From IMG/VR virus record IMGVR_UViG_3300009285_016375, positions 10,508 to 74,507 of that record: a stretch of DNA of 64,000 nt. One strand, written 5' to 3'. This DNA comes from a virus. Below the pieces are notes generated by a model that was not told where the DNA came from, did not search any database, and saw nothing but the letters and a program-made list of their open reading frames with translations. This document shows positions 1 through 64,000 of the stretch, piece by piece. Positions within the stretch are counted from its first letter, which is position 1. Each line of letters opens with the position of its first letter. Position numbers and translations under genes: made by a program.

Positions 1-124
1 GCAATGCCTCACACCATGCCTGGCGCGCCACGGCAATCGGGGGCTGATGCTCGGCTTCGACGCGCAGAAAGTCATTCCAGAGCTGCGCTTCCTCGGAAAT
101 CAGTTGTGGCAGGGCGGGGTTCAT
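1..124 (-). CDS. Hypothetical protein, runs off the window edge
   Basis: ATG at 124, 11 nt after the YqaJ stop; open frame MNPALPQLISEEAQLWNDF... to position 1. Confidence 0.4.
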   Translation of the reverse strand, partial: MNPALPQLISEEAQLWNDFLRVEAEHQPPIAVARQAWCEAL

Positions 125-134
125 GCGGGTGTTT

Positions 135-815
135 TCACGGCATGAGGTCGATGGGGTTGGGTTCGGGTGGTGCCGGCGGGGCAGCAAAGCGGGCGGGTGG
201 ACCGCCGTTCAGTTCCGTCAACCGTTTCAGGCCCGCGTCCAAGCGCTCCAGGAATGCGTCCAGCGCTGCCCGCAAGACGGCGATCAGCTTCTCATCCCGC
301 TCGATTTCCAGCAACAGGGCCGGGAAACGGCGCCGGTAGGAGAGGAACTGCCAGGCGGCGCGCCCGGTGACCAGCATGGCGCCTTGGACTTGCAGCACGT
401 AAGCGGCGGGCAGTTGGCCGGCCAGGAGGCAGGCGACGTGGGTGTGGGCGGCCGGGCATTTGATCTCGAGGCCGCTCTGGTCGCCGAGCAAGCCGTCCGG
501 CGAACAACCGAGCCGGCCGTCATCGGTGGTGACGAAGCCGACCCGGGTGATGGACGTGCTGCGCTCCAATTCGTAAAACGGGATGGCTTCTTCCTCGAGA
601 ATCTGGCCGAGTTCCATGTCGATGGACTGGTAGCCGGGCAACGGGCCGCCCAGCCAGGCTTCGGCGAGTTTGCGGGCCAGGTAACTCCGGGGCATTTCCC
701 CGGTGCGGAGTTCGCCCTTGGGCGTGACCAGTTGATCGAACTCGCTGGCGGTGGGGATGCCCGCCCGGGCCCGCAGCCATTCCAGGCTGTTCTGTTCGCA
801 AGGGACGATTTTCAT
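135..815 (-). CDS. YqaJ/lambda-exonuclease family recombination nuclease
   Basis: EQNSLEWLRARAGIPTAS N-terminus, GCSPDGLL and LEIKCP PD-(D/E)xK motifs, QVQGAMLVTG. Confidence 0.93.
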   Translation of the reverse strand: MKIVPCEQNSLEWLRARAGIPTASEFDQLVTPKGELRTGEMPRSYLARKLAEAWLGGPLPGYQSIDMELGQILEEEAIPFYELERSTSITRVGFVTTDDGRLGCSPDGLLGDQSGLEIKCPAAHTHVACLLAGQLPAAYVLQVQGAMLVTGRAAWQFLSYRRRFPALLLEIERDEKLIAVLRAALDAFLERLDAGLKRLTELNGGPPARFAAPPAPPEPNPIDLMP

Positions 816-1597
816 TTGCCTTGCTGTTCTTTTTTGCGGAGCTGCGCGTCCAGCACCTCGTATTTGCCGGACATGATCTGCTGGTAATGGGTGCGGGCGG
901 GCAAGCCGTCCACCTGGACGCCGGCAAACCGGAGAAAGCGCACTTCATCCACCCGGTCGTGCAGATCCTGGACGCGCCGGTGCAGTTCCTCGGCCAGGGC
1001 GGCGGAGATGAACTCACCGACGTGGCGCGGGTCATCATCGGCCCGGAGCCGGGTGCGCAGGCCAAAGAAGCGAATGAGCAACTGGCGCTCGGCCGCCGTG
1101 GTGGCGGCGGCGTCGCATTGGGTGGGGCTCATCAAGCTGGTGCCCGGCGAAACGCGGGTGGTATAGCTGCGCGACTCGCTGTGGCCCAGCTCATGGATGA
1201 CGGTGAGCGTGACCGTGACCTGGTTGTTCTCCAGCGCTTGGCCGACGATGGTGGAGAAGCCGTGCTGGAGGAGATGCGGCTCCAGGGCGTCCTTGATCTC
1301 CTGCGGTGAACAGTATTGGAAGGCGAGCTCGCCCGACTTGGTGCGGACCTCGCGGTCGGCGTAGATGGCCGGCATCGTCTTGCGCAGCCTGAAGTGCGCG
1401 CGAAAGAAAGCCGTTTTCGATTCTTCGGCCCGGACCTCGCGACACATGCCGGCGAGCCTCTCGACCACGGCCATGTTTTCCGGGGTGATCCCTTTCTCCA
1501 CCACGGCCCTGAGGATGTCCGCCGGGGAAGGGGCCACGGGTGTAGCCAGGGGCTGCAGGGTGATCGGCGCCAGGTCCAGGGTGGTGGGTTCGCTCAT
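812..1597 (-). CDS. ERF-family single-strand annealing protein
   Basis: QYCSPQEIKDALEPHLLQHGFS, TVIHELGHSES, Q..AAATTAAERQLL...FGL..DDD pattern; ATGA overlap with the exonuclease. Confidence 0.85.
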   Translation of the reverse strand: MSEPTTLDLAPITLQPLATPVAPSPADILRAVVEKGITPENMAVVERLAGMCREVRAEESKTAFFRAHFRLRKTMPAIYADREVRTKSGELAFQYCSPQEIKDALEPHLLQHGFSTIVGQALENNQVTVTLTVIHELGHSESRSYTTRVSPGTSLMSPTQCDAAATTAAERQLLIRFFGLRTRLRADDDPRHVGEFISAALAEELHRRVQDLHDRVDEVRFLRFAGVQVDGLPARTHYQQIMSGKYEVLDAQLRKKEQQGK

Positions 1598-1720
1598 GGG
1601 ATCAAAAAATGGCTGCTCGGCTGGACGACCGGCTATGATACATGCGCCAAGAGATGGCGGCAGAGGAGCCGGCAGTTGTGTGGAAGCCCAAGAAACCGAG
1701 CAGCCATAAAAATCGAGTCC

Positions 1721-2560
1721 TTACGAAGGCCAGCCGTGCAGAGCCGCCAAGCCCGTGGTTGTCTGGATTTCGCTGACCAGTTCGTGCATCGCGCTCTTGA
1801 CCACCAGATCGGGCCGGACCGGCTCGTAACGGAGGGACAACTTGTGCTCGCGGACGGTGTAGCGCAGCCGAACAGTGAGGGCGTAGGGCGGCAGGCCCTC
1901 GAAAGGCGCCACGCCGCAAACCAGTTTGGCGGGAAGCTCCATCTGGCCCTGGCTGATGTTTTCGCCGCCGCGCACGACCACGTCTTCGTCGTAGTGCAGG
2001 CGCACGGCCCCGGTTTGCAGGCGCACCGCGGCACTAAAGCGCGCCTCGGCGTGTCCGTGCAGGGTGTGCACGAGTTCGAGCAACTCCGCTCCGGGCGGAT
2101 CCACGAACAAGGCCGCGTTGTCTTCCAAAAAGAGGGCCAGCTCCACCTGGGTGAGCCAGACGTTGGCTTGGCTGAGGAACAATTGCCAGTCCTTGGTGGG
2201 CTTGGGCCGGAAAGTGGCCCGATGCGCGCAGCGCCCCGGCGCAGCGGCGTGGTAATCGAACACGCACAGCATCCGGGAGGAGTCATCGGCCGGGTGGACA
2301 AACAGATGGGTGGTTTCAGGCCGAAGGTGCCGCTGGACGTAGGCGGCGAAGCTCTGCGTGTGGGTGAACTCCGGCGCGGCTTTGACCCACTGCGGGGGCA
2401 AGAGCGCTTCCAAGCTTTGCAACTGATACCCGGCTGGGACCAGCACGGCGGGCAGGCCGTCCTCACCGGGTTTGATGAGTTCGCTGCCTAACGCTCGGCC
2501 AGCGGCCAGTAACACGTCCACTTCCAGTCGAGGGGGAGCGGAGTCATGGGTGGTTTCCAT
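1721..2560 (-). CDS. DUF2303 (YfdQ-like) phage protein
   Basis: SFAAYV, VFDYH, LTQVELALFLEDN, APFEG...VRLRY motifs. Confidence 0.8.
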   Translation of the reverse strand: METTHDSAPPRLEVDVLLAAGRALGSELIKPGEDGLPAVLVPAGYQLQSLEALLPPQWVKAAPEFTHTQSFAAYVQRHLRPETTHLFVHPADDSSRMLCVFDYHAAAPGRCAHRATFRPKPTKDWQLFLSQANVWLTQVELALFLEDNAALFVDPPGAELLELVHTLHGHAEARFSAAVRLQTGAVRLHYDEDVVVRGGENISQGQMELPAKLVCGVAPFEGLPPYALTVRLRYTVREHKLSLRYEPVRPDLVVKSAMHELVSEIQTTTGLAALHGWPS

Positions 2561-2589
2561 AGGTTTCGAGTTTGGTTCAGGTTTCGAGT

Positions 2590-2991
2590 TTATTGGGAGG
2601 CGGCCTGGCGCAAGACCGCCGTGGCCACCGGCTCAACCTCCACGGTGCGGAGCTCCATTCTCAATTGCTGCGGGTGGTCGCGGGAGAGGTTGTGGTCTGG
2701 GTCCACGAAAAAGACCGAGGGTTCAACGGGCAGTTTGGGGGCCGTGAGGCTCAACTCGTCCTCGATCAGCACCAACAGGGCCTGGCCCTTGTTGGCGGGT
2801 TTCACGAAGAGCTTAAGGGTGAGGCTGCCCGGTTTCCCGGTTTCCTCGCAGGCAGCCAGCAGGGCCCGCAGCTCGGTGGAGAGCTCGTGCGCCAGGTGGC
2901 CGCAGCGATGCTCGCTGAGCAGGCGGGTGAAGCCGTTGTCGATCAAGGGCGGCCGAGCCGCTGGGTCGTCGTTGGGAATGGGTTGTTTCAT
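2590..2991 (-). CDS. Conserved phage protein usually found upstream of DUF2303 (YfdP-like)
   Basis: TGKPGSLTLKL..KP and FFVDPDHNLSRDHPQQ motifs; start moved to MKQPIP. Confidence 0.7.
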   Translation of the reverse strand: MKQPIPNDDPAARPPLIDNGFTRLLSEHRCGHLAHELSTELRALLAACEETGKPGSLTLKLFVKPANKGQALLVLIEDELSLTAPKLPVEPSVFFVDPDHNLSRDHPQQLRMELRTVEVEPVATAVLRQAASQ

Positions 2992-3241
2992 AGGGATGGT
3001 TTTGGATAGGGATGGAGTGCGCCCGAAGCCGGTGCGGCCCAAGGCCATTTTATCGCACCTGCCTTTCCGGCCCGGCATCCGAACCGGCACCGGCTTGGCG
3101 CGGGAAGGAAATAAGGGGATGGCCACCCCCCCGGCCTTGACTCCACCGGGAGCCAGTGGCTTTGCACGGCCTGGCCGGTAGCCGGGGATGAAGCAGTACT
3201 GCCCGCCCGCGGGCGGTGGCCAAATGGTGCGAGGGAATCAT

Positions 3242-3460
3242 TCATAGTGGCAGAATGCGGCTGGTGCCGCAGCGGCAAGTCCAGCGGCGATAGGAATAGA
3301 AAAGCCCGCCCTCAACGGGGTGCGGCACCCAGGGCCGGCCGCACTTGGGGCAAGAGGGGCCCTGCCCCCGGTCCCTCCGGTCAGCGGCTTTCCAAACCGC
3401 GAGCCCGGCGGCGATGATGCTGGCGGCCCACAGCGCAGAGAGGATCAGGATCACGCTCAT
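3242..3460 (-). CDS. Small membrane-anchored Zn-ribbon protein
   Basis: N-terminal hydrophobic helix, CPKC...CRC. Confidence 0.5.
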   Translation of the reverse strand: MSVILILSALWAASIIAAGLAVWKAADRRDRGQGPSCPKCGRPWVPHPVEGGLFYSYRRWTCRCGTSRILPL

Positions 3461-3509
3461 TTCTTCCTTTCCAGGTTCAGCGGCCCGTGGGATGGCGTCT
3501 CAGTGGTAT

Positions 3510-3788
3510 TCATACGGTTGGGCAGCTTGGGGTGTTCAGGCCCGCCCCGTTTCGTTTCTCGGGGTTTCCCTGAGCCGGCCTTGGGCGTTGGCTGCGCCGG
3601 GCATAGGGGCGTGAAGTGTAGAAGCGGGCACGCTCGCTAAGCGACCAGCTTCTGAAGAAGTCTTGAAGCGCCGCAGTCACAATGAGTTCAGAGGTTTTGT
3701 TGGTGCGGATGGCCTCCACTTGGATTTTCTTGCGCAGGGCGCTCGGCACGCGGACGTTTAGTTGGCACTCGTCGTTCACGCGGGCCAT
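3510..3788 (-). CDS. Ribbon-helix-helix (Arc/CopG-like) regulator
   Basis: QLNVRVPSALRKKIQVEAIRTNKTSELIVTAALQDF fits the RHH pattern. Confidence 0.7.
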   Translation of the reverse strand: MARVNDECQLNVRVPSALRKKIQVEAIRTNKTSELIVTAALQDFFRSWSLSERARFYTSRPYARRSQRPRPAQGNPEKRNGAGLNTPSCPTV

Positions 3789-3865
3789 TCTAGCTAGCAC
3801 CACCAGTCTAGCAAGAAAAATGTCTTGCGCCCGCTAGCAACTATGCAAGACTGCCCTTGCTGGAT
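3789..3865. promoter_or_regulatory. Divergent control region with repeated CTAGCA / GCAAGA-TCTTGC operator-like motifs
   Basis: CTAGCA occurs three times, plus a GCAAGA...TCTTGC inverted pair, in 77 bp between two divergent RHH genes. Confidence 0.55.
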
Positions 3866-4129
3866 ATGAAAAAAGCGACTGTGCAACTGAACGTGCGAAC
3901 CTCTCCGGAGGCCCACCAATTCCTGCGGCAAGTGGCCGTGCTGGCGGGGGTGTCGCAGGAAATGATCGTGAACGCCGCCCTCGGGCTGTACTACGAACAA
4001 AAGAGTGCAACCGTAGCTGAGATTCACCACCGCTGCATTGAAGTGGTGAGGCGGCACAACCTGGAAGTGCCGTCTTTTAAGCATCCCCTTGGTTTGGCCC
4101 AAGGGGAAGAACAGTTGGTAGCGGCGTGA
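3866..4129 (+). CDS. Ribbon-helix-helix (Arc/CopG-like) regulator
   Basis: VQLNVRTSPEAHQFLRQVAVLAGVSQEMIVNAALGLY; paralogous to the divergent gene. Confidence 0.7.
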   Translation: MKKATVQLNVRTSPEAHQFLRQVAVLAGVSQEMIVNAALGLYYEQKSATVAEIHHRCIEVVRRHNLEVPSFKHPLGLAQGEEQLVAA

Positions 4130-4242
4130 GTTGAGAGCCACGGCTCAGCCCGCGTTCTGAGAGAGAGGAACGCCGCGAGTCGGGAGAGGGGTGAAATGCG
4201 CGCACAATGTGTGGAACCTTCACCGCCATAGGATCATCCGGG

Positions 4243-4305
4243 TTATTCTCAAGTTATTCACAGGCGGGCCGATTTAACAGCAAATGGGCCGGCTTAACAG
4301 CAAAT
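4243..4305. repeat. Two DnaA-box-like 9-mers followed by a 20-bp tandem repeat
   Basis: TTATTCTCA (4243) and TTATTCACA (4254); GGGCCG(AT/GC)TTAACAGCAAAT twice (4266-4305). Confidence 0.55.
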
Positions 4306-4762
4306 GACGTCAATGGAAGAGTTTGACCAGTCAGCGAAACGAATTGCTGAGGAGCTAACGGCCTTGCGGCGGCGTTGCGAGGCGCGGTTTATCGAAGTGA
4401 AGCTGGTGGCCTGCCAGATGGCCGTGCCCCACGATGGCTTGGGGCAAACCGCCGACGTGCGCCTGGTGCGCTACGCCAACGCCGTGCGCTTGGAGGTGCG
4501 CCGGGCCGGGCATTGGCGGCCTCTGGAGTATTTCCCCGACGAGATTGATGCCCTGGGCGCCGCCGCCGAGAGCCGGGCGCTGCACAGCGCCTGCCTGCCG
4601 GAGTTGCGGGCGCTGGAACCGTTCACGTTCGAGCTGGTCCAGCGCGGCGCTGAGGCCAGCCCGCAGCCGGCCCAACCCTTCCGCCGGGGCACCCGCTGGA
4701 GCGGCGGGCGGTTGGTGCGCTTGCCGGGCGCCAGCCACAAGGCGTGGTTGACGCCACGCTAA
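4304..4762 (+). CDS. Hypothetical protein
   Basis: 152-aa ORF with phage-like codon usage, followed by a hairpin. Confidence 0.6.
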   Translation: MTSMEEFDQSAKRIAEELTALRRRCEARFIEVKLVACQMAVPHDGLGQTADVRLVRYANAVRLEVRRAGHWRPLEYFPDEIDALGAAAESRALHSACLPELRALEPFTFELVQRGAEASPQPAQPFRRGTRWSGGRLVRLPGASHKAWLTPR

Positions 4763-5042
4763 CCAGCGCTGGCCACGGCCAGGGCAACCGAGGGTTAGCG
4801 TGGACACCCAGCAACGAACTGCTGAACGCGGCGACGGTGGAAGGCGGACGGGAAGGGAGGTTAACGCCGGGCGTGATGGCCACCCTTTGACAACGCTTGC
4901 AGTTGCTGGATCAGGGCCCGCAGCTGCATTTGGACACTGGGCCACTGCTTGCCTACGCTGTACATGTCATCGACCAACTGACACACGACAGCCGCAGTGT
5001 ACAGCGCTTGCAATACCTTTTTTGTCTCGGCAGCGGTCACGG

Positions 5043-5348
5043 CTAGGGCTTGGCCGCGCGCACCGCGGCGCCCACCGCCGCCTCGACCAGCGCGGTCAAG
5101 TTGGTGGTGGCGTTGCTTTCCAGGCTCAGGTTGCCGACCGACGCGCCTTGCGTCTTGTCGGTCTGGCTCGCTTTCCAGGTCGCGAGGGTCGCGCGGCTCG
5201 CGAAGAACGAGAGCCCCGAGGCATGCGTGGTAATCGTGCGGAGCGGTTGTCCGTTTTCATAGGAGAGGTCGGTTTGCGTGGTGCCGAAGCGAGCGCAACC
5301 GATCAGAGTTACGCCCGCCAAGGCGATGAGTGTCAGGTTCAGTTTCAT
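5043..5348 (-). CDS. Lipoprotein (possible spanin-like lysis component)
   Basis: MKLNLTLIALAGVTLIG-C lipobox; ATGA overlap with the holin-like gene. Confidence 0.6.
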   Translation of the reverse strand: MKLNLTLIALAGVTLIGCARFGTTQTDLSYENGQPLRTITTHASGLSFFASRATLATWKASQTDKTQGASVGNLSLESNATTNLTALVEAAVGAAVRAAKP

Positions 5349-5686
5349 TTTGGTGTTTCCGGCGGTTTCGGGAATAACTCGTCCGGGAGGAAGCGTTCCA
5401 ATTTGCGCAGCACTTTGTCGTGCGCAAACCAAGCGATAAACCACAAGACGGTCCCGGTCAGTATCTCTCTCACCAGCGGGTAGCGGACCTCTGGGTTGAT
5501 GGCGCTGGGCGGGCACAGCAGGGGATAGGTAGTAGTGGCCACCAGCAAACCGATGGCGGGGATGAACTGGTTCCGCACCCAGGTAGAGAGCTTGCAGGCG
5601 TAGCCGACGACGACGACGGCCAGGATGGTGAGCAGTTCGGGCGAGGCCGAACTGACTTGCGAAATGAGATCGTTGAGCAGGTCCAT
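5345..5686 (-). CDS. Holin-like membrane protein
   Basis: 113 aa, three hydrophobic segments, charged C-terminus. Confidence 0.6.
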   Translation of the reverse strand: MDLLNDLISQVSSASPELLTILAVVVVGYACKLSTWVRNQFIPAIGLLVATTTYPLLCPPSAINPEVRYPLVREILTGTVLWFIAWFAHDKVLRKLERFLPDELFPKPPETPK

Positions 5687-5701
5687 CAGAGGATGTCAAA
5701 A

Positions 5702-6049
5702 CTAAGGTGTTTGGGAAATGGCCGGCGGATAGTTCGGTTTGACAGCCGCGCTCGGCGAGCCCTGCCATTTCACCCAGAGGCCGGCGGCGCCGAAGAGCAG
5801 GGAAAGACAGGTGGCAATGACGGCCGCCTCGCGGCGGATGCCTGTGATTCTCTCTTCGTTGATCTTGCACAGGGTCGTGCCTTGGTCGCGCAGCCCCGCC
5901 AAGTCCTTCTGAATACCGCCTAAAGCCGAGTCGATAGAGTCCAGGCGGCGGTTCAGTTCCGTTGAGTGCGCGGAACAAAACACATCGCGATGGGCGCGCA
6001 GCGCCTCCTGAAAGGCCAGGCTCAGTTCTTCATTGAGCTGGGCGCTCAT
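5702..6049 (-). CDS. Coiled-coil protein with C-terminal transmembrane helix (lysis region)
   Basis: Heptad-like region then AVIATCLSLLFGAAGLW; ATGA overlap with the upstream gene. Confidence 0.55.
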   Translation of the reverse strand: MSAQLNEELSLAFQEALRAHRDVFCSAHSTELNRRLDSIDSALGGIQKDLAGLRDQGTTLCKINEERITGIRREAAVIATCLSLLFGAAGLWVKWQGSPSAAVKPNYPPAISQTP

Positions 6050-7374
6050 TGGTTGGTCCACCGAATCAGATCCCCTGGCAGGGTGCGGTTGCCCGACGCG
6101 TCCACCGCGCCGGCCCCGTATGAGTGCATGCGCTGGCCCCAGGGGCCGTCCAGCGCGAGCCAGTTGTCTCGGGCCTGGATGTGCGCGACGTTGTGCACCT
6201 CAAATACAAAGCCGGTCGCCGCCGAAGTGTTGGTGGGCGGCTGTGACCACCCGACAAAGTTCCTGGTGAATTCCAGGTGCTGCACGGGCTCCCGCGCCCA
6301 CAGGTAAACGCCATGCGGGGGATAGCGCCCCGGCCCGCGTGGCGCCAGCAAAAACACGTTGTCCTCGAGCACGGCGCGGCCCAGGGTAGCCTGGTGTGAG
6401 TGGGCCGAGCCTCCGAGCACCCACTGCACGGCATTGGCCGCGTTCACGAACCGATTCCGGCGCAGGGACACGGACTCGGTGCGCCAGGAATCCACATAGA
6501 ACCCGAAATCGCAGTTGATGGAAACACAGTCTTCGACGGCCGCGTCTTTGCAACCGAGGGCCGCGAAGGCTTTGGTGGGCGGGTACGTCGAGCCATCGAC
6601 CCGGCAGCGAGCGATGACAGCGTCGGTGGCCTGGCGCATGAGGCCATACGACCAGCTCGCGCCCACGAGGATAGCGCAGATGCCCGCCCGGTCGTCCGTG
6701 CGCGGGTCGCACTGTTCGACGACACAATCCTCGATGCGCAGCCCGGTGACATTGGAGCGGGTAATCGGGCAGCCGGCCACCAGCAAAAACGCTTCGGCGT
6801 TGGTCCGGGTGCCGCCATGGATGACGCGGACGCGGCGAATCGCGGCGTAGTCGCCCGACACGGCCACCGCGCAGGTGGAGACCGGGCGCGCCTCTGGACT
6901 AACGGCCAGGTCCACAGTCAAATCCGAGACGATGACAGAGTCGCCCGGGAGGTCTGTCAGCGTGGCCACGGCGATTCGGCCCGGGGCCGGATTGGGTTGG
7001 GGGCGGGCTTCCGGCGTGAGGGCTAAAACGGTTCGGTCCATGCCCTGCCCGATCAAACGCGCCCCTTTGGGCAAATGCCACTCGAGGGGGTGGCGCCACC
7101 ATGATTCGCGGTGCCCCCCGCCATACGTGATGAAGGTGGTGGTGCCCACGGCGTTGGTGCCCAGGTAAATGGTCGTGTGTTCCCGCAGCCGCTTCAGCAG
7201 CAAGGCGTCCAACTCGTCCGCAGACGACACCAGAAACGGATCCGCTTTGTAGCCGCCGCCTGTCTTGTGCGTGGCGTTGGTGACCCAATGCACGTAGTGG
7301 GTGTTGCGCGGGGCCGGCAGGGGGCCCTTGGGGGCCGCCGCGGTCAAGGCGAGCAAGGCAAAAAGTAAACTCAT
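6046..7374 (-). CDS. Secreted right-handed beta-helix (pectate-lyase-like) protein, possible depolymerase
   Basis: Signal peptide; RLIGQGMDRTVL, VIVSDLTVD, LRIEDCVVE, VSLRRNRF beta-helix repeats. Confidence 0.7.
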   Translation of the reverse strand: MSLLFALLALTAAAPKGPLPAPRNTHYVHWVTNATHKTGGGYKADPFLVSSADELDALLLKRLREHTTIYLGTNAVGTTTFITYGGGHRESWWRHPLEWHLPKGARLIGQGMDRTVLALTPEARPQPNPAPGRIAVATLTDLPGDSVIVSDLTVDLAVSPEARPVSTCAVAVSGDYAAIRRVRVIHGGTRTNAEAFLLVAGCPITRSNVTGLRIEDCVVEQCDPRTDDRAGICAILVGASWSYGLMRQATDAVIARCRVDGSTYPPTKAFAALGCKDAAVEDCVSINCDFGFYVDSWRTESVSLRRNRFVNAANAVQWVLGGSAHSHQATLGRAVLEDNVFLLAPRGPGRYPPHGVYLWAREPVQHLEFTRNFVGWSQPPTNTSAATGFVFEVHNVAHIQARDNWLALDGPWGQRMHSYGAGAVDASGNRTLPGDLIRWTNQ

Positions 7375-7401
7375 GGGTAATGGGATGAGGAGTAGGGCAT
7401 A

Positions 7402-7797
7402 TCACTGCGTCTGCCGATAGATGCGGGCGCGCTGGGCCGCGTCCGCCTGAAGGTAGCGGCGTCGCACTTCCTCGGCCAGATAGCGCTCGGATTTCTCGGC
7501 ATAACCCGCCAGCGCGGCCTCGGCGATGCTCTCGACGTAATCGCGGAACGTCTGTGCCGAGACAGGGGGGCTGGCGTTGGTGCGCGAGATGTTGCGGGCC
7601 TCCCAGGCGCTGCGCAGCCGCTGGAAGTTGACCAACTCAGTGGTCAGCGTCAGTGGCAACGTGGCCGTGATATTGGTCGTGTAATTGGTGGACCCAAAGC
7701 CGTTGGTGCTCACGATGGCCGTGACGTTGGTTTGCCAAGAGATCTGAGCCAAACAGGCCAGGGGCGCGAATAGAATCAGGACAAGGTATTTTTTCAT
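7402..7797 (-). CDS. Hypothetical protein with signal peptide
   Basis: MKKYLVLILFAPLACLA-Q; Thr/Asn-rich. Confidence 0.65.
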   Translation of the reverse strand: MKKYLVLILFAPLACLAQISWQTNVTAIVSTNGFGSTNYTTNITATLPLTLTTELVNFQRLRSAWEARNISRTNASPPVSAQTFRDYVESIAEAALAGYAEKSERYLAEEVRRRYLQADAAQRARIYRQTQ

Positions 7798-10700
7798 GGT
7801 GCTAACACTTTCATTGCTGTGGTTGAGCCATCGAGGCTATAGAGTGTGACCAAATTCCCGTTGCTATTGACCAACCAAAATCCGCCGGCGCCCAGCATAG
7901 CCGCCGTGGGCAGGAACGTGTTGGATGGGTAATAGGTGCCGGATTGAAATTTGGCGCTCCCGTTGGTGGTGATAGTAGCCACAGCGTTATTGCCGGGAGA
8001 ACTCAGTTGGAACAGGGTAGCCGCGCTGTTGCTGACCGACAGCGGGGCCAGGGGGGCCGTCGTCCCGATGCCGACGTTTCCATTAGTCACCAGCACTCCG
8101 CCGGCGAAGGTCCAGTTGGTTCCATCATCCCGCAATCGGATGGTGCCGTTGCCGTCGGCTAGAATGATGTTGTTCGACACACCGCTTGAGACCGTCGTGT
8201 TGGCCCCCAGAATGGTGTTGCCAGAGCCGTGGGCCAAACCTTTGCCCGACCAATAACCCAAAGCAGTGTTGTTGGCGCCCGTGGTGATGTCGTACAAAGC
8301 CAGGGATCCAATGGCGACATTCCAGTTGCCGCTATAACTCAGATGGAGCGCATCAGTGCCGACCGCGACGTTATAGATGCCATTGGTGTTCTGAAACATC
8401 GTGTCCGCCCCGACGGCCGTGTTTAGCAGGCCGCTGATATTATTGAGCAATGTGTTTTGCCCGACAGCGGTGTTATTGTGACCAGTGGCGTTATACCGTA
8501 ACGCCCAGTTTCCCAGCCCGGTATTGGACACGGCTGCCGGTGAGCCATTGCTGGCGCCATCGGAGCTCCCGGCTCGATAGCCGACATAGAGGTTTGCCGA
8601 GCCAGCATCGTTAATCCCAGCATGGTAGCCCAGGTAGAAATTGTAGGACGCATCATCGAATGTGAGGTAGTCCGTCCCAGCCAAATTGGTCAGCGTGGCG
8701 CTGGCCGGCTGAAACTCGGCTGTGTTGGCGGCGATGACCACGTTGGTGCTCGAATCGTCCAGCGTTATGCCGCTGCCCGCGCTCAGCGATTTCAGCGTGC
8801 GGTTCTGCTGGAGCGGCACGTTCAGCGCCTCGGCGTTCGTCAGCGTGATTTCCGCCAGCGTCACCAAGCGGTTGGCGTCGGAGACGGGTTCCTCCCAGAG
8901 CACGTAATTGGTTTGCCCGAGGTAAAACCGCAGGCCGGGGCCGTATTCCCCGTCGTAGATCGCCTCGATGCGATTGGTCTGGCTGCCCTGGTCCGGGTCG
9001 GATGACTGAAAATCGACATAGTTGGTGATGATCGGCCCAACCAGCCGCTTGTTGCTCAGGTCTTCAACGCTGGCGATGCGACTTATGGGGTTGGCTCCAC
9101 CCAGCGTGGGGCCATTGGTGTCCCAGAGGTTGTTGCCGGGCCGGATCACGACCCCGTGCGCTGCGGTCAGAGTGATCTCCTCCTCCACACCCGCAAACGA
9201 TTCCCCCTCGAAGACGAGGGTGCCGCTGCTGATCGACGTGACGCGTTTTAAGCCGTTATTACTCGCTTGCGATGAACCGGCCACCCACACAAAGGTTGCG
9301 TTGGTGAACACGACCAGATCGTTGGTGCTGGTATTGTCCACAATGCTATCCCCCAGGAACTCCAGATAGCCCGAGAGCGTGGCGGCCGTGGTGTTCGTGC
9401 GCCCGGCGACCACCGTAAAGGCGTGGGTGTTGGCGTCGGAGGCGAGGTCGAACGCGGTCACTCCGCCCACGTACGCAATGGCGGGACTACCACCGGACGA
9501 TGAGTACAGCGACAAATTGGTAGCCACGCCACTGAGTCGCGAGACCCGCGCGTTACCTACACCATCCACGTAGGCCGTGCTGGCAAACGCGTTTGTGGAC
9601 AGGGTCGCCCAGTTTGTCAGGTTCGCCGCCGCCGGCTGATAGGAATTGGTCCAGGGCGCGTTGGTGATGGCCCCCGTTCCGGCCAGGTTCGTCAGCCAGG
9701 TGGCCCCCAATTGATACGAGTTCGTCCAGGGCGCGTTGGTGATCGCCCCCGTTCCCGCCAGGTTGGTGAGGGTGGCGCTGGCCGGCTGAAAGGCGCCGCC
9801 TGTTTCGGTAGCATCTGTGCCCCAGCCCAGGTTGCCGCTGCCGTCGTTGGTTAAAATAGAGGCGGCCCCACCCTGGCCGCTGGGCCAATGGTAGGACACC
9901 CCGCGAATGGTAGTGTTGCTGCCGGAAAGAGTGAGGGCCTGCGCGCTGAGCAAACCATTGCTGCTGATGGTCAGCGCCGCGGGCACGCCGGGCGAACTCA
10001 ATTGGAACAGGGTCGCAGCGCTGTTGCTGACCGACAGCGGGGCCAGGGGGGCCGTCGTCCCGATGCCGACGTTGCCTTGTTTAAAAGTCAACACATTATA
10101 CCTTACCCCATTTATGTTTTGTGAAAAGTCATATTGTATGTGATCGCCAGCTGGACGGTTTTGGGTTAGGGTCAAATCATATAAACTGTTTAATGACCAT
10201 TTTTGAGAAGTAGTAGTAGCGCCGTCATCGGTAGTTTTGTAAATATCTAACAACGCCCCCGGCGCTGTCGTCCCGATGCCGACGTTGCCGTTGGTGGCGA
10301 CGATGACGGGATTGCCTGCACTGCTCAGCACACGGAACGTATCCGTGGAGGTTGCTCCCTGAAACCTGACGCCGCCCAACACGTCCAGCTCTTCCACGGG
10401 AGTCATGTTTACTCCCAGGTTACCGGCGTTGACCATTGCGTCGCCGTGGACGTGGAGAGTCTCGGATGGCGCATTAGTTCCGATGCCGACGTTGTAACCG
10501 AAGGTGGCATCGCCCGTGGTGCGGTTTATAACGAGATTGGATCCGACCAGGGTGCCGCCCGTGTTGACGACAAAATGCCCATCGTCGGCGCGCAAGCCCA
10601 GGCTCCATTGGCCGGTGCCATCATTGTCGAACGTGATCCGGTTGTCGGTGCCCGAAGGTTGCACTATCGAGACGCCGTTAGACCCGGTCGCAGTGTAGCC

Positions 10701-12140
10701 GGCTTCGTTGCCGAACGTCCCGGTGGCGACGGCCACCGAGGCCGCATCCGCCAGATTCGTGAGCGCAGCATGCGCCGGCTGAAAGGAAGCCGCGTTGGTA
10801 ATGGCCCCCGTCCCCGCCAGGTTCGTCAGCCAGGTGGCCCCCAATTGATACGAGTTCGTCCAGGGCGCGTTGGTGATGGCCCCCGTTCCGGCCAGGTTGG
10901 TGAGGGTGGCGCTGGCCGGCTGAAACTCGGCTGTGTTGGCGGCGATGACCACGTTGGTGCTCGAATCGTCCAGCGTTATGCCGCTGCCCGCGCTCAGCGA
11001 TTTCAGCGTGCGGTTCTGCTGGAGCGGCACGTTCAGCGCCTCGGCGTTCGTCAGCGTGATTTCCGCCAGCGTCACCAAGCGGTTGGCGTCGGAGACGGGT
11101 TCCTCCCAGAGCACGTAATTGGTTTGCCCGAGGTAAAACCGCAGGCCGGGGCCGTATTCCCCGTCGTAGATCGCCTCGATGCGATTGGTCTGGCTGCCCT
11201 GGTCCGGGTCGGATGACTGGAACTCGATGTAGTTGGTGATGGTGGGGCGGTCCAGAACCTTATGGGTCAGCGTGGCGGCGTTGGTTTGGCGCACGACGGA
11301 GTTGGGGCCGGTCAGCAGGCGGCCGTTGACATCATAGATGTCATTGCCGGGCTTGACGATCAGGCCTTGGGCGGCGGTGATGGTGAGCAGCACGCCTGAC
11401 TCTTCGGCCAGGACCTGACCGCCGCCGAGGTAGAGTTCAGCGGTGGTGGCCAGCACGACTTCCTTGAGGCCGTTGTTGGTGGCAAAGCTGGAGCCGGAAA
11501 TCCAGACGTAGCTGGCGTTGGTGAACACCGACAGGTTGTTGGTGCCGGTGTTGTCCTGAACGATGTCCCCGAGGGTGAGATCGAGTGTGCCGGTCAAGGT
11601 GGGGGGCGCGCTCTGGCCGCCGACGGCTGCGGTAAAAGCGTGCGTGGTGGCGTTGCTGGAGACCTCGAACAGGGTTTTGTCGCCCAAGGTGGCTTTGATC
11701 GAGCTTTTGTTGAGGGGACTATTGAGAATGCGGAGTTCATCCGTGACCCAGAGCTGCGGTATAAACACGCCCTCCACACTGGTGTCGTTGGAAACATCAA
11801 TCAAGCCGACGCCATTGTTGTCGTCGTAGCGGAGGCGCAGGTAGTGGGTGGGGTTGAGGGCGGAGAGCGCCCGGATTTCATTGGTGGCGATGAGGGTGCC
11901 GGCGGTGGCGGTATTGGTGACGAAGAGTCCGGCAAAGTTGGTGCCGGTGAGGGTGGTGATGGCGTTCGTCCAGCGGCCGGACGCGGCGTGATAGATCAAG
12001 GCCTGGCCGTCGGCCGGGCTGGCGAGGCGCACGTCTTGCAGTTGCCGGAGCAAGGGCGGAGCGCTGGCGGCCCCGAGGAGGAGCAGCAAGGCCAGGACAG
12101 CCCACGAGGCACGCCGGAAAGCGGGAGAGGTTGGTTTCAT
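7794..12140 (-). CDS. Large tail-fibre/adhesin-like mosaic protein with signal peptide
   Basis: PADGQALIY...WTN motif, repeated GNVGIGTTAP, YadA-head-like NTAVG repeats, internal duplications; start moved to MKPTSPAF, 2 nt after the upstream stop. Confidence 0.8.
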   Translation of the reverse strand: MKPTSPAFRRASWAVLALLLLLGAASAPPLLRQLQDVRLASPADGQALIYHAASGRWTNAITTLTGTNFAGLFVTNTATAGTLIATNEIRALSALNPTHYLRLRYDDNNGVGLIDVSNDTSVEGVFIPQLWVTDELRILNSPLNKSSIKATLGDKTLFEVSSNATTHAFTAAVGGQSAPPTLTGTLDLTLGDIVQDNTGTNNLSVFTNASYVWISGSSFATNNGLKEVVLATTAELYLGGGQVLAEESGVLLTITAAQGLIVKPGNDIYDVNGRLLTGPNSVVRQTNAATLTHKVLDRPTITNYIEFQSSDPDQGSQTNRIEAIYDGEYGPGLRFYLGQTNYVLWEEPVSDANRLVTLAEITLTNAEALNVPLQQNRTLKSLSAGSGITLDDSSTNVVIAANTAEFQPASATLTNLAGTGAITNAPWTNSYQLGATWLTNLAGTGAITNAASFQPAHAALTNLADAASVAVATGTFGNEAGYTATGSNGVSIVQPSGTDNRITFDNDGTGQWSLGLRADDGHFVVNTGGTLVGSNLVINRTTGDATFGYNVGIGTNAPSETLHVHGDAMVNAGNLGVNMTPVEELDVLGGVRFQGATSTDTFRVLSSAGNPVIVATNGNVGIGTTAPGALLDIYKTTDDGATTTSQKWSLNSLYDLTLTQNRPAGDHIQYDFSQNINGVRYNVLTFKQGNVGIGTTAPLAPLSVSNSAATLFQLSSPGVPAALTISSNGLLSAQALTLSGSNTTIRGVSYHWPSGQGGAASILTNDGSGNLGWGTDATETGGAFQPASATLTNLAGTGAITNAPWTNSYQLGATWLTNLAGTGAITNAPWTNSYQPAAANLTNWATLSTNAFASTAYVDGVGNARVSRLSGVATNLSLYSSSGGSPAIAYVGGVTAFDLASDANTHAFTVVAGRTNTTAATLSGYLEFLGDSIVDNTSTNDLVVFTNATFVWVAGSSQASNNGLKRVTSISSGTLVFEGESFAGVEEEITLTAAHGVVIRPGNNLWDTNGPTLGGANPISRIASVEDLSNKRLVGPIITNYVDFQSSDPDQGSQTNRIEAIYDGEYGPGLRFYLGQTNYVLWEEPVSDANRLVTLAEITLTNAEALNVPLQQNRTLKSLSAGSGITLDDSSTNVVIAANTAEFQPASATLTNLAGTDYLTFDDASYNFYLGYHAGINDAGSANLYVGYRAGSSDGASNGSPAAVSNTGLGNWALRYNATGHNNTAVGQNTLLNNISGLLNTAVGADTMFQNTNGIYNVAVGTDALHLSYSGNWNVAIGSLALYDITTGANNTALGYWSGKGLAHGSGNTILGANTTVSSGVSNNIILADGNGTIRLRDDGTNWTFAGGVLVTNGNVGIGTTAPLAPLSVSNSAATLFQLSSPGNNAVATITTNGSAKFQSGTYYPSNTFLPTAAMLGAGGFWLVNSNGNLVTLYSLDGSTTAMKVLAP
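8695..9008. repeat. 314-bp direct repeat, copy 1
   Basis: Identical by inspection to 10906-11219 (offset 2211). Confidence 0.9.
10906..11219. repeat. 314-bp direct repeat, copy 2
   Basis: Identical by inspection to 8695-9008. Confidence 0.9.
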
Positions 12141-12141
12141 G

Positions 12142-12996
12142 CTAGTTGTAGAGGTGCACCAGAAGGCCGTCGGCGTTGTTGCCGGTTTCGAGATACCAGT
12201 TGGCCAGGTTGTCGCGGCGGGCTTCCGAGATGCCCACGGTATAAGGGCCGGCGCCGGCCAGCACTTTGATGGGCTGCGCGTTCGAGCCCGCCGTTGGCCC
12301 GACGTAGGCATCGGCGACGTTGTCCGTTTGGGCGGCTTTCAGGCCGTAGAAAGCGGCTTCGCGGAACTGGAGATGGGCGGTGACGGTGGCGTTGCGGGTG
12401 TAGTTTTCCAGGGTAACAATGGTGTCGCCAACCCCGGCGGTGATGAGATCAATGGCGGTGCCCGCAATGGCATTGGCGAAACTGGAGGCCAATTTGAGTT
12501 CGGTAGTGGACTCGATGATGAGGTAGTAGGTGGTGTCTTCGGCCAGGCCGGTGGGCAGGCTGCCCCCATCTGCGGCCACCGTGCAGGCTTGGCCTGTGAC
12601 CCAGTTGGATGGAATGGTGCCATCCGTAATGGTGAGAATTTCGCTGGTCTCGTCGGCCGAAAAGTTGTCAGACGCCGCGAGCAGGGCAATGGTGCCTTTC
12701 GGGGCAATCGTCAAATAATCGCTTTCCACGGCCAGGATGACGGCTTCAAAATCTGCCACCGGGGCCAGGCCGTCGGTGATAGAGATGGTGAGGCGATCTC
12801 CGGCTACCAAGTCCGGGACGCTGCCGGAGTAATCGGCAAAGTTCAGCAGGGTGGCGTAGTCGTTGTTGTAAACCCAGTTGAGCAGGCAGGCATAGGCCGT
12901 CAGGCCGGTGGTGCCGGCGCTGGCCAGCACGCGGGTAAACTGGCGGGGATGGTTCAGGCCGGAGAGGTCCGGGAAACTGGGGTCGCTAGGATTCAT
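12142..12996 (-). CDS. Virion structural protein
   Basis: LPTGLAEDTTYYLI...LKLASSFANA beta-rich motif seen in phage tail proteins. Confidence 0.6.
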   Translation of the reverse strand: MNPSDPSFPDLSGLNHPRQFTRVLASAGTTGLTAYACLLNWVYNNDYATLLNFADYSGSVPDLVAGDRLTISITDGLAPVADFEAVILAVESDYLTIAPKGTIALLAASDNFSADETSEILTITDGTIPSNWVTGQACTVAADGGSLPTGLAEDTTYYLIIESTTELKLASSFANAIAGTAIDLITAGVGDTIVTLENYTRNATVTAHLQFREAAFYGLKAAQTDNVADAYVGPTAGSNAQPIKVLAGAGPYTVGISEARRDNLANWYLETGNNADGLLVHLYN

Positions 12997-13504
12997 GGTT
13001 CAAAGTGTTTGCCTCTTTAAGGGTATTCTCAGAGGCCAGCGGGGCGGGTGGGAGGGGGTGAATGTTCTGTTGGACGTAGGCGACGTCCGCATGAATATCT
13101 GGGAGATTGGAGCGCGGGGTGCCTTTGGGGTTTTTGGAGTGGCCTTGAATCTCGGCCAGCTTAAGTTCCAGCTCGGCTAAAGCGACGTGGGAGCGGATGG
13201 CTTCGTTGAGGGCTGCGGCCCAAGCCAGGTAGTCAGCGGGCTGTTCTCCCGCTCTGGCCAGACGCTGGGAAAGATCGCGCAGCAGCCAGGCGATGCGATC
13301 ATGGGCGTCCAGGGTTTCGGTGGCGATAAAGCCGCGGAAGTTACGGGTGACAAAGGAGCCGAGCAGGCTTTTGCCCTTGAACTTTTCCAGGTCCAGGGTC
13401 ACGCCGGCGGCCTTGGCCGCTTTGAGGACTTCTGCATCATCCCAGGTGACCAGCTCGGCCTTGGCGGCGTGGGCGGCGTCGATATGGGTGAAATGGTTAG
13501 ACAT
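12986..13504 (-). CDS. Hypothetical protein (terminase small subunit candidate)
   Basis: 172-aa helical ORF near the terminase, overlapping its neighbours; function is only positional inference. Confidence 0.5.
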   Translation of the reverse strand: MSNHFTHIDAAHAAKAELVTWDDAEVLKAAKAAGVTLDLEKFKGKSLLGSFVTRNFRGFIATETLDAHDRIAWLLRDLSQRLARAGEQPADYLAWAAALNEAIRSHVALAELELKLAEIQGHSKNPKGTPRSNLPDIHADVAYVQQNIHPLPPAPLASENTLKEANTLNHES

Positions 13505-13862
13505 GGGCGGCGGGGGGGAAAGAGTTCAGAGCCGCGGGCCAGCCGATGTGGTTGGTTCCGGCGGTTTCGTCGTAGGCCCAGCAGTTGGCCGGGCCGGCGG
13601 CTTTGGTGGGCATGTGGCAGTGGCAGCCGAGCGAGCGCAGGCCGCGCCGCAACGGGGTGCCGCAGGTGGCCAGTGGGCGAAAGAAAATGGGGCAAACCCG
13701 ACAGGACTGGAGCCGGGCGGCCGTCAATTGAGGATCGAGGCTGGCCCGGGAGCGGGCGTAAGCGGCCAGAAAGGCGCGCCCAGAGCGGGCGCAGCGGCCG
13801 GTGACACAGGCGTGCAGAGCGGCCAGGGAAACGGCGGCGAAGAACTGAAGGCAGCCCTTCAA
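13497..13862 (-). CDS. Cys-rich hypothetical protein
   Basis: CRVC...C...CHC...C; overlaps the next gene. Confidence 0.45.
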   Translation of the reverse strand: MKGCLQFFAAVSLAALHACVTGRCARSGRAFLAAYARSRASLDPQLTAARLQSCRVCPIFFRPLATCGTPLRRGLRSLGCHCHMPTKAAGPANCWAYDETAGTNHIGWPAALNSFPPAAHV

Positions 13863-13870
13863 GCGTTCCG

Positions 13871-13909
13871 AATGTTGACTAACCTGATCAAGTTACGCAT
13901 GATTAGAAA
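13871..13909. promoter_or_regulatory. Quasi-palindromic site centred on TGATCA, overlapping a TTGACT-N17-CATGAT promoter
   Basis: 18/20 direct and 22/25 inverted identity to 16446-16470. Confidence 0.7.
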
Positions 13910-13913
13910 CCTT

Positions 13914-14906
13914 ATGGAAAATGGCGCAGAAAGTCAATCGTGGCCGGTGCTGGTGCCGCCCCAGATGTCGCACAAGCGGCTGGTGGCGCGCGGGCAAAGC
14001 CGCGTGAACACGAGATTGATGATGGCCATGCTTGACCGGCCGGTGAGCGGGGTGCGGAAAAACTGGCGGCAGGCGGCGGTCTATTCTCGGGCCCAGCAGC
14101 CCACCGCGGAACAGGTGCGGGAACTGGTGATGTGGGCGCAGCAGGTGAAACAATGGAGCCTGGGCATGCTGTCGGTGATGACGGGCATTCCGCCCCGGCG
14201 CTTGGGCGAGATTCGGAAAGGCGCCGCCGCCACCCTGCTGGAAACGCGGGTGTTATGGCTCTACTGGATGCTGGATCAGGCGCCGCAACTGCTCTACGAC
14301 CCGTGGCACCTGGCGACTTGGGGCCGGTATCACGGTTTGGATCTGCCGCGGCGCCGGAATTTTCAGGAGGCGCGGCGGGAAATGCTGGCTTTTTGCCTGG
14401 CGGAAAAGGAGACGGGCCGCCACCCGCACACGCCGATGGGTTTGGCCCGGCGCTTCAACATGTGCCTGGCGAGCGTGCGCCACGCGGCCAAAAAGGCCGG
14501 GCTGCGTTTGGCCGACGGGCGGGCGCGCAGCCACCAGATCAAGGCTGGCCGGCGGCCCGCGTTTCTGGACACGTGCAAACCCTATTTGTACATGGACTGG
14601 CGCAAAACGTATGCGCAACTGATGAAGGAGTGGGGGGTGAGCCAGACGCAGTTGATAAAAGCGCGGCAGTTTTACCTCAAGCTGTCGATCGAGAAGCTGC
14701 GCGGGCATTTTACGGCGGTGGGCAACGATCCCAAGGTGGTGGACGGGATTTTTGCACCGCGCCGCGGGGGTTGGGGCGGCGGGCGGGTGTTGCTGTGGGA
14801 GTACCGGCACCAGCGGGCGGAAGCGGAAAAAGCGGAAGCGGAAAAGAGCGCCCCGCCCACTGAGTGCACCGGGACAGAGGCCCCCTCGGTCACAGCGGCA
14901 CCGTGA
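13914..14906 (+). CDS. Hypothetical DNA-binding protein with HTH-like segments
   Basis: WSLGMLSVMTGIPPRRLGEI, PMGLARRFNMCLASVRHAA and YAQLMKEWGVSQTQL HTH-like helices; start after the promoter. Confidence 0.55.
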   Translation: MENGAESQSWPVLVPPQMSHKRLVARGQSRVNTRLMMAMLDRPVSGVRKNWRQAAVYSRAQQPTAEQVRELVMWAQQVKQWSLGMLSVMTGIPPRRLGEIRKGAAATLLETRVLWLYWMLDQAPQLLYDPWHLATWGRYHGLDLPRRRNFQEARREMLAFCLAEKETGRHPHTPMGLARRFNMCLASVRHAAKKAGLRLADGRARSHQIKAGRRPAFLDTCKPYLYMDWRKTYAQLMKEWGVSQTQLIKARQFYLKLSIEKLRGHFTAVGNDPKVVDGIFAPRRGGWGGGRVLLWEYRHQRAEAEKAEAEKSAPPTECTGTEAPSVTAAP

Positions 14907-16446
14907 CGATGCCGCCCGATTGCGGCAAGCGGACCAGCAAGGCTTCTTCCAGCTCCGCCCAGCTTTTGGCGGCAATGCAGTAGCGCAAAGCGTCCAGGCG
15001 GTGCTTGAGCGGGTCCGCAGCGGCCAGGCGGCCCTGCCGATTGAGGGCGATGTTGGAGAGGCATTCCCGCAGCAGTTCACAGCGGACATCCACGATAATG
15101 CGGTCCTCGTGCATCAGCCGGCGGAGGAGCTTCAGGCCGGGCATAACCTTGCCCTTGGGGGCGGCCTCCAGTTCGATGCGGCCCTCACTGTAGCGGTAGA
15201 TGGAGCGGGCTTCGAAAGCTTCCAAGCCTTCGCGCGGCGAGAAGGAGGAGGTGTCCGAGTAGTGGTGCCACAAGAGCCGTGTCCCGGCGCGTGCGGCCAG
15301 GGCGTCCATTTTCTCGAGCACCATTTCGGTGAAGTCCTTCAGGGAAATATTTTCCTTCAGGAGGACCAACTCGTCGTGGACTTTGAACAGGTAAATGGGT
15401 TCGTTGGCCGCCGCCGCCGAAATATCGACCGGCTCGATGAAGAGCACGGCCGGGTTGCGCCCGCCGTAGTCCCAGGCCGTGTTTAGCTCGACACAGCCGG
15501 GTTCGAGCAACAGGTATTCGTCGTCCTGAAAGCGACCGGGATGCGCGTCGTCGGGGATGTTGCCGATGCGGCCGAAGACATGGGCGGCGGGGCGCCAGAC
15601 GTCGGCAAAGTAACCGGCGCCGCTGGCCTTGACGTAAAGGCCGTAGTAGTAGCGAGCCAGGAGCACTGGGTCGCTGTAATAGGAGGAGTACACGTCGCGG
15701 CGGTCTTCAGGGGACAGGAAGGTGTTGTCGTCGATGTTGACGGTGATGACTTCGATTTGGCGGTAGAACTCCTGCAGCGCTTGCCGGGCCTGGCCCGTGA
15801 TATGATCGGGGATGGGCTGGTGCGGTTCCTCGAAGAAGAGCTGGTAGAACCAGGAATCTTTGCCTTCGGGAGGGGGGTTGACGTCCGCCAGGAACATGTA
15901 TTGGTCTGGCTGGATCGGGACGCCCGGCGGGGCCCGCAGGCATTGGCGGAGGATGTCGAAGGACTTGCGGCGGGTCAGCACTTCGTCCATTTGCGTGACC
16001 CAGAGGCCGGTGTAACGGCGGCCTTTGAAGCGCTGTTCCACCTCGTCTTCCACGGCCAAAGAATCGAGTTGGATGTAGGCTTTGCCAGCCGGGCCGAGAA
16101 TTTCGCAGTATAGCTTTTTGGTGAGCCCTTTCTGGCGGACGCGCTTTTTGTGGTCCTCCACCCACTCGACCAAGCCATCGGCGGCCCATTGGTCAATGAC
16201 GCCGCCGTCGCGGGTCAGGTCTTCCCAAGCGCCACCGTCGGCATTGAAGGTGTTGGTGGCCCCCAGGATGGAAAAGGAGGCCGGGCCGATGTCGCGGCAG
16301 TGTTTGAGGACGGCATGGGCGCACCCGATGGTTTTTCCGCATTTTCTCGGCCCGGAGAAGAGGCGGAAACGTTTGCGGGAATTGATGAGGCGGGCCTGCT
16401 TTTCAAATACGTCGAGGTAGTGCGAGCCGTCAGTTCTGAAAGGCAT
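14890..16446 (-). CDS. terL: Terminase large subunit
   Basis: Walker A SGPRKCGKT, FKGRRY, DVNPP coupling motif, DNTFLS, nuclease AWDYG and HRLDALRY. Confidence 0.92.
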   Translation of the reverse strand: MPFRTDGSHYLDVFEKQARLINSRKRFRLFSGPRKCGKTIGCAHAVLKHCRDIGPASFSILGATNTFNADGGAWEDLTRDGGVIDQWAADGLVEWVEDHKKRVRQKGLTKKLYCEILGPAGKAYIQLDSLAVEDEVEQRFKGRRYTGLWVTQMDEVLTRRKSFDILRQCLRAPPGVPIQPDQYMFLADVNPPPEGKDSWFYQLFFEEPHQPIPDHITGQARQALQEFYRQIEVITVNIDDNTFLSPEDRRDVYSSYYSDPVLLARYYYGLYVKASGAGYFADVWRPAAHVFGRIGNIPDDAHPGRFQDDEYLLLEPGCVELNTAWDYGGRNPAVLFIEPVDISAAAANEPIYLFKVHDELVLLKENISLKDFTEMVLEKMDALAARAGTRLLWHHYSDTSSFSPREGLEAFEARSIYRYSEGRIELEAAPKGKVMPGLKLLRRLMHEDRIIVDVRCELLRECLSNIALNRQGRLAAADPLKHRLDALRYCIAAKSWAELEEALLVRLPQSGGIVTVPL

Positions 16447-16483
16447 TTCTAATCTTGACTAACTTGATCATCTTGCTTACCAT
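16446..16483 (+). promoter_or_regulatory. Sigma70-like promoter for the head operon with shared operator
   Basis: TTGACT(16455)-17 bp-TACCAT(16478); same TAACYTGATCA motif as at 13880. Confidence 0.7.
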
Positions 16484-16512
16484 TCTGCTAAACAATACGC
16501 AAGAACTTGTTT

Positions 16513-16848
16513 ATGCGCAACTCAGAGCGGCACCATGAAATGATGGACTTGGGGACGCGTCACGACGACGACCTGGCTTCCGGCCCCGGCGCCGGCCCAG
16601 CGCCTGAGCCCGAAAGGCCGAGGGTCAGTTACCCGAAGTTTTCGGTGCATGGCGGCGTGAAGGAGGCGATGGAGAAGGAGCTGGGGCCGATGAAGCGCGG
16701 GGACCGGATGATGGCGCTGTGCGACCTGGAGGTGTCCGGGACGAGCGAGAACGAATACGAGGCGAGCCTTGAGTTCAGCGTGTGCGGGCTGAAAGCGAGC
16801 GACGACGTGGCTGAGGGCCAGCCCAAGGCAGAGAAAGGCATGAGGTAG
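16513..16848 (+). CDS. Small head-operon protein
   Basis: ORF directly after the promoter and upstream of the portal. Confidence 0.6.
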   Translation: MRNSERHHEMMDLGTRHDDDLASGPGAGPAPEPERPRVSYPKFSVHGGVKEAMEKELGPMKRGDRMMALCDLEVSGTSENEYEASLEFSVCGLKASDDVAEGQPKAEKGMR

Positions 16849-16918
16849 ATGCTGGCGGTGTGGTCTGTCCTATTGGGCATGGCGATTTTCTCGCGAACGC
16901 GAACGCGAACGCTCAGCG

Positions 16919-19456
16919 ATGACTGCCCGTAAGAAACCCAGTATGGACGAAACGGATTCTCCCCAGCCGCCGCCCCCGGCCGAAGAAGCGCCCCGGCCGA
17001 ACGAGTTTTACAAGCGGATCGGGATCAGCCCCGAGACCCTGCGGCCGCTGTTCGAGACCAAGACACCCTCGAAGCGGATCAAGGCGTTGCTGCATTTGAT
17101 CCGCACGCGCCTGGAGGAAACGCGGCGCCGCAACCTGGCTGATGCGGCCACCTGGACGGCGGTGGATTTGGCCGTGGACACGGCCCTGAATTCGACCACG
17201 CCCACGCTGCTGGACAAGCTGCTCAACGGGCGGCTGTGGAAGGAAAGCGAGTTGGTGGACAGCCTGAAGCAGTGGAACATCTCCGAGCAGGAAGCGTTCG
17301 ATTACGTGACGGAGGGCAACCAGACGGTGCGCGCCTTAAAGCAGCGCACGTTCTGGAAGGTGAAGCTGCCGTTGGCGGCGTCGATCCTCAAGTCGCGGGT
17401 GTCCCGCCTGTACACGGATCGCGATGTGGTGCCGTGGCTGCCGTATGAGCCGGTGGTCTCGACTGAGGCCAACCGCCTGAAATGTGAGCTGTTGACGAAT
17501 TTGGCGGAGCGGTGGGTGGAACAGTTTGCCATCAAAGAGACTTACCGGCAGGCGCAGTTGCAGGCCGGCAAGTACGCGCGGGTGCTGGCGTTTGTGCAGG
17601 AGGCGTGGCACGTGGTGACCGAATACGACGCCGCCGGCAAGCCTGTGACCCTGAAAGAAGGGCTGCGTTACAACACCCCGCCGATCTATCGGCTGGGCTG
17701 GGACCTGGCGCATCCGCTCTACACCCTGAACACGGACACCGGCTGCACCTGGGCGCTCTACTGGCGGCTGGTGCGGGCCGGGGAGGTGATCAACAACCCC
17801 GATTACTGGAACCGCGACCAGATCAGCTTCGGGTCAGCGTGGTTCGACCCGCTGATTTCCAACAACTATTTCAAAGAGATTTATCCCTGCCAAGCGACGC
17901 TGCCGTGCGACACGGACACGTGGCGGAGCTACCAGAACGACCGGGAAAAAGCGGCCCACCTGTATGACAACAACGAGCATGACGCGGCGCTGTTTCTGAC
18001 GAACAAGGTGGCCAAGTTGGTGCCGGCGCAGTGGGGCCTGGGCGATTACCGGGGCGAACTGTGGTTCCGGTTTGTGATGGCGAACGATGACACGGTGGTG
18101 TTTTCAGAACCGCTGCCGGCCTGCCCGGCGCTGTTCCTGGGCTGGGACGTGGACGAGAGCAAGACGCGCGACCCGAGCTTGGTGCTGGAAGCACTGACGC
18201 ACCAGGATTTCATCAACAACCTGGTCAGCCAGCATCGGCTGACGGTCACGCAGAACCTGATCAAGATCGTCTGGTACGACACGGCCAGCGGCGTGACCCT
18301 GGACACGCTGAAAAAAACCAAGGCGGAAAGCCACGAGTTCGCCCATATCTGCTACCTGCCCTACGACAGCCGCCGGTTTAAGGGGCAGGGGATCGACCCG
18401 ACCAAGATATTCGTGCCGCTGAATTTCGGGTATCAGGACACGACGCAGTTGATTGCCTGCCTGAACACGTATCTCAGCTTGATGGAGCGCATGACGGGGA
18501 TGAGCGCCAACGAGTTTGGGGTGAACGCGCCGCGGGTCACCACAGCTCAGGAAACGCTGCGGGTGGCGGAAAACGCCGGCTCCCGCCTGAATTACACCGG
18601 GAGCTGGGCGGATGATTTTTTGGACGCGATGAAGCGGCAGTTTCATCGGTTTGCGCTCGCGTTTAGCGACGACGAGTTCACCGCCCACGTGACCGATGCC
18701 ACCGAGGCGAGCTTGCAGACCCTGCGAGCGCTGGGGTTTGAGGTGAAAGATACCGACTCGAACCGCAAGACCGAGGTGCGGGGCAACAAGCGGTTGTTGG
18801 ACATCGACGATTTTGTGTCGAGCCGCTCGTTGCAGAACCGGATCAACAACCCGCAGGTGGCCCTGGTCATGTTCCAGGCCATTCAAGCCGTGGCCCCGTT
18901 CTTGATGGACGGGTCGGCGGGGGGCCGGCGGGAAGTGATCGGCCTGTTGAACCGGGCCGCGCAGATGGCCGGAGTGCCCCCGGACTTCAAATTCAACCTG
19001 CCCGAAAGACAGGACGAGGGGCCGCCGGCGCCGGCGGTGAAAGTGACTGAGACGGTGAAGTACGCGGACCTGCCCGAGGACGTGAAGCGGCAAGTGGAAG
19101 CGCAACTGGGTTTGCAGCCTTCCCAACTGCCCAGCCCCGAACAAATGCAGGCAGTGTTGGCGCAGCAAATGGTCCAGGCCGGGGAAGCCATCCAGCAGGG
19201 AGCGGTGCAGAAAGCGGTGCAAGAGGTGGGCCAGGGACTGGAGCCGGTGCTGGCGGCCATCCAGCAGCAACAGACGCAACTGAGCCAATTGGCCCAGGCG
19301 CTGGCGCAAAACCGGGATCAAGACGCCCAAGTGGCGGCCGGGGTGGGAGAGCTCCAGCAAGCGCTGGCGGGGCTAGCGCAGCAACACCAGCAACTGCAAG
19401 GGCTGCTGGCTGATCAGGCCAGCCAGGCGACGGGCCCGGGTGTTCCCAGCCTATGA
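16919..19456 (+). CDS. Portal protein
   Basis: 845 aa next to terL; MERMTGMS...TTAQE clip-like motif and Gln-rich coiled C-terminus typical of podovirus-type portals. Confidence 0.8.
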   Translation: MTARKKPSMDETDSPQPPPPAEEAPRPNEFYKRIGISPETLRPLFETKTPSKRIKALLHLIRTRLEETRRRNLADAATWTAVDLAVDTALNSTTPTLLDKLLNGRLWKESELVDSLKQWNISEQEAFDYVTEGNQTVRALKQRTFWKVKLPLAASILKSRVSRLYTDRDVVPWLPYEPVVSTEANRLKCELLTNLAERWVEQFAIKETYRQAQLQAGKYARVLAFVQEAWHVVTEYDAAGKPVTLKEGLRYNTPPIYRLGWDLAHPLYTLNTDTGCTWALYWRLVRAGEVINNPDYWNRDQISFGSAWFDPLISNNYFKEIYPCQATLPCDTDTWRSYQNDREKAAHLYDNNEHDAALFLTNKVAKLVPAQWGLGDYRGELWFRFVMANDDTVVFSEPLPACPALFLGWDVDESKTRDPSLVLEALTHQDFINNLVSQHRLTVTQNLIKIVWYDTASGVTLDTLKKTKAESHEFAHICYLPYDSRRFKGQGIDPTKIFVPLNFGYQDTTQLIACLNTYLSLMERMTGMSANEFGVNAPRVTTAQETLRVAENAGSRLNYTGSWADDFLDAMKRQFHRFALAFSDDEFTAHVTDATEASLQTLRALGFEVKDTDSNRKTEVRGNKRLLDIDDFVSSRSLQNRINNPQVALVMFQAIQAVAPFLMDGSAGGRREVIGLLNRAAQMAGVPPDFKFNLPERQDEGPPAPAVKVTETVKYADLPEDVKRQVEAQLGLQPSQLPSPEQMQAVLAQQMVQAGEAIQQGAVQKAVQEVGQGLEPVLAAIQQQQTQLSQLAQALAQNRDQDAQVAAGVGELQQALAGLAQQHQQLQGLLADQASQATGPGVPSL

Positions 19457-19752
19457 TTACCGCCGAGCTGGTGCCGTTGCTCGAGCCCGAGCAACAAGCG
19501 TTGCGCCAATGGTTGGCCAGCCCGCTGTGCGAGGAGTTTTTGCGCAGCGTGCAAGCCGAGATCGACGTGGAGCTGGAGCAGGCGAAAACCGCGATGCTGG
19601 AGGCCCAGGAGTTTCCCAACATGGCCGCCGAGGCAGGGCCGCATTTGGCCCGGGCCAGCGACTGGCAGAAAGTCGTGCGGATGCTGATGGTTTGCCGCCG
19701 GAGTTACGAGTTTAAGCAGGTGCATATTACACATCAACCCAATCCCGCATGA
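19453..19752 (+). CDS. Small helical protein after the portal
   Basis: ATGA-coupled on both sides; LRQWLASP motif. Confidence 0.65.
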   Translation: MITAELVPLLEPEQQALRQWLASPLCEEFLRSVQAEIDVELEQAKTAMLEAQEFPNMAAEAGPHLARASDWQKVVRMLMVCRRSYEFKQVHITHQPNPA

Positions 19753-21146
19753 GTACTGAAACTGAGGGCAACCCAGCCGAGCAGAAAGCAGGAGCGTTCG
19801 CCCGCCGTTATTTGGGCGAACAGGCCGAAGCGGTCCCAACCGAGGCCGCCGCGCCCGAGGCGGCGCCGCCCGCGGCCCCGGTTCCGGATGCTGGAGCCGG
19901 CTCGCCCTCTGATTCAGCCTCGAAGGAGGCTGCCACTGCGAGCGCCGCCCCAGAGAGTGGCGCACCGCCCCAGGGTGAGCCGAAAAAGGTGGTGACCTAC
20001 AAGGTGCCGCGCAAGCATCAGGAGGCGCCCCCCCCGGCCGCGCCCGCCGTGGCGACTTTGGATGAGGAAGCGGCCAAGCGGATCGGCCAGGAAACAGCCC
20101 GCGCCCTGGCCGAAGCGCAGGCCAAGTCCCTGGAGGTGGAATTCGAGGCGGAAGAGCGCGAGACGATCGCCCTCATTCACGTGCTGGAAGAGGAGAAGGT
20201 GTATCCCCAAGGCGCGGCCGACAAGGTGAAAAGGGTGTTGGCCGCCATTGCTGAAAAAGAGTTGGACCCGGACGGCGCGGAGGCCAGAAAGCTGTGGGAG
20301 GGGCTCGGGTTTGGTGTGACCGAACGGGACCTGGCCCGCGCGGAAGGGTTGCGCCGGGAACGGCCTTGGAAAGCGCGGCTGGCCGCGGCCGAAGAGGGGC
20401 GTGAAGCCCTGGAAAAGCAAGTGTTGTCGCTGCGGCTCGACCGTGTGGCGGAACGGGCCGGAGCGGCGGCCGCTCGCCAAGCGGCCAAAGCACTGGCGCC
20501 GGAGGCCGGCTTGGCCGACCGGAACGGCTTGGACGAAGAAAAACTGGAGGAGTTTGCCCAGAGCGGCGCCACGGGCCAAAAGATTGCCCAGGCGATAGTC
20601 AGCGCGCGGAACTGGGCCGCCGGTGCGCAAGCGACGATAGCGTTGCTGGAGCAGGAAGCCGCCTATACCGGCAAAGGGAAGACCCCGCCCAAGTGGTTGG
20701 TGGAAGAGATCAACGGCTCCGAGCTGATGCACTTCGTGGCCGAAGCCAGCGCCAAGCTGCCGGGGGTCGAAGACGGGGAAGGCCGCGCGTTCGTGGCCCC
20801 GGCTGAGTATGAGAAGCTGCCCGCCGAGGCGCGGGCAGGGCACTGGACGATCACGCTGGACAACGCCATTCCCCTGGGCTTGCAGCGCATTACCCAGGGG
20901 GCCAAACAAGCCGCGGAAAGGGTGACTCGGGAAAAGCAGACCGACCGGTCTGCTGTGGAAGCCGAGCTGAGAGCTAAACTGGCCAAGGAATGGGGAGTGG
21001 ACCCAGCCACCGGCAAGCCGGCCGGGGCGGGGACCATGCGGACGGAAAAGCCGAAAAGCCCGGCGGCCCTGGACCCAGCGGTGGCCGCGGCGGCGCCGAG
21101 TCACACGCAGGTGGCCGCGTTTGAGCGCAGGTTTTTGGGGAGGTGA
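19749..21146 (+). CDS. Capsid scaffolding protein
   Basis: Ala/Glu/Pro-rich coiled coil between portal and capsid. Confidence 0.65.
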   Translation: MSTETEGNPAEQKAGAFARRYLGEQAEAVPTEAAAPEAAPPAAPVPDAGAGSPSDSASKEAATASAAPESGAPPQGEPKKVVTYKVPRKHQEAPPPAAPAVATLDEEAAKRIGQETARALAEAQAKSLEVEFEAEERETIALIHVLEEEKVYPQGAADKVKRVLAAIAEKELDPDGAEARKLWEGLGFGVTERDLARAEGLRRERPWKARLAAAEEGREALEKQVLSLRLDRVAERAGAAAARQAAKALAPEAGLADRNGLDEEKLEEFAQSGATGQKIAQAIVSARNWAAGAQATIALLEQEAAYTGKGKTPPKWLVEEINGSELMHFVAEASAKLPGVEDGEGRAFVAPAEYEKLPAEARAGHWTITLDNAIPLGLQRITQGAKQAAERVTREKQTDRSAVEAELRAKLAKEWGVDPATGKPAGAGTMRTEKPKSPAALDPAVAAAAPSHTQVAAFERRFLGR

Positions 21147-21300
21147 GAGCCACCCCTGAGGGTGGGAGAGGGTGGGGGGTGCGCCTATCTGGGAGATAGG
21201 GACGGGGCCGCGGGTGGAGCCAGGTAACAAAACTTGAGCGGCCGCGCTCCGCAGCGGGGGCGGGCGGTGATGTTAATGCGAACAACGACATTGACATCTT

Positions 21301-23121
21301 ATGCCCACACCAACCGAAGCGCTGACGACTGAAAATTTCTTCGCGTCTTGCACCCCTGGCATTCGCACGGACTTAGACAAGTCGGGCGTGATGACCCTGA
21401 CCAACATTGAGGTGCCCACCCCGTCCGAACTGGACGGCATCTTCAGTGGGTCCAGCCAACTGGCCACGCTGAGGATTCTGGAGGACCTGTTTCTCTGGAA
21501 GCTGGAAGTGAACGCGATGGGTTACAAGAAGTATGACCTGTTCGACCTGTTCACGGACCTGGCGGTGGACGTGTCCGGCAAGCTGGGCGGGATCGAGAAA
21601 CGGGCCGGGGTGCCGGAGATTGCGCCGTTCATCTACGCCCGGCGCGAGGAGCCCATCAACAACATTTCCTGGAAGCTGGCCAGCGGCTACCGCAGCAACG
21701 CTGCCGGCGCAGTGGATGCGGCGGGCGATTACTGGACGGTCTCAGTGACCAACTCAGAAGGCATCCCGCTGGACGACGATGGCAGCGGCGGCTCCGATTG
21801 GTTCCACGAGAACGAGATTGTCTTTGCCACCACCTTGACCGAGGGCGGGACGGTGGCCCACACGCAGTGGAAGGTGAAACTGTTCGTTTCCAGCGGCGAC
21901 AAACTGGTCTTGGAACCCGCCATGCCGACGGCCGCGCCCACTACTGGCTCGTCCGCTGCGCCGGGCGGTTTGTTTGACTGGGGCGTGACCAACCCGACCC
22001 TGACGCCGCCGGTGACGGGCGATCTGGTGCGGGGCACGAACAACGTGACGCCTTGGGAAAGCTGGTGCTATCAGCCGCCGGGGTTGATTTCCAACCAGGT
22101 GGACCCGTTCTGGTTCCAGCACAGCCAGGAGAGTTACAAGGTCTCGGAATCCTACCGGAAATGGCAGGAGATGATTGCCCGGAAGAACGTGCTCTACGAC
22201 AGCTTCTACAATCTGCCGGAGGCCCAGGGGCGGCGCCAGGCGGCGGACGATTTCAAGCGGCGGGTTGCCAACCAACTGATGTTCGGCTATCCCAGCAGCA
22301 GGGAACAAACCCTGTACAGTTACCGGAACCTGCCCACGGCCACTTTCTATTATCCGGCGACCCTCAACCCCACTTCCGCGACCGACGCGTACGTGGGCAC
22401 GGCGGGCGCCACCGAAGTCGTGACCCGGAAGGCCGATGCCGTAGGATTTTATTGGCAACACAAGGCCAGGGGGAGAGTCATCGATCTCCAAGGCCGGGCC
22501 CTGAACATTCCGGCCTTGATCGACCTGCTCTATGGGCTGGTGCGGTATCGCAAGCAGATTGGGATGCCCAACGCGGACACGGTGGAGATCATGTGCACCA
22601 GCGAGTATCATCCGGCCTTCGACAAGGCCATGATGTTGCACTACAAGGACGTGTATAGCGACCAACTGCGCTTTAACGCGGACGCCAGCAAACCGCTGCT
22701 CAGCAACCTGAACCTGCGGTACGTGGAGTATCCGCTGCGCTACCCGGCCGGGGTGACGCTGCGGCTGGTGTTCCACCCGTTCTTTGATGACCTGATCTCG
22801 CGCATGAAGACCAGCGGCAACGAGAACGCCGGGCGGCAGTTGTGGATGTTGCCCTGGAAATACAACCGGATGGGCATCATCAACACGGTGCGCAAGACGC
22901 GCACGGTGGGCGACATTGAGGAACTGGCCAAGGTGAACCCGTTCTATCAGTGCCAGATTTACGGGCGGAAGACCTACATCGACCTGATGAACATGTGCTT
23001 CACGGCGCTGAGCACGGCGCCGATGGCGGGCATCATCTTCCAAGGCGTGAGTTCGGCAGTGCCGGAAGCGATCTCCAAGGGCACGGAAGATTACGTGCAG
23101 GCGTGCTCGCTGATCCCGTAA
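21301..23121 (+). CDS. Major capsid protein (large, with insertion)
   Basis: Position after scaffold, strong codon bias, DDFKRRVANQLMFG spine-helix-like segment, LVFHPFF. Confidence 0.7.
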   Translation: MPTPTEALTTENFFASCTPGIRTDLDKSGVMTLTNIEVPTPSELDGIFSGSSQLATLRILEDLFLWKLEVNAMGYKKYDLFDLFTDLAVDVSGKLGGIEKRAGVPEIAPFIYARREEPINNISWKLASGYRSNAAGAVDAAGDYWTVSVTNSEGIPLDDDGSGGSDWFHENEIVFATTLTEGGTVAHTQWKVKLFVSSGDKLVLEPAMPTAAPTTGSSAAPGGLFDWGVTNPTLTPPVTGDLVRGTNNVTPWESWCYQPPGLISNQVDPFWFQHSQESYKVSESYRKWQEMIARKNVLYDSFYNLPEAQGRRQAADDFKRRVANQLMFGYPSSREQTLYSYRNLPTATFYYPATLNPTSATDAYVGTAGATEVVTRKADAVGFYWQHKARGRVIDLQGRALNIPALIDLLYGLVRYRKQIGMPNADTVEIMCTSEYHPAFDKAMMLHYKDVYSDQLRFNADASKPLLSNLNLRYVEYPLRYPAGVTLRLVFHPFFDDLISRMKTSGNENAGRQLWMLPWKYNRMGIINTVRKTRTVGDIEELAKVNPFYQCQIYGRKTYIDLMNMCFTALSTAPMAGIIFQGVSSAVPEAISKGTEDYVQACSLIP

Positions 23122-23153
23122 GCAATAGCAGATAGCAAATCGCAAACAGAACA

Positions 23154-23927
23154 ATGGAACGAACCATGAAACAAATCTCTCTGACTCTGGCGACCCTGGC
23201 AGGGGCCTTGACTTTGGCTGGGGGCGCGGCCCGAGAAGTGAACCCGGCGGATACCTTCTCGGTGTATGGGGTGCAGCACGGGTGCGTGAAGACCAACATT
23301 TGCGTGGTGCCAGGATCGCCGATAGCCAGTGATCCATTGATCAGCACCACCACCTACAGAAAACGGGCGGGGGTGACCTATGCGGCTCTGACCTGTTACA
23401 CCAACGATGGGACCGGCGTGCTGAACCTGTACACCAGCGGGCCGCCGGCCAGCATCAGCCTGCTGAACACCAATCTGGCTGGACCGGCCAGTGTGACCAA
23501 CCTGATCTTCGGCAGTTCCAACTTCTGCGTGTCCGGGGATCAGGTGCTGATCTACGATGGATGGCTGGATACCTATCATTGGGCCGTGGCGGATGTGTGG
23601 CATACCAACGGACCTCCGGGCGGCACCAGCTACCGCTGGCTGAAGCTCAAGGCCAATACAGTGCTGACCAACGCCAGCAGCGGTTCGGGCACGATGCAAC
23701 AAGTCAAGCCTGGCCAGAACAGTGGCGCTTGGAAGCTGGGTTTGGTGGGTCAAATCCCGCTCAGCACGGCCTTGAATACTTTCGCGCCCGCCAGTGGCTA
23801 TTTGCTCAGTTCCCCGCAGCCGAACCTGCCTTTGGTCCTCTCGGTGACGACCGGGACAGCGGCCCCGCTGTATGCCGATGCGCTCTATACCAACCGCATC
23901 CGGTATGTGACGGGAGCGTACCGCTAA
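23154..23927 (+). CDS. Putative decoration protein with signal-peptide-like N-terminus
   Basis: MKQISLTLATLAGALTLAGGAA; Thr/Asn-rich beta protein. Confidence 0.55.
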   Translation: MERTMKQISLTLATLAGALTLAGGAAREVNPADTFSVYGVQHGCVKTNICVVPGSPIASDPLISTTTYRKRAGVTYAALTCYTNDGTGVLNLYTSGPPASISLLNTNLAGPASVTNLIFGSSNFCVSGDQVLIYDGWLDTYHWAVADVWHTNGPPGGTSYRWLKLKANTVLTNASSGSGTMQQVKPGQNSGAWKLGLVGQIPLSTALNTFAPASGYLLSSPQPNLPLVLSVTTGTAAPLYADALYTNRIRYVTGAYR

Positions 23928-23946
23928 CCCCAAGCACCCAGAGGCC

Positions 23947-24435
23947 ATGAGATATTTCGAGAAGCAACTGCCGAACCTGGCGTTTTACTTTGCCGATGGC
24001 AGCCCGCCTGAATACGCAGCCCGCTCGGCGGGGTCCGGGCTGATCGCCTTGGACGAAAGCCAGCAGCCGGAGAAGGTGGCGGAACTGGAGAAGCTGGCCC
24101 GACAACGGGTGGGCGGGATTGTGGCTTTGAGCGCCGAGCAGTTCGACGCCAAAAAAAAAGCCATCAGCTTGCTGACTTTGACCGCGCCCGCCACGCCGCC
24201 CAAGCTGCGCGCCGTGCGACCCGATCAGAACCCGTTTCTGGACGCGTTGGAGGGCCGTGCCCGGCCTGCGGCGGTGATGGCTACTGCAAAACCGGTTGCG
24301 GCGCGGGAAAGCCCTGCCCAGCCTGCGGCGGCACCGGCCGCGCCCGATAACCCCCAGCCCGCGCGCCAGCGCTACCAACCGCGGGCGGGAACATTGAGCA
24401 AGGAACGGGCCGAATCGCCCGCGCCGTCCCAGTAA
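23947..24435 (+). CDS. Hypothetical protein
   Basis: ORF in the structural operon. Confidence 0.6.
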   Translation: MRYFEKQLPNLAFYFADGSPPEYAARSAGSGLIALDESQQPEKVAELEKLARQRVGGIVALSAEQFDAKKKAISLLTLTAPATPPKLRAVRPDQNPFLDALEGRARPAAVMATAKPVAARESPAQPAAAPAAPDNPQPARQRYQPRAGTLSKERAESPAPSQ

Positions 24436-24441
24436 CCTCCC

Positions 24442-26043
24442 ATGACCTTTGCCGCGTTCAAGGACGCCCTGCGGGCCGACCTCTGGCCGGAAGGCGTGCC
24501 GGACGAACTGTGGTATGCTGCGGATTTGACGAGTCCCGGCCCCCTGCAGAAGCGGGTGGTGGACGGGTTGTTCGAGCTGCAACGGGTGGTCAGGCGCTTG
24601 CAGCAACACCACCGGGACATTATCCCCTTTTGCGCGACGCTCTTCGAGTGCAGCAGCGGCCTGACCGTGGCCTCAGCCCCGCGCGGCCGGATCACGCGCG
24701 TGGTGACCCTGGCAGACGACTGCTGCGAAGCCCACTACCATTACACCGACCGCTTGCCGGCGCTGCAGGAATGGTCCGGCGAGTTTGTGGAGCGCTACGC
24801 CCGGCCCAATCGCGAGGCAGATTTGCCCATCGGCGTCGCCTCGGCCAGCGCCGAGCGCGACAAAGACGCCGGGCGGGCGCGTTTCGGTTTTTTCACCCTT
24901 TACCAAGGCCGGCTGTATTTGGGGCCTTGGATTCAGAGCACCGAACGGATCGGGGTGGACTGGGAGGGGTACAAGCGGTCCTGGCTGGAGAGCGACGAGG
25001 TGGACGACGATCCCGAGCTGTTCCGGGCCGTGTGCAATTATGGGTGGTGGGAGTATCTGAAGCGCTGGCCGGAGTATGCCAACACCGACCTGCGGCAACT
25101 GGAGGCGGCTGAGGCGGCGTGGCTGGAAGCGCGGGCCAACCTGATCATCGACGAGAACTTGGAAAGCGTGCCGGACACACCCGAGATGGTGTTTCCTTCC
25201 CGGCGCCGTTTGGCCTGCACCAGTTGCACGGAGGTGTATCCGTGCGACGACCCGACGGCCGGCAGCGAGGCGAGCGACAGCAGCCAAGTGTTTGCGGTGG
25301 TCAGCGATTTTGGGACCGACCTGCCGGAAGACCCGGAGGAAGTGGCGGCTTTGGTGGCGGGCTGGAGCCCGCAGTTCATTGCCACCACTGGCGACAACAT
25401 CCAGGAGGACGCCGGGGAGGGCGATTACGTGGAGTTGGTCAAGCCGCTTTACGGGGCCTACATCACCGGCCATCTGGCCAGCACCCGTTTTTTCCCGGCG
25501 CTGGGCAATCACGATTTGAACGACGCCAGCCTGGCGGATTACCAGGCGTTTTTCACGCTGCCAGGCAACGAGCGCTATTACCAGGTGCGGCGCGGGTTTG
25601 TGGAGTTGTTCATCCTGAACAGCAACAGCAGCGAGCCGGCCGGGCGCAGCAGCACCAGTGCTCAAGCCAAATGGCTGGAAGCCATGGCGGCCCTGAGTTC
25701 GGCGCCGTGGAAGATCGCGCTCTTCCATCACCCGCCGTATAGCTCGGTGGACGGAGCGGCGGTGGCGGCCCTGCAATGGGATTTCAAGAAACTGGGCCTG
25801 GACCTGGTGCTGAGCGGGCACGCCCACGTGTATGAGCGGCTGGTGGTCAATGGGCTGACTTATCTGGTCTGCGGCTTGGGCGGGGCGGCCCTGACCAGTT
25901 TCGGCACAGTCTCGCCTTACAGCCAATACCGTTACGCCTCCGAGCACGGCGCCCTGAAGATTACGGCTTCCTGCCAGCAACTGCTGATTGAACCGACGAA
26001 CACAGACGGAAATGTCATCGAGACGGTGACGCTGACGAAATGA
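24442..26043 (+). CDS. Head-tail adaptor-like domain fused to a calcineurin-like metallophosphoesterase
   Basis: MTFAAFKDALRADL adaptor-type start; C-terminal SDFG, TGDN, GNHD, HHPPYS, SGHAHVYER motifs. Confidence 0.8.
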   Translation: MTFAAFKDALRADLWPEGVPDELWYAADLTSPGPLQKRVVDGLFELQRVVRRLQQHHRDIIPFCATLFECSSGLTVASAPRGRITRVVTLADDCCEAHYHYTDRLPALQEWSGEFVERYARPNREADLPIGVASASAERDKDAGRARFGFFTLYQGRLYLGPWIQSTERIGVDWEGYKRSWLESDEVDDDPELFRAVCNYGWWEYLKRWPEYANTDLRQLEAAEAAWLEARANLIIDENLESVPDTPEMVFPSRRRLACTSCTEVYPCDDPTAGSEASDSSQVFAVVSDFGTDLPEDPEEVAALVAGWSPQFIATTGDNIQEDAGEGDYVELVKPLYGAYITGHLASTRFFPALGNHDLNDASLADYQAFFTLPGNERYYQVRRGFVELFILNSNSSEPAGRSSTSAQAKWLEAMAALSSAPWKIALFHHPPYSSVDGAAVAALQWDFKKLGLDLVLSGHAHVYERLVVNGLTYLVCGLGGAALTSFGTVSPYSQYRYASEHGALKITASCQQLLIEPTNTDGNVIETVTLTK

Positions 26044-28607
26044 AATTTCCCATCGAACGGGTAGCGTCTTGCCGGCTGTCAGCCGATGATCCCAGCAGCA
26101 CTTGTGACTTGGCGAGCCAGCCGAACACGGGGGAGATAGAGCAATGCTCCGACCCGGCCTTTGCCGCGGCCCACCCGGCGCTGTGCCGGAACTACCCGCG
26201 GCTGCGGATTCAGCCCAGCCTGGCCACGGTGTTAGTGAATGAGGATGTAGATTTTCAAGCCTTCGTGACCCAAGGGGGCATCGAGCAGGCCCTGGACGAT
26301 GACAGCGGAGTGGTCTGGACGCTCTCGGATCAAACGGTGGCGGTGATCGGCGGGCGCAGTGGCAAGGCCACCGGCGTCACCGCGGGCACCGTGCAGATTT
26401 CAGCGGTTTGGCAGAATTTGACGGCTTCCGCGCAGTTGACGGTGTTGGCCGCCGGGGGCGAAGGGGCCGGGTGCCAGGGCAAACACGTGGGGGTGGTGGT
26501 GGTGCTGGATAAGAGCAAATCCATGAGCCAGGGTTTTGGGGGCGGGTTTTCGAGCAAGCTGGCTTACGGCAAGGCCGCGGCCAAGCTGCTGGCCAACAGC
26601 CTGGACTTGACCAAGGACACCATTGGATTGGTCTCGTTCCATGCCACCGCCACGGAGGAACTGGGACTGACCACGGATTTGGCCGCCTTCGAGACGGCGG
26701 TAAATGGCGTGGCTCAAAGTGAGAACGGCACGTCCCTGTTGAGCGGGGTGCGGGCGGCGGTGGAGATGCTGGAGGCGGCGGGAAACGATTACTCGGTGGT
26801 GGCGCTGATTACGGACGGCAACGACAGCGGCTTGTTCGGAAGCAACAGTGTGCCGGCGGAACTGAGAACGGCGGTGCCCAACACCATGAGCCTGGCTGTG
26901 CTGGGGACGCGGGCCAGCGGGCCGGGATTCCATTTGCTGCGGGACCTGACCATCAACGGCTTTTTCGTGAACGGTTACGCGGAGGGCGGGGTGGAGAACG
27001 GAGCGGATGAGGCGTTCGCGCAGTTGAAGCGGTATTTCTGCGGGTGTGGGGAAACGACCCGGCCGTGTGCGTCTATCTTCATGCCGCGGTTGAACTACAC
27101 TGGTTTTGCCAATTGGGAGGTCACGGGCTTGGTGGATTTGATCGGCGGGTTCGAGCCGTGGACCTTGTTTGATTTTCTGCCCGGCAACGGACTTTACCCG
27201 GACATGGTGGGGAGCCCCAATCCGGGGCAGAGTGGGTTGGGGCGGCTGACTTTGAAAGCGTCCCAGCAACCGACCTTCACTGCGGCTGCCAATTACACCC
27301 TGACGGTGCGCCTGGCGGGAAACCAGCGGGAAGGAAGCGCGACCCAGGTAAAACTGAAGGTGGGCACATTGCTGGCGGAACAGAGTGTCAATTTCGCGGC
27401 TTCAGACTGGACCCAGGATTTCACCGATCACGAGTATGAATTCGTGGGCGACGGGGCGGCGCACGCGGTGGAGATTTGGCAGTCGAGGGGCTGTGTCAAC
27501 CCTGCGTTCGGCAACTTGTTGAAGTCAGTCACGATCCGCAACGCCGACACGGACGCGCTGGTGTTCCACGATGTTTTCAACACGGAAAACTACCAGGCCG
27601 TGGATTGCGGGGCCGTGGATTGCGGCGGCCACGGTTTCTGGAACGGCTACCGGTGCGTGTATCGCTGCCAGGAAGTGACGGTGCCGACGGCCCAGCCTGA
27701 CCCCGCTCCCTTGACGGATAATGAGAGCGAGGCGGCACCGGATTTCTGGACCAGCCAGCAGACCTACACCCGGACGTGTGCCGAAGGGATACTGGTGACG
27801 GGCACCGGCACGGCCAGCAGCAGCCTGAGCCAGGCGCACGCGGACGCCCAAGCTCTGGCGCGCGCCCAAGCGGCGGCCGTGTGCCCAAGCGGGGAACTGG
27901 CCCCCAACGATTTCATGCTGATCCATTTCGAGCGCGGCATGAACTATGGGTCGGAGGATGCCGCCCGCTGGCCCACTACGCGCATCAAAGGGTTGGGGTT
28001 GGTGCCGGTGGGCGCGACCAATGACGTATGGAACCAACCCAGCGTGGATTTGCTGGAAGGGGTGCTGGCGCAAATAGATAATGGGTTCTATTTGGAGGAC
28101 AACGGGGGGGCCACTACTTCCAGTTGGATGCCGGTCGAATATTCTTCCTTGCAACATTTGTCCGGGGTCAGCAGCACGCATTATGCCCCGATCTCGTTGG
28201 GCCAGGCCGGGCCGGAGTTTTATCAGCGGACGGAAGTGATGCAGGAGGAGCAATACCGGACCATCCACAATCTGCCGGCGGGCAACTACGATGTGTATGT
28301 GTGGGGCGCGGCCCGGAACGCAGACGGGAAGGACGGCGGGCTGGCCACCACCCAGATGTATGGGGGCCGGTTCAACCTGGAAGTGCTGGATGCCGACGGA
28401 GCGGTGGATACCGATCTGGGCGCCAAGGAACACACCCTGGCCGACCCGGACGTGCTGAGCAATTGGCCGCTGGTGGAAGACCAGGATTACGTGCGCTGGA
28501 GCGTGGCGCCGGTGCCGGCCGGCGGGTCGTTGCGGGTGACGGTCAAACAGCCCAGCGGCGGCGGCTGGCTGGTCATCAGCGGCATCCAGATTCAGCGTTT
28601 TCCATGA
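26040..28607 (+). CDS. Ig-like plus von Willebrand A domain structural protein
   Basis: VVWTLSDQTVAVI..SGKATGVTAGTVQISA (Big_2-like), VLDKSKSMS MIDAS, LITDG. Confidence 0.8.
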   Translation: MKFPIERVASCRLSADDPSSTCDLASQPNTGEIEQCSDPAFAAAHPALCRNYPRLRIQPSLATVLVNEDVDFQAFVTQGGIEQALDDDSGVVWTLSDQTVAVIGGRSGKATGVTAGTVQISAVWQNLTASAQLTVLAAGGEGAGCQGKHVGVVVVLDKSKSMSQGFGGGFSSKLAYGKAAAKLLANSLDLTKDTIGLVSFHATATEELGLTTDLAAFETAVNGVAQSENGTSLLSGVRAAVEMLEAAGNDYSVVALITDGNDSGLFGSNSVPAELRTAVPNTMSLAVLGTRASGPGFHLLRDLTINGFFVNGYAEGGVENGADEAFAQLKRYFCGCGETTRPCASIFMPRLNYTGFANWEVTGLVDLIGGFEPWTLFDFLPGNGLYPDMVGSPNPGQSGLGRLTLKASQQPTFTAAANYTLTVRLAGNQREGSATQVKLKVGTLLAEQSVNFAASDWTQDFTDHEYEFVGDGAAHAVEIWQSRGCVNPAFGNLLKSVTIRNADTDALVFHDVFNTENYQAVDCGAVDCGGHGFWNGYRCVYRCQEVTVPTAQPDPAPLTDNESEAAPDFWTSQQTYTRTCAEGILVTGTGTASSSLSQAHADAQALARAQAAAVCPSGELAPNDFMLIHFERGMNYGSEDAARWPTTRIKGLGLVPVGATNDVWNQPSVDLLEGVLAQIDNGFYLEDNGGATTSSWMPVEYSSLQHLSGVSSTHYAPISLGQAGPEFYQRTEVMQEEQYRTIHNLPAGNYDVYVWGAARNADGKDGGLATTQMYGGRFNLEVLDADGAVDTDLGAKEHTLADPDVLSNWPLVEDQDYVRWSVAPVPAGGSLRVTVKQPSGGGWLVISGIQIQRFP

Positions 28608-31141
28608 AGCTGCGCCTGACAGCCCCCAGCGATGAGACGAGCAGTTTTGGCCTTCAGGCCAGCAAAAGCCAGCAGGCGTTGAGCAAGTTGGGGGTAGTCT
28701 GGGATGAGAGCGCGGAGACCGAACTGAGATTTGGGCACCCGCTGCAAGGCACGGACAAAAAGGCCCGGCGGCTGGTCTGGTGCACGAACTGGGAAGCGCC
28801 GCGGCTGACGGCGGAGGCCAAAGCCAAGCTGGCCCAGGCGGACCTTTTGCTGGTGCCGTCCCACTGGACGGCCACGGTGTTTTCAGCCGCCGGCCTGGAT
28901 AATGTGCAGGTGGTGCCGCTGGGGTATGAGCCGGCGGTGTTCTACAGCATCAAAAAGGCCCAGGCCCAGCGGCCCTTTGTCTTTGGCTGCGCCGGAGACG
29001 CCCGGAGCGGGGTGCGGCGCAAGAACCTGGAACAGGTGGTGCGCTGTTTTCAGGCGGCCTTCGGGGAGAGCAAGGAAGTGCGGTTGCACGTCAAATGCCG
29101 GGCGGGCCACCTGGCCAGCCCGCAGCCGAACGTGCTGGTGGATACGGTGCGGATGAGCGAAGCGGAGGTGGGGCACTGGCATCGGGCACTGGATTGCTTT
29201 GTAAATCTGGCCACGGGCGGTTTTGAACTGCATATCTTGCAGAGCATGGCTTGCGGGGTGCCGGTGGTCAGCCATGCGTTTGGGGGGCACACGGATTATT
29301 TCCACGAGCGGAACGGGCTGGTGGTGGCACACAGCTTGGAGCCGGCGCAAGAGACCTGGGCCGGGTGCGGGTTGTGGGCCACGGTCAAGGATGAAACGCT
29401 GATGGAAGCGATGCGCTGGGCGGCGCGGGAGCGGGCGTATGCCGAAAGCATCGGGTGGAGTGCGGCTTACTGCGTGCTGGAGCTGACGTGGGAGAAGCAC
29501 GGGCAACGCCTGGCTGAGCTGCTGGGAGAGCCCGAGGAAGCCGCGCCTGACAGTTTCACCGCGCCGGTGCGGGTGAAGCCAGTGAACACGCCCGCGAAGC
29601 CTGCGAAACCAGTGCGTGTCCGGCTCCTTTACCAGGAATACACACCGGACGCCGACACCCGCGGACGGATCGAATTTGCCAGGACCAGTTGGGACCTGGC
29701 GGCTGGTTCCGGCGTGACTGTGGAGTTCGTCCCCTTCCGCGTCTCCGACCTGCCCAGGAATGCGGGGGAGGTGGGCGATGACCGGCAATGTCCGTTCGTG
29801 AAGGATGTGTTCAACTACGGCCTCCAGGGTTGCGACGATGATACGGTCATTGCCTATGTCAACGCCGATGTCGCGCTCTGCCAGGACTGGTTCGAGACGG
29901 CCCGGCCGTGGATCGGGCAGTGTGGCTGCTGGTATTCCAACCGGTGGGACGTGAGCCGGTTCGGCCGGGCGGTGACGCCCGAGTGGCTGGCCCGTAGCCC
30001 TGGTGCGGCGGCCACGGTGGGAGCCGATCTCTTCACCTTCACGCCGGAATGGTGGCGTAACCATCGCGACCAGATGCCGGATATGATCCTGGGGTATGAG
30101 GGGTGGGACTTCGCGTTTCAGTGGCTGATGCAGGCATCGGGGTTTGACCCGGCCAAGTCCCGGATGGTGATCTATCACGAAAGGCACTCGTCGTTCTGGT
30201 CCCGTTCCGTGAATCTCTCCAGGCACCCTGCCCAGGTTTACTGCCGCAAGGCTGGCTTGGACTGGGCGACCCAGAGGGGCCTGCTGCACTATGTCGGAGG
30301 GCGTCACGGTTATTTGTTCCGTGGGTTGTCGAATGCGCGCGCCAGGCGGCAACCGAAAGGGTTGCCTAAACTGGCCATCCTGGGCCTGGCCAGGAATTGC
30401 GCCCACACCCTTGTGGGACTGACTCGAAGCCTGAGCCCTTTGCTGGAACGATGGCAGTGTGCTGCGTGGGTCTGTGCTGGGGATAACGACACTGCCGGAG
30501 CACTCGACGCCTGGCAGGAGGAGGCGATGCCCGTCTTTCAAGTGGCCGAACCGCCGGCACGCCACGGCGAGAGCCGATACGGGCGGCTGGCCAGCCTGCG
30601 GAACGCGGTCCTCGACGCCTGGCAGGAGAGCGGGTTCGGTGCCGAGACAGTGCTGTGGCTGGACATGGACGCGGCGAAGATGAGGGATGAGGGCGGGCTT
30701 GCCAGGGTGGCCAAAGCGGAGTGGTCGGGTGTGGCTACGCTGGGCCTGGCTGCCGCCAGCAAGGTGAATGGATACCATTGCGGGCCGGTCCTCAACCGCT
30801 ACGGCCGGGACTGGGTGTACTACGACACGTTGGCCCTGGAGACGGTGGATGGGGCGCGCTACCTCTGGCCGGACATATCGCACCCGGCCTCCTGGTATTC
30901 ACATGGGACTGTGCCCGCCGGCACGACGTTCCTGGCCTGCACCCCACCCTTGAAGCTGGATGGGTGGCAGGAGGTGAACAGCGCTTTCGGGCCGGCGACG
31001 TTCTACCGGTGGGCGGACATCGAAGGGTTGCGCTACGACGAGCACGCGCAACAGTGCGAACACCAGTCGTTTCACCAGAGCCTTCGGGAGCGGGGTGGGC
31101 GCATCGCCCTGGCAAATGACATCATCTTTCTATACGCGTGA
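28604..31141 (+). CDS. Multidomain glycosyltransferase (GT4-like plus GT-A-like domains)
   Basis: LLVPSHW, VVPLG, RKN, GGFELHILQSMACGVPVV; YVNADV; GLARNC, LRN..L, WLDMD, VNSAFG, CEH. Confidence 0.85.
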   Translation: MKLRLTAPSDETSSFGLQASKSQQALSKLGVVWDESAETELRFGHPLQGTDKKARRLVWCTNWEAPRLTAEAKAKLAQADLLLVPSHWTATVFSAAGLDNVQVVPLGYEPAVFYSIKKAQAQRPFVFGCAGDARSGVRRKNLEQVVRCFQAAFGESKEVRLHVKCRAGHLASPQPNVLVDTVRMSEAEVGHWHRALDCFVNLATGGFELHILQSMACGVPVVSHAFGGHTDYFHERNGLVVAHSLEPAQETWAGCGLWATVKDETLMEAMRWAARERAYAESIGWSAAYCVLELTWEKHGQRLAELLGEPEEAAPDSFTAPVRVKPVNTPAKPAKPVRVRLLYQEYTPDADTRGRIEFARTSWDLAAGSGVTVEFVPFRVSDLPRNAGEVGDDRQCPFVKDVFNYGLQGCDDDTVIAYVNADVALCQDWFETARPWIGQCGCWYSNRWDVSRFGRAVTPEWLARSPGAAATVGADLFTFTPEWWRNHRDQMPDMILGYEGWDFAFQWLMQASGFDPAKSRMVIYHERHSSFWSRSVNLSRHPAQVYCRKAGLDWATQRGLLHYVGGRHGYLFRGLSNARARRQPKGLPKLAILGLARNCAHTLVGLTRSLSPLLERWQCAAWVCAGDNDTAGALDAWQEEAMPVFQVAEPPARHGESRYGRLASLRNAVLDAWQESGFGAETVLWLDMDAAKMRDEGGLARVAKAEWSGVATLGLAAASKVNGYHCGPVLNRYGRDWVYYDTLALETVDGARYLWPDISHPASWYSHGTVPAGTTFLACTPPLKLDGWQEVNSAFGPATFYRWADIEGLRYDEHAQQCEHQSFHQSLRERGGRIALANDIIFLYA

Positions 31142-31791
31142 CACCTATGAGATTCGAGCTGGAAGAATGGTCCGGACTGCTGCTCCTGCCCAACGACAAC
31201 CTGGCCACGCCCAAGATCAAGGCGGCGGGGCGGCTGGACTGGGATAGGAACTTTGCAAACATCCCGGAGGTGGCCGCGTTGCAGCCGGGTCAGGTGGTGT
31301 TTGACGTGGGGGCGTTTATAGGCGACACGACGCGACTGTTCCTGAACCTGGGATGTGAGGTGCATGCGTTCGAGCCGCGCCCGGACACATTCGTCTGCCT
31401 GCTGCATAACTGCCCGGAAGCTCACTGTTACAACGTGGCGCTGGGGACCGGTCAAAGGTTTGAGACGGCCACCGCCACCGGGGGCAACCTGGGAGGCTAC
31501 CCGTTGCGCGACGGCCTGCGCTACGCGGTGGGGTTGGATGCATTATGCGCCCAGAGGCTGGATTTCCTGAAGATCGACACAGAAGGGATGGATGCCGAGG
31601 TGCTGAGTGGTGGTATAAAGACTGTCATGGCCTATCATCCAACCATCCACATCGAGTGCAACCCGGCCGCCCTGGCCGGCTTCGGCCGGACCGAAACCGA
31701 CCTGATAGGCGTTCTGAAATGTCTTGGCTATACCCGGTTCCAGGAGACTTACCGGTATGGGGATTCGCACTGGGACCTGGTGTGCGTATGA
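31138..31791 (+). CDS. FkbM-family methyltransferase
   Basis: VFDVGAFIG, VHAFEP, LDFLKIDTEG. Confidence 0.9.
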   Translation: MTPMRFELEEWSGLLLLPNDNLATPKIKAAGRLDWDRNFANIPEVAALQPGQVVFDVGAFIGDTTRLFLNLGCEVHAFEPRPDTFVCLLHNCPEAHCYNVALGTGQRFETATATGGNLGGYPLRDGLRYAVGLDALCAQRLDFLKIDTEGMDAEVLSGGIKTVMAYHPTIHIECNPAALAGFGRTETDLIGVLKCLGYTRFQETYRYGDSHWDLVCV

Positions 31792-32528
31792 AACACATCG
31801 ACCTCAGGCTGTTCGCTGGCGAAAACGACGTGTTCGAGACGGCTTACCATCAGGTCGTTTCAAAGGTGGATATGTTTGTGGTGGTCGAGTGCCTGCGCGC
31901 TTTCGGGGGGAAGATGTTGGAAGCCCCGTGTTTCACCCACAGCAGCTTGCCGAAGGTGAGGCACATCGTGCTGGATGATGTGCCTGGAACCAACCGTCGC
32001 GAGAGACAGCATGCTCTCCGGCAGAGCGCCACGGAGTGGATTCCAGGAGGGACCGGCCCGGAGGACATCGTGTGCTTTGGGGACTGCGACGAGATCGCCC
32101 ATGAAGAGACATGGGACAAGGCCGAAGCGATCCTGGCGGAACACCCCGAGGTCACCGTGGCTGGATACCTGGAGGAGCGGCAGTTCTTCGCGAACTGGGA
32201 GGTGCCGGGCGTGGTGAACCGGCGCCTGAAATTTGTGCGGGGCCGCAAGTTCAACGAGCAGGGGATGCACGCCTTGCGCTGGTCCGAGGACAATACTGTG
32301 ATTGAGCGAGCTGGGTGGCACCTGGCCTACTGTGGTGGGCCGTGGCCCTACGCCGTCAAAGCCGATCGTTACGGCCGAACCCGCCCCAACGACGCCCTTC
32401 AGACATGGTGGGGGCACGTCCGAAACCGCCGGGCTGTTGACGGTCAAGTGATCAACACGCAGGGCCTATGGCCAACGGCCATTAACGCCCGCCACCACCT
32501 GACCGAGACGTTGCTGTATTTCCCATGA
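31788..32528 (+). CDS. GT17-like glycosyltransferase
   Basis: VDMFVVVE, GDCDEI, AGWHLAY; start MKHIDL overlaps the FkbM stop. Confidence 0.7.
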   Translation: MKHIDLRLFAGENDVFETAYHQVVSKVDMFVVVECLRAFGGKMLEAPCFTHSSLPKVRHIVLDDVPGTNRRERQHALRQSATEWIPGGTGPEDIVCFGDCDEIAHEETWDKAEAILAEHPEVTVAGYLEERQFFANWEVPGVVNRRLKFVRGRKFNEQGMHALRWSEDNTVIERAGWHLAYCGGPWPYAVKADRYGRTRPNDALQTWWGHVRNRRAVDGQVINTQGLWPTAINARHHLTETLLYFP

Positions 32529-32589
32529 AGCCGCGCTCTCAGTTCACAACGGTCCGCCCGGTGGGTTTGACGCAGATCGCCGCGAAGTT

Positions 32590-33528
32590 ATGATCCCCGC
32601 GCTTTCCAGATTTACCGGGCAGGCGGTGCAGACGCTGGGGGTGATGACCGACAATGCGTCGGGCATCGCCTATTGCGGGACCACCAACACCTTGTTCGTG
32701 GTGCGCAACAAGACGGGCGGCGCGCCCCCGCCGGTGCTCTACGAGTATTCGATTGCCGGCGCGCATCTGCGGACCATCACCTTGACCGGGTTCGATGACG
32801 TGGAAGGCATCTGTTGGACCGATGAGAACGATTTCTGCCTGGTGGAAGAGGATAACGCGCATCTCTGCTTGGTGACGATTACCGCCGGGACCACCACCTT
32901 GGATAAGACGGCTGATGCCACGGTGATTGATACCGGCCTGGGGCCGCTGGGCAATACCGGCCTGGAAGGCGTGACCTACGACCGGACCAACGACTGGTTC
33001 TATGCGGTCAAGGAAAAGACGCCCATCGCGGTTTATAAGGTGGAGATGGATGGAACGACCACCGCCTTGTTTGACGCGCCGGCCCTGCTGGGGGGGACTG
33101 TCACGGATTTGGCGGGTTGTTACTACGATAATAGCGACGGGCACCTGTATGTGCTGAGCGAGGAATCGAACGTGATTCTGAAGCTGGAATTGGACGGGGA
33201 AATCCTGGAGAGTTCCACCTTGCCGGCGGCTTTGACTCAGCCGGAGGGGATCACCTTTTCGGAAACCGGCAGACGGCTATGGATCGTGGGCGAGGCCAAT
33301 GAACTGCGGATTTGCGCGGCGGCGGGTTCGCCGGTCTTGCCCAGTGAATTCAGCCACTTGGTGCCTGATCCCAATGAAGCCGTTTGGAGCATCTGGGCCA
33401 AGTTTTACGCGCAATCGTTTTTGTGGGAGAAATGGCGGCACTATGCGTTTGGCGGCCAGAACGCCATTACCCCGGAGTTCGAGGCGGATTTGTGCGAGGC
33501 GCGCAACCGGGAACTGGAGGATAGTTGA
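32590..33528 (+). CDS. SdiA-regulated (YjiK-like) beta-propeller fused to a virion attachment-like motif
   Basis: ASGIAY, DVEGI, NTGLEGVTYD, VKEK, LYVLSEES, QPEGITF, IVGEAN. Confidence 0.8.
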   Translation: MIPALSRFTGQAVQTLGVMTDNASGIAYCGTTNTLFVVRNKTGGAPPPVLYEYSIAGAHLRTITLTGFDDVEGICWTDENDFCLVEEDNAHLCLVTITAGTTTLDKTADATVIDTGLGPLGNTGLEGVTYDRTNDWFYAVKEKTPIAVYKVEMDGTTTALFDAPALLGGTVTDLAGCYYDNSDGHLYVLSEESNVILKLELDGEILESSTLPAALTQPEGITFSETGRRLWIVGEANELRICAAAGSPVLPSEFSHLVPDPNEAVWSIWAKFYAQSFLWEKWRHYAFGGQNAITPEFEADLCEARNRELEDS

Positions 33529-33531
33529 AGC

Positions 33532-34635
33532 ATGGCCAGCACCGTGACATTGAGTGAATTGAGAGCCACGCTGCCCACCAGCGACAAGACGGTTTGTCAA
33601 AAGCTGCTGGCGGTGCCGGAGCACATTGACCTGGTGGCGGAGGACGTGGCCTGGATGTTCACGGACGCCGGGGCCCTGTCCAGCGATCTTCAGGCTATGA
33701 TCTGCGCCTTGAGTTGCTTTGCGCCACCCGCCCTGCCCGCGCCGGATGTCTGCGCGGACATTTTGCTGGTTGGATCAGTGGTGAGCGGCAACCATTACAA
33801 CAGCGTCCGGTTCCGGGCGGGGGCCATGACCGCCGGCTACAACTGGACCTTGCAACAAAGCCCCGACGCGGCGGCGTGGTCTGACCTGGCCAGTGGCATC
33901 ACGACTGGGAGTGAGATCACCTACAAGCATGAGAACCTGGCCAATGGCACGGCGGTTTATTACCAGATGACCGTGAGCAAAACAGGCTGCCCAGCCATTG
34001 ACCCGGCGGAAACGAGCGGCACGCCCAGCGGCTGTGACGCGCCGAACGTGACCTTGACCATCACCTCGCCGGCCGCGCGCACGGCGCGATTGACGTTGAC
34101 TGGCCTGCCGGAAACGGGTTGGACGGTGTGGATTTACAGCAGCACCGACCCGCGCCAGTTCGGCAGCCAGGTGGTCCTGGCCACGGTGGGCGATTACAGC
34201 TACGAAGACAGTAGTTTGAATGAGACGTTGACCTACTATTATCTGGTGCAAGTGCAGGAGCCAAGTGGCGAATGCCCGCCTTTGCCCGGGGTGCGGGGCA
34301 GCGTGCGTCCGATGGCCCCGGCGGTGACGGCCCCGGCGGCTCAATTGAGCGGGCACGTGGTGAGTTGGGCCAACGTGGATGGGGCGGTGAAGTACCGGGT
34401 GTATCGGAAGGCGACCTACCAGGACAGTTTCGCCTATGTCCACGTGCGGGACGTGGCTGCAGGCAGCGGCGGCGAAAGCAGCTTCAGCATCGTGGCAGGG
34501 GACTGGCCCGCCAACTACCCGTTCTACGGCACGCGCACCCGGAGGAGTTACCATATTTCAGTGGTGAGCGTTAACGCGGCGGGGGCGGAAAGCCCGCATT
34601 CGAGCGCGCCCATCACTTTCCTGGAGGAGGTATAG
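33532..34635 (+). CDS. FN3-like repeat tail protein
   Basis: LANGTAVYYQM, LTYYYLVQ, VSWANVDGAVKYRVYR, VNAAGAES. Confidence 0.65.
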   Translation: MASTVTLSELRATLPTSDKTVCQKLLAVPEHIDLVAEDVAWMFTDAGALSSDLQAMICALSCFAPPALPAPDVCADILLVGSVVSGNHYNSVRFRAGAMTAGYNWTLQQSPDAAAWSDLASGITTGSEITYKHENLANGTAVYYQMTVSKTGCPAIDPAETSGTPSGCDAPNVTLTITSPAARTARLTLTGLPETGWTVWIYSSTDPRQFGSQVVLATVGDYSYEDSSLNETLTYYYLVQVQEPSGECPPLPGVRGSVRPMAPAVTAPAAQLSGHVVSWANVDGAVKYRVYRKATYQDSFAYVHVRDVAAGSGGESSFSIVAGDWPANYPFYGTRTRRSYHISVVSVNAAGAESPHSSAPITFLEEV

Positions 34636-34636
34636 A

Positions 34637-35770
34637 ATGCCCTTGCCCATTGAAGCTTTGCCGGCAGTGTTTGCAGGAACGCAGTTCACCGTGAATGCCG
34701 GGCTGTGCGCCAAGGCCATTCCGAGCGTGATTGCGTTCATGGAAGCGCGGGCGGCCCTGCTGGAGTATCTGGTGCGGGAGAGCGACGGCTTGGTGTCGGA
34801 CGAGATGGCCAGGGATTTGCAGGCGCTGACTTGTTTGGATGCCTCCAGCGGCGGCAACGGCGGCAGCACCTGCCCGAACCCGCACCTGGTGGCGACGGTG
34901 ACCGCAGCGCCGACACAACTGACGCTGGCGGTGAGCGGAAGCAATCTGAGTGCGGGCTGGGCGTGGTCGCTGTACCGCAAGGGGGAGGAAGCAGAGGCCT
35001 GGCCGGGCAGCCCGCAATACAGCGGCACGACCGCGAGCGCTACCGTGACGCAGGTGGATGCCGGGCTGGCCAATGGAGAAGATTACTTTTACAAGATGGT
35101 GGTGCAAAAGCCTGGGTGCCCGGCTTACACGGTGGAGATGAGCGGCACGCCCGACGCCATTACGGTGAACCCAGCCATCCAGGTGGAAGCACTGCAAGTG
35201 GAGTGCGCTTGGGTGCGGCTGCGGGTCACGACGGGCGGCGGCGGGGTGACCAGCGCCATGCAGGCCGACTTTTACGTGCGCACCCAGACTGACGGCGTCT
35301 GGAGCGAGTGGGCGCTGGGGCAGGAGAACGTGGGCTCTTCCACGTGTCCCGGCGGGGCCGGGGTGTGTTTCACGGCGGCAATAGACGTGACTGGGACCTA
35401 CCAGCAGGTGCAGGCTAAAGCGGTGGTGAAGCAAGGGGCTGCGACCACGGAGGTGTTGGCCACGGCCATGGCGGTGGCGTACCCGCCGGGGCCGCCGGTG
35501 TTGGAACCGCGGGTGGGGGCTTGGCTCGCCTGGTCGGCTAATCCTGGCTGCGGCACGACGGTGGCGTATAGGCTGGAAGTGGCCGGGCTGCCCACGGGCG
35601 GGCAGTGGGTGGGGGTTTATGCCGGGCCGGCGACGGGATACTACGCGCCCGAGGTGGCGCGAGCCGTGGCGGGCAACTGGGCCGGGCAGTTGGCGCATTT
35701 CCGGGTGAGCGGCCGGAGCGCTCAAGGGGGATTCAGCCTGCCGACAGCGCTGGGGGCTTTCATCATGTAA
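34637..35770 (+). CDS. FN3-like repeat tail protein, paralogue of the upstream gene
   Basis: LANGEDYFYKMVVQKPGCPA matches LANGTAVYYQMTVSKTGCPA. Confidence 0.65.
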   Translation: MPLPIEALPAVFAGTQFTVNAGLCAKAIPSVIAFMEARAALLEYLVRESDGLVSDEMARDLQALTCLDASSGGNGGSTCPNPHLVATVTAAPTQLTLAVSGSNLSAGWAWSLYRKGEEAEAWPGSPQYSGTTASATVTQVDAGLANGEDYFYKMVVQKPGCPAYTVEMSGTPDAITVNPAIQVEALQVECAWVRLRVTTGGGGVTSAMQADFYVRTQTDGVWSEWALGQENVGSSTCPGGAGVCFTAAIDVTGTYQQVQAKAVVKQGAATTEVLATAMAVAYPPGPPVLEPRVGAWLAWSANPGCGTTVAYRLEVAGLPTGGQWVGVYAGPATGYYAPEVARAVAGNWAGQLAHFRVSGRSAQGGFSLPTALGAFIM

Positions 35771-35785
35771 CCTCCCTCTTCCGAT

Positions 35786-37840
35786 ATGAGCGCACTCAAA
35801 CCGATTTCACTCAAACCTTTCACCGGCCTCCTGGACGTGCGGAGCCCGCCCGACCTGATGCCGGCAGGGTCCTGGCGGCGGCGGCTGAACTGGATGACGG
35901 TGGAGACCCACAAGCTGGGCCGGAGGGACGGCTGGCGGCGGTTCTTGTATTCGGCCAGCGGCTATCACAACGCCGACTGGCACGACCAGTTGCTGGCGCT
36001 GGTGCCGGGGGCGACCCGGGAACCCTGCACGTTGCTCAAGGAACTCGTGACGACTTGGGGCACGCGTTACCTTTTGGCGGGCTCGGCCAGCCGGCTGTAT
36101 CAGTTGAACGAGACCACCGGCAACTGGAAGATGCTAGGGCACAGCTTCGGCGCCGGCCACCCGGATCCGGGCAGCTTGCGCTGGCAAGCTGCGCAGGTGC
36201 TGAACACGGTGGTGTTGACCAACAACTGGGACGCGCCGGTCAGTTACACCATCGACGCGGAGCCCGACGCCGACGGCCAAACGGTCTCGGCCCTGGCCGA
36301 CTTGGACCTGATCGGCCTGAGCAAAGCGGGGGCCGTGGGTGTGTTCAAGGACATCGTGATTTTCGGCAATGTGATCCTGGAGGGAGGCCGCCAGGAGAAT
36401 TTGCTGGTCTGGAGTGATCGTCTGGCGCCGGCCTCGTTTGATCCCTCGAAGGCCGGCACGCTGGCGGACAGCCAGGCGCTGGCTTACGGCGAGCGCATCG
36501 AGCGGATCGAGGAGTTCGGGGATTACGTGCTGGTGTACACCAACCAGCGGATTTGGCGCGGGGCGGCCACCGGAGACCCGGACCAAAGCACCCTGGCCTT
36601 TGTGACGGTGTACGAGTCGCCCGAGAAGGCGCGCGGCTACCGGTGCCTGGCGTATCCTTACACGCTGGTTTCGACCGGAGCCGAGCATTACTACTTGGGG
36701 CGGGACGGCATCTATCGGGTGACCGGTTTCACGGCGCCGAGCAACCCGCCGGAACGGGTGGGCTGGGCGCACCTGGCCAGCGACCTGATCTTTCGCAGCG
36801 GGGAACTGGATGCGACCAACTGCCACGCGCACGTGGGGGTGTATTGGAGCGCCCGGCAGGAAGTGCAGTTTTTTTGGGCGGTGCCCGGCGCCAGCACGCC
36901 CGGACACGGGCTGGCCTTGGATTTCGGGGATCGCACTGCCCACGAACTGGACTACGGCCTGACCGCGGGCTGCGAGTTTCGGTCGGACAGCCGCATCTCG
37001 TATCGGGACTGGATTCGGCAAAGCTGCGGGTGCGATGTGGCCGCCTTGCCCGCTGGCTTTGCCCTGGAGGGGTTGCCGGCCAGCGACGTGGCCTGCGACT
37101 CGACGCCGGCGGTCTGGTTGACCAGCGCCACCGAAACCCTGGATGGCTTGGCGACCGAGCGGTGGGACACGCTCTCGCCTGAGGCCGGGGCCTGGGCCGA
37201 CGGCGAGGAGGTGCTGGGCAAACGGGCGGACCACTTTTGCGCGGGCTGCAATGAGGCGGCGGTGCTGGTGGTGGCCGCCGGCAGCGATTACGCGCTGAAG
37301 CAGTGCGGCGGGGTGTACCAATTCGAGCGGTGCAGCAATGCGGGCAGCGGCAGCGGCACCCTGGATGGAAACGGGCGCTATCAATCGTTTGCCGGCACGT
37401 ACGAGAGCGACGGGTATCTGAGTGTGCTGACCTCCGGGCCGCTGGCTTTGGGCGAACCGGGCCTGGAAAAAGCGATCCGCCGCTTCATTCTGGACGCCGA
37501 GCCGGCCGTGCAAGCCACCCCCTCGGCGGTGTCGTTGCGGATCGGAACCAGTTACTCGCCGTTGGACCCGCTCAACAGCGCCGCCGGCGAGATCATTTGG
37601 ACGCACCCGCGAGCGGTGTTATTGGCCTCAGCCCAGAAACGGACGGCCGCCGAATACCAGGCCAAAGGCACGCGGCCGGGCAGCGGGCTGAACTGGCCGC
37701 TCTTTGCCAAAGGCAGATACCTGTATTTGGAGCTGAGCATCGGCAGCCTGCAGGAGGCGAATGACCTGCGCAGCAATTTGTTGCCGGGCACGGGCGGAGC
37801 CTGTAATGTGTCGGGAGCCTTGCTCCATGTGGTAAAATGA
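35786..37840 (+). CDS. Tail tubular/nozzle (P22 gp10 / T7 gp12-like) protein
   Basis: FTGLLD..SP..MP start, LGRRDGW, LVWSD, YYLGRDGIY beta-propeller signatures; position before the ejection genes. Confidence 0.7.
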   Translation: MSALKPISLKPFTGLLDVRSPPDLMPAGSWRRRLNWMTVETHKLGRRDGWRRFLYSASGYHNADWHDQLLALVPGATREPCTLLKELVTTWGTRYLLAGSASRLYQLNETTGNWKMLGHSFGAGHPDPGSLRWQAAQVLNTVVLTNNWDAPVSYTIDAEPDADGQTVSALADLDLIGLSKAGAVGVFKDIVIFGNVILEGGRQENLLVWSDRLAPASFDPSKAGTLADSQALAYGERIERIEEFGDYVLVYTNQRIWRGAATGDPDQSTLAFVTVYESPEKARGYRCLAYPYTLVSTGAEHYYLGRDGIYRVTGFTAPSNPPERVGWAHLASDLIFRSGELDATNCHAHVGVYWSARQEVQFFWAVPGASTPGHGLALDFGDRTAHELDYGLTAGCEFRSDSRISYRDWIRQSCGCDVAALPAGFALEGLPASDVACDSTPAVWLTSATETLDGLATERWDTLSPEAGAWADGEEVLGKRADHFCAGCNEAAVLVVAAGSDYALKQCGGVYQFERCSNAGSGSGTLDGNGRYQSFAGTYESDGYLSVLTSGPLALGEPGLEKAIRRFILDAEPAVQATPSAVSLRIGTSYSPLDPLNSAAGEIIWTHPRAVLLASAQKRTAAEYQAKGTRPGSGLNWPLFAKGRYLYLELSIGSLQEANDLRSNLLPGTGGACNVSGALLHVVK

Positions 37841-38034
37841 CGACGCCGGGCGGAAACATTCCTGGGGCTGGCAGTGGGCCACTGCGGTTGCCGCTGCCGC
37901 GCCTGCCCTTGCTCCCTTTGCCGGAGAAGCTCAAGCAGATCGCGCCCGAGCTGGCCGAGTGGGAACGAGGGCAGCAAGAGGCCTTCGAGCAATACCGGCG
38001 GGAACTGGACGTGTATATGAAAGGACTGAGTTAG
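37837..38034 (+). CDS. Small hypothetical protein
   Basis: ATGA-coupled; fills the gap exactly. Confidence 0.6.
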   Translation: MTTPGGNIPGAGSGPLRLPLPRLPLLPLPEKLKQIAPELAEWERGQQEAFEQYRRELDVYMKGLS

Positions 38035-38035
38035 T

Positions 38036-39586
38036 ATGGCTTTAGATCGAGACCCTTACCCGCGGGCGTTTCTGAATGATCGGCCCGCGTTTCAAACCTA
38101 TGGCGGGGTGGTAGATGACTTTGCCAGGCAGATGCAGGAGCAAGCCAATCGCACTGGCATGCCGCGCTGGGCTGGAGGCCGGGCGATTGTCCCCACTGGC
38201 GGCTTTGTGGCCCCCGGTTATGAGGCAGCGTTTCGGGCCTTGGGCGGCCAAGGCGCGCGCACTTCCATTGGCGACATCAGACCCATCCGGATCAGCAAGG
38301 ACCCCGCCCTCAGCGCCAGCCTGGCCAATGTGATCGGCGATTTGGGCACCGACCAGGCGCTGGGCCGGCAGGAGTTTGATCGGTGGATGGGGCAGCAAAA
38401 CAGAACCAACCAGCAGATTCAGGCGGATATTGAGCGGGTCAGCCAGCCGGTGAACCGCTTGTTGAGCGGCGACCTGGGGCGTGAGTTGGCCACAGGCCGG
38501 GAGAGCTACCGGGGCGCCCTGAGCGGCTTGATCGGGCAGCAGTTCAATACCGTCAGCGGTCTCCGGGATGCTGACCTGGCCAAACGCAGCGCCTTGATTG
38601 AGGGGTTGGAAGGGGACTTGGGCGGAACCAACCAGCGCGGTTTGGATGAGATGCTGGGGAGGATTACCGGGCTGGAAAGCATGTTGGGGTCGAAGAACCA
38701 GGACATCTTGCGGAATGCGCTGGCCCAAAACGCCTACAATGTCAATGACCTGTTCTCGCTGCAAAAAAAGGCCGGCCTGGTGCCGGGCACGGCGTATTCG
38801 GCCCGGGGCGCGCTGGGCGAGGCGGGCCGGCTGGGGGCCGATTTGCGGCTGCGGCTGGGCGACATCGAACGGGAGGATGTGAACCGGTTGGCGGCCCTGC
38901 GGTTGGGTGTATCCGAGAAAGGCCTGGATTTGCGCCGGGGCGATTTGGCCAACATCTACAACCAACGGGCGCCGTTGCTGGCGGGATACTCGGCTGGGCA
39001 GATTTCCGATGCCACCAGCCGGGCCTTGGCGGAGATGGACCTGGAAGGAACGCTGTTCAACGCCGGGAGGGGCGACACGATGGGGGTGCTGAACGCGCAA
39101 CTGGGGGCGGCCAACATTCTGCCCGCGCTGCGCACCAGTGCGTTAAACACCGGCTGGCAAGGCCTCAGCGCCCGGCAAGCACTGGGTGCGGGACAACTGG
39201 CGAACCTCGGCGCGGCGGGCAATGTGCTGAATAACATTGACTGGCTGGGGTTGGATGATGGGCGGGCGGATTCCCCGTATCTGCCCAGCCGACGCAGCTA
39301 TCCGCAGTTGCCGTTGTGGGCGGAGAATTTTGAGCAGCCCATGAGCGCGGCCTTGCAGCCCAGGCCTGGGTTTGATTACAGCCAGCCTTGGCTGAACCCG
39401 AATGCCTGGGGAGATTACCGGAACCGGACTCCGGCCCAACAGAGGGCCTTTGACACGGCCGGCAATTATTATGAGGAAAGCGGGCCAGCCAACTACAATT
39501 GGCAGACGTGGAACTCGGATTTCATTGGGCCGAGGCCGGAGTATTACCCGAACGGGGCTCCGGCCCGCGTGATTTCGGACGAGTAG
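38036..39586 (+). CDS. Putative internal virion/ejection protein
   Basis: Gly/Ala/Gln-rich helical protein after the tail genes. Confidence 0.55.
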   Translation: MALDRDPYPRAFLNDRPAFQTYGGVVDDFARQMQEQANRTGMPRWAGGRAIVPTGGFVAPGYEAAFRALGGQGARTSIGDIRPIRISKDPALSASLANVIGDLGTDQALGRQEFDRWMGQQNRTNQQIQADIERVSQPVNRLLSGDLGRELATGRESYRGALSGLIGQQFNTVSGLRDADLAKRSALIEGLEGDLGGTNQRGLDEMLGRITGLESMLGSKNQDILRNALAQNAYNVNDLFSLQKKAGLVPGTAYSARGALGEAGRLGADLRLRLGDIEREDVNRLAALRLGVSEKGLDLRRGDLANIYNQRAPLLAGYSAGQISDATSRALAEMDLEGTLFNAGRGDTMGVLNAQLGAANILPALRTSALNTGWQGLSARQALGAGQLANLGAAGNVLNNIDWLGLDDGRADSPYLPSRRSYPQLPLWAENFEQPMSAALQPRPGFDYSQPWLNPNAWGDYRNRTPAQQRAFDTAGNYYEESGPANYNWQTWNSDFIGPRPEYYPNGAPARVISDE

Positions 39587-39634
39587 GAAATATCAAGGCG
39601 AACTGCTCCCGCGGTCCGCCAGGAGATAAATGTT

Positions 39635-40615
39635 ATGGCCATTGCAGGACCTGTGTACGATCAACTGAACGCGAGCAACCAGTGGCGAATAGGCCGTGGG
39701 GAAAACTGGGGCCGCTACGAGACACAACAGGACGCCGCTCAAGCGGCGTGGCTGAACAGTTTGGCCGAGCAAGCCTGGAGCCGCCGGATGCAGCAGATGA
39801 ACACGGCCCGGCTCCAGCAGTTGGACCAGCAAGCGCTCTTGAACCAGTCCTGGCAGCGGGCGTTCAACGAGCGGCAACTGGGAGAGCAAGCCCAAGACCG
39901 GAACCGCTATTGGGATGCCCTGACCGGCGCGCAAGCCAGGGAGGACAACGCGGAGCGGACGGCCACGTCCCGGAGTTTGGCAGAGGCCGACCAGCAGGCG
40001 CGAGCGCTGCCCTTGGCCCGGCCTGACCTCATGGCCCGATACCAGAATTTGACTGCCGGTGAATATGACCGGCTGGCGGCCGCGGCCGCCGCCCAAAACC
40101 AGGGCGAGACCGAGGAGTTCCAGGCCGTGGAGAATGCGGCTAAGCTGCTGAACCTGCCCGAACCCACTGCGGAAGAATTGGCTGAAATGGAGGCTTTGCA
40201 GTTGCGGGGCTTCTGGGGGGGCCGGAATGTGCCCGGGGAGCAGCGTGTTTTTAAGCTGGCGGAGAAATACGTCCGGCCCTTGGGCCAGCCAGTGGCGGCC
40301 GATCCAGAATTGGCCCTGAACCAACTGCGCCAAGCCATGACCAGCGAACTGAAGCGGCGCCGGGACGCTGGCACTCTCCTGGCCAAGGGCCTGCCGAGCG
40401 GCGCGCTGACTTTCACGGAGCAGGGATACCGACCGGCCTTCGCGGCGCCAAGGCGGCCGCTCTTGGGCACCAACGCCCCGGCCGCCCGGCCGCTGCGGCC
40501 GCCGGCCACTGGCGTTCCGCCTACTTATCCCAACGAGGCGGCGGCGTGGGCGGCCGGGCACCAACCAGGAGATCGTGTGCGTTTGCCGGGAGTGGGCTTG
40601 GTGGAGTTGGAGTAG
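39635..40615 (+). CDS. Putative internal virion/ejection protein
   Basis: Gln/Ala-rich coiled coil. Confidence 0.55.
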   Translation: MAIAGPVYDQLNASNQWRIGRGENWGRYETQQDAAQAAWLNSLAEQAWSRRMQQMNTARLQQLDQQALLNQSWQRAFNERQLGEQAQDRNRYWDALTGAQAREDNAERTATSRSLAEADQQARALPLARPDLMARYQNLTAGEYDRLAAAAAAQNQGETEEFQAVENAAKLLNLPEPTAEELAEMEALQLRGFWGGRNVPGEQRVFKLAEKYVRPLGQPVAADPELALNQLRQAMTSELKRRRDAGTLLAKGLPSGALTFTEQGYRPAFAAPRRPLLGTNAPAARPLRPPATGVPPTYPNEAAAWAAGHQPGDRVRLPGVGLVELE

Positions 40616-40618
40616 CTG

Positions 40619-43600
40619 ATGGGTTACAAGATTATTGAGCCGGAACCTGTTTTGGGTCGTTATCGGGTCATTGAGCCGGAAACGAACCGACCCCGTTATC
40701 GAGTCATCGAGCCGGATCAGCTTATCACGCCAATGGGGACGCCAGAGACCCCAGATGATTACAGCATCCCGGCTGAGGTGGGCAAGGGCATCGTGCGCGG
40801 GCTGGCGCGGGGGGTAGCCGCCGTGCCCAGGTTCGGCGGAGACGTGGCCGATGCGGTGCGCCGGTGGGTGGGATCAAGCCCCGAAGCGCCGGGGCCATTG
40901 GATACAGCCATCGGCGGGAGGAAGAGCGCGCTCAGCCTGCTGGGCGATGTGATTGACGAGACAGTGGCGGAAGCCTTGCCGGCCCGGAAACCGGAGAGCT
41001 TTTGGCTGGGGGTGGTGCCGGAAGCCATCGGGCAGGTGGTGCCAATGGCAGGGGCCGGGCTGGGGGCCGGGCTGGCCCGCAAGGGCGCTGGCCTGGCGGC
41101 GCAAATGAGCGCCGCCACCGCCGCCAGTACGGCCGTGGGTTTCATGGCTGAGTTCGATGACGCGTTCCAACGCGAGACCGAACGGCAACAGAAAGCCGGC
41201 GAGAACGATCCTGATTTGGCTTTTGTCAAGGCGCTGAACTACGGGACCATTGCCGCCGCTTTAGAAGGCAGGTTTGGGGCGGGACGCCTGGCCCGGAAAT
41301 GGGTGGAACGGTTTGGCGGGGAGAGCATCAATGAGTTGGCGAAGCGCGGGGTGAGCGGGGGGATGATCGGAAGATTTCTGGGGCGCACGGCGGGAGACGC
41401 CGCCACCCAAGGACTGGAAGAAGCTGCCCAACGGCTGGCTCAGAACGTGATCATTGAAGGTCCTCTGTTACCGCCGGAAAAGTTGATGGAAGGGATCGGC
41501 ACGGAGGGCGGGGCAGGCGCCGTGGTGGGAACGCTGTTGGGGTTTCCCGCCAACATACCCCGGCGGGGGCGCATACCGGTGCAGAGGATGCCGTCACGTT
41601 TGCCGCCAGAAAGCCTGGCACCGGGGCACGTGCAGAGCGAAGCACTGGTCGAACTGGGCGTTGGCCCGGCGCCAGATGAGCGCGGACGAATTCCCATCAC
41701 GACCGGAAACCAGTATGCCATTCAAAAGCCAAGCCCAGCGGCGCTACCTGTGGGCCAAACACCCCAAGCTGGCGCGCCGGTGGAGCCAGACGAAGAAACG
41801 ACGGGGAAGGATACCGGTGGAGTAGCGCCGGTCTGGACGCCGCAGGCTACCGCAGCAGCGCGCCAGGCACTCCGGGGCAACCTGCAAGGCCGCACGGTCA
41901 ATGTGCCGCAGGAACAGTGGGCCGCTCCTTCCGTGCATTTGCAGTATTTGTTTGGGGCCCAGGCTCCTACCTGGAACGATTTGGTGGCCGCTGGTGTGCT
42001 GGAACTCACCGATCCAGCGGCCCCCGCCGCCCCCGGCGATTTGGGGGTGCGCTTGAAAAGAGAGCAGCCAGCCAACGCACCCACAGAACCCGCACCCGCC
42101 GCTTCACCCAGCCTGAAAGTTTGGAAAGCTGGCCAGACCGGAATCGGTAGAGGTGGAATGCAATATTTCGCGCTTTCAAAAGAGCTTGCGGACAAATTCT
42201 CAGAAGGGGGCGAGTTTGGGCGACCGGGCGCTGTGGTTACGGAGACTCAATTGCCAGAAGGCTCAATGGTGTTTGATTGGAAGGCGTCAACTCCAGAAGA
42301 GAGAATCGAATTGAAGGCTTCTTCCTGGATTGAGCCAGACGGCTATCCGAACTGGCACTGGTTTGAAAACACTCCCGGCATTCAGGCGAAGCTCCGAGAG
42401 CTTGGATACAATGGGATCAAACTTTCAGAGGGAGAATCCAACGGCCTATCCATAGCCATTTTACCGGAATCCAAACCCGCCGCCCCCGCCGCTGTGAAGG
42501 CAGGCGAACTGCAAGGGGCGGTTCCCCCGGAGGCCCAGCCGCCGGAGTTGATGACGCCGGATTATTCGGCGCCCAGCGTTACACAAGATTTTTCCCCCGC
42601 TCCGGCCCCGGCAACTGCAAATGTAACGCAACTGAGCGACGCGACCATGCGCCCATCTGCCCCGCGCACAGCGGACCCAGGCACAGGGCCAACACCGAGC
42701 CAACAGGCCGCGGCGACCGGGGCGGGGGTGATTTTACACAATGAGCAACCTGAAATAGAGCTACAGCTCGATGAACTGGCCCAGTCCATCCCCTTCGATC
42801 CGGCCGCGACCATCGCCGGCCCGGTCTGGCAGGATGTGTCGGGCCAGGATTTCAGCAGCGCGGAATCACAGCGCACCTTACTGGCGGGGGCCCGGGCCGA
42901 GGGCGTGGGCGGAGGCGGCAGCCGCCAAGCCACTCAGCAGTCACACCGCTTGGTAGTTTTGACTAACCGGCAGGACGGTTCGCGCCACGCTGCCAGCGTT
43001 TACGGGTCGCACCGCCGAGTGTTTGCCACAGACCCGGCCACGGGCCAAGGCGTCCCGCTGGATACGTTGCTGCCGAAGTGGCAACCCACGCACTGGTTTT
43101 ATTCGGGCCCGGCGCGCAATAGGTATCGGCTGGCTCTGTCGCCCGCTCACTTCGCGGCGTTGCGGGCTCAAGGCGAGGCGCACCAGCAAAAGCTGGACAG
43201 CTATGAGGCGCCCAGCGAGGTGACTGGACCGGCCGTGCCCAGCGAGGAAGGGGAGGAAGGGGAGGAAGGGGAAGGTTTGCCGGCCAAGCCCAAGCCCAGT
43301 GCGCGGAAACCAATCGCAGAGGAAACAAAGCTGGGGCAGGTAGTGGCCAGCGCGGACTTGACTTTCACCCTGGCCCAGGCAGAGGAATTGCATGAGTTGC
43401 TGGCCTGGCGCCCTGGGGACAGCGAACAGGATATTCGGGACGCGCTGGCGGACAACGCCACGGCGCGGCCAGTGAAAAACCTGTTGATAGCCGTGTCCGA
43501 CAAGTTTTACCGCAATGAATACAAAGCCCTGGCAGCCATCACTGACCCCGCAGCCAAACCCGCAGCCAAAGACGCCTTTGACGCCACCGTGGCGGACCGG

Positions 43601-46600
43601 GCGGGCGGCCTCGTCGCGGGACTATTGGGAGCAACGGATGGCCGACCAGGTTTCGCGTCAGCGCTTGCAGGAGCACTGGCGCCGACCGAAACGCAACGGC
43701 CCACCCCAGAGCGGGCTGCGCCGGGGGCGGATACCAGTCAGCCAGAGGTAGCTCCCGGCACGCCGCAACCGCTCACGGCTCAGGAGACCGCCGAGGCCGC
43801 CCGGCTGGGCGTGCGGGAGGTAACGGTCCAAACTGAGGCGGAGGCGCTGGCTGCCATCAATGGGCAACGCCAAGCTTCCGGGCAGCCAACCCAAGCAGCC
43901 CAGGGCACCGAGGGGGCACTGGCGTTCTACGACCACGGGGTCATTTACTATGTGCGCGGGCAATTGGACGATGACGCCCTGTTTCGCGAGGTGCGCGCCG
44001 AAGAGATCGGACACCACATTCTGTCCGGGCCACAAGCCCAAGAGGTGATCGGGCAGATAGCCGATGATCCGGCCTTCGGTGCCGAGATGGAAGGCATGGC
44101 GCAGAGGTATCCCCGGTTTGAGGGCGAGAGCGAAGGGGCTTACCGGCTGCGTTTGGCCAATGAGCTTTTGGCCCAGTCACGCCGGACGGACCGGAATCTG
44201 TTCCAGCGGTTGCTGGACTGGATTGTCGAGCGCCTGGCGCAATGGCCGGGCATGGGGGAGTGGATCAAGGGCAGCGCGTCCAATCGGCAGGGGATTCTCC
44301 GGGCCTTGATGCGGCGGGCCGAAGCGGGGTTCAGTGCGGCGGGACCGACGGCGCAGGCGATGGCTGCTACTATCAGCCCGCAACGGCAGGCCGAGATCAT
44401 CGCCGCCCAGGCCGAGGCGGACGCGGCCCGCGCGGGGGGCAGGGCCCAGGTGCCTGCGCGGGAAGCCACTTTGTTCCACGCGGCCCAAGTGCTGCGGCGC
44501 GGGGCGGAAGCCACCTTGCAGCTCTGGCGCCAGGCCGTGACCCGGCTGGACACCTTGCGGTATCACAACAAAGAGTATGTCCGGGCCAGGAAAACGCTGG
44601 AGGCGCTGCGCAGTTTCCTGCAGACCGAGTATCAGAAGCTGAGCCAGGGCGACAGGCTGGTCTTAAACCTGCCAGAAAAGGTGCCGGGGATTCTGGATGG
44701 TGAATTTGTAAATGCGCTGCAAACATTAGGTGTGGGCACGCGCTCAGCAGAGGCGGGAGCCGGCGAGTTCGTGATACCAGCGGATACCGAGGAGACGGCT
44801 GGCCGATTGAGCAGGCCCCCTGGACTCGGGGCGCTGGACGCAAACCGCATCCGGGCCCTACAGGCTGAGGTGCAGACCGAAAACCAGGCCCGCGGGTATG
44901 CCGCCCTGCTGCAGGAACAGGCCCGGTTGCGGGTGTGGCGGCGCTGGGGCACCCAGTTCGATTTGGGCGAGGAGTATCAGCAGGCCTGGGTGAGCCGGCA
45001 ACGGGCAGTGGAAGAGCGCATGAAACGGATCCGCCAGGGCAACCCGGAAGCGGCCCGGCGCGGCCAGCAGATGTCTCGGGACCGGATCACGCGCGGGGAA
45101 GTGGGAGAGTTTGACCAGGCCAGCGAAGAAACCTGGCTGTCCCGGTTGGGAGAGTGGCAGGCGCAACAGCGGGCTTACGAGTCCGGCCCGGTGCGGCGGG
45201 CCTTCCGGCAAGGGCTGGAAGGGGCGCGGGCCTTGGCCGATCAATGGCAGACGCGGCTGGCCACGTTTGAGGAGGCGATGGCGGATCCGACTATGCCGGA
45301 GGACGCCCGGCGCCGGCTGGCCGGGGAGGTGTTGGCCAGTTGGCGGCAGATGCAGGCTGAGCAGCAGCGCTTTGAAAACCTGTATGCCGGGCGGGCAGGC
45401 TTGTTGAAACAGATGCGCCAGCTCGAGGATCAGTTGGCCTCAGCCAAGATCACCCAAGGCGAGGCGGAAGGATTGATCGGCCGGGCCATAGCCGCCCTGA
45501 GCAGCGAAGCCGAGCGCGCTTGGGCGGTGATCCCCACCGGGCTGGAGCGGGTGTTGCTGGACAACGCCGAGGCCATTCGCTTGGCCGCCCGGCGGTTGGC
45601 TAAGTTGCCCGCCTGGCAGGGCACCCGCAACGCGCGGGCGGTGTTCGAGCGCTTGACCGAGCAGGGCCGGATTCTGCGGCAGGAACCCATGGGCCGGCCG
45701 GTGATGACCGGAGAACCTTTGGTGTTCGCCGCTGAGCTGGGGCTCTCCGAGGAGGCTTACACGGCCATGCTGTGGGCGCTCGAACATTCGGAGAGTTTTC
45801 GGGATGCCGTGGAAACGCTGGCCGAACTGGCGGATCAAAAGCTGGCCGAGGTGCCGGTGGTGCCGGTGCAGAGAATTGCCGAGTTGCTGGAGGCGGGCCA
45901 GGCAGAGCAGGCGCAAGCGGCTTTCGAGCAGTTGCGCCGGAAGCTGGGCAATCAAGCGGTGGCCGCCGAAAAGGCCCAGGCGCCCCTGACGCGCCAGTTG
46001 CTGAAACTGGCCGTGCAAGTGCGGGCGTTGGACCTGGGGCGCCAACTGTTCCAGGCTGTGCTGGGCGAGCCGGGCCAGCCTCAGGCGGAACTGACCCGCC
46101 TGGTGCGGCAGGTGATCGAGCTGACTCTGGATCATCCGCCCATGATCGAGGCCAACGGGGACGGGACGACCTACCACGCCTTTCCCGGGCAGCCGGCGGT
46201 GACGGTGCGGGCGGCCAGTTGGCTGAGCCCAACCAAAACGCAGCGGTCTGTCAGCCAGTGGTATGAGCAGGCCGCAGAGTATTTGGCCGGGTTCGAGGCG
46301 GCGGAACTGGCGCAGGCGGCTAATCCGGGTCAACCGACCGCCGAGCAGCAGGGCTACGATTACGGGGTGGTGCTGGGCTTGCGGGAGGCGCTGGAACAGC
46401 AGGACAGCGACACCAACCATGCCTTGTTGCTGGATGAGGATCGTTACCAGATGTCGCGCTGGCAGGGTTGGAGCCAGAAGTTCAGTTACGGCCAGCAGAT
46501 TTGGACCACCATCACCCATGCGGCCGGGCTGGGCCGCGGAGCGCTGCACCGCTGGGCCTTGGCGTTGGGGCGCGGCCAGGCCATCGGTTCGCGGTTGCTG

Positions 46601-49600
46601 AAGCGGGATTTTCGGGGGCGGCACGAGGCGCGCACCGCCGCCTTAGTGAGCCACCCGGAGTGCGAAAACAATCTGGAGCGTTACCAGTTGCTGGTGATGA
46701 ACCCGATGGGGCATTTGGGCCGGCAATGGGACAGTCCTTTGAGGGTCGGTTACGCGCTGGACAGCGGTTCGGTGGTGACCCGGGAAGACCTGGCCTTCCT
46801 GCGTTTGACCGAGCGCTTTGGCCAGGCGGTGCGACGGGAGATCACCGAGCAGGAAGCCGGCGAGCCGGGCCAGCGCTATCTGCGCGGGGGCGTGGAGCGC
46901 CAGCAGGGCGGTCAAGTGGTGAGCCGCAGCCTGAGTCTGGGCGTGGGCGACTACGCGCTGGCCCGCGTGCTGAACTGGGGCGGTTTTCTGAACGCGCTCC
47001 GGGAACTGGCCGCGGCCTATCACGGCCCGGACCACAAGCTGCAAAGCGTGGGGGCGGAGACCAATTTGCGTTTGACTCAGGAACCCGCGGCCCTGGAAGC
47101 GGCGGCCGGCTGGCGGGTGGCGGCCTTTTGGAACGAGCACCTGGCCGATCTGGTGCGGCACGTGAGCGATGCCGGGCGGACCGACAGCGCGGTGTCCCGG
47201 CAGCCGCCTCTGATGCGGGCCGCCCTGGAGTTGCGGCGGCGTTGGGAAGTGGGCGAAACGGGCCGCCCGGCTGATTTGCAGGAACTGGTGGAACAGTTGA
47301 CGGCCGCCTTGCCGGTCAATTTCGATCCGGGTGTGCCGCGCGCCCGCTATGTGCGGGAGCAACTTTTGGCGGAACTGGCCGAGTATGGGCGCGGGGCGCT
47401 GGCGGCCGAGCAGGAAGTGGTGGCAGAAGTGAAGCGGGCCAGCGCCGAGGCGGAGTATGACCCGGTGCGCGTGTTCAAGAGCGAGTTCACCCAGGAAGCG
47501 GCCCGGCTGCGCCTGCCCTCGCGCTGGTATAACTACGGGGCAGTGCGGGAAGGGGAGTTCCATGACCTGGTGGCCCGGGCCTTGAGCGAGCGGGCCATCC
47601 AGTTCCGGGCGGCCTTGGACCGGACCGTGGATGGCATGCAAGCCCTGCGGGCTCAGGCGCGGGACGTGAGCCAGCCGGTGGCCTTTGAGTCTGCGCAATA
47701 TCCCGATCTGCACAATTTCAGCCGGGCGTTGGCCAACTTGGAACGGCTCCAAGACCAAATGAAAGCCGCCGGGACCGCGCGGTTTCGGGAGCCGGGTTTT
47801 TGGCAGGAATTGTTTGGGTTCTTCCAGGGCGGGCTGTTGTCCGGGGTGGACGTGGGTTTTGGGAACGTGATTCTGAACGCGGGTTTTGCCGGCTGGGTGC
47901 TGGCGCACTTGCCGGGGCAAACCCGGCGGATGACGCTGGGCCGGGAGCTCGCCGGCTTGTTCCGGGGCGGGCTGGTGCTGGTGAATAATGTGCTGGAGCA
48001 TACCGAGACAGGGCGCGCGCTGCGCCGCTTGTGGCCGGCCAGCCTGCGCGGGTTTTTGGCCGAGCAAGGGGCTTTGCTGGAGGAGGTGCAGCGGCTGGGC
48101 TTTTCGCACCGAGAACCGTTTCTGGCCGAGGCGCGGCGTTTGTGGCAACAGGCGCTTGAGTTTCGCGGCACGGAAGAGCAGCAGGAAGCCACGGCCTGGA
48201 GCCAGGCGGGCCGGCGCGTGCGGGCGGTGCTGCGGCTGGGATCAGCCGCCTTGCGCAAGGTGGGAGCCACCGCCTTGGGCGACTTGGCCACCAACGCCAC
48301 TCTGGTCGGGCAGGCCGGCATGGTGGCGGATGCCGTGCGGTCGATGGCCGGGCGTTACCAGGCGCGGGATTTGAGCCAACCCTTTAACGCGGCTGATCCT
48401 CTCTGGCAGGTCAGCGAAGCCGATGTGCCACACGCTTGGACGGCCCAAAGGAGCCAGCGCCTGGCTCTGTTGCGCCTGATTTTCGAGCGGGCCGACGTGA
48501 GTTTAGAGCGGGTGCTGTATCGCTACTCCAAGGCCGCTCAGGCCGCCGCGCGCACGGGCGGGGAAAGCCCCGAAGTCTTCACGCCCGAGGAGCACGAGAA
48601 ACTCAAGTTTGCCCTGCTGGCGTTGCTGAACCAACCCACCAGTGTGAGCCGGCAGTTCAAGGCGCAGTACGACCGGACGTTCAAGTTTTTGGTGACGTTC
48701 CAAGGTTGGGTGGCAAACGCCGCCAATACCTACGCCGAACTGTATCAGCAGACCGGGCGCACCCGGTCGCTGCCGCCGGCCGCGCGGGCCGCCACGCATT
48801 TGCTGCCGTTGCTGGGCACCACGCTGCTCTTTGCGCTGGTGTTTGGCAGCATCAACCAGTGGTGGCGGCGCAAGGTGAAGAAGCATCTTTACGGCATTGA
48901 CACCCAGGTGGCCAGCATTTTGGAACGGGACACTTGGTCCAGCCCCGGCACGGCGTTCCGGGGCGCGGCCGTGGGCACGCTGTCGGCCTTGCCGATTGCC
49001 GGCGATCTGGCGCTGAACTGGCTCAACGCCACCGTGGGCGGGCGGGGGTTTGATCCCGCCTCACGGGTGGTGGGCTTGAACCTGATGAGCAGCATATTCT
49101 CAGCGTTCCGGGCCGCGGCCGGCCAGCCCTGGCCAGATAAGTGGATGATCCTGACCGATTTCATGGTGCGCCCGCACTTCGGGCTGAGCGGGCCGCTGCT
49201 CTATGCCGGCAGTCCGCGCTACCGCGGGCAGCGGGAGGTCTCGAATGTGCGCCGGTTGATCGAGGACAAGGCCCACACGGTGTTGGGCATCGAACGGCGC
49301 CGGAGCGGCCAGCGCTGGGCCGGCAGCGATTTATCCCCGACCTACGCGATGCGGATGAAGATGGCCAGCGCGGCGGTGCGGGAGGATTGGGAGGAGTTCG
49401 GGCAGCAAAGCCAGCGGCTGGTGGAGTGGCACCGCCAAGCGGGGGCCGCCGAGCCGGCAAAAGCCGCCTTGCGCGATTTCCAGGCCATGCACCCGGTGGC
49501 GCGCGGGGCCGGACGCAAGCTGGAGGCCGAGGAATTTGCCCGGATCAGCAGCGCCCTGAGCGCCAGCCAGCGCCAGCAGGTGGACCACGCCAGGCAGGCC

Positions 49601-49990
49601 TGGGCGCAAGGCGAGACCCTCTTGGGCGCCGCTCAACCACGCAGCGCCATCCATGAAGCCCGCCCGGCCGGCCGGGCGGGCGGAGGAGGAGGGGGAACAG
49701 GAACGGGCGGGCAGGGCTGGGACGGCGTGAAACGGGTGCCAGCGCTGAGCGGGCAGAGCGGGCGCGGGCGGCGATTTGGACGCTTGGCCAGTCCCGTGCC
49801 GCGGGTGTTATCGACCCGGAGCGCGGTGTCCGTGGCCAGCCGGGTGGGCCGATCCTCCCGGCGTTGGGCGGGCCGGGTGCCGCCGATGAGCCTGAAATCA
49901 CCCCGCCTGCGCGCGCCCAAAATGCGGCGTGCGCGCGGGGCGCGGCTGCCGAGATGGCCGCGGGGCACGGGCCGGGTGCGGATTTATTGA
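40619..49990 (+). CDS. Giant internal virion / polyvalent protein (3123 aa)
   Basis: Gly/Ala-rich N-terminus with EEAAQ motif, ART-like insert, degenerate metallopeptidase EEIGH, hydrophobic C-terminal region and Arg-rich tail. Confidence 0.75.
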   Translation: MGYKIIEPEPVLGRYRVIEPETNRPRYRVIEPDQLITPMGTPETPDDYSIPAEVGKGIVRGLARGVAAVPRFGGDVADAVRRWVGSSPEAPGPLDTAIGGRKSALSLLGDVIDETVAEALPARKPESFWLGVVPEAIGQVVPMAGAGLGAGLARKGAGLAAQMSAATAASTAVGFMAEFDDAFQRETERQQKAGENDPDLAFVKALNYGTIAAALEGRFGAGRLARKWVERFGGESINELAKRGVSGGMIGRFLGRTAGDAATQGLEEAAQRLAQNVIIEGPLLPPEKLMEGIGTEGGAGAVVGTLLGFPANIPRRGRIPVQRMPSRLPPESLAPGHVQSEALVELGVGPAPDERGRIPITTGNQYAIQKPSPAALPVGQTPQAGAPVEPDEETTGKDTGGVAPVWTPQATAAARQALRGNLQGRTVNVPQEQWAAPSVHLQYLFGAQAPTWNDLVAAGVLELTDPAAPAAPGDLGVRLKREQPANAPTEPAPAASPSLKVWKAGQTGIGRGGMQYFALSKELADKFSEGGEFGRPGAVVTETQLPEGSMVFDWKASTPEERIELKASSWIEPDGYPNWHWFENTPGIQAKLRELGYNGIKLSEGESNGLSIAILPESKPAAPAAVKAGELQGAVPPEAQPPELMTPDYSAPSVTQDFSPAPAPATANVTQLSDATMRPSAPRTADPGTGPTPSQQAAATGAGVILHNEQPEIELQLDELAQSIPFDPAATIAGPVWQDVSGQDFSSAESQRTLLAGARAEGVGGGGSRQATQQSHRLVVLTNRQDGSRHAASVYGSHRRVFATDPATGQGVPLDTLLPKWQPTHWFYSGPARNRYRLALSPAHFAALRAQGEAHQQKLDSYEAPSEVTGPAVPSEEGEEGEEGEGLPAKPKPSARKPIAEETKLGQVVASADLTFTLAQAEELHELLAWRPGDSEQDIRDALADNATARPVKNLLIAVSDKFYRNEYKALAAITDPAAKPAAKDAFDATVADRAGGLVAGLLGATDGRPGFASALAGALAPTETQRPTPERAAPGADTSQPEVAPGTPQPLTAQETAEAARLGVREVTVQTEAEALAAINGQRQASGQPTQAAQGTEGALAFYDHGVIYYVRGQLDDDALFREVRAEEIGHHILSGPQAQEVIGQIADDPAFGAEMEGMAQRYPRFEGESEGAYRLRLANELLAQSRRTDRNLFQRLLDWIVERLAQWPGMGEWIKGSASNRQGILRALMRRAEAGFSAAGPTAQAMAATISPQRQAEIIAAQAEADAARAGGRAQVPAREATLFHAAQVLRRGAEATLQLWRQAVTRLDTLRYHNKEYVRARKTLEALRSFLQTEYQKLSQGDRLVLNLPEKVPGILDGEFVNALQTLGVGTRSAEAGAGEFVIPADTEETAGRLSRPPGLGALDANRIRALQAEVQTENQARGYAALLQEQARLRVWRRWGTQFDLGEEYQQAWVSRQRAVEERMKRIRQGNPEAARRGQQMSRDRITRGEVGEFDQASEETWLSRLGEWQAQQRAYESGPVRRAFRQGLEGARALADQWQTRLATFEEAMADPTMPEDARRRLAGEVLASWRQMQAEQQRFENLYAGRAGLLKQMRQLEDQLASAKITQGEAEGLIGRAIAALSSEAERAWAVIPTGLERVLLDNAEAIRLAARRLAKLPAWQGTRNARAVFERLTEQGRILRQEPMGRPVMTGEPLVFAAELGLSEEAYTAMLWALEHSESFRDAVETLAELADQKLAEVPVVPVQRIAELLEAGQAEQAQAAFEQLRRKLGNQAVAAEKAQAPLTRQLLKLAVQVRALDLGRQLFQAVLGEPGQPQAELTRLVRQVIELTLDHPPMIEANGDGTTYHAFPGQPAVTVRAASWLSPTKTQRSVSQWYEQAAEYLAGFEAAELAQAANPGQPTAEQQGYDYGVVLGLREALEQQDSDTNHALLLDEDRYQMSRWQGWSQKFSYGQQIWTTITHAAGLGRGALHRWALALGRGQAIGSRLLKRDFRGRHEARTAALVSHPECENNLERYQLLVMNPMGHLGRQWDSPLRVGYALDSGSVVTREDLAFLRLTERFGQAVRREITEQEAGEPGQRYLRGGVERQQGGQVVSRSLSLGVGDYALARVLNWGGFLNALRELAAAYHGPDHKLQSVGAETNLRLTQEPAALEAAAGWRVAAFWNEHLADLVRHVSDAGRTDSAVSRQPPLMRAALELRRRWEVGETGRPADLQELVEQLTAALPVNFDPGVPRARYVREQLLAELAEYGRGALAAEQEVVAEVKRASAEAEYDPVRVFKSEFTQEAARLRLPSRWYNYGAVREGEFHDLVARALSERAIQFRAALDRTVDGMQALRAQARDVSQPVAFESAQYPDLHNFSRALANLERLQDQMKAAGTARFREPGFWQELFGFFQGGLLSGVDVGFGNVILNAGFAGWVLAHLPGQTRRMTLGRELAGLFRGGLVLVNNVLEHTETGRALRRLWPASLRGFLAEQGALLEEVQRLGFSHREPFLAEARRLWQQALEFRGTEEQQEATAWSQAGRRVRAVLRLGSAALRKVGATALGDLATNATLVGQAGMVADAVRSMAGRYQARDLSQPFNAADPLWQVSEADVPHAWTAQRSQRLALLRLIFERADVSLERVLYRYSKAAQAAARTGGESPEVFTPEEHEKLKFALLALLNQPTSVSRQFKAQYDRTFKFLVTFQGWVANAANTYAELYQQTGRTRSLPPAARAATHLLPLLGTTLLFALVFGSINQWWRRKVKKHLYGIDTQVASILERDTWSSPGTAFRGAAVGTLSALPIAGDLALNWLNATVGGRGFDPASRVVGLNLMSSIFSAFRAAAGQPWPDKWMILTDFMVRPHFGLSGPLLYAGSPRYRGQREVSNVRRLIEDKAHTVLGIERRRSGQRWAGSDLSPTYAMRMKMASAAVREDWEEFGQQSQRLVEWHRQAGAAEPAKAALRDFQAMHPVARGAGRKLEAEEFARISSALSASQRQQVDHARQAWAQGETLLGAAQPRSAIHEARPAGRAGGGGGGTGTGGQGWDGVKRVPALSGQSGRGRRFGRLASPVPRVLSTRSAVSVASRVGRSSRRWAGRVPPMSLKSPRLRAPKMRRARGARLPRWPRGTGRVRIY

Positions 49991-50035
49991 ATCCACTCCA
50001 GCAGCAGCACGATCAGGAACAGCAGGAGAACAAAC

Positions 50036-50440
50036 TTGTCGAACGACGTCATAGAGGTTCATGGTTCGAGGGTGCAGGTGACGCGTCAGGCGCTGGCCGC
50101 CGCCCTGGCCGAGGAACTGGAACGGGCGCTGGCGGGGTATCGGCCCTGCGCGTTGCTGCCCGCTTTCGTCTGGCGCCGCATTGCCAAGGCGGCGGTGCGC
50201 GCGCTTTTGCAACTGATCACGGAGTTCATTGGCCGCGGCCAGCCCATCGCGCTGCCGGGGTTCGGCTCCTGGCGCTTGATGCGGCGGGCGGCGCATCTGG
50301 GCACCTGCCCGGCGGCTTGGGGGCCGCACGGCCACCCCGCGCAGCGCGCCGAGCGCTATCTGGTGCCAGCCCACACCAAGGTGGTGTGGCGGCCGGCAGA
50401 GCGGCTGCGGCAGCGGTTGTTTCGGGTACAGGTGGAGTGA
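50036..50440 (+). CDS. HU/IHF-family DNA-bending protein (divergent)
   Basis: ITEFIGRGQPIALPGFGSW...RAAHLGTCP...VPAHTKVVWRPAERLR matches the HU core. Confidence 0.8.
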   Translation: MSNDVIEVHGSRVQVTRQALAAALAEELERALAGYRPCALLPAFVWRRIAKAAVRALLQLITEFIGRGQPIALPGFGSWRLMRRAAHLGTCPAAWGPHGHPAQRAERYLVPAHTKVVWRPAERLRQRLFRVQVE

Positions 50441-50468
50441 GAGCGAAACAACAAACAGCGCCCTTCTT

Positions 50469-50792
50469 GCCACAGCATTCGCCAAGTTGTTTGGTTGCTG
50501 CGAGGCGGCGCTCGTGACCGAGCCGAGCCGATGGCAGGCGCCCACAGCAATAAAGTCGCTTGGTTGCTGCGAGCAGTTCGGCGCCAGTAAGGCGGATGCC
50601 GCGCAGCGTCCCCACAGCATTCACCAAGTTGTTTGGTTGCTGCGAGGACGGTTTCCGCTGAAATGTCATGGCCCAGCAGGTCAGCCCACAGCATTCGCCA
50701 AGTTGTTTGGTTGCTGCGAGGACGGAGCGGGCCTCGTCCACTTCGGGGTTCATTTGCCCACAGCATTCGCCAAGTTGTTTGGTTGCTGCGAG
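50469..50792 (-). CRISPR. CRISPR mini-array: 5 repeats, 4 spacers of 36-38 nt
   Basis: Repeat CCCACAGCATTCGCCAAGTTGTTTGGTTGCTGCGAG (36 nt, + strand) at 50469, 50541 (33-nt variant), 50611, 50685, 50757; unique spacers; the most degenerate copies are distal to the effector gene. Confidence 0.92.
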
Positions 50793-50912
50793 GGCGGTGC
50801 CTGGGCAGGCTGTATCCTCGCGCTTGCAAACCGCGTTCCGCGAGTGCCTGGGCCGGCAAGCGTGCCCAACCAGACTCGCGCTGCGCTTTGTGGTAGCGCA
50901 AAGAATTGATTA
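50793..50912 (-). ncRNA. Structured leader / candidate tracr- or scaffold-like RNA
   Basis: Hairpins CGCGAGT...ACTCGCG and TGCGCT...AGCGCA; 50815-50831 is partly complementary to the repeat. Confidence 0.5.
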
Positions 50913-52154
50913 TCACGGCTCGCGAGCGGTGTCAAGGCTTTCCACCGCACCGGCGCACTCGCAAGCCATCCCAAACTCACGCAGCTTGTTGGCCAGCATG
51001 ACCTGCAACTCGTGCCAGGGAAACTCAGGCAGATAACCGCCTTGAGTTTCATCATAGACAACCGTGTTGACGCCTTGGCGCTGAGCGAACTTGGCCAAGG
51101 CTGAGCAGGATTGCTGCATGAAAGATCGGACCCGACGATGATGCTTGGCCACTTGCGCCTGGCGGTATTCTCCCAACCGCGGCGGTTCGCCCAAGCGGAC
51201 CTCGTATTTTGAGTCGTCGGAAAGCCGGTCCAACTGCCGGCGATGAGCAGCGATCCAGCGGCGGACGTGATCAGCGTGCAAGCGCCACGGTTCCCGCCCT
51301 TCCACCTCGGCGATCCAGAAAGCATCCGGCGCCCTGCTGAGCACCAGCCGGCGCTGAACCGGGGCCGGGCGCTGCGGTTTGGGCAGCCACGCCACCAGCT
51401 TGACCATCACGTCGTAGCACTGGCGGGCGCCGCCACCGGCTGCCCGGTCTGGCAAGCCAGGCCGATGGGTGTTGCCAGAGACCCTTTTGCGGTAGAGGGC
51501 CAATTCGCCAGGCACGGCTTGGCCACTGACAATCTGCTCGAAGGCACCCAGTTGGCGGCGGAAGCCTGCCCCACCCCGCAACCGCAAACTGATGCGCTCG
51601 CCGCCCAAACGCACTGAGACCACGGGCACGCGTTCGGTGTCCGAGAGCCAGCGCGCTTGCCAGGAGGCGTTGTGGGCGGGGTAGGGAACCGGGTAACGGA
51701 ACCAGGGCAGGGTGGCGCTGCCCGACCAGATGGTGGCCCAGCGGGCGGAGTTGTATTTCTGTTGGGCCATTCGGGAAACGGCCGCCGCGGCTTGGCTTTC
51801 CATGTCCGGCCGCCGCTCACGAGCGATCTGATAGACGTTCAGCTTGGGGGCGGGCGGGAGCTTGGTCAGGCTGGGTGAGCGCACCACGTCGGCCTTGGCC
51901 AAGGCGGTCAGCACGGTGTTGGCCACTTCGGTGGCTTGAGCCCAGGCCGCGCCCAAGCGGGCGCGGAAGGCCGGCCAGTCCAGGCCGATGGGTGAAGCCA
52001 CCGGGAAGGTGACGGCCCGCAGAATGTAGGCATGGCGCCAACAGGTCTGGCACCAAGGCTGGTCCTGATGGCGTTTCCAGCCGGCGGGCACGCGCTGGCG
52101 CCCGGCTTTGGTGGGTTTGGCGGCGGCTTCCCGGCCGCACAGGTGGCATTTCAT
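50913..52154 (-). CDS. Nuclease-dead, C-terminally truncated TnpB/Cas12-like protein with N-terminal Zn ribbon
   Basis: Bridge-helix/RuvC-II-like HHRRVRSFMQQSCSALAKFAQRQGVNTVVYDE...FPWHELQVMLANKLREFG; RuvC-I Asp absent, no RuvC-III; adjacent to the CRISPR array. Confidence 0.78.
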   Translation of the reverse strand: MKCHLCGREAAAKPTKAGRQRVPAGWKRHQDQPWCQTCWRHAYILRAVTFPVASPIGLDWPAFRARLGAAWAQATEVANTVLTALAKADVVRSPSLTKLPPAPKLNVYQIARERRPDMESQAAAAVSRMAQQKYNSARWATIWSGSATLPWFRYPVPYPAHNASWQARWLSDTERVPVVSVRLGGERISLRLRGGAGFRRQLGAFEQIVSGQAVPGELALYRKRVSGNTHRPGLPDRAAGGGARQCYDVMVKLVAWLPKPQRPAPVQRRLVLSRAPDAFWIAEVEGREPWRLHADHVRRWIAAHRRQLDRLSDDSKYEVRLGEPPRLGEYRQAQVAKHHRRVRSFMQQSCSALAKFAQRQGVNTVVYDETQGGYLPEFPWHELQVMLANKLREFGMACECAGAVESLDTAREP

Positions 52155-53095
52155 AGCAGATGTCCGGTGAGTTTCTGCCGGCCTTCTTGGGCCAGGGGGG
52201 CGCGCACGTAATCCAGGCTCTGCCGCGGGCTGGCATGGCCCACTAAAGCAGCAATCTGTTCCGGGCTCAAGCCCGCCGCGCGGCAGTGCTCAATAAAGGT
52301 GGCCCGCAGATCGTGAATGTTCAGATGCAACAGGCCCAGTTCGGCGCGCAGTGCCCGGAATTGCAGGCGCAAGGCTTTGGCCGGCACGCGCCGCACCCGT
52401 TCCGGGAAGACGAAACGCTCGCCGTTGGCCCCGTTGGCCCGCGGGATGGCTTGCAGGATAACCGCCAGAGGCGGGGCCAATGGAATGACCACGCGCTGGT
52501 GCTGCCGTTTCTTGGTCCAGACCGTGATCGTCCCAGCCTCCAGATCCAGGCTGTCCCATTCCAGGCATTGGACGTCCGAGGGGAAGCGCAAGCCCGCGTG
52601 GACGCAGAGGGCCAAGGCCGCCTGCCAAAATTCCCAGCGTTCCAGCCGCTGCCCGGCTTGGGCGCACTGGCCGGCGGCTTGCTGGGCGCGAGCGCGATCT
52701 ATCCGGGCCTGGATGGCGGTGAAGAGGGCCTGCACCTGGGCCCGGCTGTAGGTGCCACGGGGGCGACTTTCGCGCAGGGCATGGGGCAGGGCCTCCAGGC
52801 GCAACTTGCGGAAGCGGGCGGGGTTGCCGTGCAGGAGGCCGGCGTCGCCGAGAAAATCGCACCAGTGTTGCAAGGCGGCCTTGCAGATCTGGCGGGTGGC
52901 CGCTTTCCAGGGCAGGGCGGGGTCCTCCAGGAAAGCGCGCACGCTGGGTTTTGTGATGTCCGAGAGCCGGGACGGCTGGGTGCGAGCCAGATACCAGCCG
53001 ACGTAGTTGGTGTAGATTTGGGCGGTGGAGGCGCGCACGTCGCCTTCCTGTTGCAGGTGGTCGGTCCAGCGTGCTAGGGCGTTCAGGGGTTTCAT
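52151..53095 (-). CDS. Tyrosine recombinase/integrase (not IntI type)
   Basis: Core-binding domain (ASTAQIY...GNPA) and full catalytic set GLR, K, HDLR, VGH, Y; start moved to MKPLN. Confidence 0.93.
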   Translation of the reverse strand: MKPLNALARWTDHLQQEGDVRASTAQIYTNYVGWYLARTQPSRLSDITKPSVRAFLEDPALPWKAATRQICKAALQHWCDFLGDAGLLHGNPARFRKLRLEALPHALRESRPRGTYSRAQVQALFTAIQARIDRARAQQAAGQCAQAGQRLERWEFWQAALALCVHAGLRFPSDVQCLEWDSLDLEAGTITVWTKKRQHQRVVIPLAPPLAVILQAIPRANGANGERFVFPERVRRVPAKALRLQFRALRAELGLLHLNIHDLRATFIEHCRAAGLSPEQIAALVGHASPRQSLDYVRAPLAQEGRQKLTGHLL

Positions 53096-53102
53096 CGCGG
53101 GT

Positions 53103-53122
53103 GCTGAGCTGGGTCGTTCGGC
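53103..53122 (+). other. attC-like right half-site at the attI-equivalent position
   Basis: GCTGAGC-TGGGTC-GTTCGGC, identical to the right arm of 55493-55579, 7 nt upstream of the integrase ATG. Confidence 0.7.
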
Positions 53123-53123
53123 G

Positions 53124-53381
53124 TCAGATAATCCTCGCGCAGGCTTCGGACTCCGCGAGTGCGACAGCATCGTCAAGCGAGTCAGGTGCGGGAAAGACAC
53201 CTACTCTCAGGAAGTTACCTTCCCGCGCGTACCAGTGTCCGGTTTTGACGGTTTTGCCGTCCGCAGGCTCCCAGCCGGGGAACGTATTGCGAATCGCATC
53301 ACGCGGGGTCATTGCCGCAATGGTCTTGCTTTCTTGCACATGTCCGATCCGGTAGTCTTGCAGTTGCACTATGTATGTCAT
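53124..53381 (-). CDS. Cassette ORF, hypothetical
   Basis: MTYIVQLQDY...; stop abuts the attC half-site. Confidence 0.6.
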   Translation of the reverse strand: MTYIVQLQDYRIGHVQESKTIAAMTPRDAIRNTFPGWEPADGKTVKTGHWYAREGNFLRVGVFPAPDSLDDAVALAESEACARII

Positions 53382-53399
53382 ATTGTCTTTCCATTGCCC

Positions 53400-53487
53400 G
53401 CCAAACAAGACACTGGAGCGGACGGCGGGGGGCCGCTTCAGCGAGCGGGGCGTTACGGGCGCCGCCGCTCAGTTCGGGTCGTTCGGC
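53400..53487 (+). repeat. attC-like site A
   Basis: GCCAAAC...ACTGGAGCGG...CCGCTCAGT...GTTCGGC, extra base in L''; 65 bp identical to site B. Confidence 0.85.
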
Positions 53488-53488
53488 G

Positions 53489-53692
53489 TCACACCTTGCC
53501 ATGCTTCCCGGACTCGTCGGAGATGTCAGCGTTGACCGCTGCACTCAGATTGCTGTAGCTGGGCAAGCGGACCGCGCCCGGTCCATCCGGTATCGGAGAC
53601 AGGTAGTGCGTTGTCCCGTCCTCGTAATCGCGGCGGATGATTTTCCGGGAAAAGTGGTTTAGCTGTCCGGTTTCGGTGTCGGTATGAGTCAT
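53489..53692 (-). CDS. Cassette ORF, hypothetical
   Basis: 67 aa, lies exactly between sites A and B with a purine-rich RBS region. Confidence 0.65.
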   Translation of the reverse strand: MTHTDTETGQLNHFSRKIIRRDYEDGTTHYLSPIPDGPGAVRLPSYSNLSAAVNADISDESGKHGKV

Positions 53693-53711
53693 TTTTCTTT
53701 TTCTTTCCCCC

Positions 53712-53799
53712 GCCGAACAAGGTCACTGGAGCGGACGGCGGGGGGCCGCTTCAGCGAGCGGGGCGTTACGGGCGCCGCCGCTCAGTTCTGTCCTTATGC
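53712..53799 (+). repeat. attC-like site B (R' G mutated to C)
   Basis: GCCGAAC...ACTGGAGCGG...CCGCTCAGT...CTTATGC. Confidence 0.8.
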
Positions 53800-54029
53800 T
53801 GATCGGCGTCCATCGCGGCGGCGATCAGCTTGAGGTCTGCGTGGTGAATTTGCCTCGCTGCAAGTTCCTTGCGTTCCCTGGGTCTCAGGGGTCGCGGCTC
53901 GCACAGCGATCCGTCGGGGCGCACGGGGTAGGCTGTGCCCCCGTCTTCCGGTGTCACGATCGTTGCCCATTCACCACCGGCAAAGTGCGTCCATCCTTCT
54001 TTGAATGTTGGTGCGTAAAGATTTAGCAT
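53766..54029 (-). CDS. Cassette ORF, hypothetical
   Basis: ATG lies in R'' of site C; C-terminus reads into site B. Confidence 0.6.
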   Translation of the reverse strand: MLNLYAPTFKEGWTHFAGGEWATIVTPEDGGTAYPVRPDGSLCEPRPLRPRERKELAARQIHHADLKLIAAAMDADQHKDRTERRRP

Positions 54030-54116
54030 AACAAGTCGATGCAGGCAACGGCGGGTGTGGCCTGCGGTGTCAATCGTGCGTCTCAGGTCCGCCGTGCCTG
54101 ATCTCGGTCGTTAGCC
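54026..54116 (+). repeat. attC-like site C (canonical)
   Basis: GCATAAC-AAGTC-GATGCAGGCA...TGCCTGATC-TCGGTC-GTTAGCC. Confidence 0.9.
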
Positions 54117-54326
54117 GACTACCTCTTTCATGGCCTTGAGAAGCGTTGAACCTTTTCCTTCGCAGCCGTCCGCTGCCCATATTTCAACGGCGGGCTGGCC
54201 CATGTTCGGCCAGCCCTTAATTGTGACCGTTGTTCCTTCGGCGGTCTTTCCATTGCACCACGCGAAGAAGTCGGCTAACAAGGCGCTGGGAGTTGCGGGC
54301 TTCGTTGGCGCGTTTTTCTTTTTCAT
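54111..54326 (-). CDS. Cassette ORF containing a residual attC left arm
   Basis: Stop TAA lies in R' of site C; GGCTAACAAGGCGCTG at 54273 is inside the frame. Confidence 0.6.
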   Translation of the reverse strand: MKKKNAPTKPATPSALLADFFAWCNGKTAEGTTVTIKGWPNMGQPAVEIWAADGCEGKGSTLLKAMKEVVG

Positions 54327-54369
54327 AGTTTCTTATTGATCTTTCATTTTTCTCTTTCTTGCCGGGAGC

Positions 54370-54472
54370 GCCTAGTTCGGCGCTCCAGCGAACGGGAGAG
54401 AGCCGTCACGGGTTTGGGTTTTGGGTTGTCTCAACGGCGGCTCTTTCCCGTCGTTGATCTCTGTCGTTCGGC
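54370..54472 (+). repeat. attC-like site E (degenerate R'')
   Basis: GCTCCAGCGAACGGGAGAGAGCCG...CGGCTCTTTCCCGTCGTTGATC-TCTGTC-GTTCGGC. Confidence 0.75.
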
Positions 54473-54643
54473 GCCATTTGCCTTGAGTCGCTCGACATAT
54501 TTTGCCAGCGACTCATACACTTCAGCTTCGAGCACGATCCGGTTGCGCGGGTCGTCAGGGTAGCCGTTTTCAGTCGTGAGCACGAGGCCGAAGCCGTCGA
54601 AGTCCACATGCACACTGTCACCGAGGTATTGCTTGTTGTTCAT
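54431..54643 (-). CDS. Cassette ORF, conserved small phage protein
   Basis: YLGDSVHVDFDG...LTTENG...NRIVLEAEV motif; ends inside site E. Confidence 0.7.
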   Translation of the reverse strand: MNNKQYLGDSVHVDFDGFGLVLTTENGYPDDPRNRIVLEAEVYESLAKYVERLKANGAERQRSTTGKSRR

Positions 54644-54692
54644 ATCACTCTGTCGTTAGCGCATCGGTTCAAGGCCGCACTCGGCTCCACCG

Positions 54693-55061
54693 TCATAGCA
54701 TCGCGCCGGTTAGAGATTCATTCAGGCCGATTTCTTGGCGCGTGATTACTGCCGTAGCTTCATCGGCGCGACGGGTGTGCTTCCACCTTGTTTCGCAGGA
54801 CTCACACTGCGCCCAGAGTATCGCGCCCCAGTCAGAGTGCCAGGCCCGCGAGCCGCAGGTTGGGCAGGCGAACACGTGGACGCATAACAAGACGCCACGG
54901 ACTACCGTCGCTGAGCTTGGGTCGTTCTGGCGCAGAGCGGCGCGCTTGGCTGTTCGGGCGCGCACCATTGCCCGCGCTTGGGCTTTCGTGAGCTTGCGGC
55001 GGGACTTCTGACCGCCCTTGCGCCCGATGTCCGCCAGATACTTTCGTGCTTCCGGGTTCAT
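54693..55061 (-). CDS. Fusion ORF: basic GRKGG module, translated attC remnant, Zn ribbon
   Basis: IGRKGGQKSRR then QNDPSSATVVRGVLLC (attC remnant 54882-54930) then CPTC...CESC. Confidence 0.6.
   Translation of the reverse strand: MNPEARKYLADIGRKGGQKSRRKLTKAQARAMVRARTAKRAALRQNDPSSATVVRGVLLCVHVFACPTCGSRAWHSDWGAILWAQCESCETRWKHTRRADEATAVITRQEIGLNESLTGAML
54882..54930 (+). repeat. Short degenerate attC-like site inside an ORF
   Basis: GCATAAC...GTCGCTGAGC-TTGGGTC-GTTCTGG. Confidence 0.6.
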
Positions 55062-55186
55062 GCTTTGATGGCGTATTCGCCGTCAGCGCGGACTTCAAAC
55101 CAGCGGCGGACACCGCCACGTTTCACGGCGGGCGTGTAGATGGTCGCCGTCTTGTAGTAGCGGACTTCCCCGCCGAACAAGGTCAC
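55058..55186 (-). CDS. 42-aa ORF starting inside attC-like site F
   Basis: GTG at 55186 overlaps the upstream stop (GTGA); its stop overlaps the next ATG (ATGA); MTLFGGEVRYYKTATIY... Confidence 0.55.
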   Translation of the reverse strand: MTLFGGEVRYYKTATIYTPAVKRGGVRRWFEVRADGEYAIKA

Positions 55187-55264
55187 TGGAGCGGACGGCG
55201 GGGGGCCGCTTCAGGTTGATGGGGTTGCTCAGTGGCCCGCCGCCGCTGAGTTCTGTCGTTCGGC
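55172..55264 (+). repeat. attC-like site F
   Basis: GCCGAAC...ACTGGAGCGG...CCGCTGAGT-TCTGTC-GTTCGGC; left ~45 bp identical to site B. Confidence 0.85.
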
Positions 55265-55584
55265 GTCACTCGCTCCCGGCATGTTCGTTCGTCTTTACGG
55301 TCGCCACCGAACGGGATGCTGTCTTCCCAGTCCACCGCTATTTGATCGAGCTTTTGCACTTCATGCGCGCAAACTGCGGACGGGCCGCTGCCATCTGTTC
55401 CGGCACAGCGTTCCGCTTCTTCTTCCGCCAGTCGTTGGTTATCGGCAACTATCATCAACTCATACTCGACGGTTACACGCCAGAGACGTAACGCCGAACC
55501 AGGCGCTCCAGCCAATGACTGTCCCGCTGGGCGGTCGGACAATTCGGGAGTCTGGGATGGCTGAGCTGGGTCGTTCGGCGTCAC
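55183..55584 (-). CDS. Cassette ORF that reads through two attC-like sites
   Basis: N-terminal 30 aa come from site G, C-terminal 27 aa from site F; the cargo has no stop of its own. Confidence 0.6.
   Translation of the reverse strand: MTPNDPAQPSQTPELSDRPAGQSLAGAPGSALRLWRVTVEYELMIVADNQRLAEEEAERCAGTDGSGPSAVCAHEVQKLDQIAVDWEDSIPFGGDRKDERTCRERVTPNDRTQRRRATEQPHQPEAAPRRPLQ
55493..55579 (+). repeat. attC-like site G
   Basis: GCCGAAC-CAGGC-GCTCCAGCCA...TGGCTGAGC-TGGGTC-GTTCGGC. Confidence 0.88.
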
Positions 55585-55775
55585 AGTCCGTAGTCATAGC
55601 TTTCGCCGGTTTTCGGGCCGCGCGTGCAGCGCAACACGAAGGTGTAGTTTCGACCGAGCTTGCGCTCGATGTCGCGCGCTGCTGCCGAGTTGAGGAACCG
55701 CTGCGGTTGCGTCGTCTCGTGAACGAGTTGACCGCGATAGGTGATCTGCCAGTGGTTTCGCATTTTGGTTTTCAT
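55581..55775 (-). CDS. Hypothetical protein
   Basis: MKTKMRNHWQITY...; stop abuts site G. Confidence 0.55.
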   Translation of the reverse strand: MKTKMRNHWQITYRGQLVHETTQPQRFLNSAAARDIERKLGRNYTFVLRCTRGPKTGESYDYGL

Positions 55776-55855
55776 GGTTAGCTGCCTCAGTCCACCGCGT
55801 AGAGACACGCTTGGCCGGCTGGTATCGGTTCAAGGCCGCACATTTTGTCTTTGGG

Positions 55856-56194
55856 TTAGTCAGTCCTCGACCTGATGAACTGAGCCCGTGCGGCGGGCGT
55901 GTTCTCCAGGTTTTCCCGGCCCAACCAGGCGAAATAATCCGCAATGGACACCAGCACGAACTCCACTCGCGCCCCGCGCTTGCGCAACTCGCGGGCAAAC
56001 GCCTGATTGATCAGCTCCTGCTCGCGCAAGCTCAAGTCCGGCTCCTCGGACTTGAGGAAGCGGAGCGTGTCCTCGTCGTCGTAAGCGGCCACCCGCACCC
56101 GCACCCGCACCCCGGGCAATTGGTGGGGCAGGTCGAGTTGCGCGCAGATCTGCGCGGCCCGAATGCGAGCTTGTTTCCAGGTCATGTTTGTCAT
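55856..56194 (-). CDS. Hypothetical protein
   Basis: 112-aa ORF in the minus-strand operon. Confidence 0.6.
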   Translation of the reverse strand: MTNMTWKQARIRAAQICAQLDLPHQLPGVRVRVRVAAYDDEDTLRFLKSEEPDLSLREQELINQAFARELRKRGARVEFVLVSIADYFAWLGRENLENTPAARAQFIRSRTD

Positions 56195-56463
56195 TTTACC
56201 GCCGGCGCCTGCGGGAACAACCCGCCGCAGGCATTGGCCGTGAGGAACAGGCCCACCTCGACCGGCAACCCCACAAACCCCATCACGCCCGAGGGATCCT
56301 CGGGCTGATGGACATGGACCGTCAAGTTCCCGTCAGCCACCAGGCTGCAGGCGCCGGCCAGGTCGTAACCGTGCCGGGCGCTTGCGTCCCGGATTTTCGC
56401 GGCCAGGTTGTGGGCCGCCACGGCAAAATCCCGTTGCTCGGCGCTCAGCTCGATCTCTTCCAT
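56191..56463 (-). CDS. Hypothetical protein
   Basis: MEEIELSAEQ... preceded by AAAGAAGAA; ATGA overlap downstream; start uncertain. Confidence 0.5.
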   Translation of the reverse strand: MEEIELSAEQRDFAVAAHNLAAKIRDASARHGYDLAGACSLVADGNLTVHVHQPEDPSGVMGFVGLPVEVGLFLTANACGGLFPQAPAVK

Positions 56464-56584
56464 CAACCGTTCTTCTTTGCACATACCTTTATGTTTCTCT
56501 TGCGACTTTCCGGGTCGCGTCCGGGGCAGCTTCATTGCTCCGTTGGACCGCCGCACATTGCGGCGGCCCCGTCGGAAAAATGAG

Positions 56585-57091
56585 TCAGGAAAGGGGCCGC
56601 GCTCCGACGAGCGCGGAAAACTTGTCACTGCGCCAGCCGTCTGGCTGGCCCCGGCTGCAATCGCCGGCATTTTCGCCGGGGCCCAGGAACACGACCCGCT
56701 CGGCGCCCGCCCGGCGGCAGTGCGCCGCGGCTGTCTCGGGTGTAGGCCAGGAGCCAGGCAGGGTGCGGGTGCCCCCGTGAATGTCGAGCGCGCACGTGAA
56801 CCGCCCGTTCTCCGCGCGCACCACAGCGATGCGCCCATAAACCCAGCGATGCTCGGGGGGCGGCGCGAAAAGGGCATCCGCCAGCAGCGGCCCCAGTTCG
56901 GGCAGCCGGCGCGCCAGGAACTCGGTCGGGTCCGGCACGTGTTGCGCCAGCCAGGCCGTCAATTCGGGCAGTTTTTGGGCCAGCGTACTGGCCCGGCTCT
57001 GCCAGCGATTCGCCCGGCCTGGCCCGGCCCAGAACGTGACGTGCAACAGCCGGCCCGACGGCGCTCGTGTCGATGCGACCTTGACGCTCAT
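56585..57091 (-). CDS. Hypothetical protein
   Basis: ATGA-coupled to the VWA gene. Confidence 0.55.
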   Translation of the reverse strand: MSVKVASTRAPSGRLLHVTFWAGPGRANRWQSRASTLAQKLPELTAWLAQHVPDPTEFLARRLPELGPLLADALFAPPPEHRWVYGRIAVVRAENGRFTCALDIHGGTRTLPGSWPTPETAAAHCRRAGAERVVFLGPGENAGDCSRGQPDGWRSDKFSALVGARPLS

Positions 57092-58347
57092 GCGGCCTCC
57101 TCGATTTTGACCGTGCGCCCGAACGGCGCCCGGCGGTCGCTAGTGGTCACCCAGAGCACCGGGTAACCCGGCTCCTCAGCCGGGAACTCCCCGTCCAAAT
57201 CCGTCAGGTACACCAGACAGACCGGCGGCACCGCCTTCTCCGCCAACAACCCGAACACCGGCCTGAAATCCGTTCCGCCGCCGCCCGTCGCCTGCCGCTC
57301 AATCGCGTCGCCCGGGCAGTACTCGCGCACCTGCTGCACGACCGCGTCGCAGCAGATGTCCACGAGTGCCTCGGGCTGGAGCTCGTCCAGGCACCACTGC
57401 TGCTCCGCGCGGAACGCGGCCAACAAGTGCTCGCCGATGCTGCCGGACGTGTCCACGGCGAACACGATCCGCCCCGCCCGCTCCGAATGGAGCGCGGGCA
57501 GAATGAATTCCGCGTCCGCGTAGCGCGTGTTCGGCCGGCACCAGGACCAATCGTCCTGGGCGCGCTCCCGGAGGAAATCCCGGAGCACCGCGCGCCAGTC
57601 CACCCTGGGCCGGGTCAACTCGCGGACCAACCGCACCAGGCTGGCTGGCACATGCCCGCGGCCCTTGGCCAGTTCGGCCGCCTGCTGGGCGGCCTGCGCC
57701 CACTCCTGCCGGAGCTGCTCCGCCTCGGCCTGGCCGTCCTGGCTGGGCTGCTCCATCTCACCCGGGGAGGGCTGGCCATCGCCGGGCTGATCGCCCGCGA
57801 CCGGATCGGCCTGAGCCGACTGAGCCGACTGATTACCGGCCCCCGCGCCGGCCTCCCCGCTCTCACCGTCGCCGTCGCCGCTGTCTTCAGCCGGCGGCGG
57901 CACCTCGGCCAGGAGCGTGCGGTAAATGGCCTCGACCGCGAGGCCCTTAAACCGGGCCTCAACCGGCTCCGCGCCGGGCGCGGCGGGAAACGTCTCGGCG
58001 CCGGCCTCCTCGAGGATCGCGCGCGCCTCCTGGTCACAGGCCCGGTTCCAGACCCGCCAATCCGCGGCGGCCGGGGCGCGCCAGATGTGCCCGAGTCCCA
58101 TGTGGAGGACCTGCTCACAGAGCACGGATGTGATCTGTGCGTCGCTCAGCGACGCGCAATACTCCGGGTTGACCCGCAGGTCAACCCCATCCGAGGAGAA
58201 TGTCTCCACGGCGGGTGACTCCGACACTGTGAGCCGGAGTGCCAGGCAGGCGAAAAACGGCTCGAACCGGACCAGCCGGCTGAGCTGGCGCTCGATCCGA
58301 ACCACCTGACTGGTGGCCGGGGTCGGCTTGAGGAGGGGTGCATTCAT
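57088..58347 (-). CDS. Metallopeptidase-like plus VWA-like protein (DUF2201 type)
   Basis: EPFFACLA, SDG.DL..NP, EQVLH (degenerate HExxH), WNRACD, VDWR..LR, AVDTSGSI, GGGGTDFRPVF, YLTDL. Confidence 0.88.
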   Translation of the reverse strand: MNAPLLKPTPATSQVVRIERQLSRLVRFEPFFACLALRLTVSESPAVETFSSDGVDLRVNPEYCASLSDAQITSVLCEQVLHMGLGHIWRAPAAADWRVWNRACDQEARAILEEAGAETFPAAPGAEPVEARFKGLAVEAIYRTLLAEVPPPAEDSGDGDGESGEAGAGAGNQSAQSAQADPVAGDQPGDGQPSPGEMEQPSQDGQAEAEQLRQEWAQAAQQAAELAKGRGHVPASLVRLVRELTRPRVDWRAVLRDFLRERAQDDWSWCRPNTRYADAEFILPALHSERAGRIVFAVDTSGSIGEHLLAAFRAEQQWCLDELQPEALVDICCDAVVQQVREYCPGDAIERQATGGGGTDFRPVFGLLAEKAVPPVCLVYLTDLDGEFPAEEPGYPVLWVTTSDRRAPFGRTVKIEEAA

Positions 58348-58673
58348 GCGGCCACCTCCGTGAGCGCTGCCGCGACCAGCTTCGCCTGGTCGCGTTCCGA
58401 GAGAACTATCTCGGAATTTCGGCTGGTGTGGATCACCACACAGCCGGCGGCCGTCTGCCGGACGGCCGGGTCGGACCAGCGCCGCGGCGGATACCCGTTC
58501 CATTGTCCCTTGCGGTTTTTCACCCACTCCATCTGATCAATGGCGTGGTCAGCCCCGACGGCCCACTCCGCGTGCGCGGAGATGTAGCAGCTCCGCACAG
58601 CCTGGTGGTACTGCTCCGCCAGCCGGAGCAGCTCCATGTCCGCCATCGGCGGGAAAATAGCGGGGGTGCTCAC
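58344..58673 (-). CDS. Hypothetical protein
   Basis: GTGA/ATGA overlaps with both neighbours. Confidence 0.6.
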   Translation of the reverse strand: MSTPAIFPPMADMELLRLAEQYHQAVRSCYISAHAEWAVGADHAIDQMEWVKNRKGQWNGYPPRRWSDPAVRQTAAGCVVIHTSRNSEIVLSERDQAKLVAAALTEVAA

Positions 58674-59659
58674 AGGATCTCCTTTCCCTCGGCGCTGGCC
58701 CAACGGATGAAGCCCGCGCTGCGGGCGATGGATTTGTCGCGCCGCAGCGCGTCGCGCACGGCGAGCACGCGGAACGGCTGGGGCATCCGCCCCAGATAGC
58801 GGAGCGCAGAGTCAATGCTCTGCGCGTCCATCCGGGCACCGAGCCCGGTGGCCATGAGGTAGCGGAGCGACGGTTTCTCCGGGACGGCGGTGCCGTCCGG
58901 ATCGAGCAGGGCCGCGTCGATTGACGGCGCGGAGTCGGCCAACTCGAGGTAGCCGATCAACTCCGTCGCCGCGCCCTGGCCCACGGCCCCGGCGATCAGC
59001 TCGAAGTCGCGGACCCCTCGCGCCAGGCGCCGCCCGACCGACGCCCACGTCCGCGGGCAGGGGGAATTGGTGAGATCCCGAGTCGGGGTGAACGCGCTGA
59101 GCAGTTCCGGGCGATCCCGGAGGAAGGCGACCAGGACCGCCGGCATGTTGCCGGGGCCCAGGGCCCACTCGGACCAATCGTCGATGTGGGTCTCCAGCCG
59201 GACGATGCTGTCCCAGCGCGATTTGACCGGCTCGATCAGGCCGGTCACACCCGCCTGTTGCCGGGCGTCGTTCGTCGCGCCAACAAACGTCACTTGCTCG
59301 GGGAGCACGTGCCCATTGATCCGCCGGCCCAACAGGAGCTGCATGAGCCCCTTCTGAACGCTCTCGGATGCCTGCCCGAGATCGTCCACGAACCAGACCG
59401 TCGGGCGCGTGGATGTGATGGCGTACCAGGTATCCCCGAACGGGAGGAAGGTCGCGTGGTCCCCGTCGCGCGCCGGGAACCCCTTGAAATCCGTCGGGTC
59501 AGCCACCGCAGGGTGGCTGACGATCAGGTCTGCACCGATGTCGGTGCAGACCGACCGGATGATGGCGGTCTTGCCGATTCCCGGCTGACCGACCACCAGG
59601 ATTTGCTCCTGGTGGGAGATGGCGTCCGCCAGGACGCCGGCCAGGGCGGCGGGTCTCAC
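58670..59659 (-). CDS. MoxR-like AAA+ ATPase
   Basis: GQPGIGKT, DPTDFKGFP, WFVDDL, GATN, PCPRTW. Confidence 0.9.
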   Translation of the reverse strand: MRPAALAGVLADAISHQEQILVVGQPGIGKTAIIRSVCTDIGADLIVSHPAVADPTDFKGFPARDGDHATFLPFGDTWYAITSTRPTVWFVDDLGQASESVQKGLMQLLLGRRINGHVLPEQVTFVGATNDARQQAGVTGLIEPVKSRWDSIVRLETHIDDWSEWALGPGNMPAVLVAFLRDRPELLSAFTPTRDLTNSPCPRTWASVGRRLARGVRDFELIAGAVGQGAATELIGYLELADSAPSIDAALLDPDGTAVPEKPSLRYLMATGLGARMDAQSIDSALRYLGRMPQPFRVLAVRDALRRDKSIARSAGFIRWASAEGKEIL

Positions 59660-59772
59660 GAGGTCACCGCCTTCCGGCTAGGAGTTGTTGTTGTTGTCTT
59701 CATGCGTTTTGTTTTTCGTGGGCCGTTCGCGTTGGCCCGTTTTTTGGGTTTTGGTCGCTTGGTCGAGCGGCG

Positions 59773-59970
59773 TCATGCTCGCTCGACACCATTTACGTCG
59801 GACCATCCGCTACCATCGAACGCCTCGCCGGGCGGCACGACTACGGCACGCCGGCCCTTCTTCCGCTCTTTTGCGGCTGCGCGATTGGCGGCGGATTCGG
59901 ACGAGTAGGACGAGTCCACATCGTTTCCCACTATCAGACTGTAACGGTCATTGTTTATGAGTGTTGCCAT
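59773..59970 (-). CDS. Hypothetical protein
   Basis: 65 aa with AAAGGGAAAT RBS right after site H. Confidence 0.6.
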   Translation of the reverse strand: MATLINNDRYSLIVGNDVDSSYSSESAANRAAAKERKKGRRAVVVPPGEAFDGSGWSDVNGVERA

Positions 59971-59989
59971 ATTTCCCTTTCTGCCGGAC

Positions 59990-60063
59990 GCCGAACAGGC
60001 GCCCCAGCGACGGGGACATGCCGTTCAGCGGCATGTCCCCGTCGCTGAGCTTGGTCGTTCGAG
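59990..60063 (+). repeat. attC-like site H
   Basis: GCCGAAC, perfect 19-bp stem CAGCGACGGGGACATGCCG/CGGCATGTCCCCGTCGCTG, then AGC-TTGGTC-GTTCGAG. Confidence 0.85.
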
Positions 60064-60330
60064 CGTCATATCAGGCTTCACCCGTCGAGTGCCGAACAGC
60101 CTCTCCATCTCACCGATGTCCTCCTCAGCCTCAAGCTTTGCGAGCACGGCGCGATTTTCCTGCTCGTGTCCAGCGATCAACAGGATTTCCCTAAAGTTTG
60201 ACCGGGCGACCTCTCCATTTATGCCGTCCTTGAAATTTGCGGCGCACCACAAACATCCCGGCCCACAGGCTGCATATTCCGACAGCCTCAGCCGTCCACC
60301 GCACCACACGCATGAGTTTGTTCTGGTCAT
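60025..60330 (-). CDS. Cassette ORF with Zn-finger-like cysteines
   Basis: MTRTNSCVWC...CLWC; C-terminus reads into site H. Confidence 0.5.
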   Translation of the reverse strand: MTRTNSCVWCGGRLRLSEYAACGPGCLWCAANFKDGINGEVARSNFREILLIAGHEQENRAVLAKLEAEEDIGEMERLFGTRRVKPDMTLERPSSATGTCR

Positions 60331-60349
60331 GTTGACTTTCTTCCGGGAC

Positions 60350-60475
60350 GCCGAACCAGGTCGCTGCACCGAACAGCCGACCCGCTCTGCGATTCACGGT
60401 CTTTGGTTCATTGGTTGTTTTGTTTGCGCTCACCGCTCGCCGCCGGTCGGCTGTCGGTGAGCTTCATCGTTCGGC
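60350..60475 (+). repeat. attC-like site I
   Basis: GCCGAAC...GCTGCACCGAACAGCCGACC...GGTCGGCTGTCGGTGAGC-TTCATC-GTTCGGC. Confidence 0.88.
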
Positions 60476-60476
60476 G

Positions 60477-60647
60477 TCAATGCAGCACGCGGACCACAAG
60501 GCGGCCGTCCTCTGTGCGGATTGTGACGGGTTGCGGATTTGGCAACCCATCGGGGTCATTGGTCTGCTTGACGTACGCAATCGCGTCCTCGTCACAGGAG
60601 GCTTCGATTTTGGCAGTGCTGTTCGGGTATTCCAGGTTATATGTCAT
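60477..60647 (-). CDS. 56-aa cassette ORF (below the ORF-track cutoff)
   Basis: MTYNLEYPNSTAKIEASCDEDAIAYV...; stop abuts site I; purine-rich RBS region. Confidence 0.6.
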   Translation of the reverse strand: MTYNLEYPNSTAKIEASCDEDAIAYVKQTNDPDGLPNPQPVTIRTEDGRLVVRVLH

Positions 60648-60666
60648 TTGCGTTTTTCTTTCCCCC

Positions 60667-60704
60667 GCCGAACCAGGCGCCCCAGCGACGGGAGAGAGCC
60701 GTCA
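60667..60704 (+). repeat. attC-like left half-site J
   Basis: GCCGAAC-CAGGC-GCCCCAGCGACGGGAGAGAGCCGTCA, shared with sites E and H; right arm missing. Confidence 0.7.
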
Positions 60705-60977
60705 CATGACCCCGATCACACGGGCAGCCGGATCGAGTCCGACATCACGGCAATCCCGGAAACCTGGCCAGTCCGCCACTGTGCCTATTTCGACGATCCG
60801 CCACTCGCCAGGATGCTGCCGCCGGACCTGACGGAGTATCGCCTCGGCGCATGCCCGATTGGTTGTGGCCCATGATTGCTGGGTGTTGCCGTCGCGATTC
60901 GAGAACTCGCCGTCTTCGCAGAGTTCCCGGTCGCTGGCGAAATCCTGAATACCGTAAATAGGTTGTGTCGTTTTCAT
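60702..60977 (-). CDS. Hypothetical protein
   Basis: 91-aa ORF ending at half-site J. Confidence 0.6.
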   Translation of the reverse strand: MKTTQPIYGIQDFASDRELCEDGEFSNRDGNTQQSWATTNRACAEAILRQVRRQHPGEWRIVEIGTVADWPGFRDCRDVGLDPAARVIGVM

Positions 60978-60985
60978 TTTTTGCC

Positions 60986-61009
60986 GTCCGGCGCCAAAAG
61001 GCGCCGGAC
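60986..61009. other. Perfect 10-bp hairpin between genes
   Basis: GTCCGGCGCC-AAAA-GGCGCCGGAC. Confidence 0.6.
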
Positions 61010-61013
61010 AATA

Positions 61014-61457
61014 TCAGTGCGCCACGAGCTTCACCGCATTCTCCCGCTCCATCCCGCCGTTGACCAGCGCCAGCACGATCCGCTCCCGCTCCGCTTCCAC
61101 CGCCACCGCCACACCCGCCCGTCTCGCCCGAGGCTCCGATACGGGTGCCTCCGAAGGCAGCGGCCGAACAGTGAAGGTGTAGCTCCCGCTCTGGGAGCGC
61201 GCAACCCGCAAACACCGATGCCCGTTGCTCGTCAACCCCGTGTAGAGCATGTTGGCCGCCTGGCCAAATTCAGTCGCCATCTCGCGCCAGCGGCGCTTCG
61301 CTTCCGCGTTCGTCAGCCCAAACGCTCGCCGCATCTCATGCCGAGACGCGAAGGCCGTCACAACCCGGCCCGTCGTTGGGTTCGAGCGCGCAACCAACAT
61401 CCTGGAATCCATCGGTGTTGAAGGGCTGAATGTCACCAAACTCGTAGTCGTATTCAT
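61014..61457 (-). CDS. Hypothetical protein, first gene of the leftward run
   Basis: MNTTTSLVTF... preceded by GAAAGGA. Confidence 0.55.
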   Translation of the reverse strand: MNTTTSLVTFSPSTPMDSRMLVARSNPTTGRVVTAFASRHEMRRAFGLTNAEAKRRWREMATEFGQAANMLYTGLTSNGHRCLRVARSQSGSYTFTVRPLPSEAPVSEPRARRAGVAVAVEAERERIVLALVNGGMERENAVKLVAH

Positions 61458-62306
61458 CTGCAGTCCTTTCATGTTCTGCCCTCGCCCGCAAAGCACAACG
61501 CTTTGCAGCCGCAAGGGCAGAAAAGAAAGGGTGAGCCGACAGCGCTTTACACCGCCGACCCACCCAAAAATCCATGCTCCACCGCGTAACAGCAGAGGTT
61601 GATCGTGGTTTACGTATCGACCACGTTCCGATTGCACGCCGAATCGCGTGCCGTTGGTAACCCGGACCATCACTGGAACCGGAGGTTGGTTTGCGCTGCC
61701 CACTAGATCGCTCACCCGAGTAGCTGGTAAGCTGAATCCTGGATGCTTGGCGCCGCCAAACACATCGCTGGTACTCCCCAGCGACCTTGCGCGGATTCAC
61801 GGGACTGGCCGCCGTACGCCATCTCCGACCTCACCGCGTTACTGTCACAGAGCCACGCATCAACGCATCCGAATTTGTCGATGCGTGCAAAATTTGCACA
61901 TGCGAGTCGGCCTTTCCAAGCCCTTCGGACCCCGAAAACTAGACCCTGTAGCCGCAACCCGCACCCTCCTACTGTACTGCCGTGTGATTCCAGGGTTCTG
62001 AGGGCCGGGGACTTGCGGGATTCGCGCTGGAAAACCCCATTTCCAGCGGTGCGTCGAGGCGGGGGTGACCCCCAAAGGGGCGGGCGTGCCCTGGCGCGCA
62101 TATAATACCTCCCCCTTCTATTTCCGACGGAGGATTCGGGATTTCTGGGATGGCAGTGGATATGGGTGGAAGGAGATGGGGGCAGTGGAGGTGGAATGGG
62201 GGGGTACTGCCGAGGGGTATCGTTGGTCGTCTGTACTCTGTACTCTGGTACTGTGTGCACAAGCGTCACGTGTGGTGACAACGTGCACAATGTCTGATAC
62301 AATCTG

Positions 62307-62335
62307 TTGACATGTTTACAGGGTGAGTACACGAT
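62307..62335 (+). promoter_or_regulatory. Sigma70-like promoter candidate
   Basis: TTGACA-17 bp-CACGAT, then AGGAAGGG RBS and ATG at 62345. Confidence 0.45.
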
Positions 62336-62344
62336 AGGAAGGGT

Positions 62345-62833
62345 ATGGCAGGTTACACGAAGTTGTTTGGGACGCTGATCGGGTCGTCGTTATGGCGGTT
62401 GGAGCCGGACGCGACGCGGTTGGTATGGATAACGATGTTGGCGATGGCGAACCGGGAAGGGGTGGTGGAGGCGTCGGTGCCTGGGTTGGCGGATTTTGCG
62501 CGGGTGGGATTGGAGGAGTGTCGGGATGCGTTGCGGCGGTTGGGGGGTTTGGACCCGGAATCGCGGTCGGCGGAGTATGGTGGTCGGCGGATAGAGGCAG
62601 TGGATGGGGGGTGGCGGGTGTTGAACCACGCGAAGTATCGGGAGAAGATGAGTTGTGATGATCGACGGGAGTATATGAGGCAGAAGCAGGCGGAGTATCG
62701 GGAGCGGGCCAAACAGGCGGGTGGGCAGCGGGAGGTGGAGTATGTGAGAGCGGTGGCGGCTGGGGACGTGGCGACGCAGGAGCGGCTGGAGGATCTTGCG
62801 GTTGGGCACAGGCCGGCCAAAAGTGGTGCCTGA
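62345..62833 (+). CDS. Phage replication-initiator-like (replisome organiser N-terminal type) protein
   Basis: YTKLF..LI.SSLW, VWITMLAMANREG, DPESRS...GRRI..VDGGW.VLNHAKYR, RREY.R.KQ..YR family pattern. Confidence 0.65.
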   Translation: MAGYTKLFGTLIGSSLWRLEPDATRLVWITMLAMANREGVVEASVPGLADFARVGLEECRDALRRLGGLDPESRSAEYGGRRIEAVDGGWRVLNHAKYREKMSCDDRREYMRQKQAEYRERAKQAGGQREVEYVRAVAAGDVATQERLEDLAVGHRPAKSGA

Positions 62834-62860
62834 CAACGCGGACGGCACAGCTAAGGGATG

Positions 62861-63040
62861 TCATCCGGGCGGTTTGTCTAAGGCCGGCGGCTTTGGCCCA
62901 ATAACACTGTTAGCACGCCGGGCGGTGCGTTTCGGTTTCTTCGGACGGCCTCCAAGCTGCCCGTTCTCGCGGGCAGCCTTGGCTTTCGCGGCACTTCTCA
63001 TCTTGCCGAGTGCGACCGCCGCAGGATTCTTCTTTTTCAT
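62861..63040 (-). CDS. Small basic protein (AAVALG...RENG..GGRP type)
   Basis: MKKKNPAAVALGKMRSAAKAKAARENGQLGGRPKK; ATGA overlap. Confidence 0.6.
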   Translation of the reverse strand: MKKKNPAAVALGKMRSAAKAKAARENGQLGGRPKKPKRTARRANSVIGPKPPALDKPPG

Positions 63041-63348
63041 GCGCGCTTGAAGACGTAGTTCCACGGCAGCTTTGCCCACTTCTTGAGTCCAGCTTCGATG
63101 CCGTCTTTCATGCAGTCGCACCCGTCGCCTTCCGCGTGTTTCTTGCGGCACTTGCCGTCCAAGTGTCCGTCGGGGATGAGACACCAGTTCAGGTATTCTT
63201 TCCCGACCCATCTGCATCCGTGGTTGTTGACCACTGCGGCAGGCATCATCGTGGAGTTCATTTCGATGATGCCACAGATTGCCTGAGATTCCGCAGGCGT
63301 TTCCGCCTGAATTTTCATCAGGCCCATTTCGAGTTTTGTTGTTTTCAT
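63037..63348 (-). CDS. Hypothetical protein
   Basis: 103-aa ORF. Confidence 0.55.
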   Translation of the reverse strand: MKTTKLEMGLMKIQAETPAESQAICGIIEMNSTMMPAAVVNNHGCRWVGKEYLNWCLIPDGHLDGKCRKKHAEGDGCDCMKDGIEAGLKKWAKLPWNYVFKRA

Positions 63349-63667
63349 GCACCGCCAGATATTAGGGCTCGATTCAGATGATGAACGATATACTGACCAT
63401 ATAAACCATAATGGTCTTGATAATCGGCTTAAAAATCTTCGGGTCGTAACTCCCGCCCAGAATACTTATAATCGCAGACCATATGGTCGTAGCAAATTTA
63501 AGGGTGTTTGTTGGCATAAAGGTAATGAATTATGGGGTGCCAATATTCGTTTTAAGGGAAGGGTGTATTGTCTTGGCTATTACAAAGACGAGAAAGAGGC
63601 AGCTTTAGCTTATAATAAGAAGGCCAAAGAGTTTTTTGGGGTATATGCTTATTTGAATAAGCTCTAG
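63347..63667 (+). CDS. HNH endonuclease with AP2 domain, probably N-terminally truncated
   Basis: MHRQI, DHINHNGLDNR..NLR, SKFKGV, LGYY..EKEAALAYNKKA.EFFG.YA.LN. Confidence 0.88.
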   Translation: MHRQILGLDSDDERYTDHINHNGLDNRLKNLRVVTPAQNTYNRRPYGRSKFKGVCWHKGNELWGANIRFKGRVYCLGYYKDEKEAALAYNKKAKEFFGVYAYLNKL

Positions 63668-63679
63668 TACCTATCATAG

Positions 63680-64000
63680 TTACTTGTCAATCATAAATTT
63701 GAGCTTTTTCTCCATTTCCTCAAAATTGACTTTATATAGCCTTTGGGTACGCTCTTTTAGCTCCTTAGCTCGTTCGGGGTATTTATTATTGAACCATTCC
63801 ACCATGAACATCGGATCTTTGTGCCAAGATGGTTGTTTTGCATTCCAGCCGCCCGTATGGTGAGTAAAACACAGGCAGAGAATATTATCTAAATCCGCTG
63901 ACATGTTCCGATAGGTATTAGTGCCGTAAATATGAGAACCATGGGTCTTAACATTCGGTTCTCTCTGGCCACAGTATTCGCAGATAAAATTGGCTCTTTG
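63680..64000 (-). CDS. NinG-like HNH nuclease, partial (5' end outside the window)
   Basis: Open frame from the window end: CEYCG...HGSHI...DLDNILCLCFTHH. Confidence 0.7.
   Translation of the reverse strand, partial: QRANFICEYCGQREPNVKTHGSHIYGTNTYRNMSADLDNILCLCFTHHTGGWNAKQPSWHKDPMFMVEWFNNKYPERAKELKERTQRLYKVNFEEMEKKLKFMIDK

Follow-up and report, generated by a model that had tools for sequence, protein, structure and literature searches.

A phage-borne Cas12f-like protein with a degenerate RuvC domain, a covarying scaffold RNA and its own CRISPR array: a candidate RNA-guided DNA binder

We describe a phage locus that probably encodes a type V-F-derived module for RNA-guided DNA binding without cutting, consisting of a dead Cas12f-like effector, a scaffold RNA in cis, and a CRISPR array. 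The locus lies in a 64,000-nt window (positions 10,508 to 74,507) of the 74,507-bp single-contig virus record IMGVR_UViG_3300009285_016375, and PHROG matches elsewhere in the window include tail-spike and virion-structural proteins. An initial annotation had read the effector gene as encoding a compact, RNA-guided CRISPR effector whose RuvC domain is cut short and inactive, built on an architecture that matches no recognizable type V subtype. Our computations are in keeping with the first part of this reading and do not support the second, as the predicted protein has a Cas12f fold. The covarying scaffold, its putative two-segment pairing with the repeat, the turnover of spacers in sister loci, and the lack of a conserved protein neighbor are new in the present analysis.

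The effector gene (50913..52154, minus strand) encodes a 413-aa protein made up of a zinc ribbon (residues 1-42), a WED/REC region (residues ~43-260), and a RuvC remnant (residues ~266-405). Searches with the protein against Pfam (E up to 1), NCBIfam, and PHROGs returned nothing usable, and a single-sequence phmmer search of the PDB gave no match. The protein nevertheless belongs to a large family. We found 76 homologs (best E 7e-116), all ~360-480 aa long, none of which carries a precomputed Pfam domain, TNB included. A family profile built from 67 sequences retrieved 752 clusters (50% identity) at E<1e-30 among 1.84 billion proteins, with members of ~400-440 aa. The 76 homologs and 752 clusters rule out a chance ORF, and a truncated pseudogene was rejected because the length, motifs, and fold of the effector are conserved across the family. 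Using a 12-sequence effector alignment as the query, we fetched 73 related loci from MAGs, IMG/VR, and metagenomes. Nineteen of the relatives lie in IMG/VR contigs, and the MAG labels of related loci include Planctomycetota, Acidobacteriota, and Saprospiraceae.

Based on the family alignment, AlphaFold2 produced a model of the effector with a pLDDT of 93.1 and a pTM of 0.86. Only the family profile reached Cas12f at the sequence level, matching in the PDB OsCas12f (E 3e-8), SpCas12f1 (9e-8), AsCas12f (~7e-6), and the sigmaE-type dCas12f 9n9c (5e-4). Foldseek with the model returned AsCas12f first (E 2e-17), with dCas12f 9n9c at E 2e-14. In VIA-align, effector residues 43-405 superposed on AsCas12f residues 1-367 with a Z of 25.1 (rmsd 4.5, 328 residues), the alignment stopping short of the AsCas12f end at 416-424, and residues 37-401 superposed on the entire 365-aa sigmaE-type dCas12f with a Z of 23.2 (rmsd 4.4, 329 residues). 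The scores were lower for TnpB (16.8), Cas12k (~15.5), Cas12m (11.5-12.8), and Cas12o (12-13), and it is because of this ranking that we assign the body of the modeled effector to the Cas12f fold, at miniature size. Structure prediction and comparison with TnpB, Cas12f, and Cas12m, which the initial annotation had put forward as a check, thus ended in a recognizable Cas12f match. At its C-terminal end, the modeled effector coincides with the end of the published sigmaE-type dCas12f.

The idea of an unmatched architecture survives for the N-terminal zinc ribbon only. This CxxC-28-CxxC element is encoded by effector codons 1-42 (52029..52154, minus strand), and its cysteine pairs, which had been noticed in the single sequence (C3-x2-C6 and C35-x2-C38), are kept in 63-66 of the 67 relatives. 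The structural alignments begin at model residues 37-44, leaving the ribbon outside them; it is family-specific and has no aligned counterpart in the AsCas12f or dCas12f structures.

What had been reported of the RuvC region from the one sequence could be followed through the family. At the RuvC-I strand, said to have no GxD motif, the effector reads RRLVLSR (residues 268-274), and an HMM profile alignment places the RuvC-I Asp of OsCas12f (GVDMG) on S273; 47 of the 67 relatives have Arg in this column, 5 have Ser, and none has Asp. VVYDE does stand at the RuvC-II position (residues 365-369), with D368 opposite the RuvC-II Glu. Asp occupies this position in 52 of the 67 relatives and the next one in 54 of the 67, most of them reading YDD. 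A further segment, ADHVRRW (residues 294-300), is family-specific and nearly invariant. The stop codon follows 15 residues past NKLREFGMAC, the distance first estimated, and the supposed lack of the target-nucleic-acid-binding zinc finger and of RuvC-III proved true of the family as a whole. A RuvC catalytic triad was accordingly not found in the effector (motif I is S273, motif II has Asp instead of Glu, and motif III is absent), and the C-terminal TNB zinc finger (PF07282) and RuvC-III were absent from all family members examined. The C terminus of the relatives lies 38-99 residues past the YDD motif, and at most 60 residues past it in all but six (n=67); any CxxC occurs within the last 90 residues of just three of the 67, and the longest relative (580 aa) ends in a low-complexity tail with no finger. 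Such a family-wide absence makes the loss of TNB and RuvC-III a lineage trait and not a local truncation. With another residue in place of the RuvC-I Asp and neither a TNB finger nor RuvC-III, the effector is presumed to be unable to cleave.

The CRISPR array (50469..50792, minus strand) comprises five repeats and four spacers; the repeats are 36 nt long except for one degenerate copy of 33 nt, and the spacers measure 36-38 nt. The repeats lie at 50757-50792 (R1), 50685-50720 (R2), 50611-50646 (R3), 50541-50573 (R4, the degenerate copy), and 50469-50504 (R5), all on the minus strand; the five copies are 69-74 nt apart, and TRF picks up 3.5 copies at a period of 74. None of the four spacers is related to another or to the remaining phage genome. 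Among the 73 related loci fetched, 20 nonredundant ones have arrays of 36-nt repeats directly 3′ of the effector gene, and in 16 of these 20 the first repeat begins 111-132 nt past the effector stop codon. Repeat sequences vary between loci around a constant shape, in which complementary ends enclose a short inner stem.

Between the effector stop codon and the first repeat lies a scaffold RNA of ~108 nt (50793..50901, minus strand), identified by covariation. Its elements follow in a fixed order: hairpin P1 (loop ACCRCNA); P2, which surrounds P3 (loop ACGCUUGCC); CUCG, which is invariant and mostly part of CUCGCGGAAC; a hexamer of variable sequence with GG at its end, the putative anti-repeat; AUA; hairpin P5; CnGCC; and then the repeat. 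In an alignment of 15 loci, 86.7% of the cells of this structure are paired; sliding the partners by 1-3 columns lowers this share to 36-43% and the covariation score from 0.577 to ~0.1. Two-sided changes were seen in 27 of the 33 pairs. We place the scaffold RNA on the strand of the gene because its G-U pairs work in the gene sense only and because the sense strand has the better folding z-score (−2.6, against −0.7 for the antisense strand). With a covariance model, 51 of 57 sources were found to contain the scaffold together with the repeat, and all matches have the orientation of the gene except one inverted second array. Several related loci have two scaffold-array units. In nine of 17 loci examined, the scaffold is followed by one repeat and no second repeat was found; a scaffold with a lone repeat would make a natural single guide. 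An Rfam scan of the scaffold/array region matched no family, and a scan for promoters and terminators gave nothing that exceeded shuffled sequences.

In Cas12f systems, base pairing between tracrRNA and repeat is split over two separate segments. At the loci studied here, the anti-repeat hexamer can pair with the 5′ end of the repeat (89% of cells paired, with compensatory changes in four pairs), and the P1 loop can pair with its 3′ end (98% paired, with compensatory changes in four of four pairs). Complementarity between scaffold and repeat was higher for matched than for mismatched loci, and for both interactions the observed value lay beyond all 5,000 permutations (p<0.0002); complementarity between the P1 loop and the anti-repeat hexamer was not significant in the permutation. 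The repeat can also fold end to end on itself, and the covariation fits either pairing. The terminal columns of the repeat, however, form Watson-Crick pairs with the scaffold, leaving one of 60 cells unpaired, whereas with each other they form many G-U pairs and leave eight of 60 unpaired. We therefore favor, on these covariation patterns, a two-segment repeat:anti-repeat pairing like that of Cas12f tracrRNA over a repeat self-hairpin.

Comparison of sister loci gave a view of how the arrays change. The L037 and L067 loci have identical scaffolds and repeats and three distal spacers in common, and differ in their scaffold-proximal spacers, which suggests that spacers are still being acquired in these relatives, at the scaffold end. 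One spacer of a third locus, L034, overlaps a spacer common to L037 and L067 on the opposite strand. Such a pattern would be expected if acquisition is polarized toward the scaffold end and one target is sampled repeatedly, and it points to DNA as what is targeted. The 25 most frequent of the 49 neighbor families of related loci include neither cas1 nor cas2, so adaptation would have to be supplied by the host.

Searches for the targets themselves were negative within the databases used. In the genome of the phage itself, matches of the array spacers did not exceed 15 nt, no exact 24-mer of the four spacers occurred in IMG/VR, and the repeat of the window was not found elsewhere in IMG/VR. The site sampled twice by L034 and L037 was absent from IMG/VR both as an exact and as a codon-degenerate pattern. 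Comparing 118 spacers of related loci with all loci gave no cross-match of at least 18 nt. For L001, L006, and L007, whose guides are single, no second site (up to 3 mismatches in 20 nt) beyond chance was found in their own MAGs, and the array of L002 matched its own MAG at chance level only. Of the roles that come into question, namely the silencing of rival elements, the control of host genes, and self-regulation, we lean toward the first two, with rival elements or host DNA as the more likely targets, because the spacers turn over.

The fold, the missing catalytic parts, the conserved gene-scaffold-array order, the RNA covariation, and the scaffold-proximal spacer turnover in sister loci were computed directly; that the effector loads RNA, binds DNA without cleaving it, and perhaps dimerizes is inferred, as is its biological target. 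The effector gene, scaffold, and array are all read from the gene's strand and could possibly form a single transcript. The anti-repeat of the scaffold would pair with the 5′ end of the repeat and the P1 loop with its 3′ end, giving a guide RNA in the style of Cas12f. The effector, perhaps as a homodimer on one guide RNA like Cas12f, would load this guide and bind DNA complementary to the spacer. With its RuvC-I Asp replaced and the TNB finger and RuvC-III gone, it would leave the bound DNA uncut, and the DNA-bound complex would obstruct transcription or replication like a roadblock. The most likely target would be DNA in competition with the phage or under its control, for example rival mobile elements or host genes.

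An alternative that we consider unlikely is that the effector serves as an RNA-guided recruiter, whose truncated RuvC face docks a host or phage factor such as a sigma factor or RNA polymerase and thereby switches targets on. This mode of action has been established in Bacteroidota, where the sigmaE-coupled dCas12f (PDB 9n9c/9n9m) drives RNA-guided transcription (Hoffmann et al., Nature 2026, PMC13472631), and the effector is truncated at the same point as this protein and superposes on its whole length. A Pfam scan of 149 neighbor ORFs from ~35 related loci also placed a Sigma70_r2 protein within 3 kb in two of the ~35, one of them an ECF sigma factor. The same scan also returned phage functions (portal in three cases, large terminase in two, YqaJ in two, and RecT in one). 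There is, however, no sigma gene near the effector in the window, and clustering of the neighbors across related loci yielded no conserved protein partner. Clustering of small ORFs produced artefacts (antisense frames over the effector gene and translations of the scaffold or array) apart from one ORF of ~228 aa, present in four distant loci. The published recruiting systems, moreover, mostly lack arrays, whereas the present family keeps arrays with spacer turnover, and the effector profile is no closer to 9n9c than to active Cas12f. Because no neighbor family is conserved across related loci, we regard the effector-scaffold-array module as autonomous and carried by different phages.

Residual nuclease activity, as opposed to binding without cutting, appears to us quite improbable. 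It would require either a rearranged site, for example from D295/H296 and D368/E369, or a missing part supplied in trans by a host protein. The acidic pair at and after the RuvC-II position is widely kept and ADHVRRW is nearly invariant, which leaves a small chance that the two could form a rearranged catalytic site; conserved rearrangements of the active site have been described for TnpB/Cas12 (PMC10691335), and there is a report of a miniature phage Cas12 that host thioredoxin activates (bioRxiv 10.1101/2025.01.20.633832). Against this reading, the β-1 Asp needed by RNase H-like nucleases is Arg in most members and Ser in the effector, and the RuvC-III helix and TNB domain are gone from every member examined.

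The gene upstream of the effector suggests a different role, which we judge very unlikely, namely that the effector is an RNA-programmable target selector for a tyrosine recombinase, in a CRISPR-guided integration or recombination that would differ from that of CRISPR-associated transposons of the Tn7 and Mu types. This tyrosine recombinase of the phage integrase family (52151..53200, minus strand) is encoded on the same strand, and its TGA stop codon overlaps the effector ATG (ATGA). On the other side of the effector gene, an HU-like DNA-binding protein gene (50036..50440, plus strand) is convergent with the array. Neither the recombinase nor the HU-like gene of the window has a homolog in the 73 related loci, and a Phage_integrase domain lies within 3 kb in only two of the ~35 other loci scanned, so the recombinase link is local to the source phage. 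A separate series of repeated intergenic elements is, besides, headed by the recombinase; these may be what it really acts on, which would give it another role. A complex prediction for the effector and recombinase gave a score of 0.00, a "no answer" that counts neither for nor against binding. A decoy role, in which a dead effector would sequester the guides belonging to a Cas12f system of the host as a biomimetic anti-CRISPR, is just as improbable: the effector is phage-encoded and catalytically dead by sequence, and a phage dead-RuvC Cas9 has been proposed as a decoy (PMC10910872), but the scaffold covaries with the repeat of its own locus and the family retains its own arrays with spacer turnover.

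If RNA-guided binding without cutting is indeed the function of this module, phages of several soil and water bacterial phyla, as judged by MAG labels, carry a ~410-aa, noncutting DNA binder that is programmed by an array. The biology of dead Cas12f, so far a sigma-coupled activator of Bacteroidota, would then extend to a large phage-borne lineage. This lineage seems to keep renewing its spacers while encoding no adaptation genes itself, which raises the questions of who supplies adaptation and what the phages silence. The effector would also be a candidate compact chassis for CRISPRi or effector fusions that needs no inactivating mutations and has a guide scaffold of ~108 nt, for which the covarying scaffold-repeat pairs provide a direct start for single-guide RNA design.

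Naturally dead, truncated Cas12f proteins have already been published, and they include a CRISPR array-linked cluster (PMC13472631, PMC10691335). This separate dCas12f cluster, with covariance-predicted gRNAs upstream of the arrays, occupies one sentence and one extended-data panel of its source (PMC13472631), and Altae-Tran et al. (2023, PMC10691335) mention inactivated branches within Cas12f and several V-U groups, as well as tyrosine recombinases linked with inactivated TnpB. Our comparison of the effector family with the array-linked cluster and with the V-U groups is one of published descriptions only. The family stands outside both the nuclease V-F group, whose catalytic triad and TNB finger it lacks, and the sigmaE group, as it has no rpoE and keeps its arrays.

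The sigmaE-type dCas12f shares with the effector the Cas12f fold and an identical C-terminal truncation, and in its guide RNA, too, a structured scaffold precedes the guide on the 5′ side. It differs in having an operonic rpoE partner (an ECF sigma factor with a CTD extension), where a recombinase and an HU-like gene flank the effector, and in using a single chimeric gRNA after loss of the array in most systems, where the effector family keeps arrays with changing spacers. The effector is in addition phage-borne and carries the N-terminal zinc ribbon, and the sequence similarity between the two is weak, the profile match to 9n9c covering one segment.

The best structural matches are the V-F Cas12f nucleases AsCas12f (8dzj/7wju/8j12), OsCas12f (9nzq), and SpCas12f1 (9i8y), with Z scores of 22.7-25.1 and profile E values of 3e-8 to 8e-6. 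Miniature size and array association are common to these systems and the effector locus, and a tracrRNA with anti-repeat segments is matched at the effector locus by covariation only. The V-F nucleases, in contrast, have a D-E-D triad and a C-terminal TNB finger and cut DNA, whereas the effector family is without RuvC-I, RuvC-III, and TNB; their tracrRNA is encoded by a separate gene, whereas the scaffold of the effector family is fused to the head of the array. The TldR proteins are likewise miniature, RuvC-dead, and C-terminally truncated RNA-guided DNA binders, some of them encoded by prophages (bioRxiv 10.1101/2023.11.30.569447; PMC13622181). They derive from TnpB, however, and use one omega-RNA-type guide with no arrays, whereas the effector is nearer to Cas12f than to TnpB and comes with an array.

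In the proposed mode of action, a crRNA-guided block of transcription without cutting, the closest parallels are Cas12m (V-M), Cas12c (V-C), and the predicted V-O and V-P systems (PMC12669027, PMC11013384); in the 2025 classification, V-C and V-M are demonstrated and V-O and V-P predicted to be binding-only (PMC12669027). Structurally, Cas12m and Cas12o are far more distant from the effector than Cas12f is, and they are larger (~520-670 residues in the chains listed). To our knowledge, Cas12m, Cas12c, V-O, and V-P use no tracr-like scaffold. Inactivation in the effector family is independent of that in Cas12m- and Cas12c-type effectors, and by analogy the family, derived from Cas12f, would resemble Cas12m or Cas12c most in the way it works.

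A repeated element lies between the small ORFs of the window at 53098-60686, with a core, GTCGTTCGGCG, that together with its inverse, CGCCGAAC, is frequently arranged as imperfect palindromes. Five copies of a longer direct-repeat motif were found in this intergenic set along with several further copies in shorter forms, and the copies at 53411 and 53724 form an identical 65-nt pair. The tyrosine recombinase ORF (52151-53200, minus strand) carries the first copy at its 5′ end. Elsewhere in the window, a 3,123-aa ORF (40619-49990, plus strand) stops approximately 50 nt ahead of the HU-like gene (50036-50440, plus strand), and a Pfam search with this ORF returned zero matches at E ≤ 1e-4. We also observed a DUF2201 metallopeptidase/VWA-like protein (57088-58527) adjoining an AAA/MoxR-like ATPase (58670-59659), both on the minus strand, a conserved-looking pair carried by the phage.

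Among the related loci carrying homologs of the nuclease-dead Cas12f-like effector, four distant family members share a homologous ORF of approximately 228 aa (L010:9547-10239, L018:4279-4959, L026:4006-4689, and L050:1321-1899), positioned at the effector 3′ end or a few hundred nucleotides past it. This ORF, of which the window contains none, may be a subclade-specific partner.

The organization of the tracrRNA-like scaffold and the CRISPR array also varies among the related loci. Two scaffold-plus-array units each are present in L041, L057, L020, L012, L045, L051, and L035; those of L041 (7545 and 9227) and L057 (6977 and 9959) flank the effector gene, one on each side, and the second unit of L034 is inverted. 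Spacers are duplicated within the same array in L009 (9485 and 9634) and L017 (5028 and 5100). In nine loci (L001, L006, L007, L027, L033, L052, L030, L025, and L018), the scaffold is followed by one repeat, and no second repeat was found. Three of the nine reside on MAG contigs (3.8 Mb, 395 kb, and 83 kb; Planctomycetaceae, Bryobacterales, and Luteitalea). These single-repeat loci appear to be naturally occurring single-guide versions of the same system.

Follow-up and report, generated by a model that had tools for sequence, protein, structure and literature searches.

A predicted tyrosine recombinase, divergent and apparently not an integron integrase, at the head of a phage-borne attC array

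A gene for a tyrosine recombinase (YR) lies at the head of an array of attC sites in a phage genome, at the position that intI would occupy in an integron. Does this recombinase serve the array, or is it a neighbor with a function of its own? The gene lies in the window analyzed here, the terminal 64 kb of a 74.5-kb IMG/VR record classified there as a provirus. Phage genes in the record encode a large terminase, an Erf-like protein, a RecE-like exonuclease, a RuvC-like resolvase, a DnaB with an intein, an HNH-AP2 endonuclease and a virion protein, for the last of which a search of viral contigs gave no relatives. The genes fall into three blocks, a minus-strand block at 1–22.8 kb, a plus-strand block at 23.0–60.9 kb and a second minus-strand block at 61.4–74.4 kb (record coordinates). 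The record begins inside an attC right arm, as does another viral record discussed below (G001), and its start looks like an assembly break at a repeat. The features around the recombinase gene are collected in Table 1.

Table 1. Features around the recombinase gene and along the attC array (window coordinates).
Feature	Position	Strand	Basis or remark
HU-like DNA-binding protein, convergent with the minus-strand block	50036–50440	+	PF00216, E 1.8e-7
CRISPR-like mini-array	50468–50800	-	5 repeats of ~36 nt, 4 spacers
Cas12f-like protein, 413 aa	50913–52154	-	Predicted structure and Foldseek
Tyrosine recombinase (YR), predicted	52151–53095	-	PF00589; simple two-domain type, without arm-binding N-terminal domain and without IntI insertion
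Gap between ATG and half-site, 7 nt	53096–53102		Read from the sequence
Lone attC right arm (L', 6-nt spacer, R' core GTTCGGC)	53103–53122	+	24/24 identity to the right arm of a complete site
First cassette ORF, 85 aa	53124–53381	-	No Pfam match; stop 28 nt upstream of the YR ATG
First complete attC	53398–53489	+	R1, 73.5 bits; fold with R stem, unpaired spacer and L stem with bulge
Further attC sites	53710–53801, 54024–54118, 54368–54474, 55170–55266, 55491–55581	+	R1, 47–92 bits
Distal attC sites	59988–60065, 60348–60477	+	R1

The attC array is genuine. Eighteen complete sites of 74–131 nt were found, 7 of them in the window (53398–60477) and 11 in the first 7.3 kb of the record. An attC is expected to have inverse cores RYYYAAC and GTTRRRY, a central spacer left unpaired, extrahelical bases in the L stem on its R''-L'' arm, and 57–141 nt in all, and the sites conform to this. 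Folding each of them gives an R stem on the outside, then about 5–6 nt of unpaired spacer, and within these a bulged L stem that closes in a variable loop. Compensatory changes occur in 14 of the 15 pairs of the inner stem, with the extra bases falling in the left arm when the + strand is read. A covariance model built from the 18 sites (R1), whose E-values are rough, matches the + strand of the record only. As a control, R1 finds the attC of aadA1 in plasmid R100 (47.1 bits, E 2.4e-9) on the aadA1-coding strand, with intI1 on the opposite one. Since this is the top strand of that attC, the top strand of the attC sites in the window is its + strand, and YR therefore has the place and the orientation of intI in class 1 integrons. 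Rfam holds no attC family and returned noise matches only.

The array also bears traces of recombination. At the four variable positions of each R'', the bases match the complement of the R' of the previous site in 50 of 56 cases, versus 40 of 56 for the R' of the same site, and the cassette boundaries carry the canonical G|TT exchange signature. The two distal sites come after a 4.4-kb multi-gene cassette that encodes a DUF2201 metallopeptidase/VWA protein and an AAA ATPase. Cassette gene calls are based on GC3 content and a few homology-supported genes. The minus strand carries all the homology-supported cassette genes, YR, the Cas12f-like gene and the CRISPR-like array, and no hairpin separates them. 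In the phage arrays every cassette ORF runs antisense to attC, unlike those in bacterial contigs. Neither IntI nor attI was found in the 74.5-kb record; the array is accordingly a CALIN, having at least two attC sites and no IntI nearby.

The site that adjoins YR is half a site. It reads GCTGAGC, TGGGTC and GTTCGGC on the + strand, and the stretch 53103–53126 is identical in 24 of 24 positions to the right arm of a complete site at 55560–55583, so the resemblance is not a chance match. A canonical G|TT crossover would fall at 53116|53117, 21 nt from the YR ATG. On the other side of the half-site no left arm or loop is found; the coding sequence of YR begins there. A preliminary description of this DNA had placed the ATG 7 nt from a lone attC right arm and the recombinase in the position of intI, and both statements are borne out: the gene is encoded on the bottom strand, left of the array, and its 5′ end is turned toward the first G|TT core. 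The span of 52151–53122 that it assigned is right at the far end for the half-site, as 53122 is the end of the R' core, but not for the gene, a 314-aa ORF running from 53095 to 52151 with its ATG at 53095–53093. The array therefore adjoins YR in classical geometry, and yet the site beside the gene is a truncated attC, with no Gemmatales-type attI motif in the window. The half-site is probably a truncated attC and not an attI, and would likely mark the breakpoint of an illegitimate rearrangement at the hairpin loop.

One way to account for a lone arm at this point was considered and rejected. A lone left arm at record position 7513 and the lone right arm at 53103 could be taken as the two halves of one attC split by a phage body of 56 kb. 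This was dismissed because the two junctions share no core and no matching loop halves, and because both flanks consist of phage genes in one continuous minus-strand block.

The predicted product of the gene belongs to the tyrosine recombinase superfamily. It scores 53.1 bits against PF00589 (cut-off 27.1) and is the single match to this family in the 74.5-kb record. The catalytic set is complete (R170, K196, H261, R264, H287 and Y296) and invariant in two alignments (A4 and A5). The structure is predicted with a pLDDT of 86.8 as a two-domain fold, which matches tyrosine recombinases with a probability of 1.0; in a structure search with the model, Tn1549 Int, XerA, the lambda Int core, VchIntIA and Cre are about equally similar (TM ~0.45–0.5). 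Xer models match weakly, and the SAM-like N-terminal domain is a weak match to PF02899. YR begins at the core-binding domain and has no arm-binding domain of the kind found in lambda-type integrases. About 70 additional N-terminal residues are present in most of its nearest relatives and absent from YR; the extension is also missing in several relatives of similar score (P0098, P0099, P0102 and P0104). An extra helical stretch at residues ~125–155 is common only to YR and its nearest relatives.

Relatives of YR are remote. The closest non-self match among 1.84 billion representatives has 36% identity. No close relative was found in a search of 5.8 billion proteins or in metagenome contigs searched by protein, and an exact 29-mer from the 5′ end of the gene has no match in metagenome contigs. 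Matches to TALE-repeat sequences in the PDB were discarded, as they are summed weak matches of residues 271–301 to a repeat. By these comparisons YR is nearly an orphan, a new and highly diverged protein within a known superfamily.

Integron integrases share with YR the superfamily and the catalytic residues, as seen in IntI1 of R100 and VchIntIA (PDB 2a3v). In class 1 integrons, too, the integrase gene has its 5′ end toward the first crossover core and runs opposite to the top strand of the attC sites. TIGR02249, whose curated cut-off of 265 bits was used for IntI membership and which Gemmatales IntI genes match with up to 474 bits, has no match to YR at E <= 0.01 and none in the whole 74.5-kb record. 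The alignment shows an insertion of about 33 residues in IntI1 of R100, placed between beta-hairpin and HxLR motif, that is missing in YR; a XerC/D-like protein and the nearest relatives of YR do not have it either. This additional domain is said to have been found necessary for IntI activity by Messier and Roy in 2001. A quick maximum-likelihood tree unites IntI1 with seven Gemmatales IntI in one clade next to XerC/D (SH-aLRT 99) from which YR is excluded; YR has a long branch and falls among its relatives, in a part of the tree that is not resolved. One Gemmatales row of that tree (L228) is a wrongly extracted ORF and is to be disregarded. Because it has no TIGR02249 match and no IntI-specific insertion and falls outside the IntI clade, YR is placed apart from the integron integrases, as a predicted generic tyrosine recombinase; the site at its 5′ end, too, differs from theirs, being a truncated attC instead of an attI. 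The preliminary description had called YR a non-IntI recombinase that lacks the IntI insertion and had proposed a profile comparison and a phylogeny as checks. Both checks agree with it, as does the alignment.

The nearer analogy is with recombinases of the Xer, Cre and phage integrase kind. XerA, XerC, XerD, Cre and the cores of phage integrases (Tn1549 Int; lambda Int 75–356) have the two-domain fold, the SAM-like N-terminal domain, the PF00589 domain and the full catalytic set in common with YR, and Xer and Cre are likewise devoid of an arm-binding domain. YR differs from them in its low identity to anything known (25–36%) and in the helical stretch at residues ~125–155. A dif-, lox- or att-type site was looked for and not found for YR: no lox- or dif-like inverted repeat is present within 49900–53140, and no direct repeat of the attL/attR type joins this interval to the rest of the record.

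If YR does not move the cassettes, an integrase of the host may do so. By sequence comparison, the attC family of the window array is that of Gemmatales integrons. R1 has 14 or more matches in the Gemmatales MAG G006, and a true IntI, with TIGR02249 above the cut-off, occurs in 94 of the 201 genomes sampled in its order, with R1-type arrays beside the genes. The TIGR02249 matches of G006 itself were rejected as IntI; they are a XerC/D-like protein and an IS91-associated recombinase. Exact matches to the attC pattern in genome contigs are mostly single and probably arise by chance in high-GC genomes; they are informative only in the Gemmatales contig L162. To judge by attC family and GC content only, the host is likely a member of the Gemmatales. 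Phage-borne attC sites can be recombined in trans by a bacterial integrase, IntI1 (PMC9892861), and a host IntI can probably service the present array.

The Gemmatales integrons also offer a comparison for the position of YR. Four Gemmatales loci have intI and the attC top strand on one and the same strand, with the array located past the 3′ end of intI. Such an inverted integron-integrase layout is known from Treponema and others (PMC4889954). YR is arranged in the opposite, classical way and is apparently not an IntI; with intI of the Gemmatales in the inverted layout, YR therefore occupies the classical position and not the intI position of the host clade. The attI of the Gemmatales integrons consists of a palindrome followed by ACAAGTTCGGC, unlike the lone right arm, and this motif is absent from the window.

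The attC family of the window array is also represented by arrays in three further viral records, G001, G002 (about 22 sites, 18.2–24.5 kb) and G003, with the same inverted-ORF layout. None of the three has a recombinase at the head of the array. G001 and G003 contain no tyrosine recombinase at all, and G002 has an unrelated one about 10 kb past the distal end of its array, away from the head. Conversely, no R1 match was found within 6 kb of distant YR relatives in 18 of 18 viral contigs.

A similar picture emerges for the gene that follows YR. The start codon of the Cas12f-like gene overlaps the YR stop codon by 4 nt (ATGA), which suggests some functional coupling. The model of the protein (pLDDT 88.1) has AsCas12f as its best Foldseek match (8j12_A, E 1.8e-17) and also matches the structure of a natural dCas12f (9n9c); the protein has an N-terminal Zn ribbon and ends before the RuvC-III position. 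A search gave 76 homologues. Homologues are encoded at 15 viral loci, most of which have a CRISPR-like array just downstream. A recombinase neighbor was seen at 0 of the 15; the neighbors are a methylase, an HTH protein, RusA and unknowns, and no attC sites lie near. The four spacers of the mini-array match neither another part of the record nor any of the compared loci. Because the three arrays, the 18 YR relatives and the 15 Cas12f-like loci all lack the linkage, YR, the Cas12f-like module and the attC array are independent of one another and come together in this record only. The juxtaposition of YR and array is striking but unique to this record, and nothing beyond adjacency links the two.

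With slightly better than even confidence, we favor the reading that YR is a conventional recombinase of the phage itself, co-transcribed after a phage-borne CALIN that is served by a host IntI in trans. As a recombinase of the Xer, Cre and phage integrase kind, YR would act on an ordinary double-stranded site, for integration and excision or for resolution of multimers. In the leftward early transcription unit of the phage, at the 3′ end, it would be the first gene that is no cassette, and would be reached by read-through from the cassette ORFs. The gene is on the same strand as the cassette ORFs and begins 28 nt past the last cassette stop with no hairpin in between, and is therefore probably co-transcribed with them; a promoter and terminator scan gave nothing above shuffles. 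YR may further be translationally coupled to the Cas12f-like gene with its mini CRISPR array. The cassettes would be moved by the host IntI, and the lone right arm would be what an illegitimate break at a hairpin loop left of an attC. The main weakness of the conventional-recombinase reading is that no candidate site was found for YR. Against it also stand the geometry, which is exactly that of a classical integron in a record of 74.5 kb with no IntI or attI, the missing N-terminal extension, by which YR could be a remnant, the ATGA overlap with its hint of coupling to the Cas12f-like gene, and the status of YR as a singleton, whose predicted function has no support from conservation.

The farthest-reaching alternative is also a highly improbable one, namely that YR is the own integrase of the array, a non-IntI recombinase that acts on attC hairpins or uses the duplex half-site in the manner of an attI. 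In its favor are the classical position and orientation, the G|TT core 21 nt from the ATG, the real G|TT exchanges at the cassette boundaries and a record devoid of IntI. The ORFs of the phage arrays, all antisense to attC, could even hint at a different recombination regime. Nevertheless, YR is without the additional domain and outside the clade of IntI, the half-site is a truncated attC that does not resemble the attI of the host clade, the relatives of YR are not near attC sites, and the other three viral arrays, of the same attC family and with the same inverted ORFs, do without such a gene. The preliminary description had offered a new class of recombinase on attC-like hairpins as one of two possibilities. 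Beyond adjacency nothing supports it: YR looks generic, has no orthologues at arrays of the same family, and its 18 relatives have no attC within 6 kb. The other possibility, that the integrase, dCas and CRISPR block is downstream cargo expressed from the cassette transcript while a host IntI acts in trans, fits better, given the co-directional genes with no hairpin, the frequency of IntI in the host order and the precedent of PMC9892861; the notion of a block fares less well, as it is not conserved. Were YR to serve the array after all, by way of folded attC or of the duplex half-site as attI, integron-type recombination would have a second, independent origin, and the antisense orientation of phage cassettes might be explained. 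Action on attC would likewise overturn the view that only IntI, by means of its special domain, recombines folded attC, and would define a phage-encoded integron platform. The evidence points away from such a role, and the adjacency is a one-off.

The break beside the gene admits yet another explanation, in which the rearrangement behind the half-site removed the promoter and an N-terminal arm-binding domain and YR is an inactive or decaying remnant. YR could be such a remnant, as it is without the N-terminal extension of ~70 residues: it begins exactly at the boundary of that domain, which the majority of its nearest relatives possess. Moreover, 7 nt with no obvious Shine-Dalgarno sequence lie between the attC breakpoint and the ATG, and the protein is a singleton on a long branch. 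We consider this unlikely, since the frame is unbroken, the catalytic set is complete, the structure model is confident, four relatives (P0098 and the others named above) are likewise without the extension, and the overlap with the downstream gene suggests expression. That same overlap, with both genes on the strand of the CRISPR array directly downstream, could instead mean that YR is the effector of an RNA-guided module, in which crRNAs of the mini-array and a nuclease-dead Cas12f-like protein direct the recombinase to its targets; the Cas12f fold of the partner and its end before the RuvC-III position would suit such a module. There is a very slim chance that this is so, seeing that none of the 15 viral Cas12f-like loci has a recombinase neighbor, that YR is without close homologues and that the spacers match neither the record nor the arrays. 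Natural dCas12f and TldR, as described in PMC13472631 and PMC13622181, regulate transcription and work without a recombinase.

The lasting value of the locus lies in its context: the cassette array is a large one, carried by a phage and with its genes inverted, and the Cas12f-like proteins with mini-arrays, predicted to be nuclease-dead, form a phage family. Phage-borne CALINs have been surveyed before (Qi et al. 2023, PMC9892861), and there as here attC sites occur in a phage genome without IntI, with DNA methyltransferase genes among the cassettes. The window array differs from those in its size, with at least 18 full sites in the record versus a survey minimum of two. It differs also in that its supported ORFs are all antisense to the attC polarity and that a recombinase other than IntI abuts its head.

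Every homology-supported cassette gene in the four viral records compared (G000-G003), namely the methyltransferase, DnaB, DUF2201/VWA and AAA ATPase genes, runs antisense to the attC top strand. Most of the ORFs called by GC3 in the cassettes of these records are antisense as well. Orientation was read over window positions 53100-60500, positions 1-7324 of L017 (the start of the same record) and viral loci L077-L082, and the bacterial stretches set against these phage arrays were the Gemmatales contig L162 and loci L213-L221. On Gemmatales MAG contigs and beside Gemmatales intI, ORFs associated with the same attC family are instead co-oriented with attC. The inverted phage cassettes are therefore a population distinct from the bacterial pool, and are not simply drawn from it. 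Two cassettes of the phage record are listed in the table.

The other array of the record ends in a lone attC left arm located 2972-2994 bases ahead of the window start, whose R'' is complementary to the preceding R' except for one base. The two arrays, ending in the lone left arm at 7513 (record coordinates) and the lone right arm at 53103 (window coordinates), resemble a single segment with two breaks, each at a hairpin loop. A candidate attI was observed at four Gemmatales intI loci (L225, L226, L228 and L229), past the 3' end of intI and between intI and the first attC. It is composed of a palindrome (TAGATTGCG...CGCAATCTAAT) followed by ACAAGTTCGGC, and has the crossover core GTTCGGC in common with the phage attC sites.

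Coordinates of features in the phage record
Feature	Position	Strand	Description
Lone attC left arm (R''-L'')	L017:7513-7535		End of the other array
DnaB-type helicase gene	L017:2960-5476	-	LAGLIDADG intein-like insert; 2.5-kb cassette, attC sites on both sides
Multi-gene cassette	window 56191-59659	-	DUF2201 metallopeptidase/VWA-like and MoxR-like AAA ATPase genes; 4.4-kb stretch flanked by two attC sites
Cas12f-fold gene with CRISPR-like array	window 50468-52154		~400-aa family; homologues at L001-L015
Recombinase stretch weakly similar to TALE repeat	window 52200-52285		Residues 271-301
Low-GC island (~40%)	window 63368-63667	+	Record end; codes HNH_3 plus AP2 homing-endonuclease-like protein
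Inverted repeat, 23 nt, exact	window 983-1005 and 50097-50119		Two copies

In a PDB sequence search with the tyrosine recombinase, the whole-sequence scores of TALE repeat proteins were inflated by a weak resemblance between the TALE repeat and one stretch of 30 residues. None of the stretches was significant by itself, and the similarity was therefore treated as an artefact.

The Cas12f-fold proteins carry an N-terminal Zn ribbon and end before the RuvC-III position. The family is present in at least 15 viral contigs, in which a short CRISPR-like array usually lies 150-250 nt downstream of the gene and no conserved neighbour was found. It probably represents a phage-borne, nuclease-dead, RNA-guided DNA binder. 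Elsewhere in the record, the 23-nt inverted repeat connects an HU-like gene with an Erf-like gene.

Follow-up and report, generated by a model that had tools for sequence, protein, structure and literature searches.

The ~76-kb genome of the phage described here (circular or permuted) carries integron-type gene cassettes over about one-fifth of its length. We consider it probable that these are genuine integron-type gene cassettes inside a phage genome, forming a CALIN by the usual definition (at least two attC sites and no integron integrase nearby), with mostly reversed genes and with the integron integrase IntI acting in trans. The IMG/VR record is 74.5 kb long, and the window, meaning the whole stretch of DNA that was analysed, comprises 64,000 nt of that record. 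Nineteen full attC sites were found in the record, eight in the window and 11 in the 10.5 kb preceding it, and no IntI was present. The sites form two arrays: array 2 lies at window positions 53103-60704, and array 1 covers record bases 1-7322 and ~2 kb more. Combined, they hold ~28 sites over ~17 kb, within leftward early operons.

A covariance model, R1, was built from 18 attC sites of this record and searched against the window. All matches were on the + strand, with eight full sites at E <1e-7, and the remaining 53 kb of the window yielded nothing better than E 0.2. The first-pass annotation had listed attC-like elements of a single polarity at these positions, and both points were confirmed; besides the eight full sites, the array contains two short or degenerate sites and two half sites:

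53103..53122, + strand: lone right half site (L', 6-nt spacer, R' GTTCGGC), where attI would sit; identified by eye, weak R1 match of 11.9 bits
53400..53487, + strand: attC; R1 72.3 bits, E 2e-17; bottom-strand fold
53712..53799, + strand: attC, R' = CTTATGC; R1 68.9 bits
54026..54116, + strand: attC; R1 68.7 bits
54273..54310, + strand: degenerate left half attC, within the minus-strand ORF 54111-54326; R1 16.4 bits, E 0.044
54370..54472, + strand: attC with an inverted R''-plus-spacer segment, seen in the sequence; R1 39 bits, E 3e-8
54882..54930, + strand: short attC-like site of 49 nt; R1 18.7 bits, E 0.01
55172..55264, + strand: attC; R1 86.2 bits; fold
55493..55579, + strand: attC; R1 63.5 bits; fold
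59990..60063, + strand: attC with a perfect 19-bp central stem; R1 42.2 bits; fold z-score -8.4
60350..60475, + strand: attC with the bottom-strand bulge geometry of aadA1; R1 75.3 bits; fold
60667..60704, + strand: truncated left half attC at the end of array 2; identified by eye, resembling the left half of the site at 54370

The sites at 53712 and 53400 share the same centre, with a 65-nt identity, and the half site at 53103-53122 has exactly the sequence of a right site end located at 55560-55579. Judged by their sequence features, the elements are true attC sites of the integron type and share a single polarity. A pattern search with the attC centre returned four chance matches in the genome contig collection and none in viral contigs.

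The mobile unit runs on the + (top) strand from the TT of the preceding R', through the gene, to its own attC and the G of its R'. Across the record, R' matched the R'' of the next site at 3.4 of four variable bases, and at up to 12 of 12 when the comparison was extended, whereas the match to the R'' of its own site was lower (2.7 of four), indicating that pairing joins the two ends of a cassette rather than the two halves of a single site. The three pairs of self-complementary cassette ends quoted earlier for the window were present, and the R'' of the half site at 54273 was complementary to the R' at 54110. A 370-nt cassette was present twice, identical at 370/370 positions, the second copy being at another array position in the independent contig L032; on either side, the flanks of the two copies were unrelated as far as GTT, and the breakpoints were at G|TT. 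A cassette with an MT-A70 methylase gene was common to phage contigs G002 (72% identity) and G005 (60%), with its flanks at the background identity of 54-56%. Both mobile units had attC at the + strand 3' end irrespective of the gene strand. No paralogous cassettes were found within the record, and at the DNA level none of the array 2 cassettes was common to the 10 array phages compared, which gave attC-length matches only. As judged from these comparisons, the cassettes have moved as units ending at GTT cores. The first-pass annotation had ascribed such movement to shuffling by the phage through attC recombination; what stands of that proposal is the movement of units and the GTT breakpoints, not the shuffling agent.

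The same annotation had described the sites as pointing away from a recombinase as in a real integron. The geometry agreed with this description, while the recombinase next to the array does not belong to the integron integrases:

52151..53095, - strand: tyrosine recombinase, Xer-like, very divergent, not IntI; Pfam PF00589 4e-14

No match to TIGR02249 (integron integrase) was detected in the recombinase or anywhere in the 74.5-kb record. Its match to NCBIfam XerA was 1.7e-9, far below the cut-off, and BLASTP against IntI1 gave E 0.058. In the recombinase, ~65 aa separate the lysine hairpin and the HxLR motif, compared to ~104 in IntI1 and in the IntI of G003, and the ~40-aa IntI extra domain is missing. 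No homologue was found at E 1e-10 among 5.8 billion proteins, and neither the recombinase nor the large terminase has close relatives in the viral contig collection. A PDB sequence search with the recombinase returned TAL-effector repeats only, via one short repeated stretch, and was dismissed as an artefact.

We considered whether the Xer-like enzyme is itself the cassette recombinase, making the locus a non-IntI integron that uses attC-type sites. The enzyme occupies the position and orientation of intI, with 7 nt between its ATG and the half site and 20 nt between the ATG and the first GTT core, the latter spacing being comparable to that in phage contig G003, where the IntI start is 22 nt from the first R box; moreover, the lone half site is a simple L'-R' site located where attI would be. 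However, given adjacency, an intI-like position and orientation would arise by chance in ~1 in 4 cases, the missing extra domain is the one that reads bulged bases, and the enzyme resembles neither IntI1 nor the G003 IntI outside the catalytic box and has no homologue in the 10 other array-bearing phages. The same type of site was found with a true IntI elsewhere. We therefore regard a cassette role for this enzyme as unlikely; it would be the integrase of the phage itself or belong to a separate module. Thirteen other IMG/VR contigs carry 70 sites of the same type, and three of them are complete with terminal repeats. G001 and G003 encode true IntI (306.7 and 231.4 bits to TIGR02249, extra domain present), and since these related array phages encode IntI, an IntI in trans is the likeliest cassette enzyme. 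Excision and insertion of units would be carried out by an IntI-type integrase on the folded bottom strand, the enzyme being supplied by the host or a co-resident phage.

We also considered whether the arrays are host DNA, that is, a prophage in a bacterial chromosomal integron with attC as its attachment site and record borders drawn too generously. The 'provirus' label of the record in IMG/VR, the arrays towards both record ends, and a half site abutting the integrase like an attR were consistent with this idea. It was rejected on the basis of contig L032 and the terminal-repeat-complete phages, which hold arrays of the same site type away from their ends, and we consider it very improbable. 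Contig L032 bridges record 73374-73864 to record 1-588 via 1.5 kb of further cassettes, joining the record ends in a genome of ~76 kb, consistent with the CheckV estimate of 98% completeness. Phage genes were matched in the record (large terminase, tail spike, ERF, exonuclease, RuvC, DUF5131 and DnaB with an intein), and DnaB, an AAA/DUF2201 block and HNH genes were inside or beyond the arrays:

55856..59659, - strand: five-gene block of backbone-like composition, flanked by two attC sites; Pfam, GC3
57088-58347, - strand: DUF2201 metallopeptidase/VWA protein gene, in the five-gene block; Pfam
58670-59659, - strand: AAA ATPase gene, in the five-gene block; Pfam
63358..64000, strand not assigned: low-GC block with HNH homing endonuclease genes, at the junction of the backbone and array 1; PHROGs HNH 1.7e-32

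GC3 was 0.83-0.88 in the five-gene block compared to 0.6-0.7 in the cassettes. The low-GC HNH block was missing from the sister contig L032 when the junctions were compared. No host-type gene was seen, and searches for tRNA genes and Rfam families found none. The arrays are a phage-borne CALIN, inside the phage genome rather than in host flanks, and their placement in a phage early and accessory region, as proposed earlier, was borne out by the phage gene matches and the joining of the ends by L032.

The strand assignment depends on the structure of the sites. In the alignment of 18 sites, AAC and TT were invariant, L-box pairing was 91.7% and compensatory changes occurred in five of seven pairs, in agreement with the AAC and GTT cores and L boxes reported in the first-pass annotation. 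The extra base it placed in the left arm (L'') was seen, together with 5-nt and 6-nt spacers that match the attC of aadA1. When R1 was run against plasmid R100, its sole significant match in 50 kb was the aadA1 attC, found on the coding strand of aadA1 with both ends exact (28.1 bits, E 2.7e-5); by this calibration, made with one reference attC, the + strand here is the canonical top strand. In the minus-strand folds of the phage sites, the R stem is followed by an unpaired spacer and then by an L stem, whose 3' arm bears two single-base bulges 6 bp apart; the aadA1 bottom strand takes the same fold. Nivina et al. (NAR 2016, PMC5027507) identify the position of the extra-helical bases as what directly determines that the bottom strand is chosen, and here these bases mark the minus strand, which is predicted by bulge position to be the recombined strand.

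A misread polarity, with the + strand as the recombined strand and the minus-strand genes in ordinary orientation, was weighed against these observations. Among 263 mobile-integron sites, purine skew, an excess of G:T pairs and extra bottom-strand stability were described (PMC5027507), and all three are absent here: the mean folding-energy difference was ~0, G:T pairs averaged 1.6 on the + strand versus 0.6 on the minus strand, and GC skew was slightly positive on the + strand, so that none of these secondary features marks the minus strand as the bottom strand. Nevertheless, the bulge position, the asymmetric spacers and the direction of the model match all agree with aadA1, and the 3' location of attC in both mobile units, whichever strand bears the gene, is independent evidence for the same polarity; we judge a misreading to be highly unlikely. 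There is hardly any case for taking the elements as intergenic hairpin repeats (terminators or REP-like) that merely look like attC and are not recombination sites, since although they lie between genes of one operon, fold into hairpins and give modest fold z-scores for most sites, terminators fail to explain the cross-detection of a real attC, the R'/next R'' pairing and the unit-precise duplication and sharing at GTT.

With the polarity set as described, the cassette genes of the window were located by ORF list, translations and a composition classifier, as follows (the last line by ORF list and composition classifier):

53124-53381, 53489-53692, 53766-54029 and 54111-54326, - strand: small cassette genes, first part of a group of ~8
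54431-54643, 54693-55061, ~55266-55460 and 55581-55775, - strand: small cassette genes, second part of the group of ~8
59773-59970, 60025-60330 and 60477-60647, - strand: three small cassette genes

The genes in 53124..55775 have a conserved purine-rich leader 5' of the ATG and a stop directly after R'; a Pfam search of the cassette proteins of the window matched no family. All ~10 cassette genes in the window are on the bottom strand. Record-wide, ~16 of 19 (~85%) are on the bottom strand and three cassettes, all outside the window, are canonical; the earlier statement that every ORF is on the bottom strand thus stood for the window stretch, not for the record. The strand of these small orphan ORFs is read from composition and ORF layout: an amino-acid-composition classifier placed 15 cassettes on the minus strand and four on the plus strand, and a GC-phase test, which was right for 60 of 62 backbone genes, placed 12 of 20 cassettes on the minus strand, the cassettes being low in GC3. 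The MT-A70 gene gave a full-length match (1e-27) on the minus strand with no start codon available outside the attC loop, and its homologues in G002 and G005 have the same build. DnaB is on the minus strand as well, so that a replicative helicase gene is laid out like a cassette. The data support the view that the genes are inverted relative to attC polarity. In ~85% of units the gene is on the bottom strand with attC upstream of it; attC would thereby be transcribed within the phage early message and is predicted to supply the start codon in several units, and the reversed build would suit phage promoters rather than the integron Pc promoter.

Clusters of attC in phages have already been published; the mirrored layout was not found in the searchable literature. 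A survey of phage CALINs (Qi, Rajabal, Ghaly, Tetu and Gillings, Front Microbiol 2023, PMC9892861) reported 17 of them with at least two sites each, described two arrays as oriented in the way usual for bacteria and proposed that host integrases allow phages to trade cassettes; we found nothing in it on genes that run antisense to the attC polarity. The present arrays share with those CALINs the attC sites and cassettes in phage genomes without a neighbouring IntI, and DNA methyltransferase cargo, and differ in the number and extent of their sites, the reversal of most genes, predicted gene starts inside attC loops and a cassette-like replicative helicase. Class 1 integrons (intI1, attI1, attC) and sedentary chromosomal integrons, for example the one in Vibrio cholerae, have in common with the phage arrays the R''/L''/L'/R' architecture, bottom-strand bulges, an unpaired central spacer, the G|TT crossover, complementary cassette ends and related site families per array. 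Unlike classical integrons, the phage has no IntI and no Pc-driven top-strand expression, its arrays are interleaved with phage core genes, and most of its cassette genes occupy the recombinogenic strand and are read in the direction of the recombinase gene. The phage integrons of G001 and G003 share the attC type, with some arms nearly identical to sites here; their cassette genes all point to the recombinase gene, and the first R box is ~20 nt from the ATG of that gene, whereas the enzyme there is a true IntI and an unrelated Xer-like enzyme takes that place here.

Integrons are seen as bacterial devices, with a logic that depends on cassettes entering the same way round behind a single promoter. 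In the present case, about a fifth of a phage genome consists of cassettes that are mostly reversed, with direct sequence evidence that units move at the canonical crossover and are shared between phages, of which some encode an integron integrase themselves. It is possible, and we suggest it tentatively, that they represent a mirror-image class of phage cassettes, in which attC precedes the gene and lies on the strand used for transcription as well as recombination; phages and hosts would then use one IntI machinery with separate, opposite gene pools, and even core genes such as the helicase would take this format. If so, such cassettes would be expressed from early promoters of the phage, in some cases with the start within the attC loop, and a phage cassette taken up by a bacterial integron would lie antisense there and stay silent. 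If the arrangement is general, surveys that assume top-strand genes would misannotate phage cassettes, the integron orientation rule would be usable in reverse, and integron recombination may be a major route for shuffling the accessory and anti-defence genes of phages, such as the orphan methylase found here.

In the repeated elements at window 53103-60704 (array 2), R'' (mostly GCCGAAC) and L'' are separated by a 5-nt spacer, L' and R' (mostly GTTCGGC) by one of 6 nt, and a variable centre lies between the two halves. Bases 1-7322 of the whole record, outside the window, were filled with the same elements (array 1), many of them with textbook GTCTAAC and GTTAGGC cores. A covariance model (R1) was built from an alignment of 18 full sites, in which the L helix was 91.7% paired with compensatory changes in five of its seven pairs, and the attC structure was better than 500 of 500 shuffles and all slid controls. 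With R1, 19 full sites scored below E 1e-7 and five more were partial or degenerate; all of these sites lie on the plus strand. Over the rest of the window the best E was no better than 0.2, with a weak minus-strand match at window 51135-51205 (14 bits, E 0.21). At window 54369-54381, one attC has its 13-nt R''-plus-spacer segment as the reverse complement, as if inverted locally at the recombination core. Two copies of an 18-nt motif that starts with ATCGGTTCAAGG were present (window 54664-54681 and 55824-55841), both outside any attC and just downstream, in the minus-strand sense, of a small gene; possible roles are terminator, processing site or a further recognition site.

The sites have canonical attC structure and polarity. 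The reference for polarity was the one certain attC of plasmid R100, 3' of aadA1. Read on the coding strand of aadA1, its spacers are 5 nt (left) and 6 nt (right) and L'' carries an extra base, the same asymmetry that the phage sites show on their plus strand. R1 placed both ends of the aadA1 site exactly, on the strand that codes for aadA1 (28.1 bits, E 2.7e-5), the only significant match across 50 kb of R100. Folded as DNA, the phage minus strands paired R as a 7-bp stem and left the spacer unpaired; in the L stem, the 3' arm had two single-base bulges 6 bp apart. The aadA1 bottom strand folded likewise. The position of the extra-helical bases is the direct determinant of bottom-strand choice, with secondary marks in the form of purine skew and a bottom strand that is stabler and richer in G:T pairs (Nivina et al. 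2016, PMC5027507). None of these secondary marks was present in the phage sites, which counts against the polarity call.

The record (L009; 74,507 bp), of which the window covers 10508-74507, is labelled a provirus in IMG/VR and was estimated by CheckV to be 98% complete. No tRNA genes or Rfam families were found in the searches made. Its phage-type genes included:

Window 14890-16446, minus strand: large terminase
Record 2960-5476: DnaB helicase with a LAGLIDADG intein
Tail-spike-like protein, 1505 aa
ERF recombinase
Exonuclease
RuvC-type resolvase
DUF5131 protein
HNH endonucleases

A prophage inside a host integron was initially favoured and was overturned by a contig junction, the cut right end, other phages with arrays and the position of the arrays. 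In the metagenome contig L032, record 73374-73864 is followed by about 1.5 kb of further cassettes and then by record 1-588; the two ends are thus joined, closing the record at about 76 kb, consistent with the 98% estimate. The right end of the record is a cut gene within a low-GC block with two HNH endonuclease genes (window 63358-64000), located exactly at the junction of backbone and array 1 and missing from the otherwise identical L032; the block is a homing element with a presence/absence polymorphism. Scanning IMG/VR with the L'-R' motif yielded 13 other viral contigs, in which R1 detected 70 sites, on one strand per locus. Three of the 13 were complete with direct terminal repeats, and their arrays lay away from the ends. 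In the record, array 1 encloses DnaB and array 2 encloses an AAA ATPase and DUF2201 block, both arrays lying within long minus-strand early operons. The arrays are internal to the phage.

The R' of one site was complementary to the R'' of the next at 3.4 of 4 variable bases (up to 12/12 when extended), compared to a weaker 2.7 of 4 for its own R''; this is the trace left by circular excision and reinsertion of single cassettes. Two metagenome contigs, L032 and L033, match the left end of the record with full identity. The 370-nt unit of record 1054-1423 sits at a second position in L032 (370/370 identical), where its left flank is unrelated as far as the G of GTT and its right flank from immediately after GTT, and L033 holds both copies within one array. 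Counterparts of the MT-A70 methylase unit (record 1422-2065) were present in the IMG/VR contigs G002 (72%) and G005 (60% nucleotide identity), with both flanks at 54-56% background. The first-pass annotation had set as a test that differences between relatives should stop at GTT cores, and this held for both units. Each ran, on the plus strand, from the TT of the left R' through a gene and the attC belonging to the unit to the right R', of which it includes the G; this arrangement independently confirms the polarity. The sequence comparisons show that G|TT-bounded units duplicate and spread between phages.

Most cassette genes lie on the recombinogenic strand. In the window cassettes, minus-strand translations were protein-like and plus frames were rich in Arg, Cys and Ser; the small minus-strand ORFs share a purine-rich leader before the ATG and stop directly after R'. 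An amino-acid-composition classifier trained on backbone genes, positive for 95% of sense and 24% of antisense pieces, assigned 15 cassettes to the minus and four to the plus strand, one of the latter being an artefact of a two-gene cassette. The three cassettes in canonical orientation, all outside the window, carry ORFs at:

Record 35-286
Record 1057-1341
Record ~6517-6920

The same classifier gave a noisy count of 36 reversed and 15 same-strand genes in the other phage arrays. A GC-phase test, right for 60 of 62 backbone genes, placed only 12 of 20 cassettes, whose genes have low GC3, on the minus strand. The methylase matched MT-A70 over its full length, on the minus strand (1e-27); its start was placed in the attC loop because no start codon lies between R'' and the domain. 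This layout is common to all three methylase homologues, with the R'' box translated within a conserved short motif. The helicase gene, too, is laid out like a 2.5-kb cassette: the attC at record 5414-5506 holds the first ATG of the DnaB ORF in its loop (in-frame downstream starts are possible), and a truncated attC at record 2879 adjoins the 3' end of the gene. Within a cassette, window 54915-55061 encodes a small, basic, KGG-motif type of protein that begins MNPEARKYL, and a homologue is encoded directly upstream of the integron integrase (IntI) gene of another array-bearing phage, G003 (contig L030, 1304-1457).

One further gene lies beside array 2:

Window 52151-53095: tyrosine recombinase (PF00589, 4e-14)

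Its stop overlaps, as ATGA, the start of the next gene (in the region of window 50469-52154), which encodes 413 aa and matched neither Pfam nor NCBIfam. IntI is encoded by G001 above the curated cut-off (306.7 bits) and by G003 at 231.4 bits, with the extra domain. In G003, 22 nt separate the IntI ATG from the first R box, and the cassette genes run towards IntI; the record has the same geometry, with the recombinase ATG 20 nt from the first GTT. Even so placed, this Xer-like enzyme is unlikely to act on the attC sites itself: it did not match TIGR02249, showed no similarity to IntI1 or G003 IntI past the catalytic box, and has a lysine-to-HxLR spacing of ~65 aa compared to ~104 aa in both, the interval where their extra domain sits. 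No homologue was found at 1e-10 in 5.8 billion proteins, nor in 10 array-bearing phages. We read the arrangement as a shared array-end layout in which a different gene occupies the integrase place in this phage. Recombinase residues 271-299 are close to one TAL-effector repeat; the inflated PDB matches to TALE proteins were an artefact of summing over repeats. In G003, a near-consensus sigma-70 promoter (L030 880-930; TTGACA, 17 nt, TACAAT) sits just past the last full attC, aimed at two small genes and IntI.

Integrons and 17 CALINs (attC clusters without an integron integrase) have been reported in phages, and IntI1 was shown to recombine attC sites from phages (Qi et al. 2023, PMC9892861). 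Phage-borne attC arrays are thus already known; neither that study nor the other literature searched describes genes antisense to attC polarity, and we therefore count the mirrored layout as a variant of the known arrays. IntI acting in trans, from the host or a co-resident phage, would excise and insert units via the folded minus strand. Read-through from phage early promoters would express the cassette genes, and each attC would thereby serve as the 5' leader for its gene. The reversed build may have been selected because phage transcription, not a Pc promoter, would drive expression.
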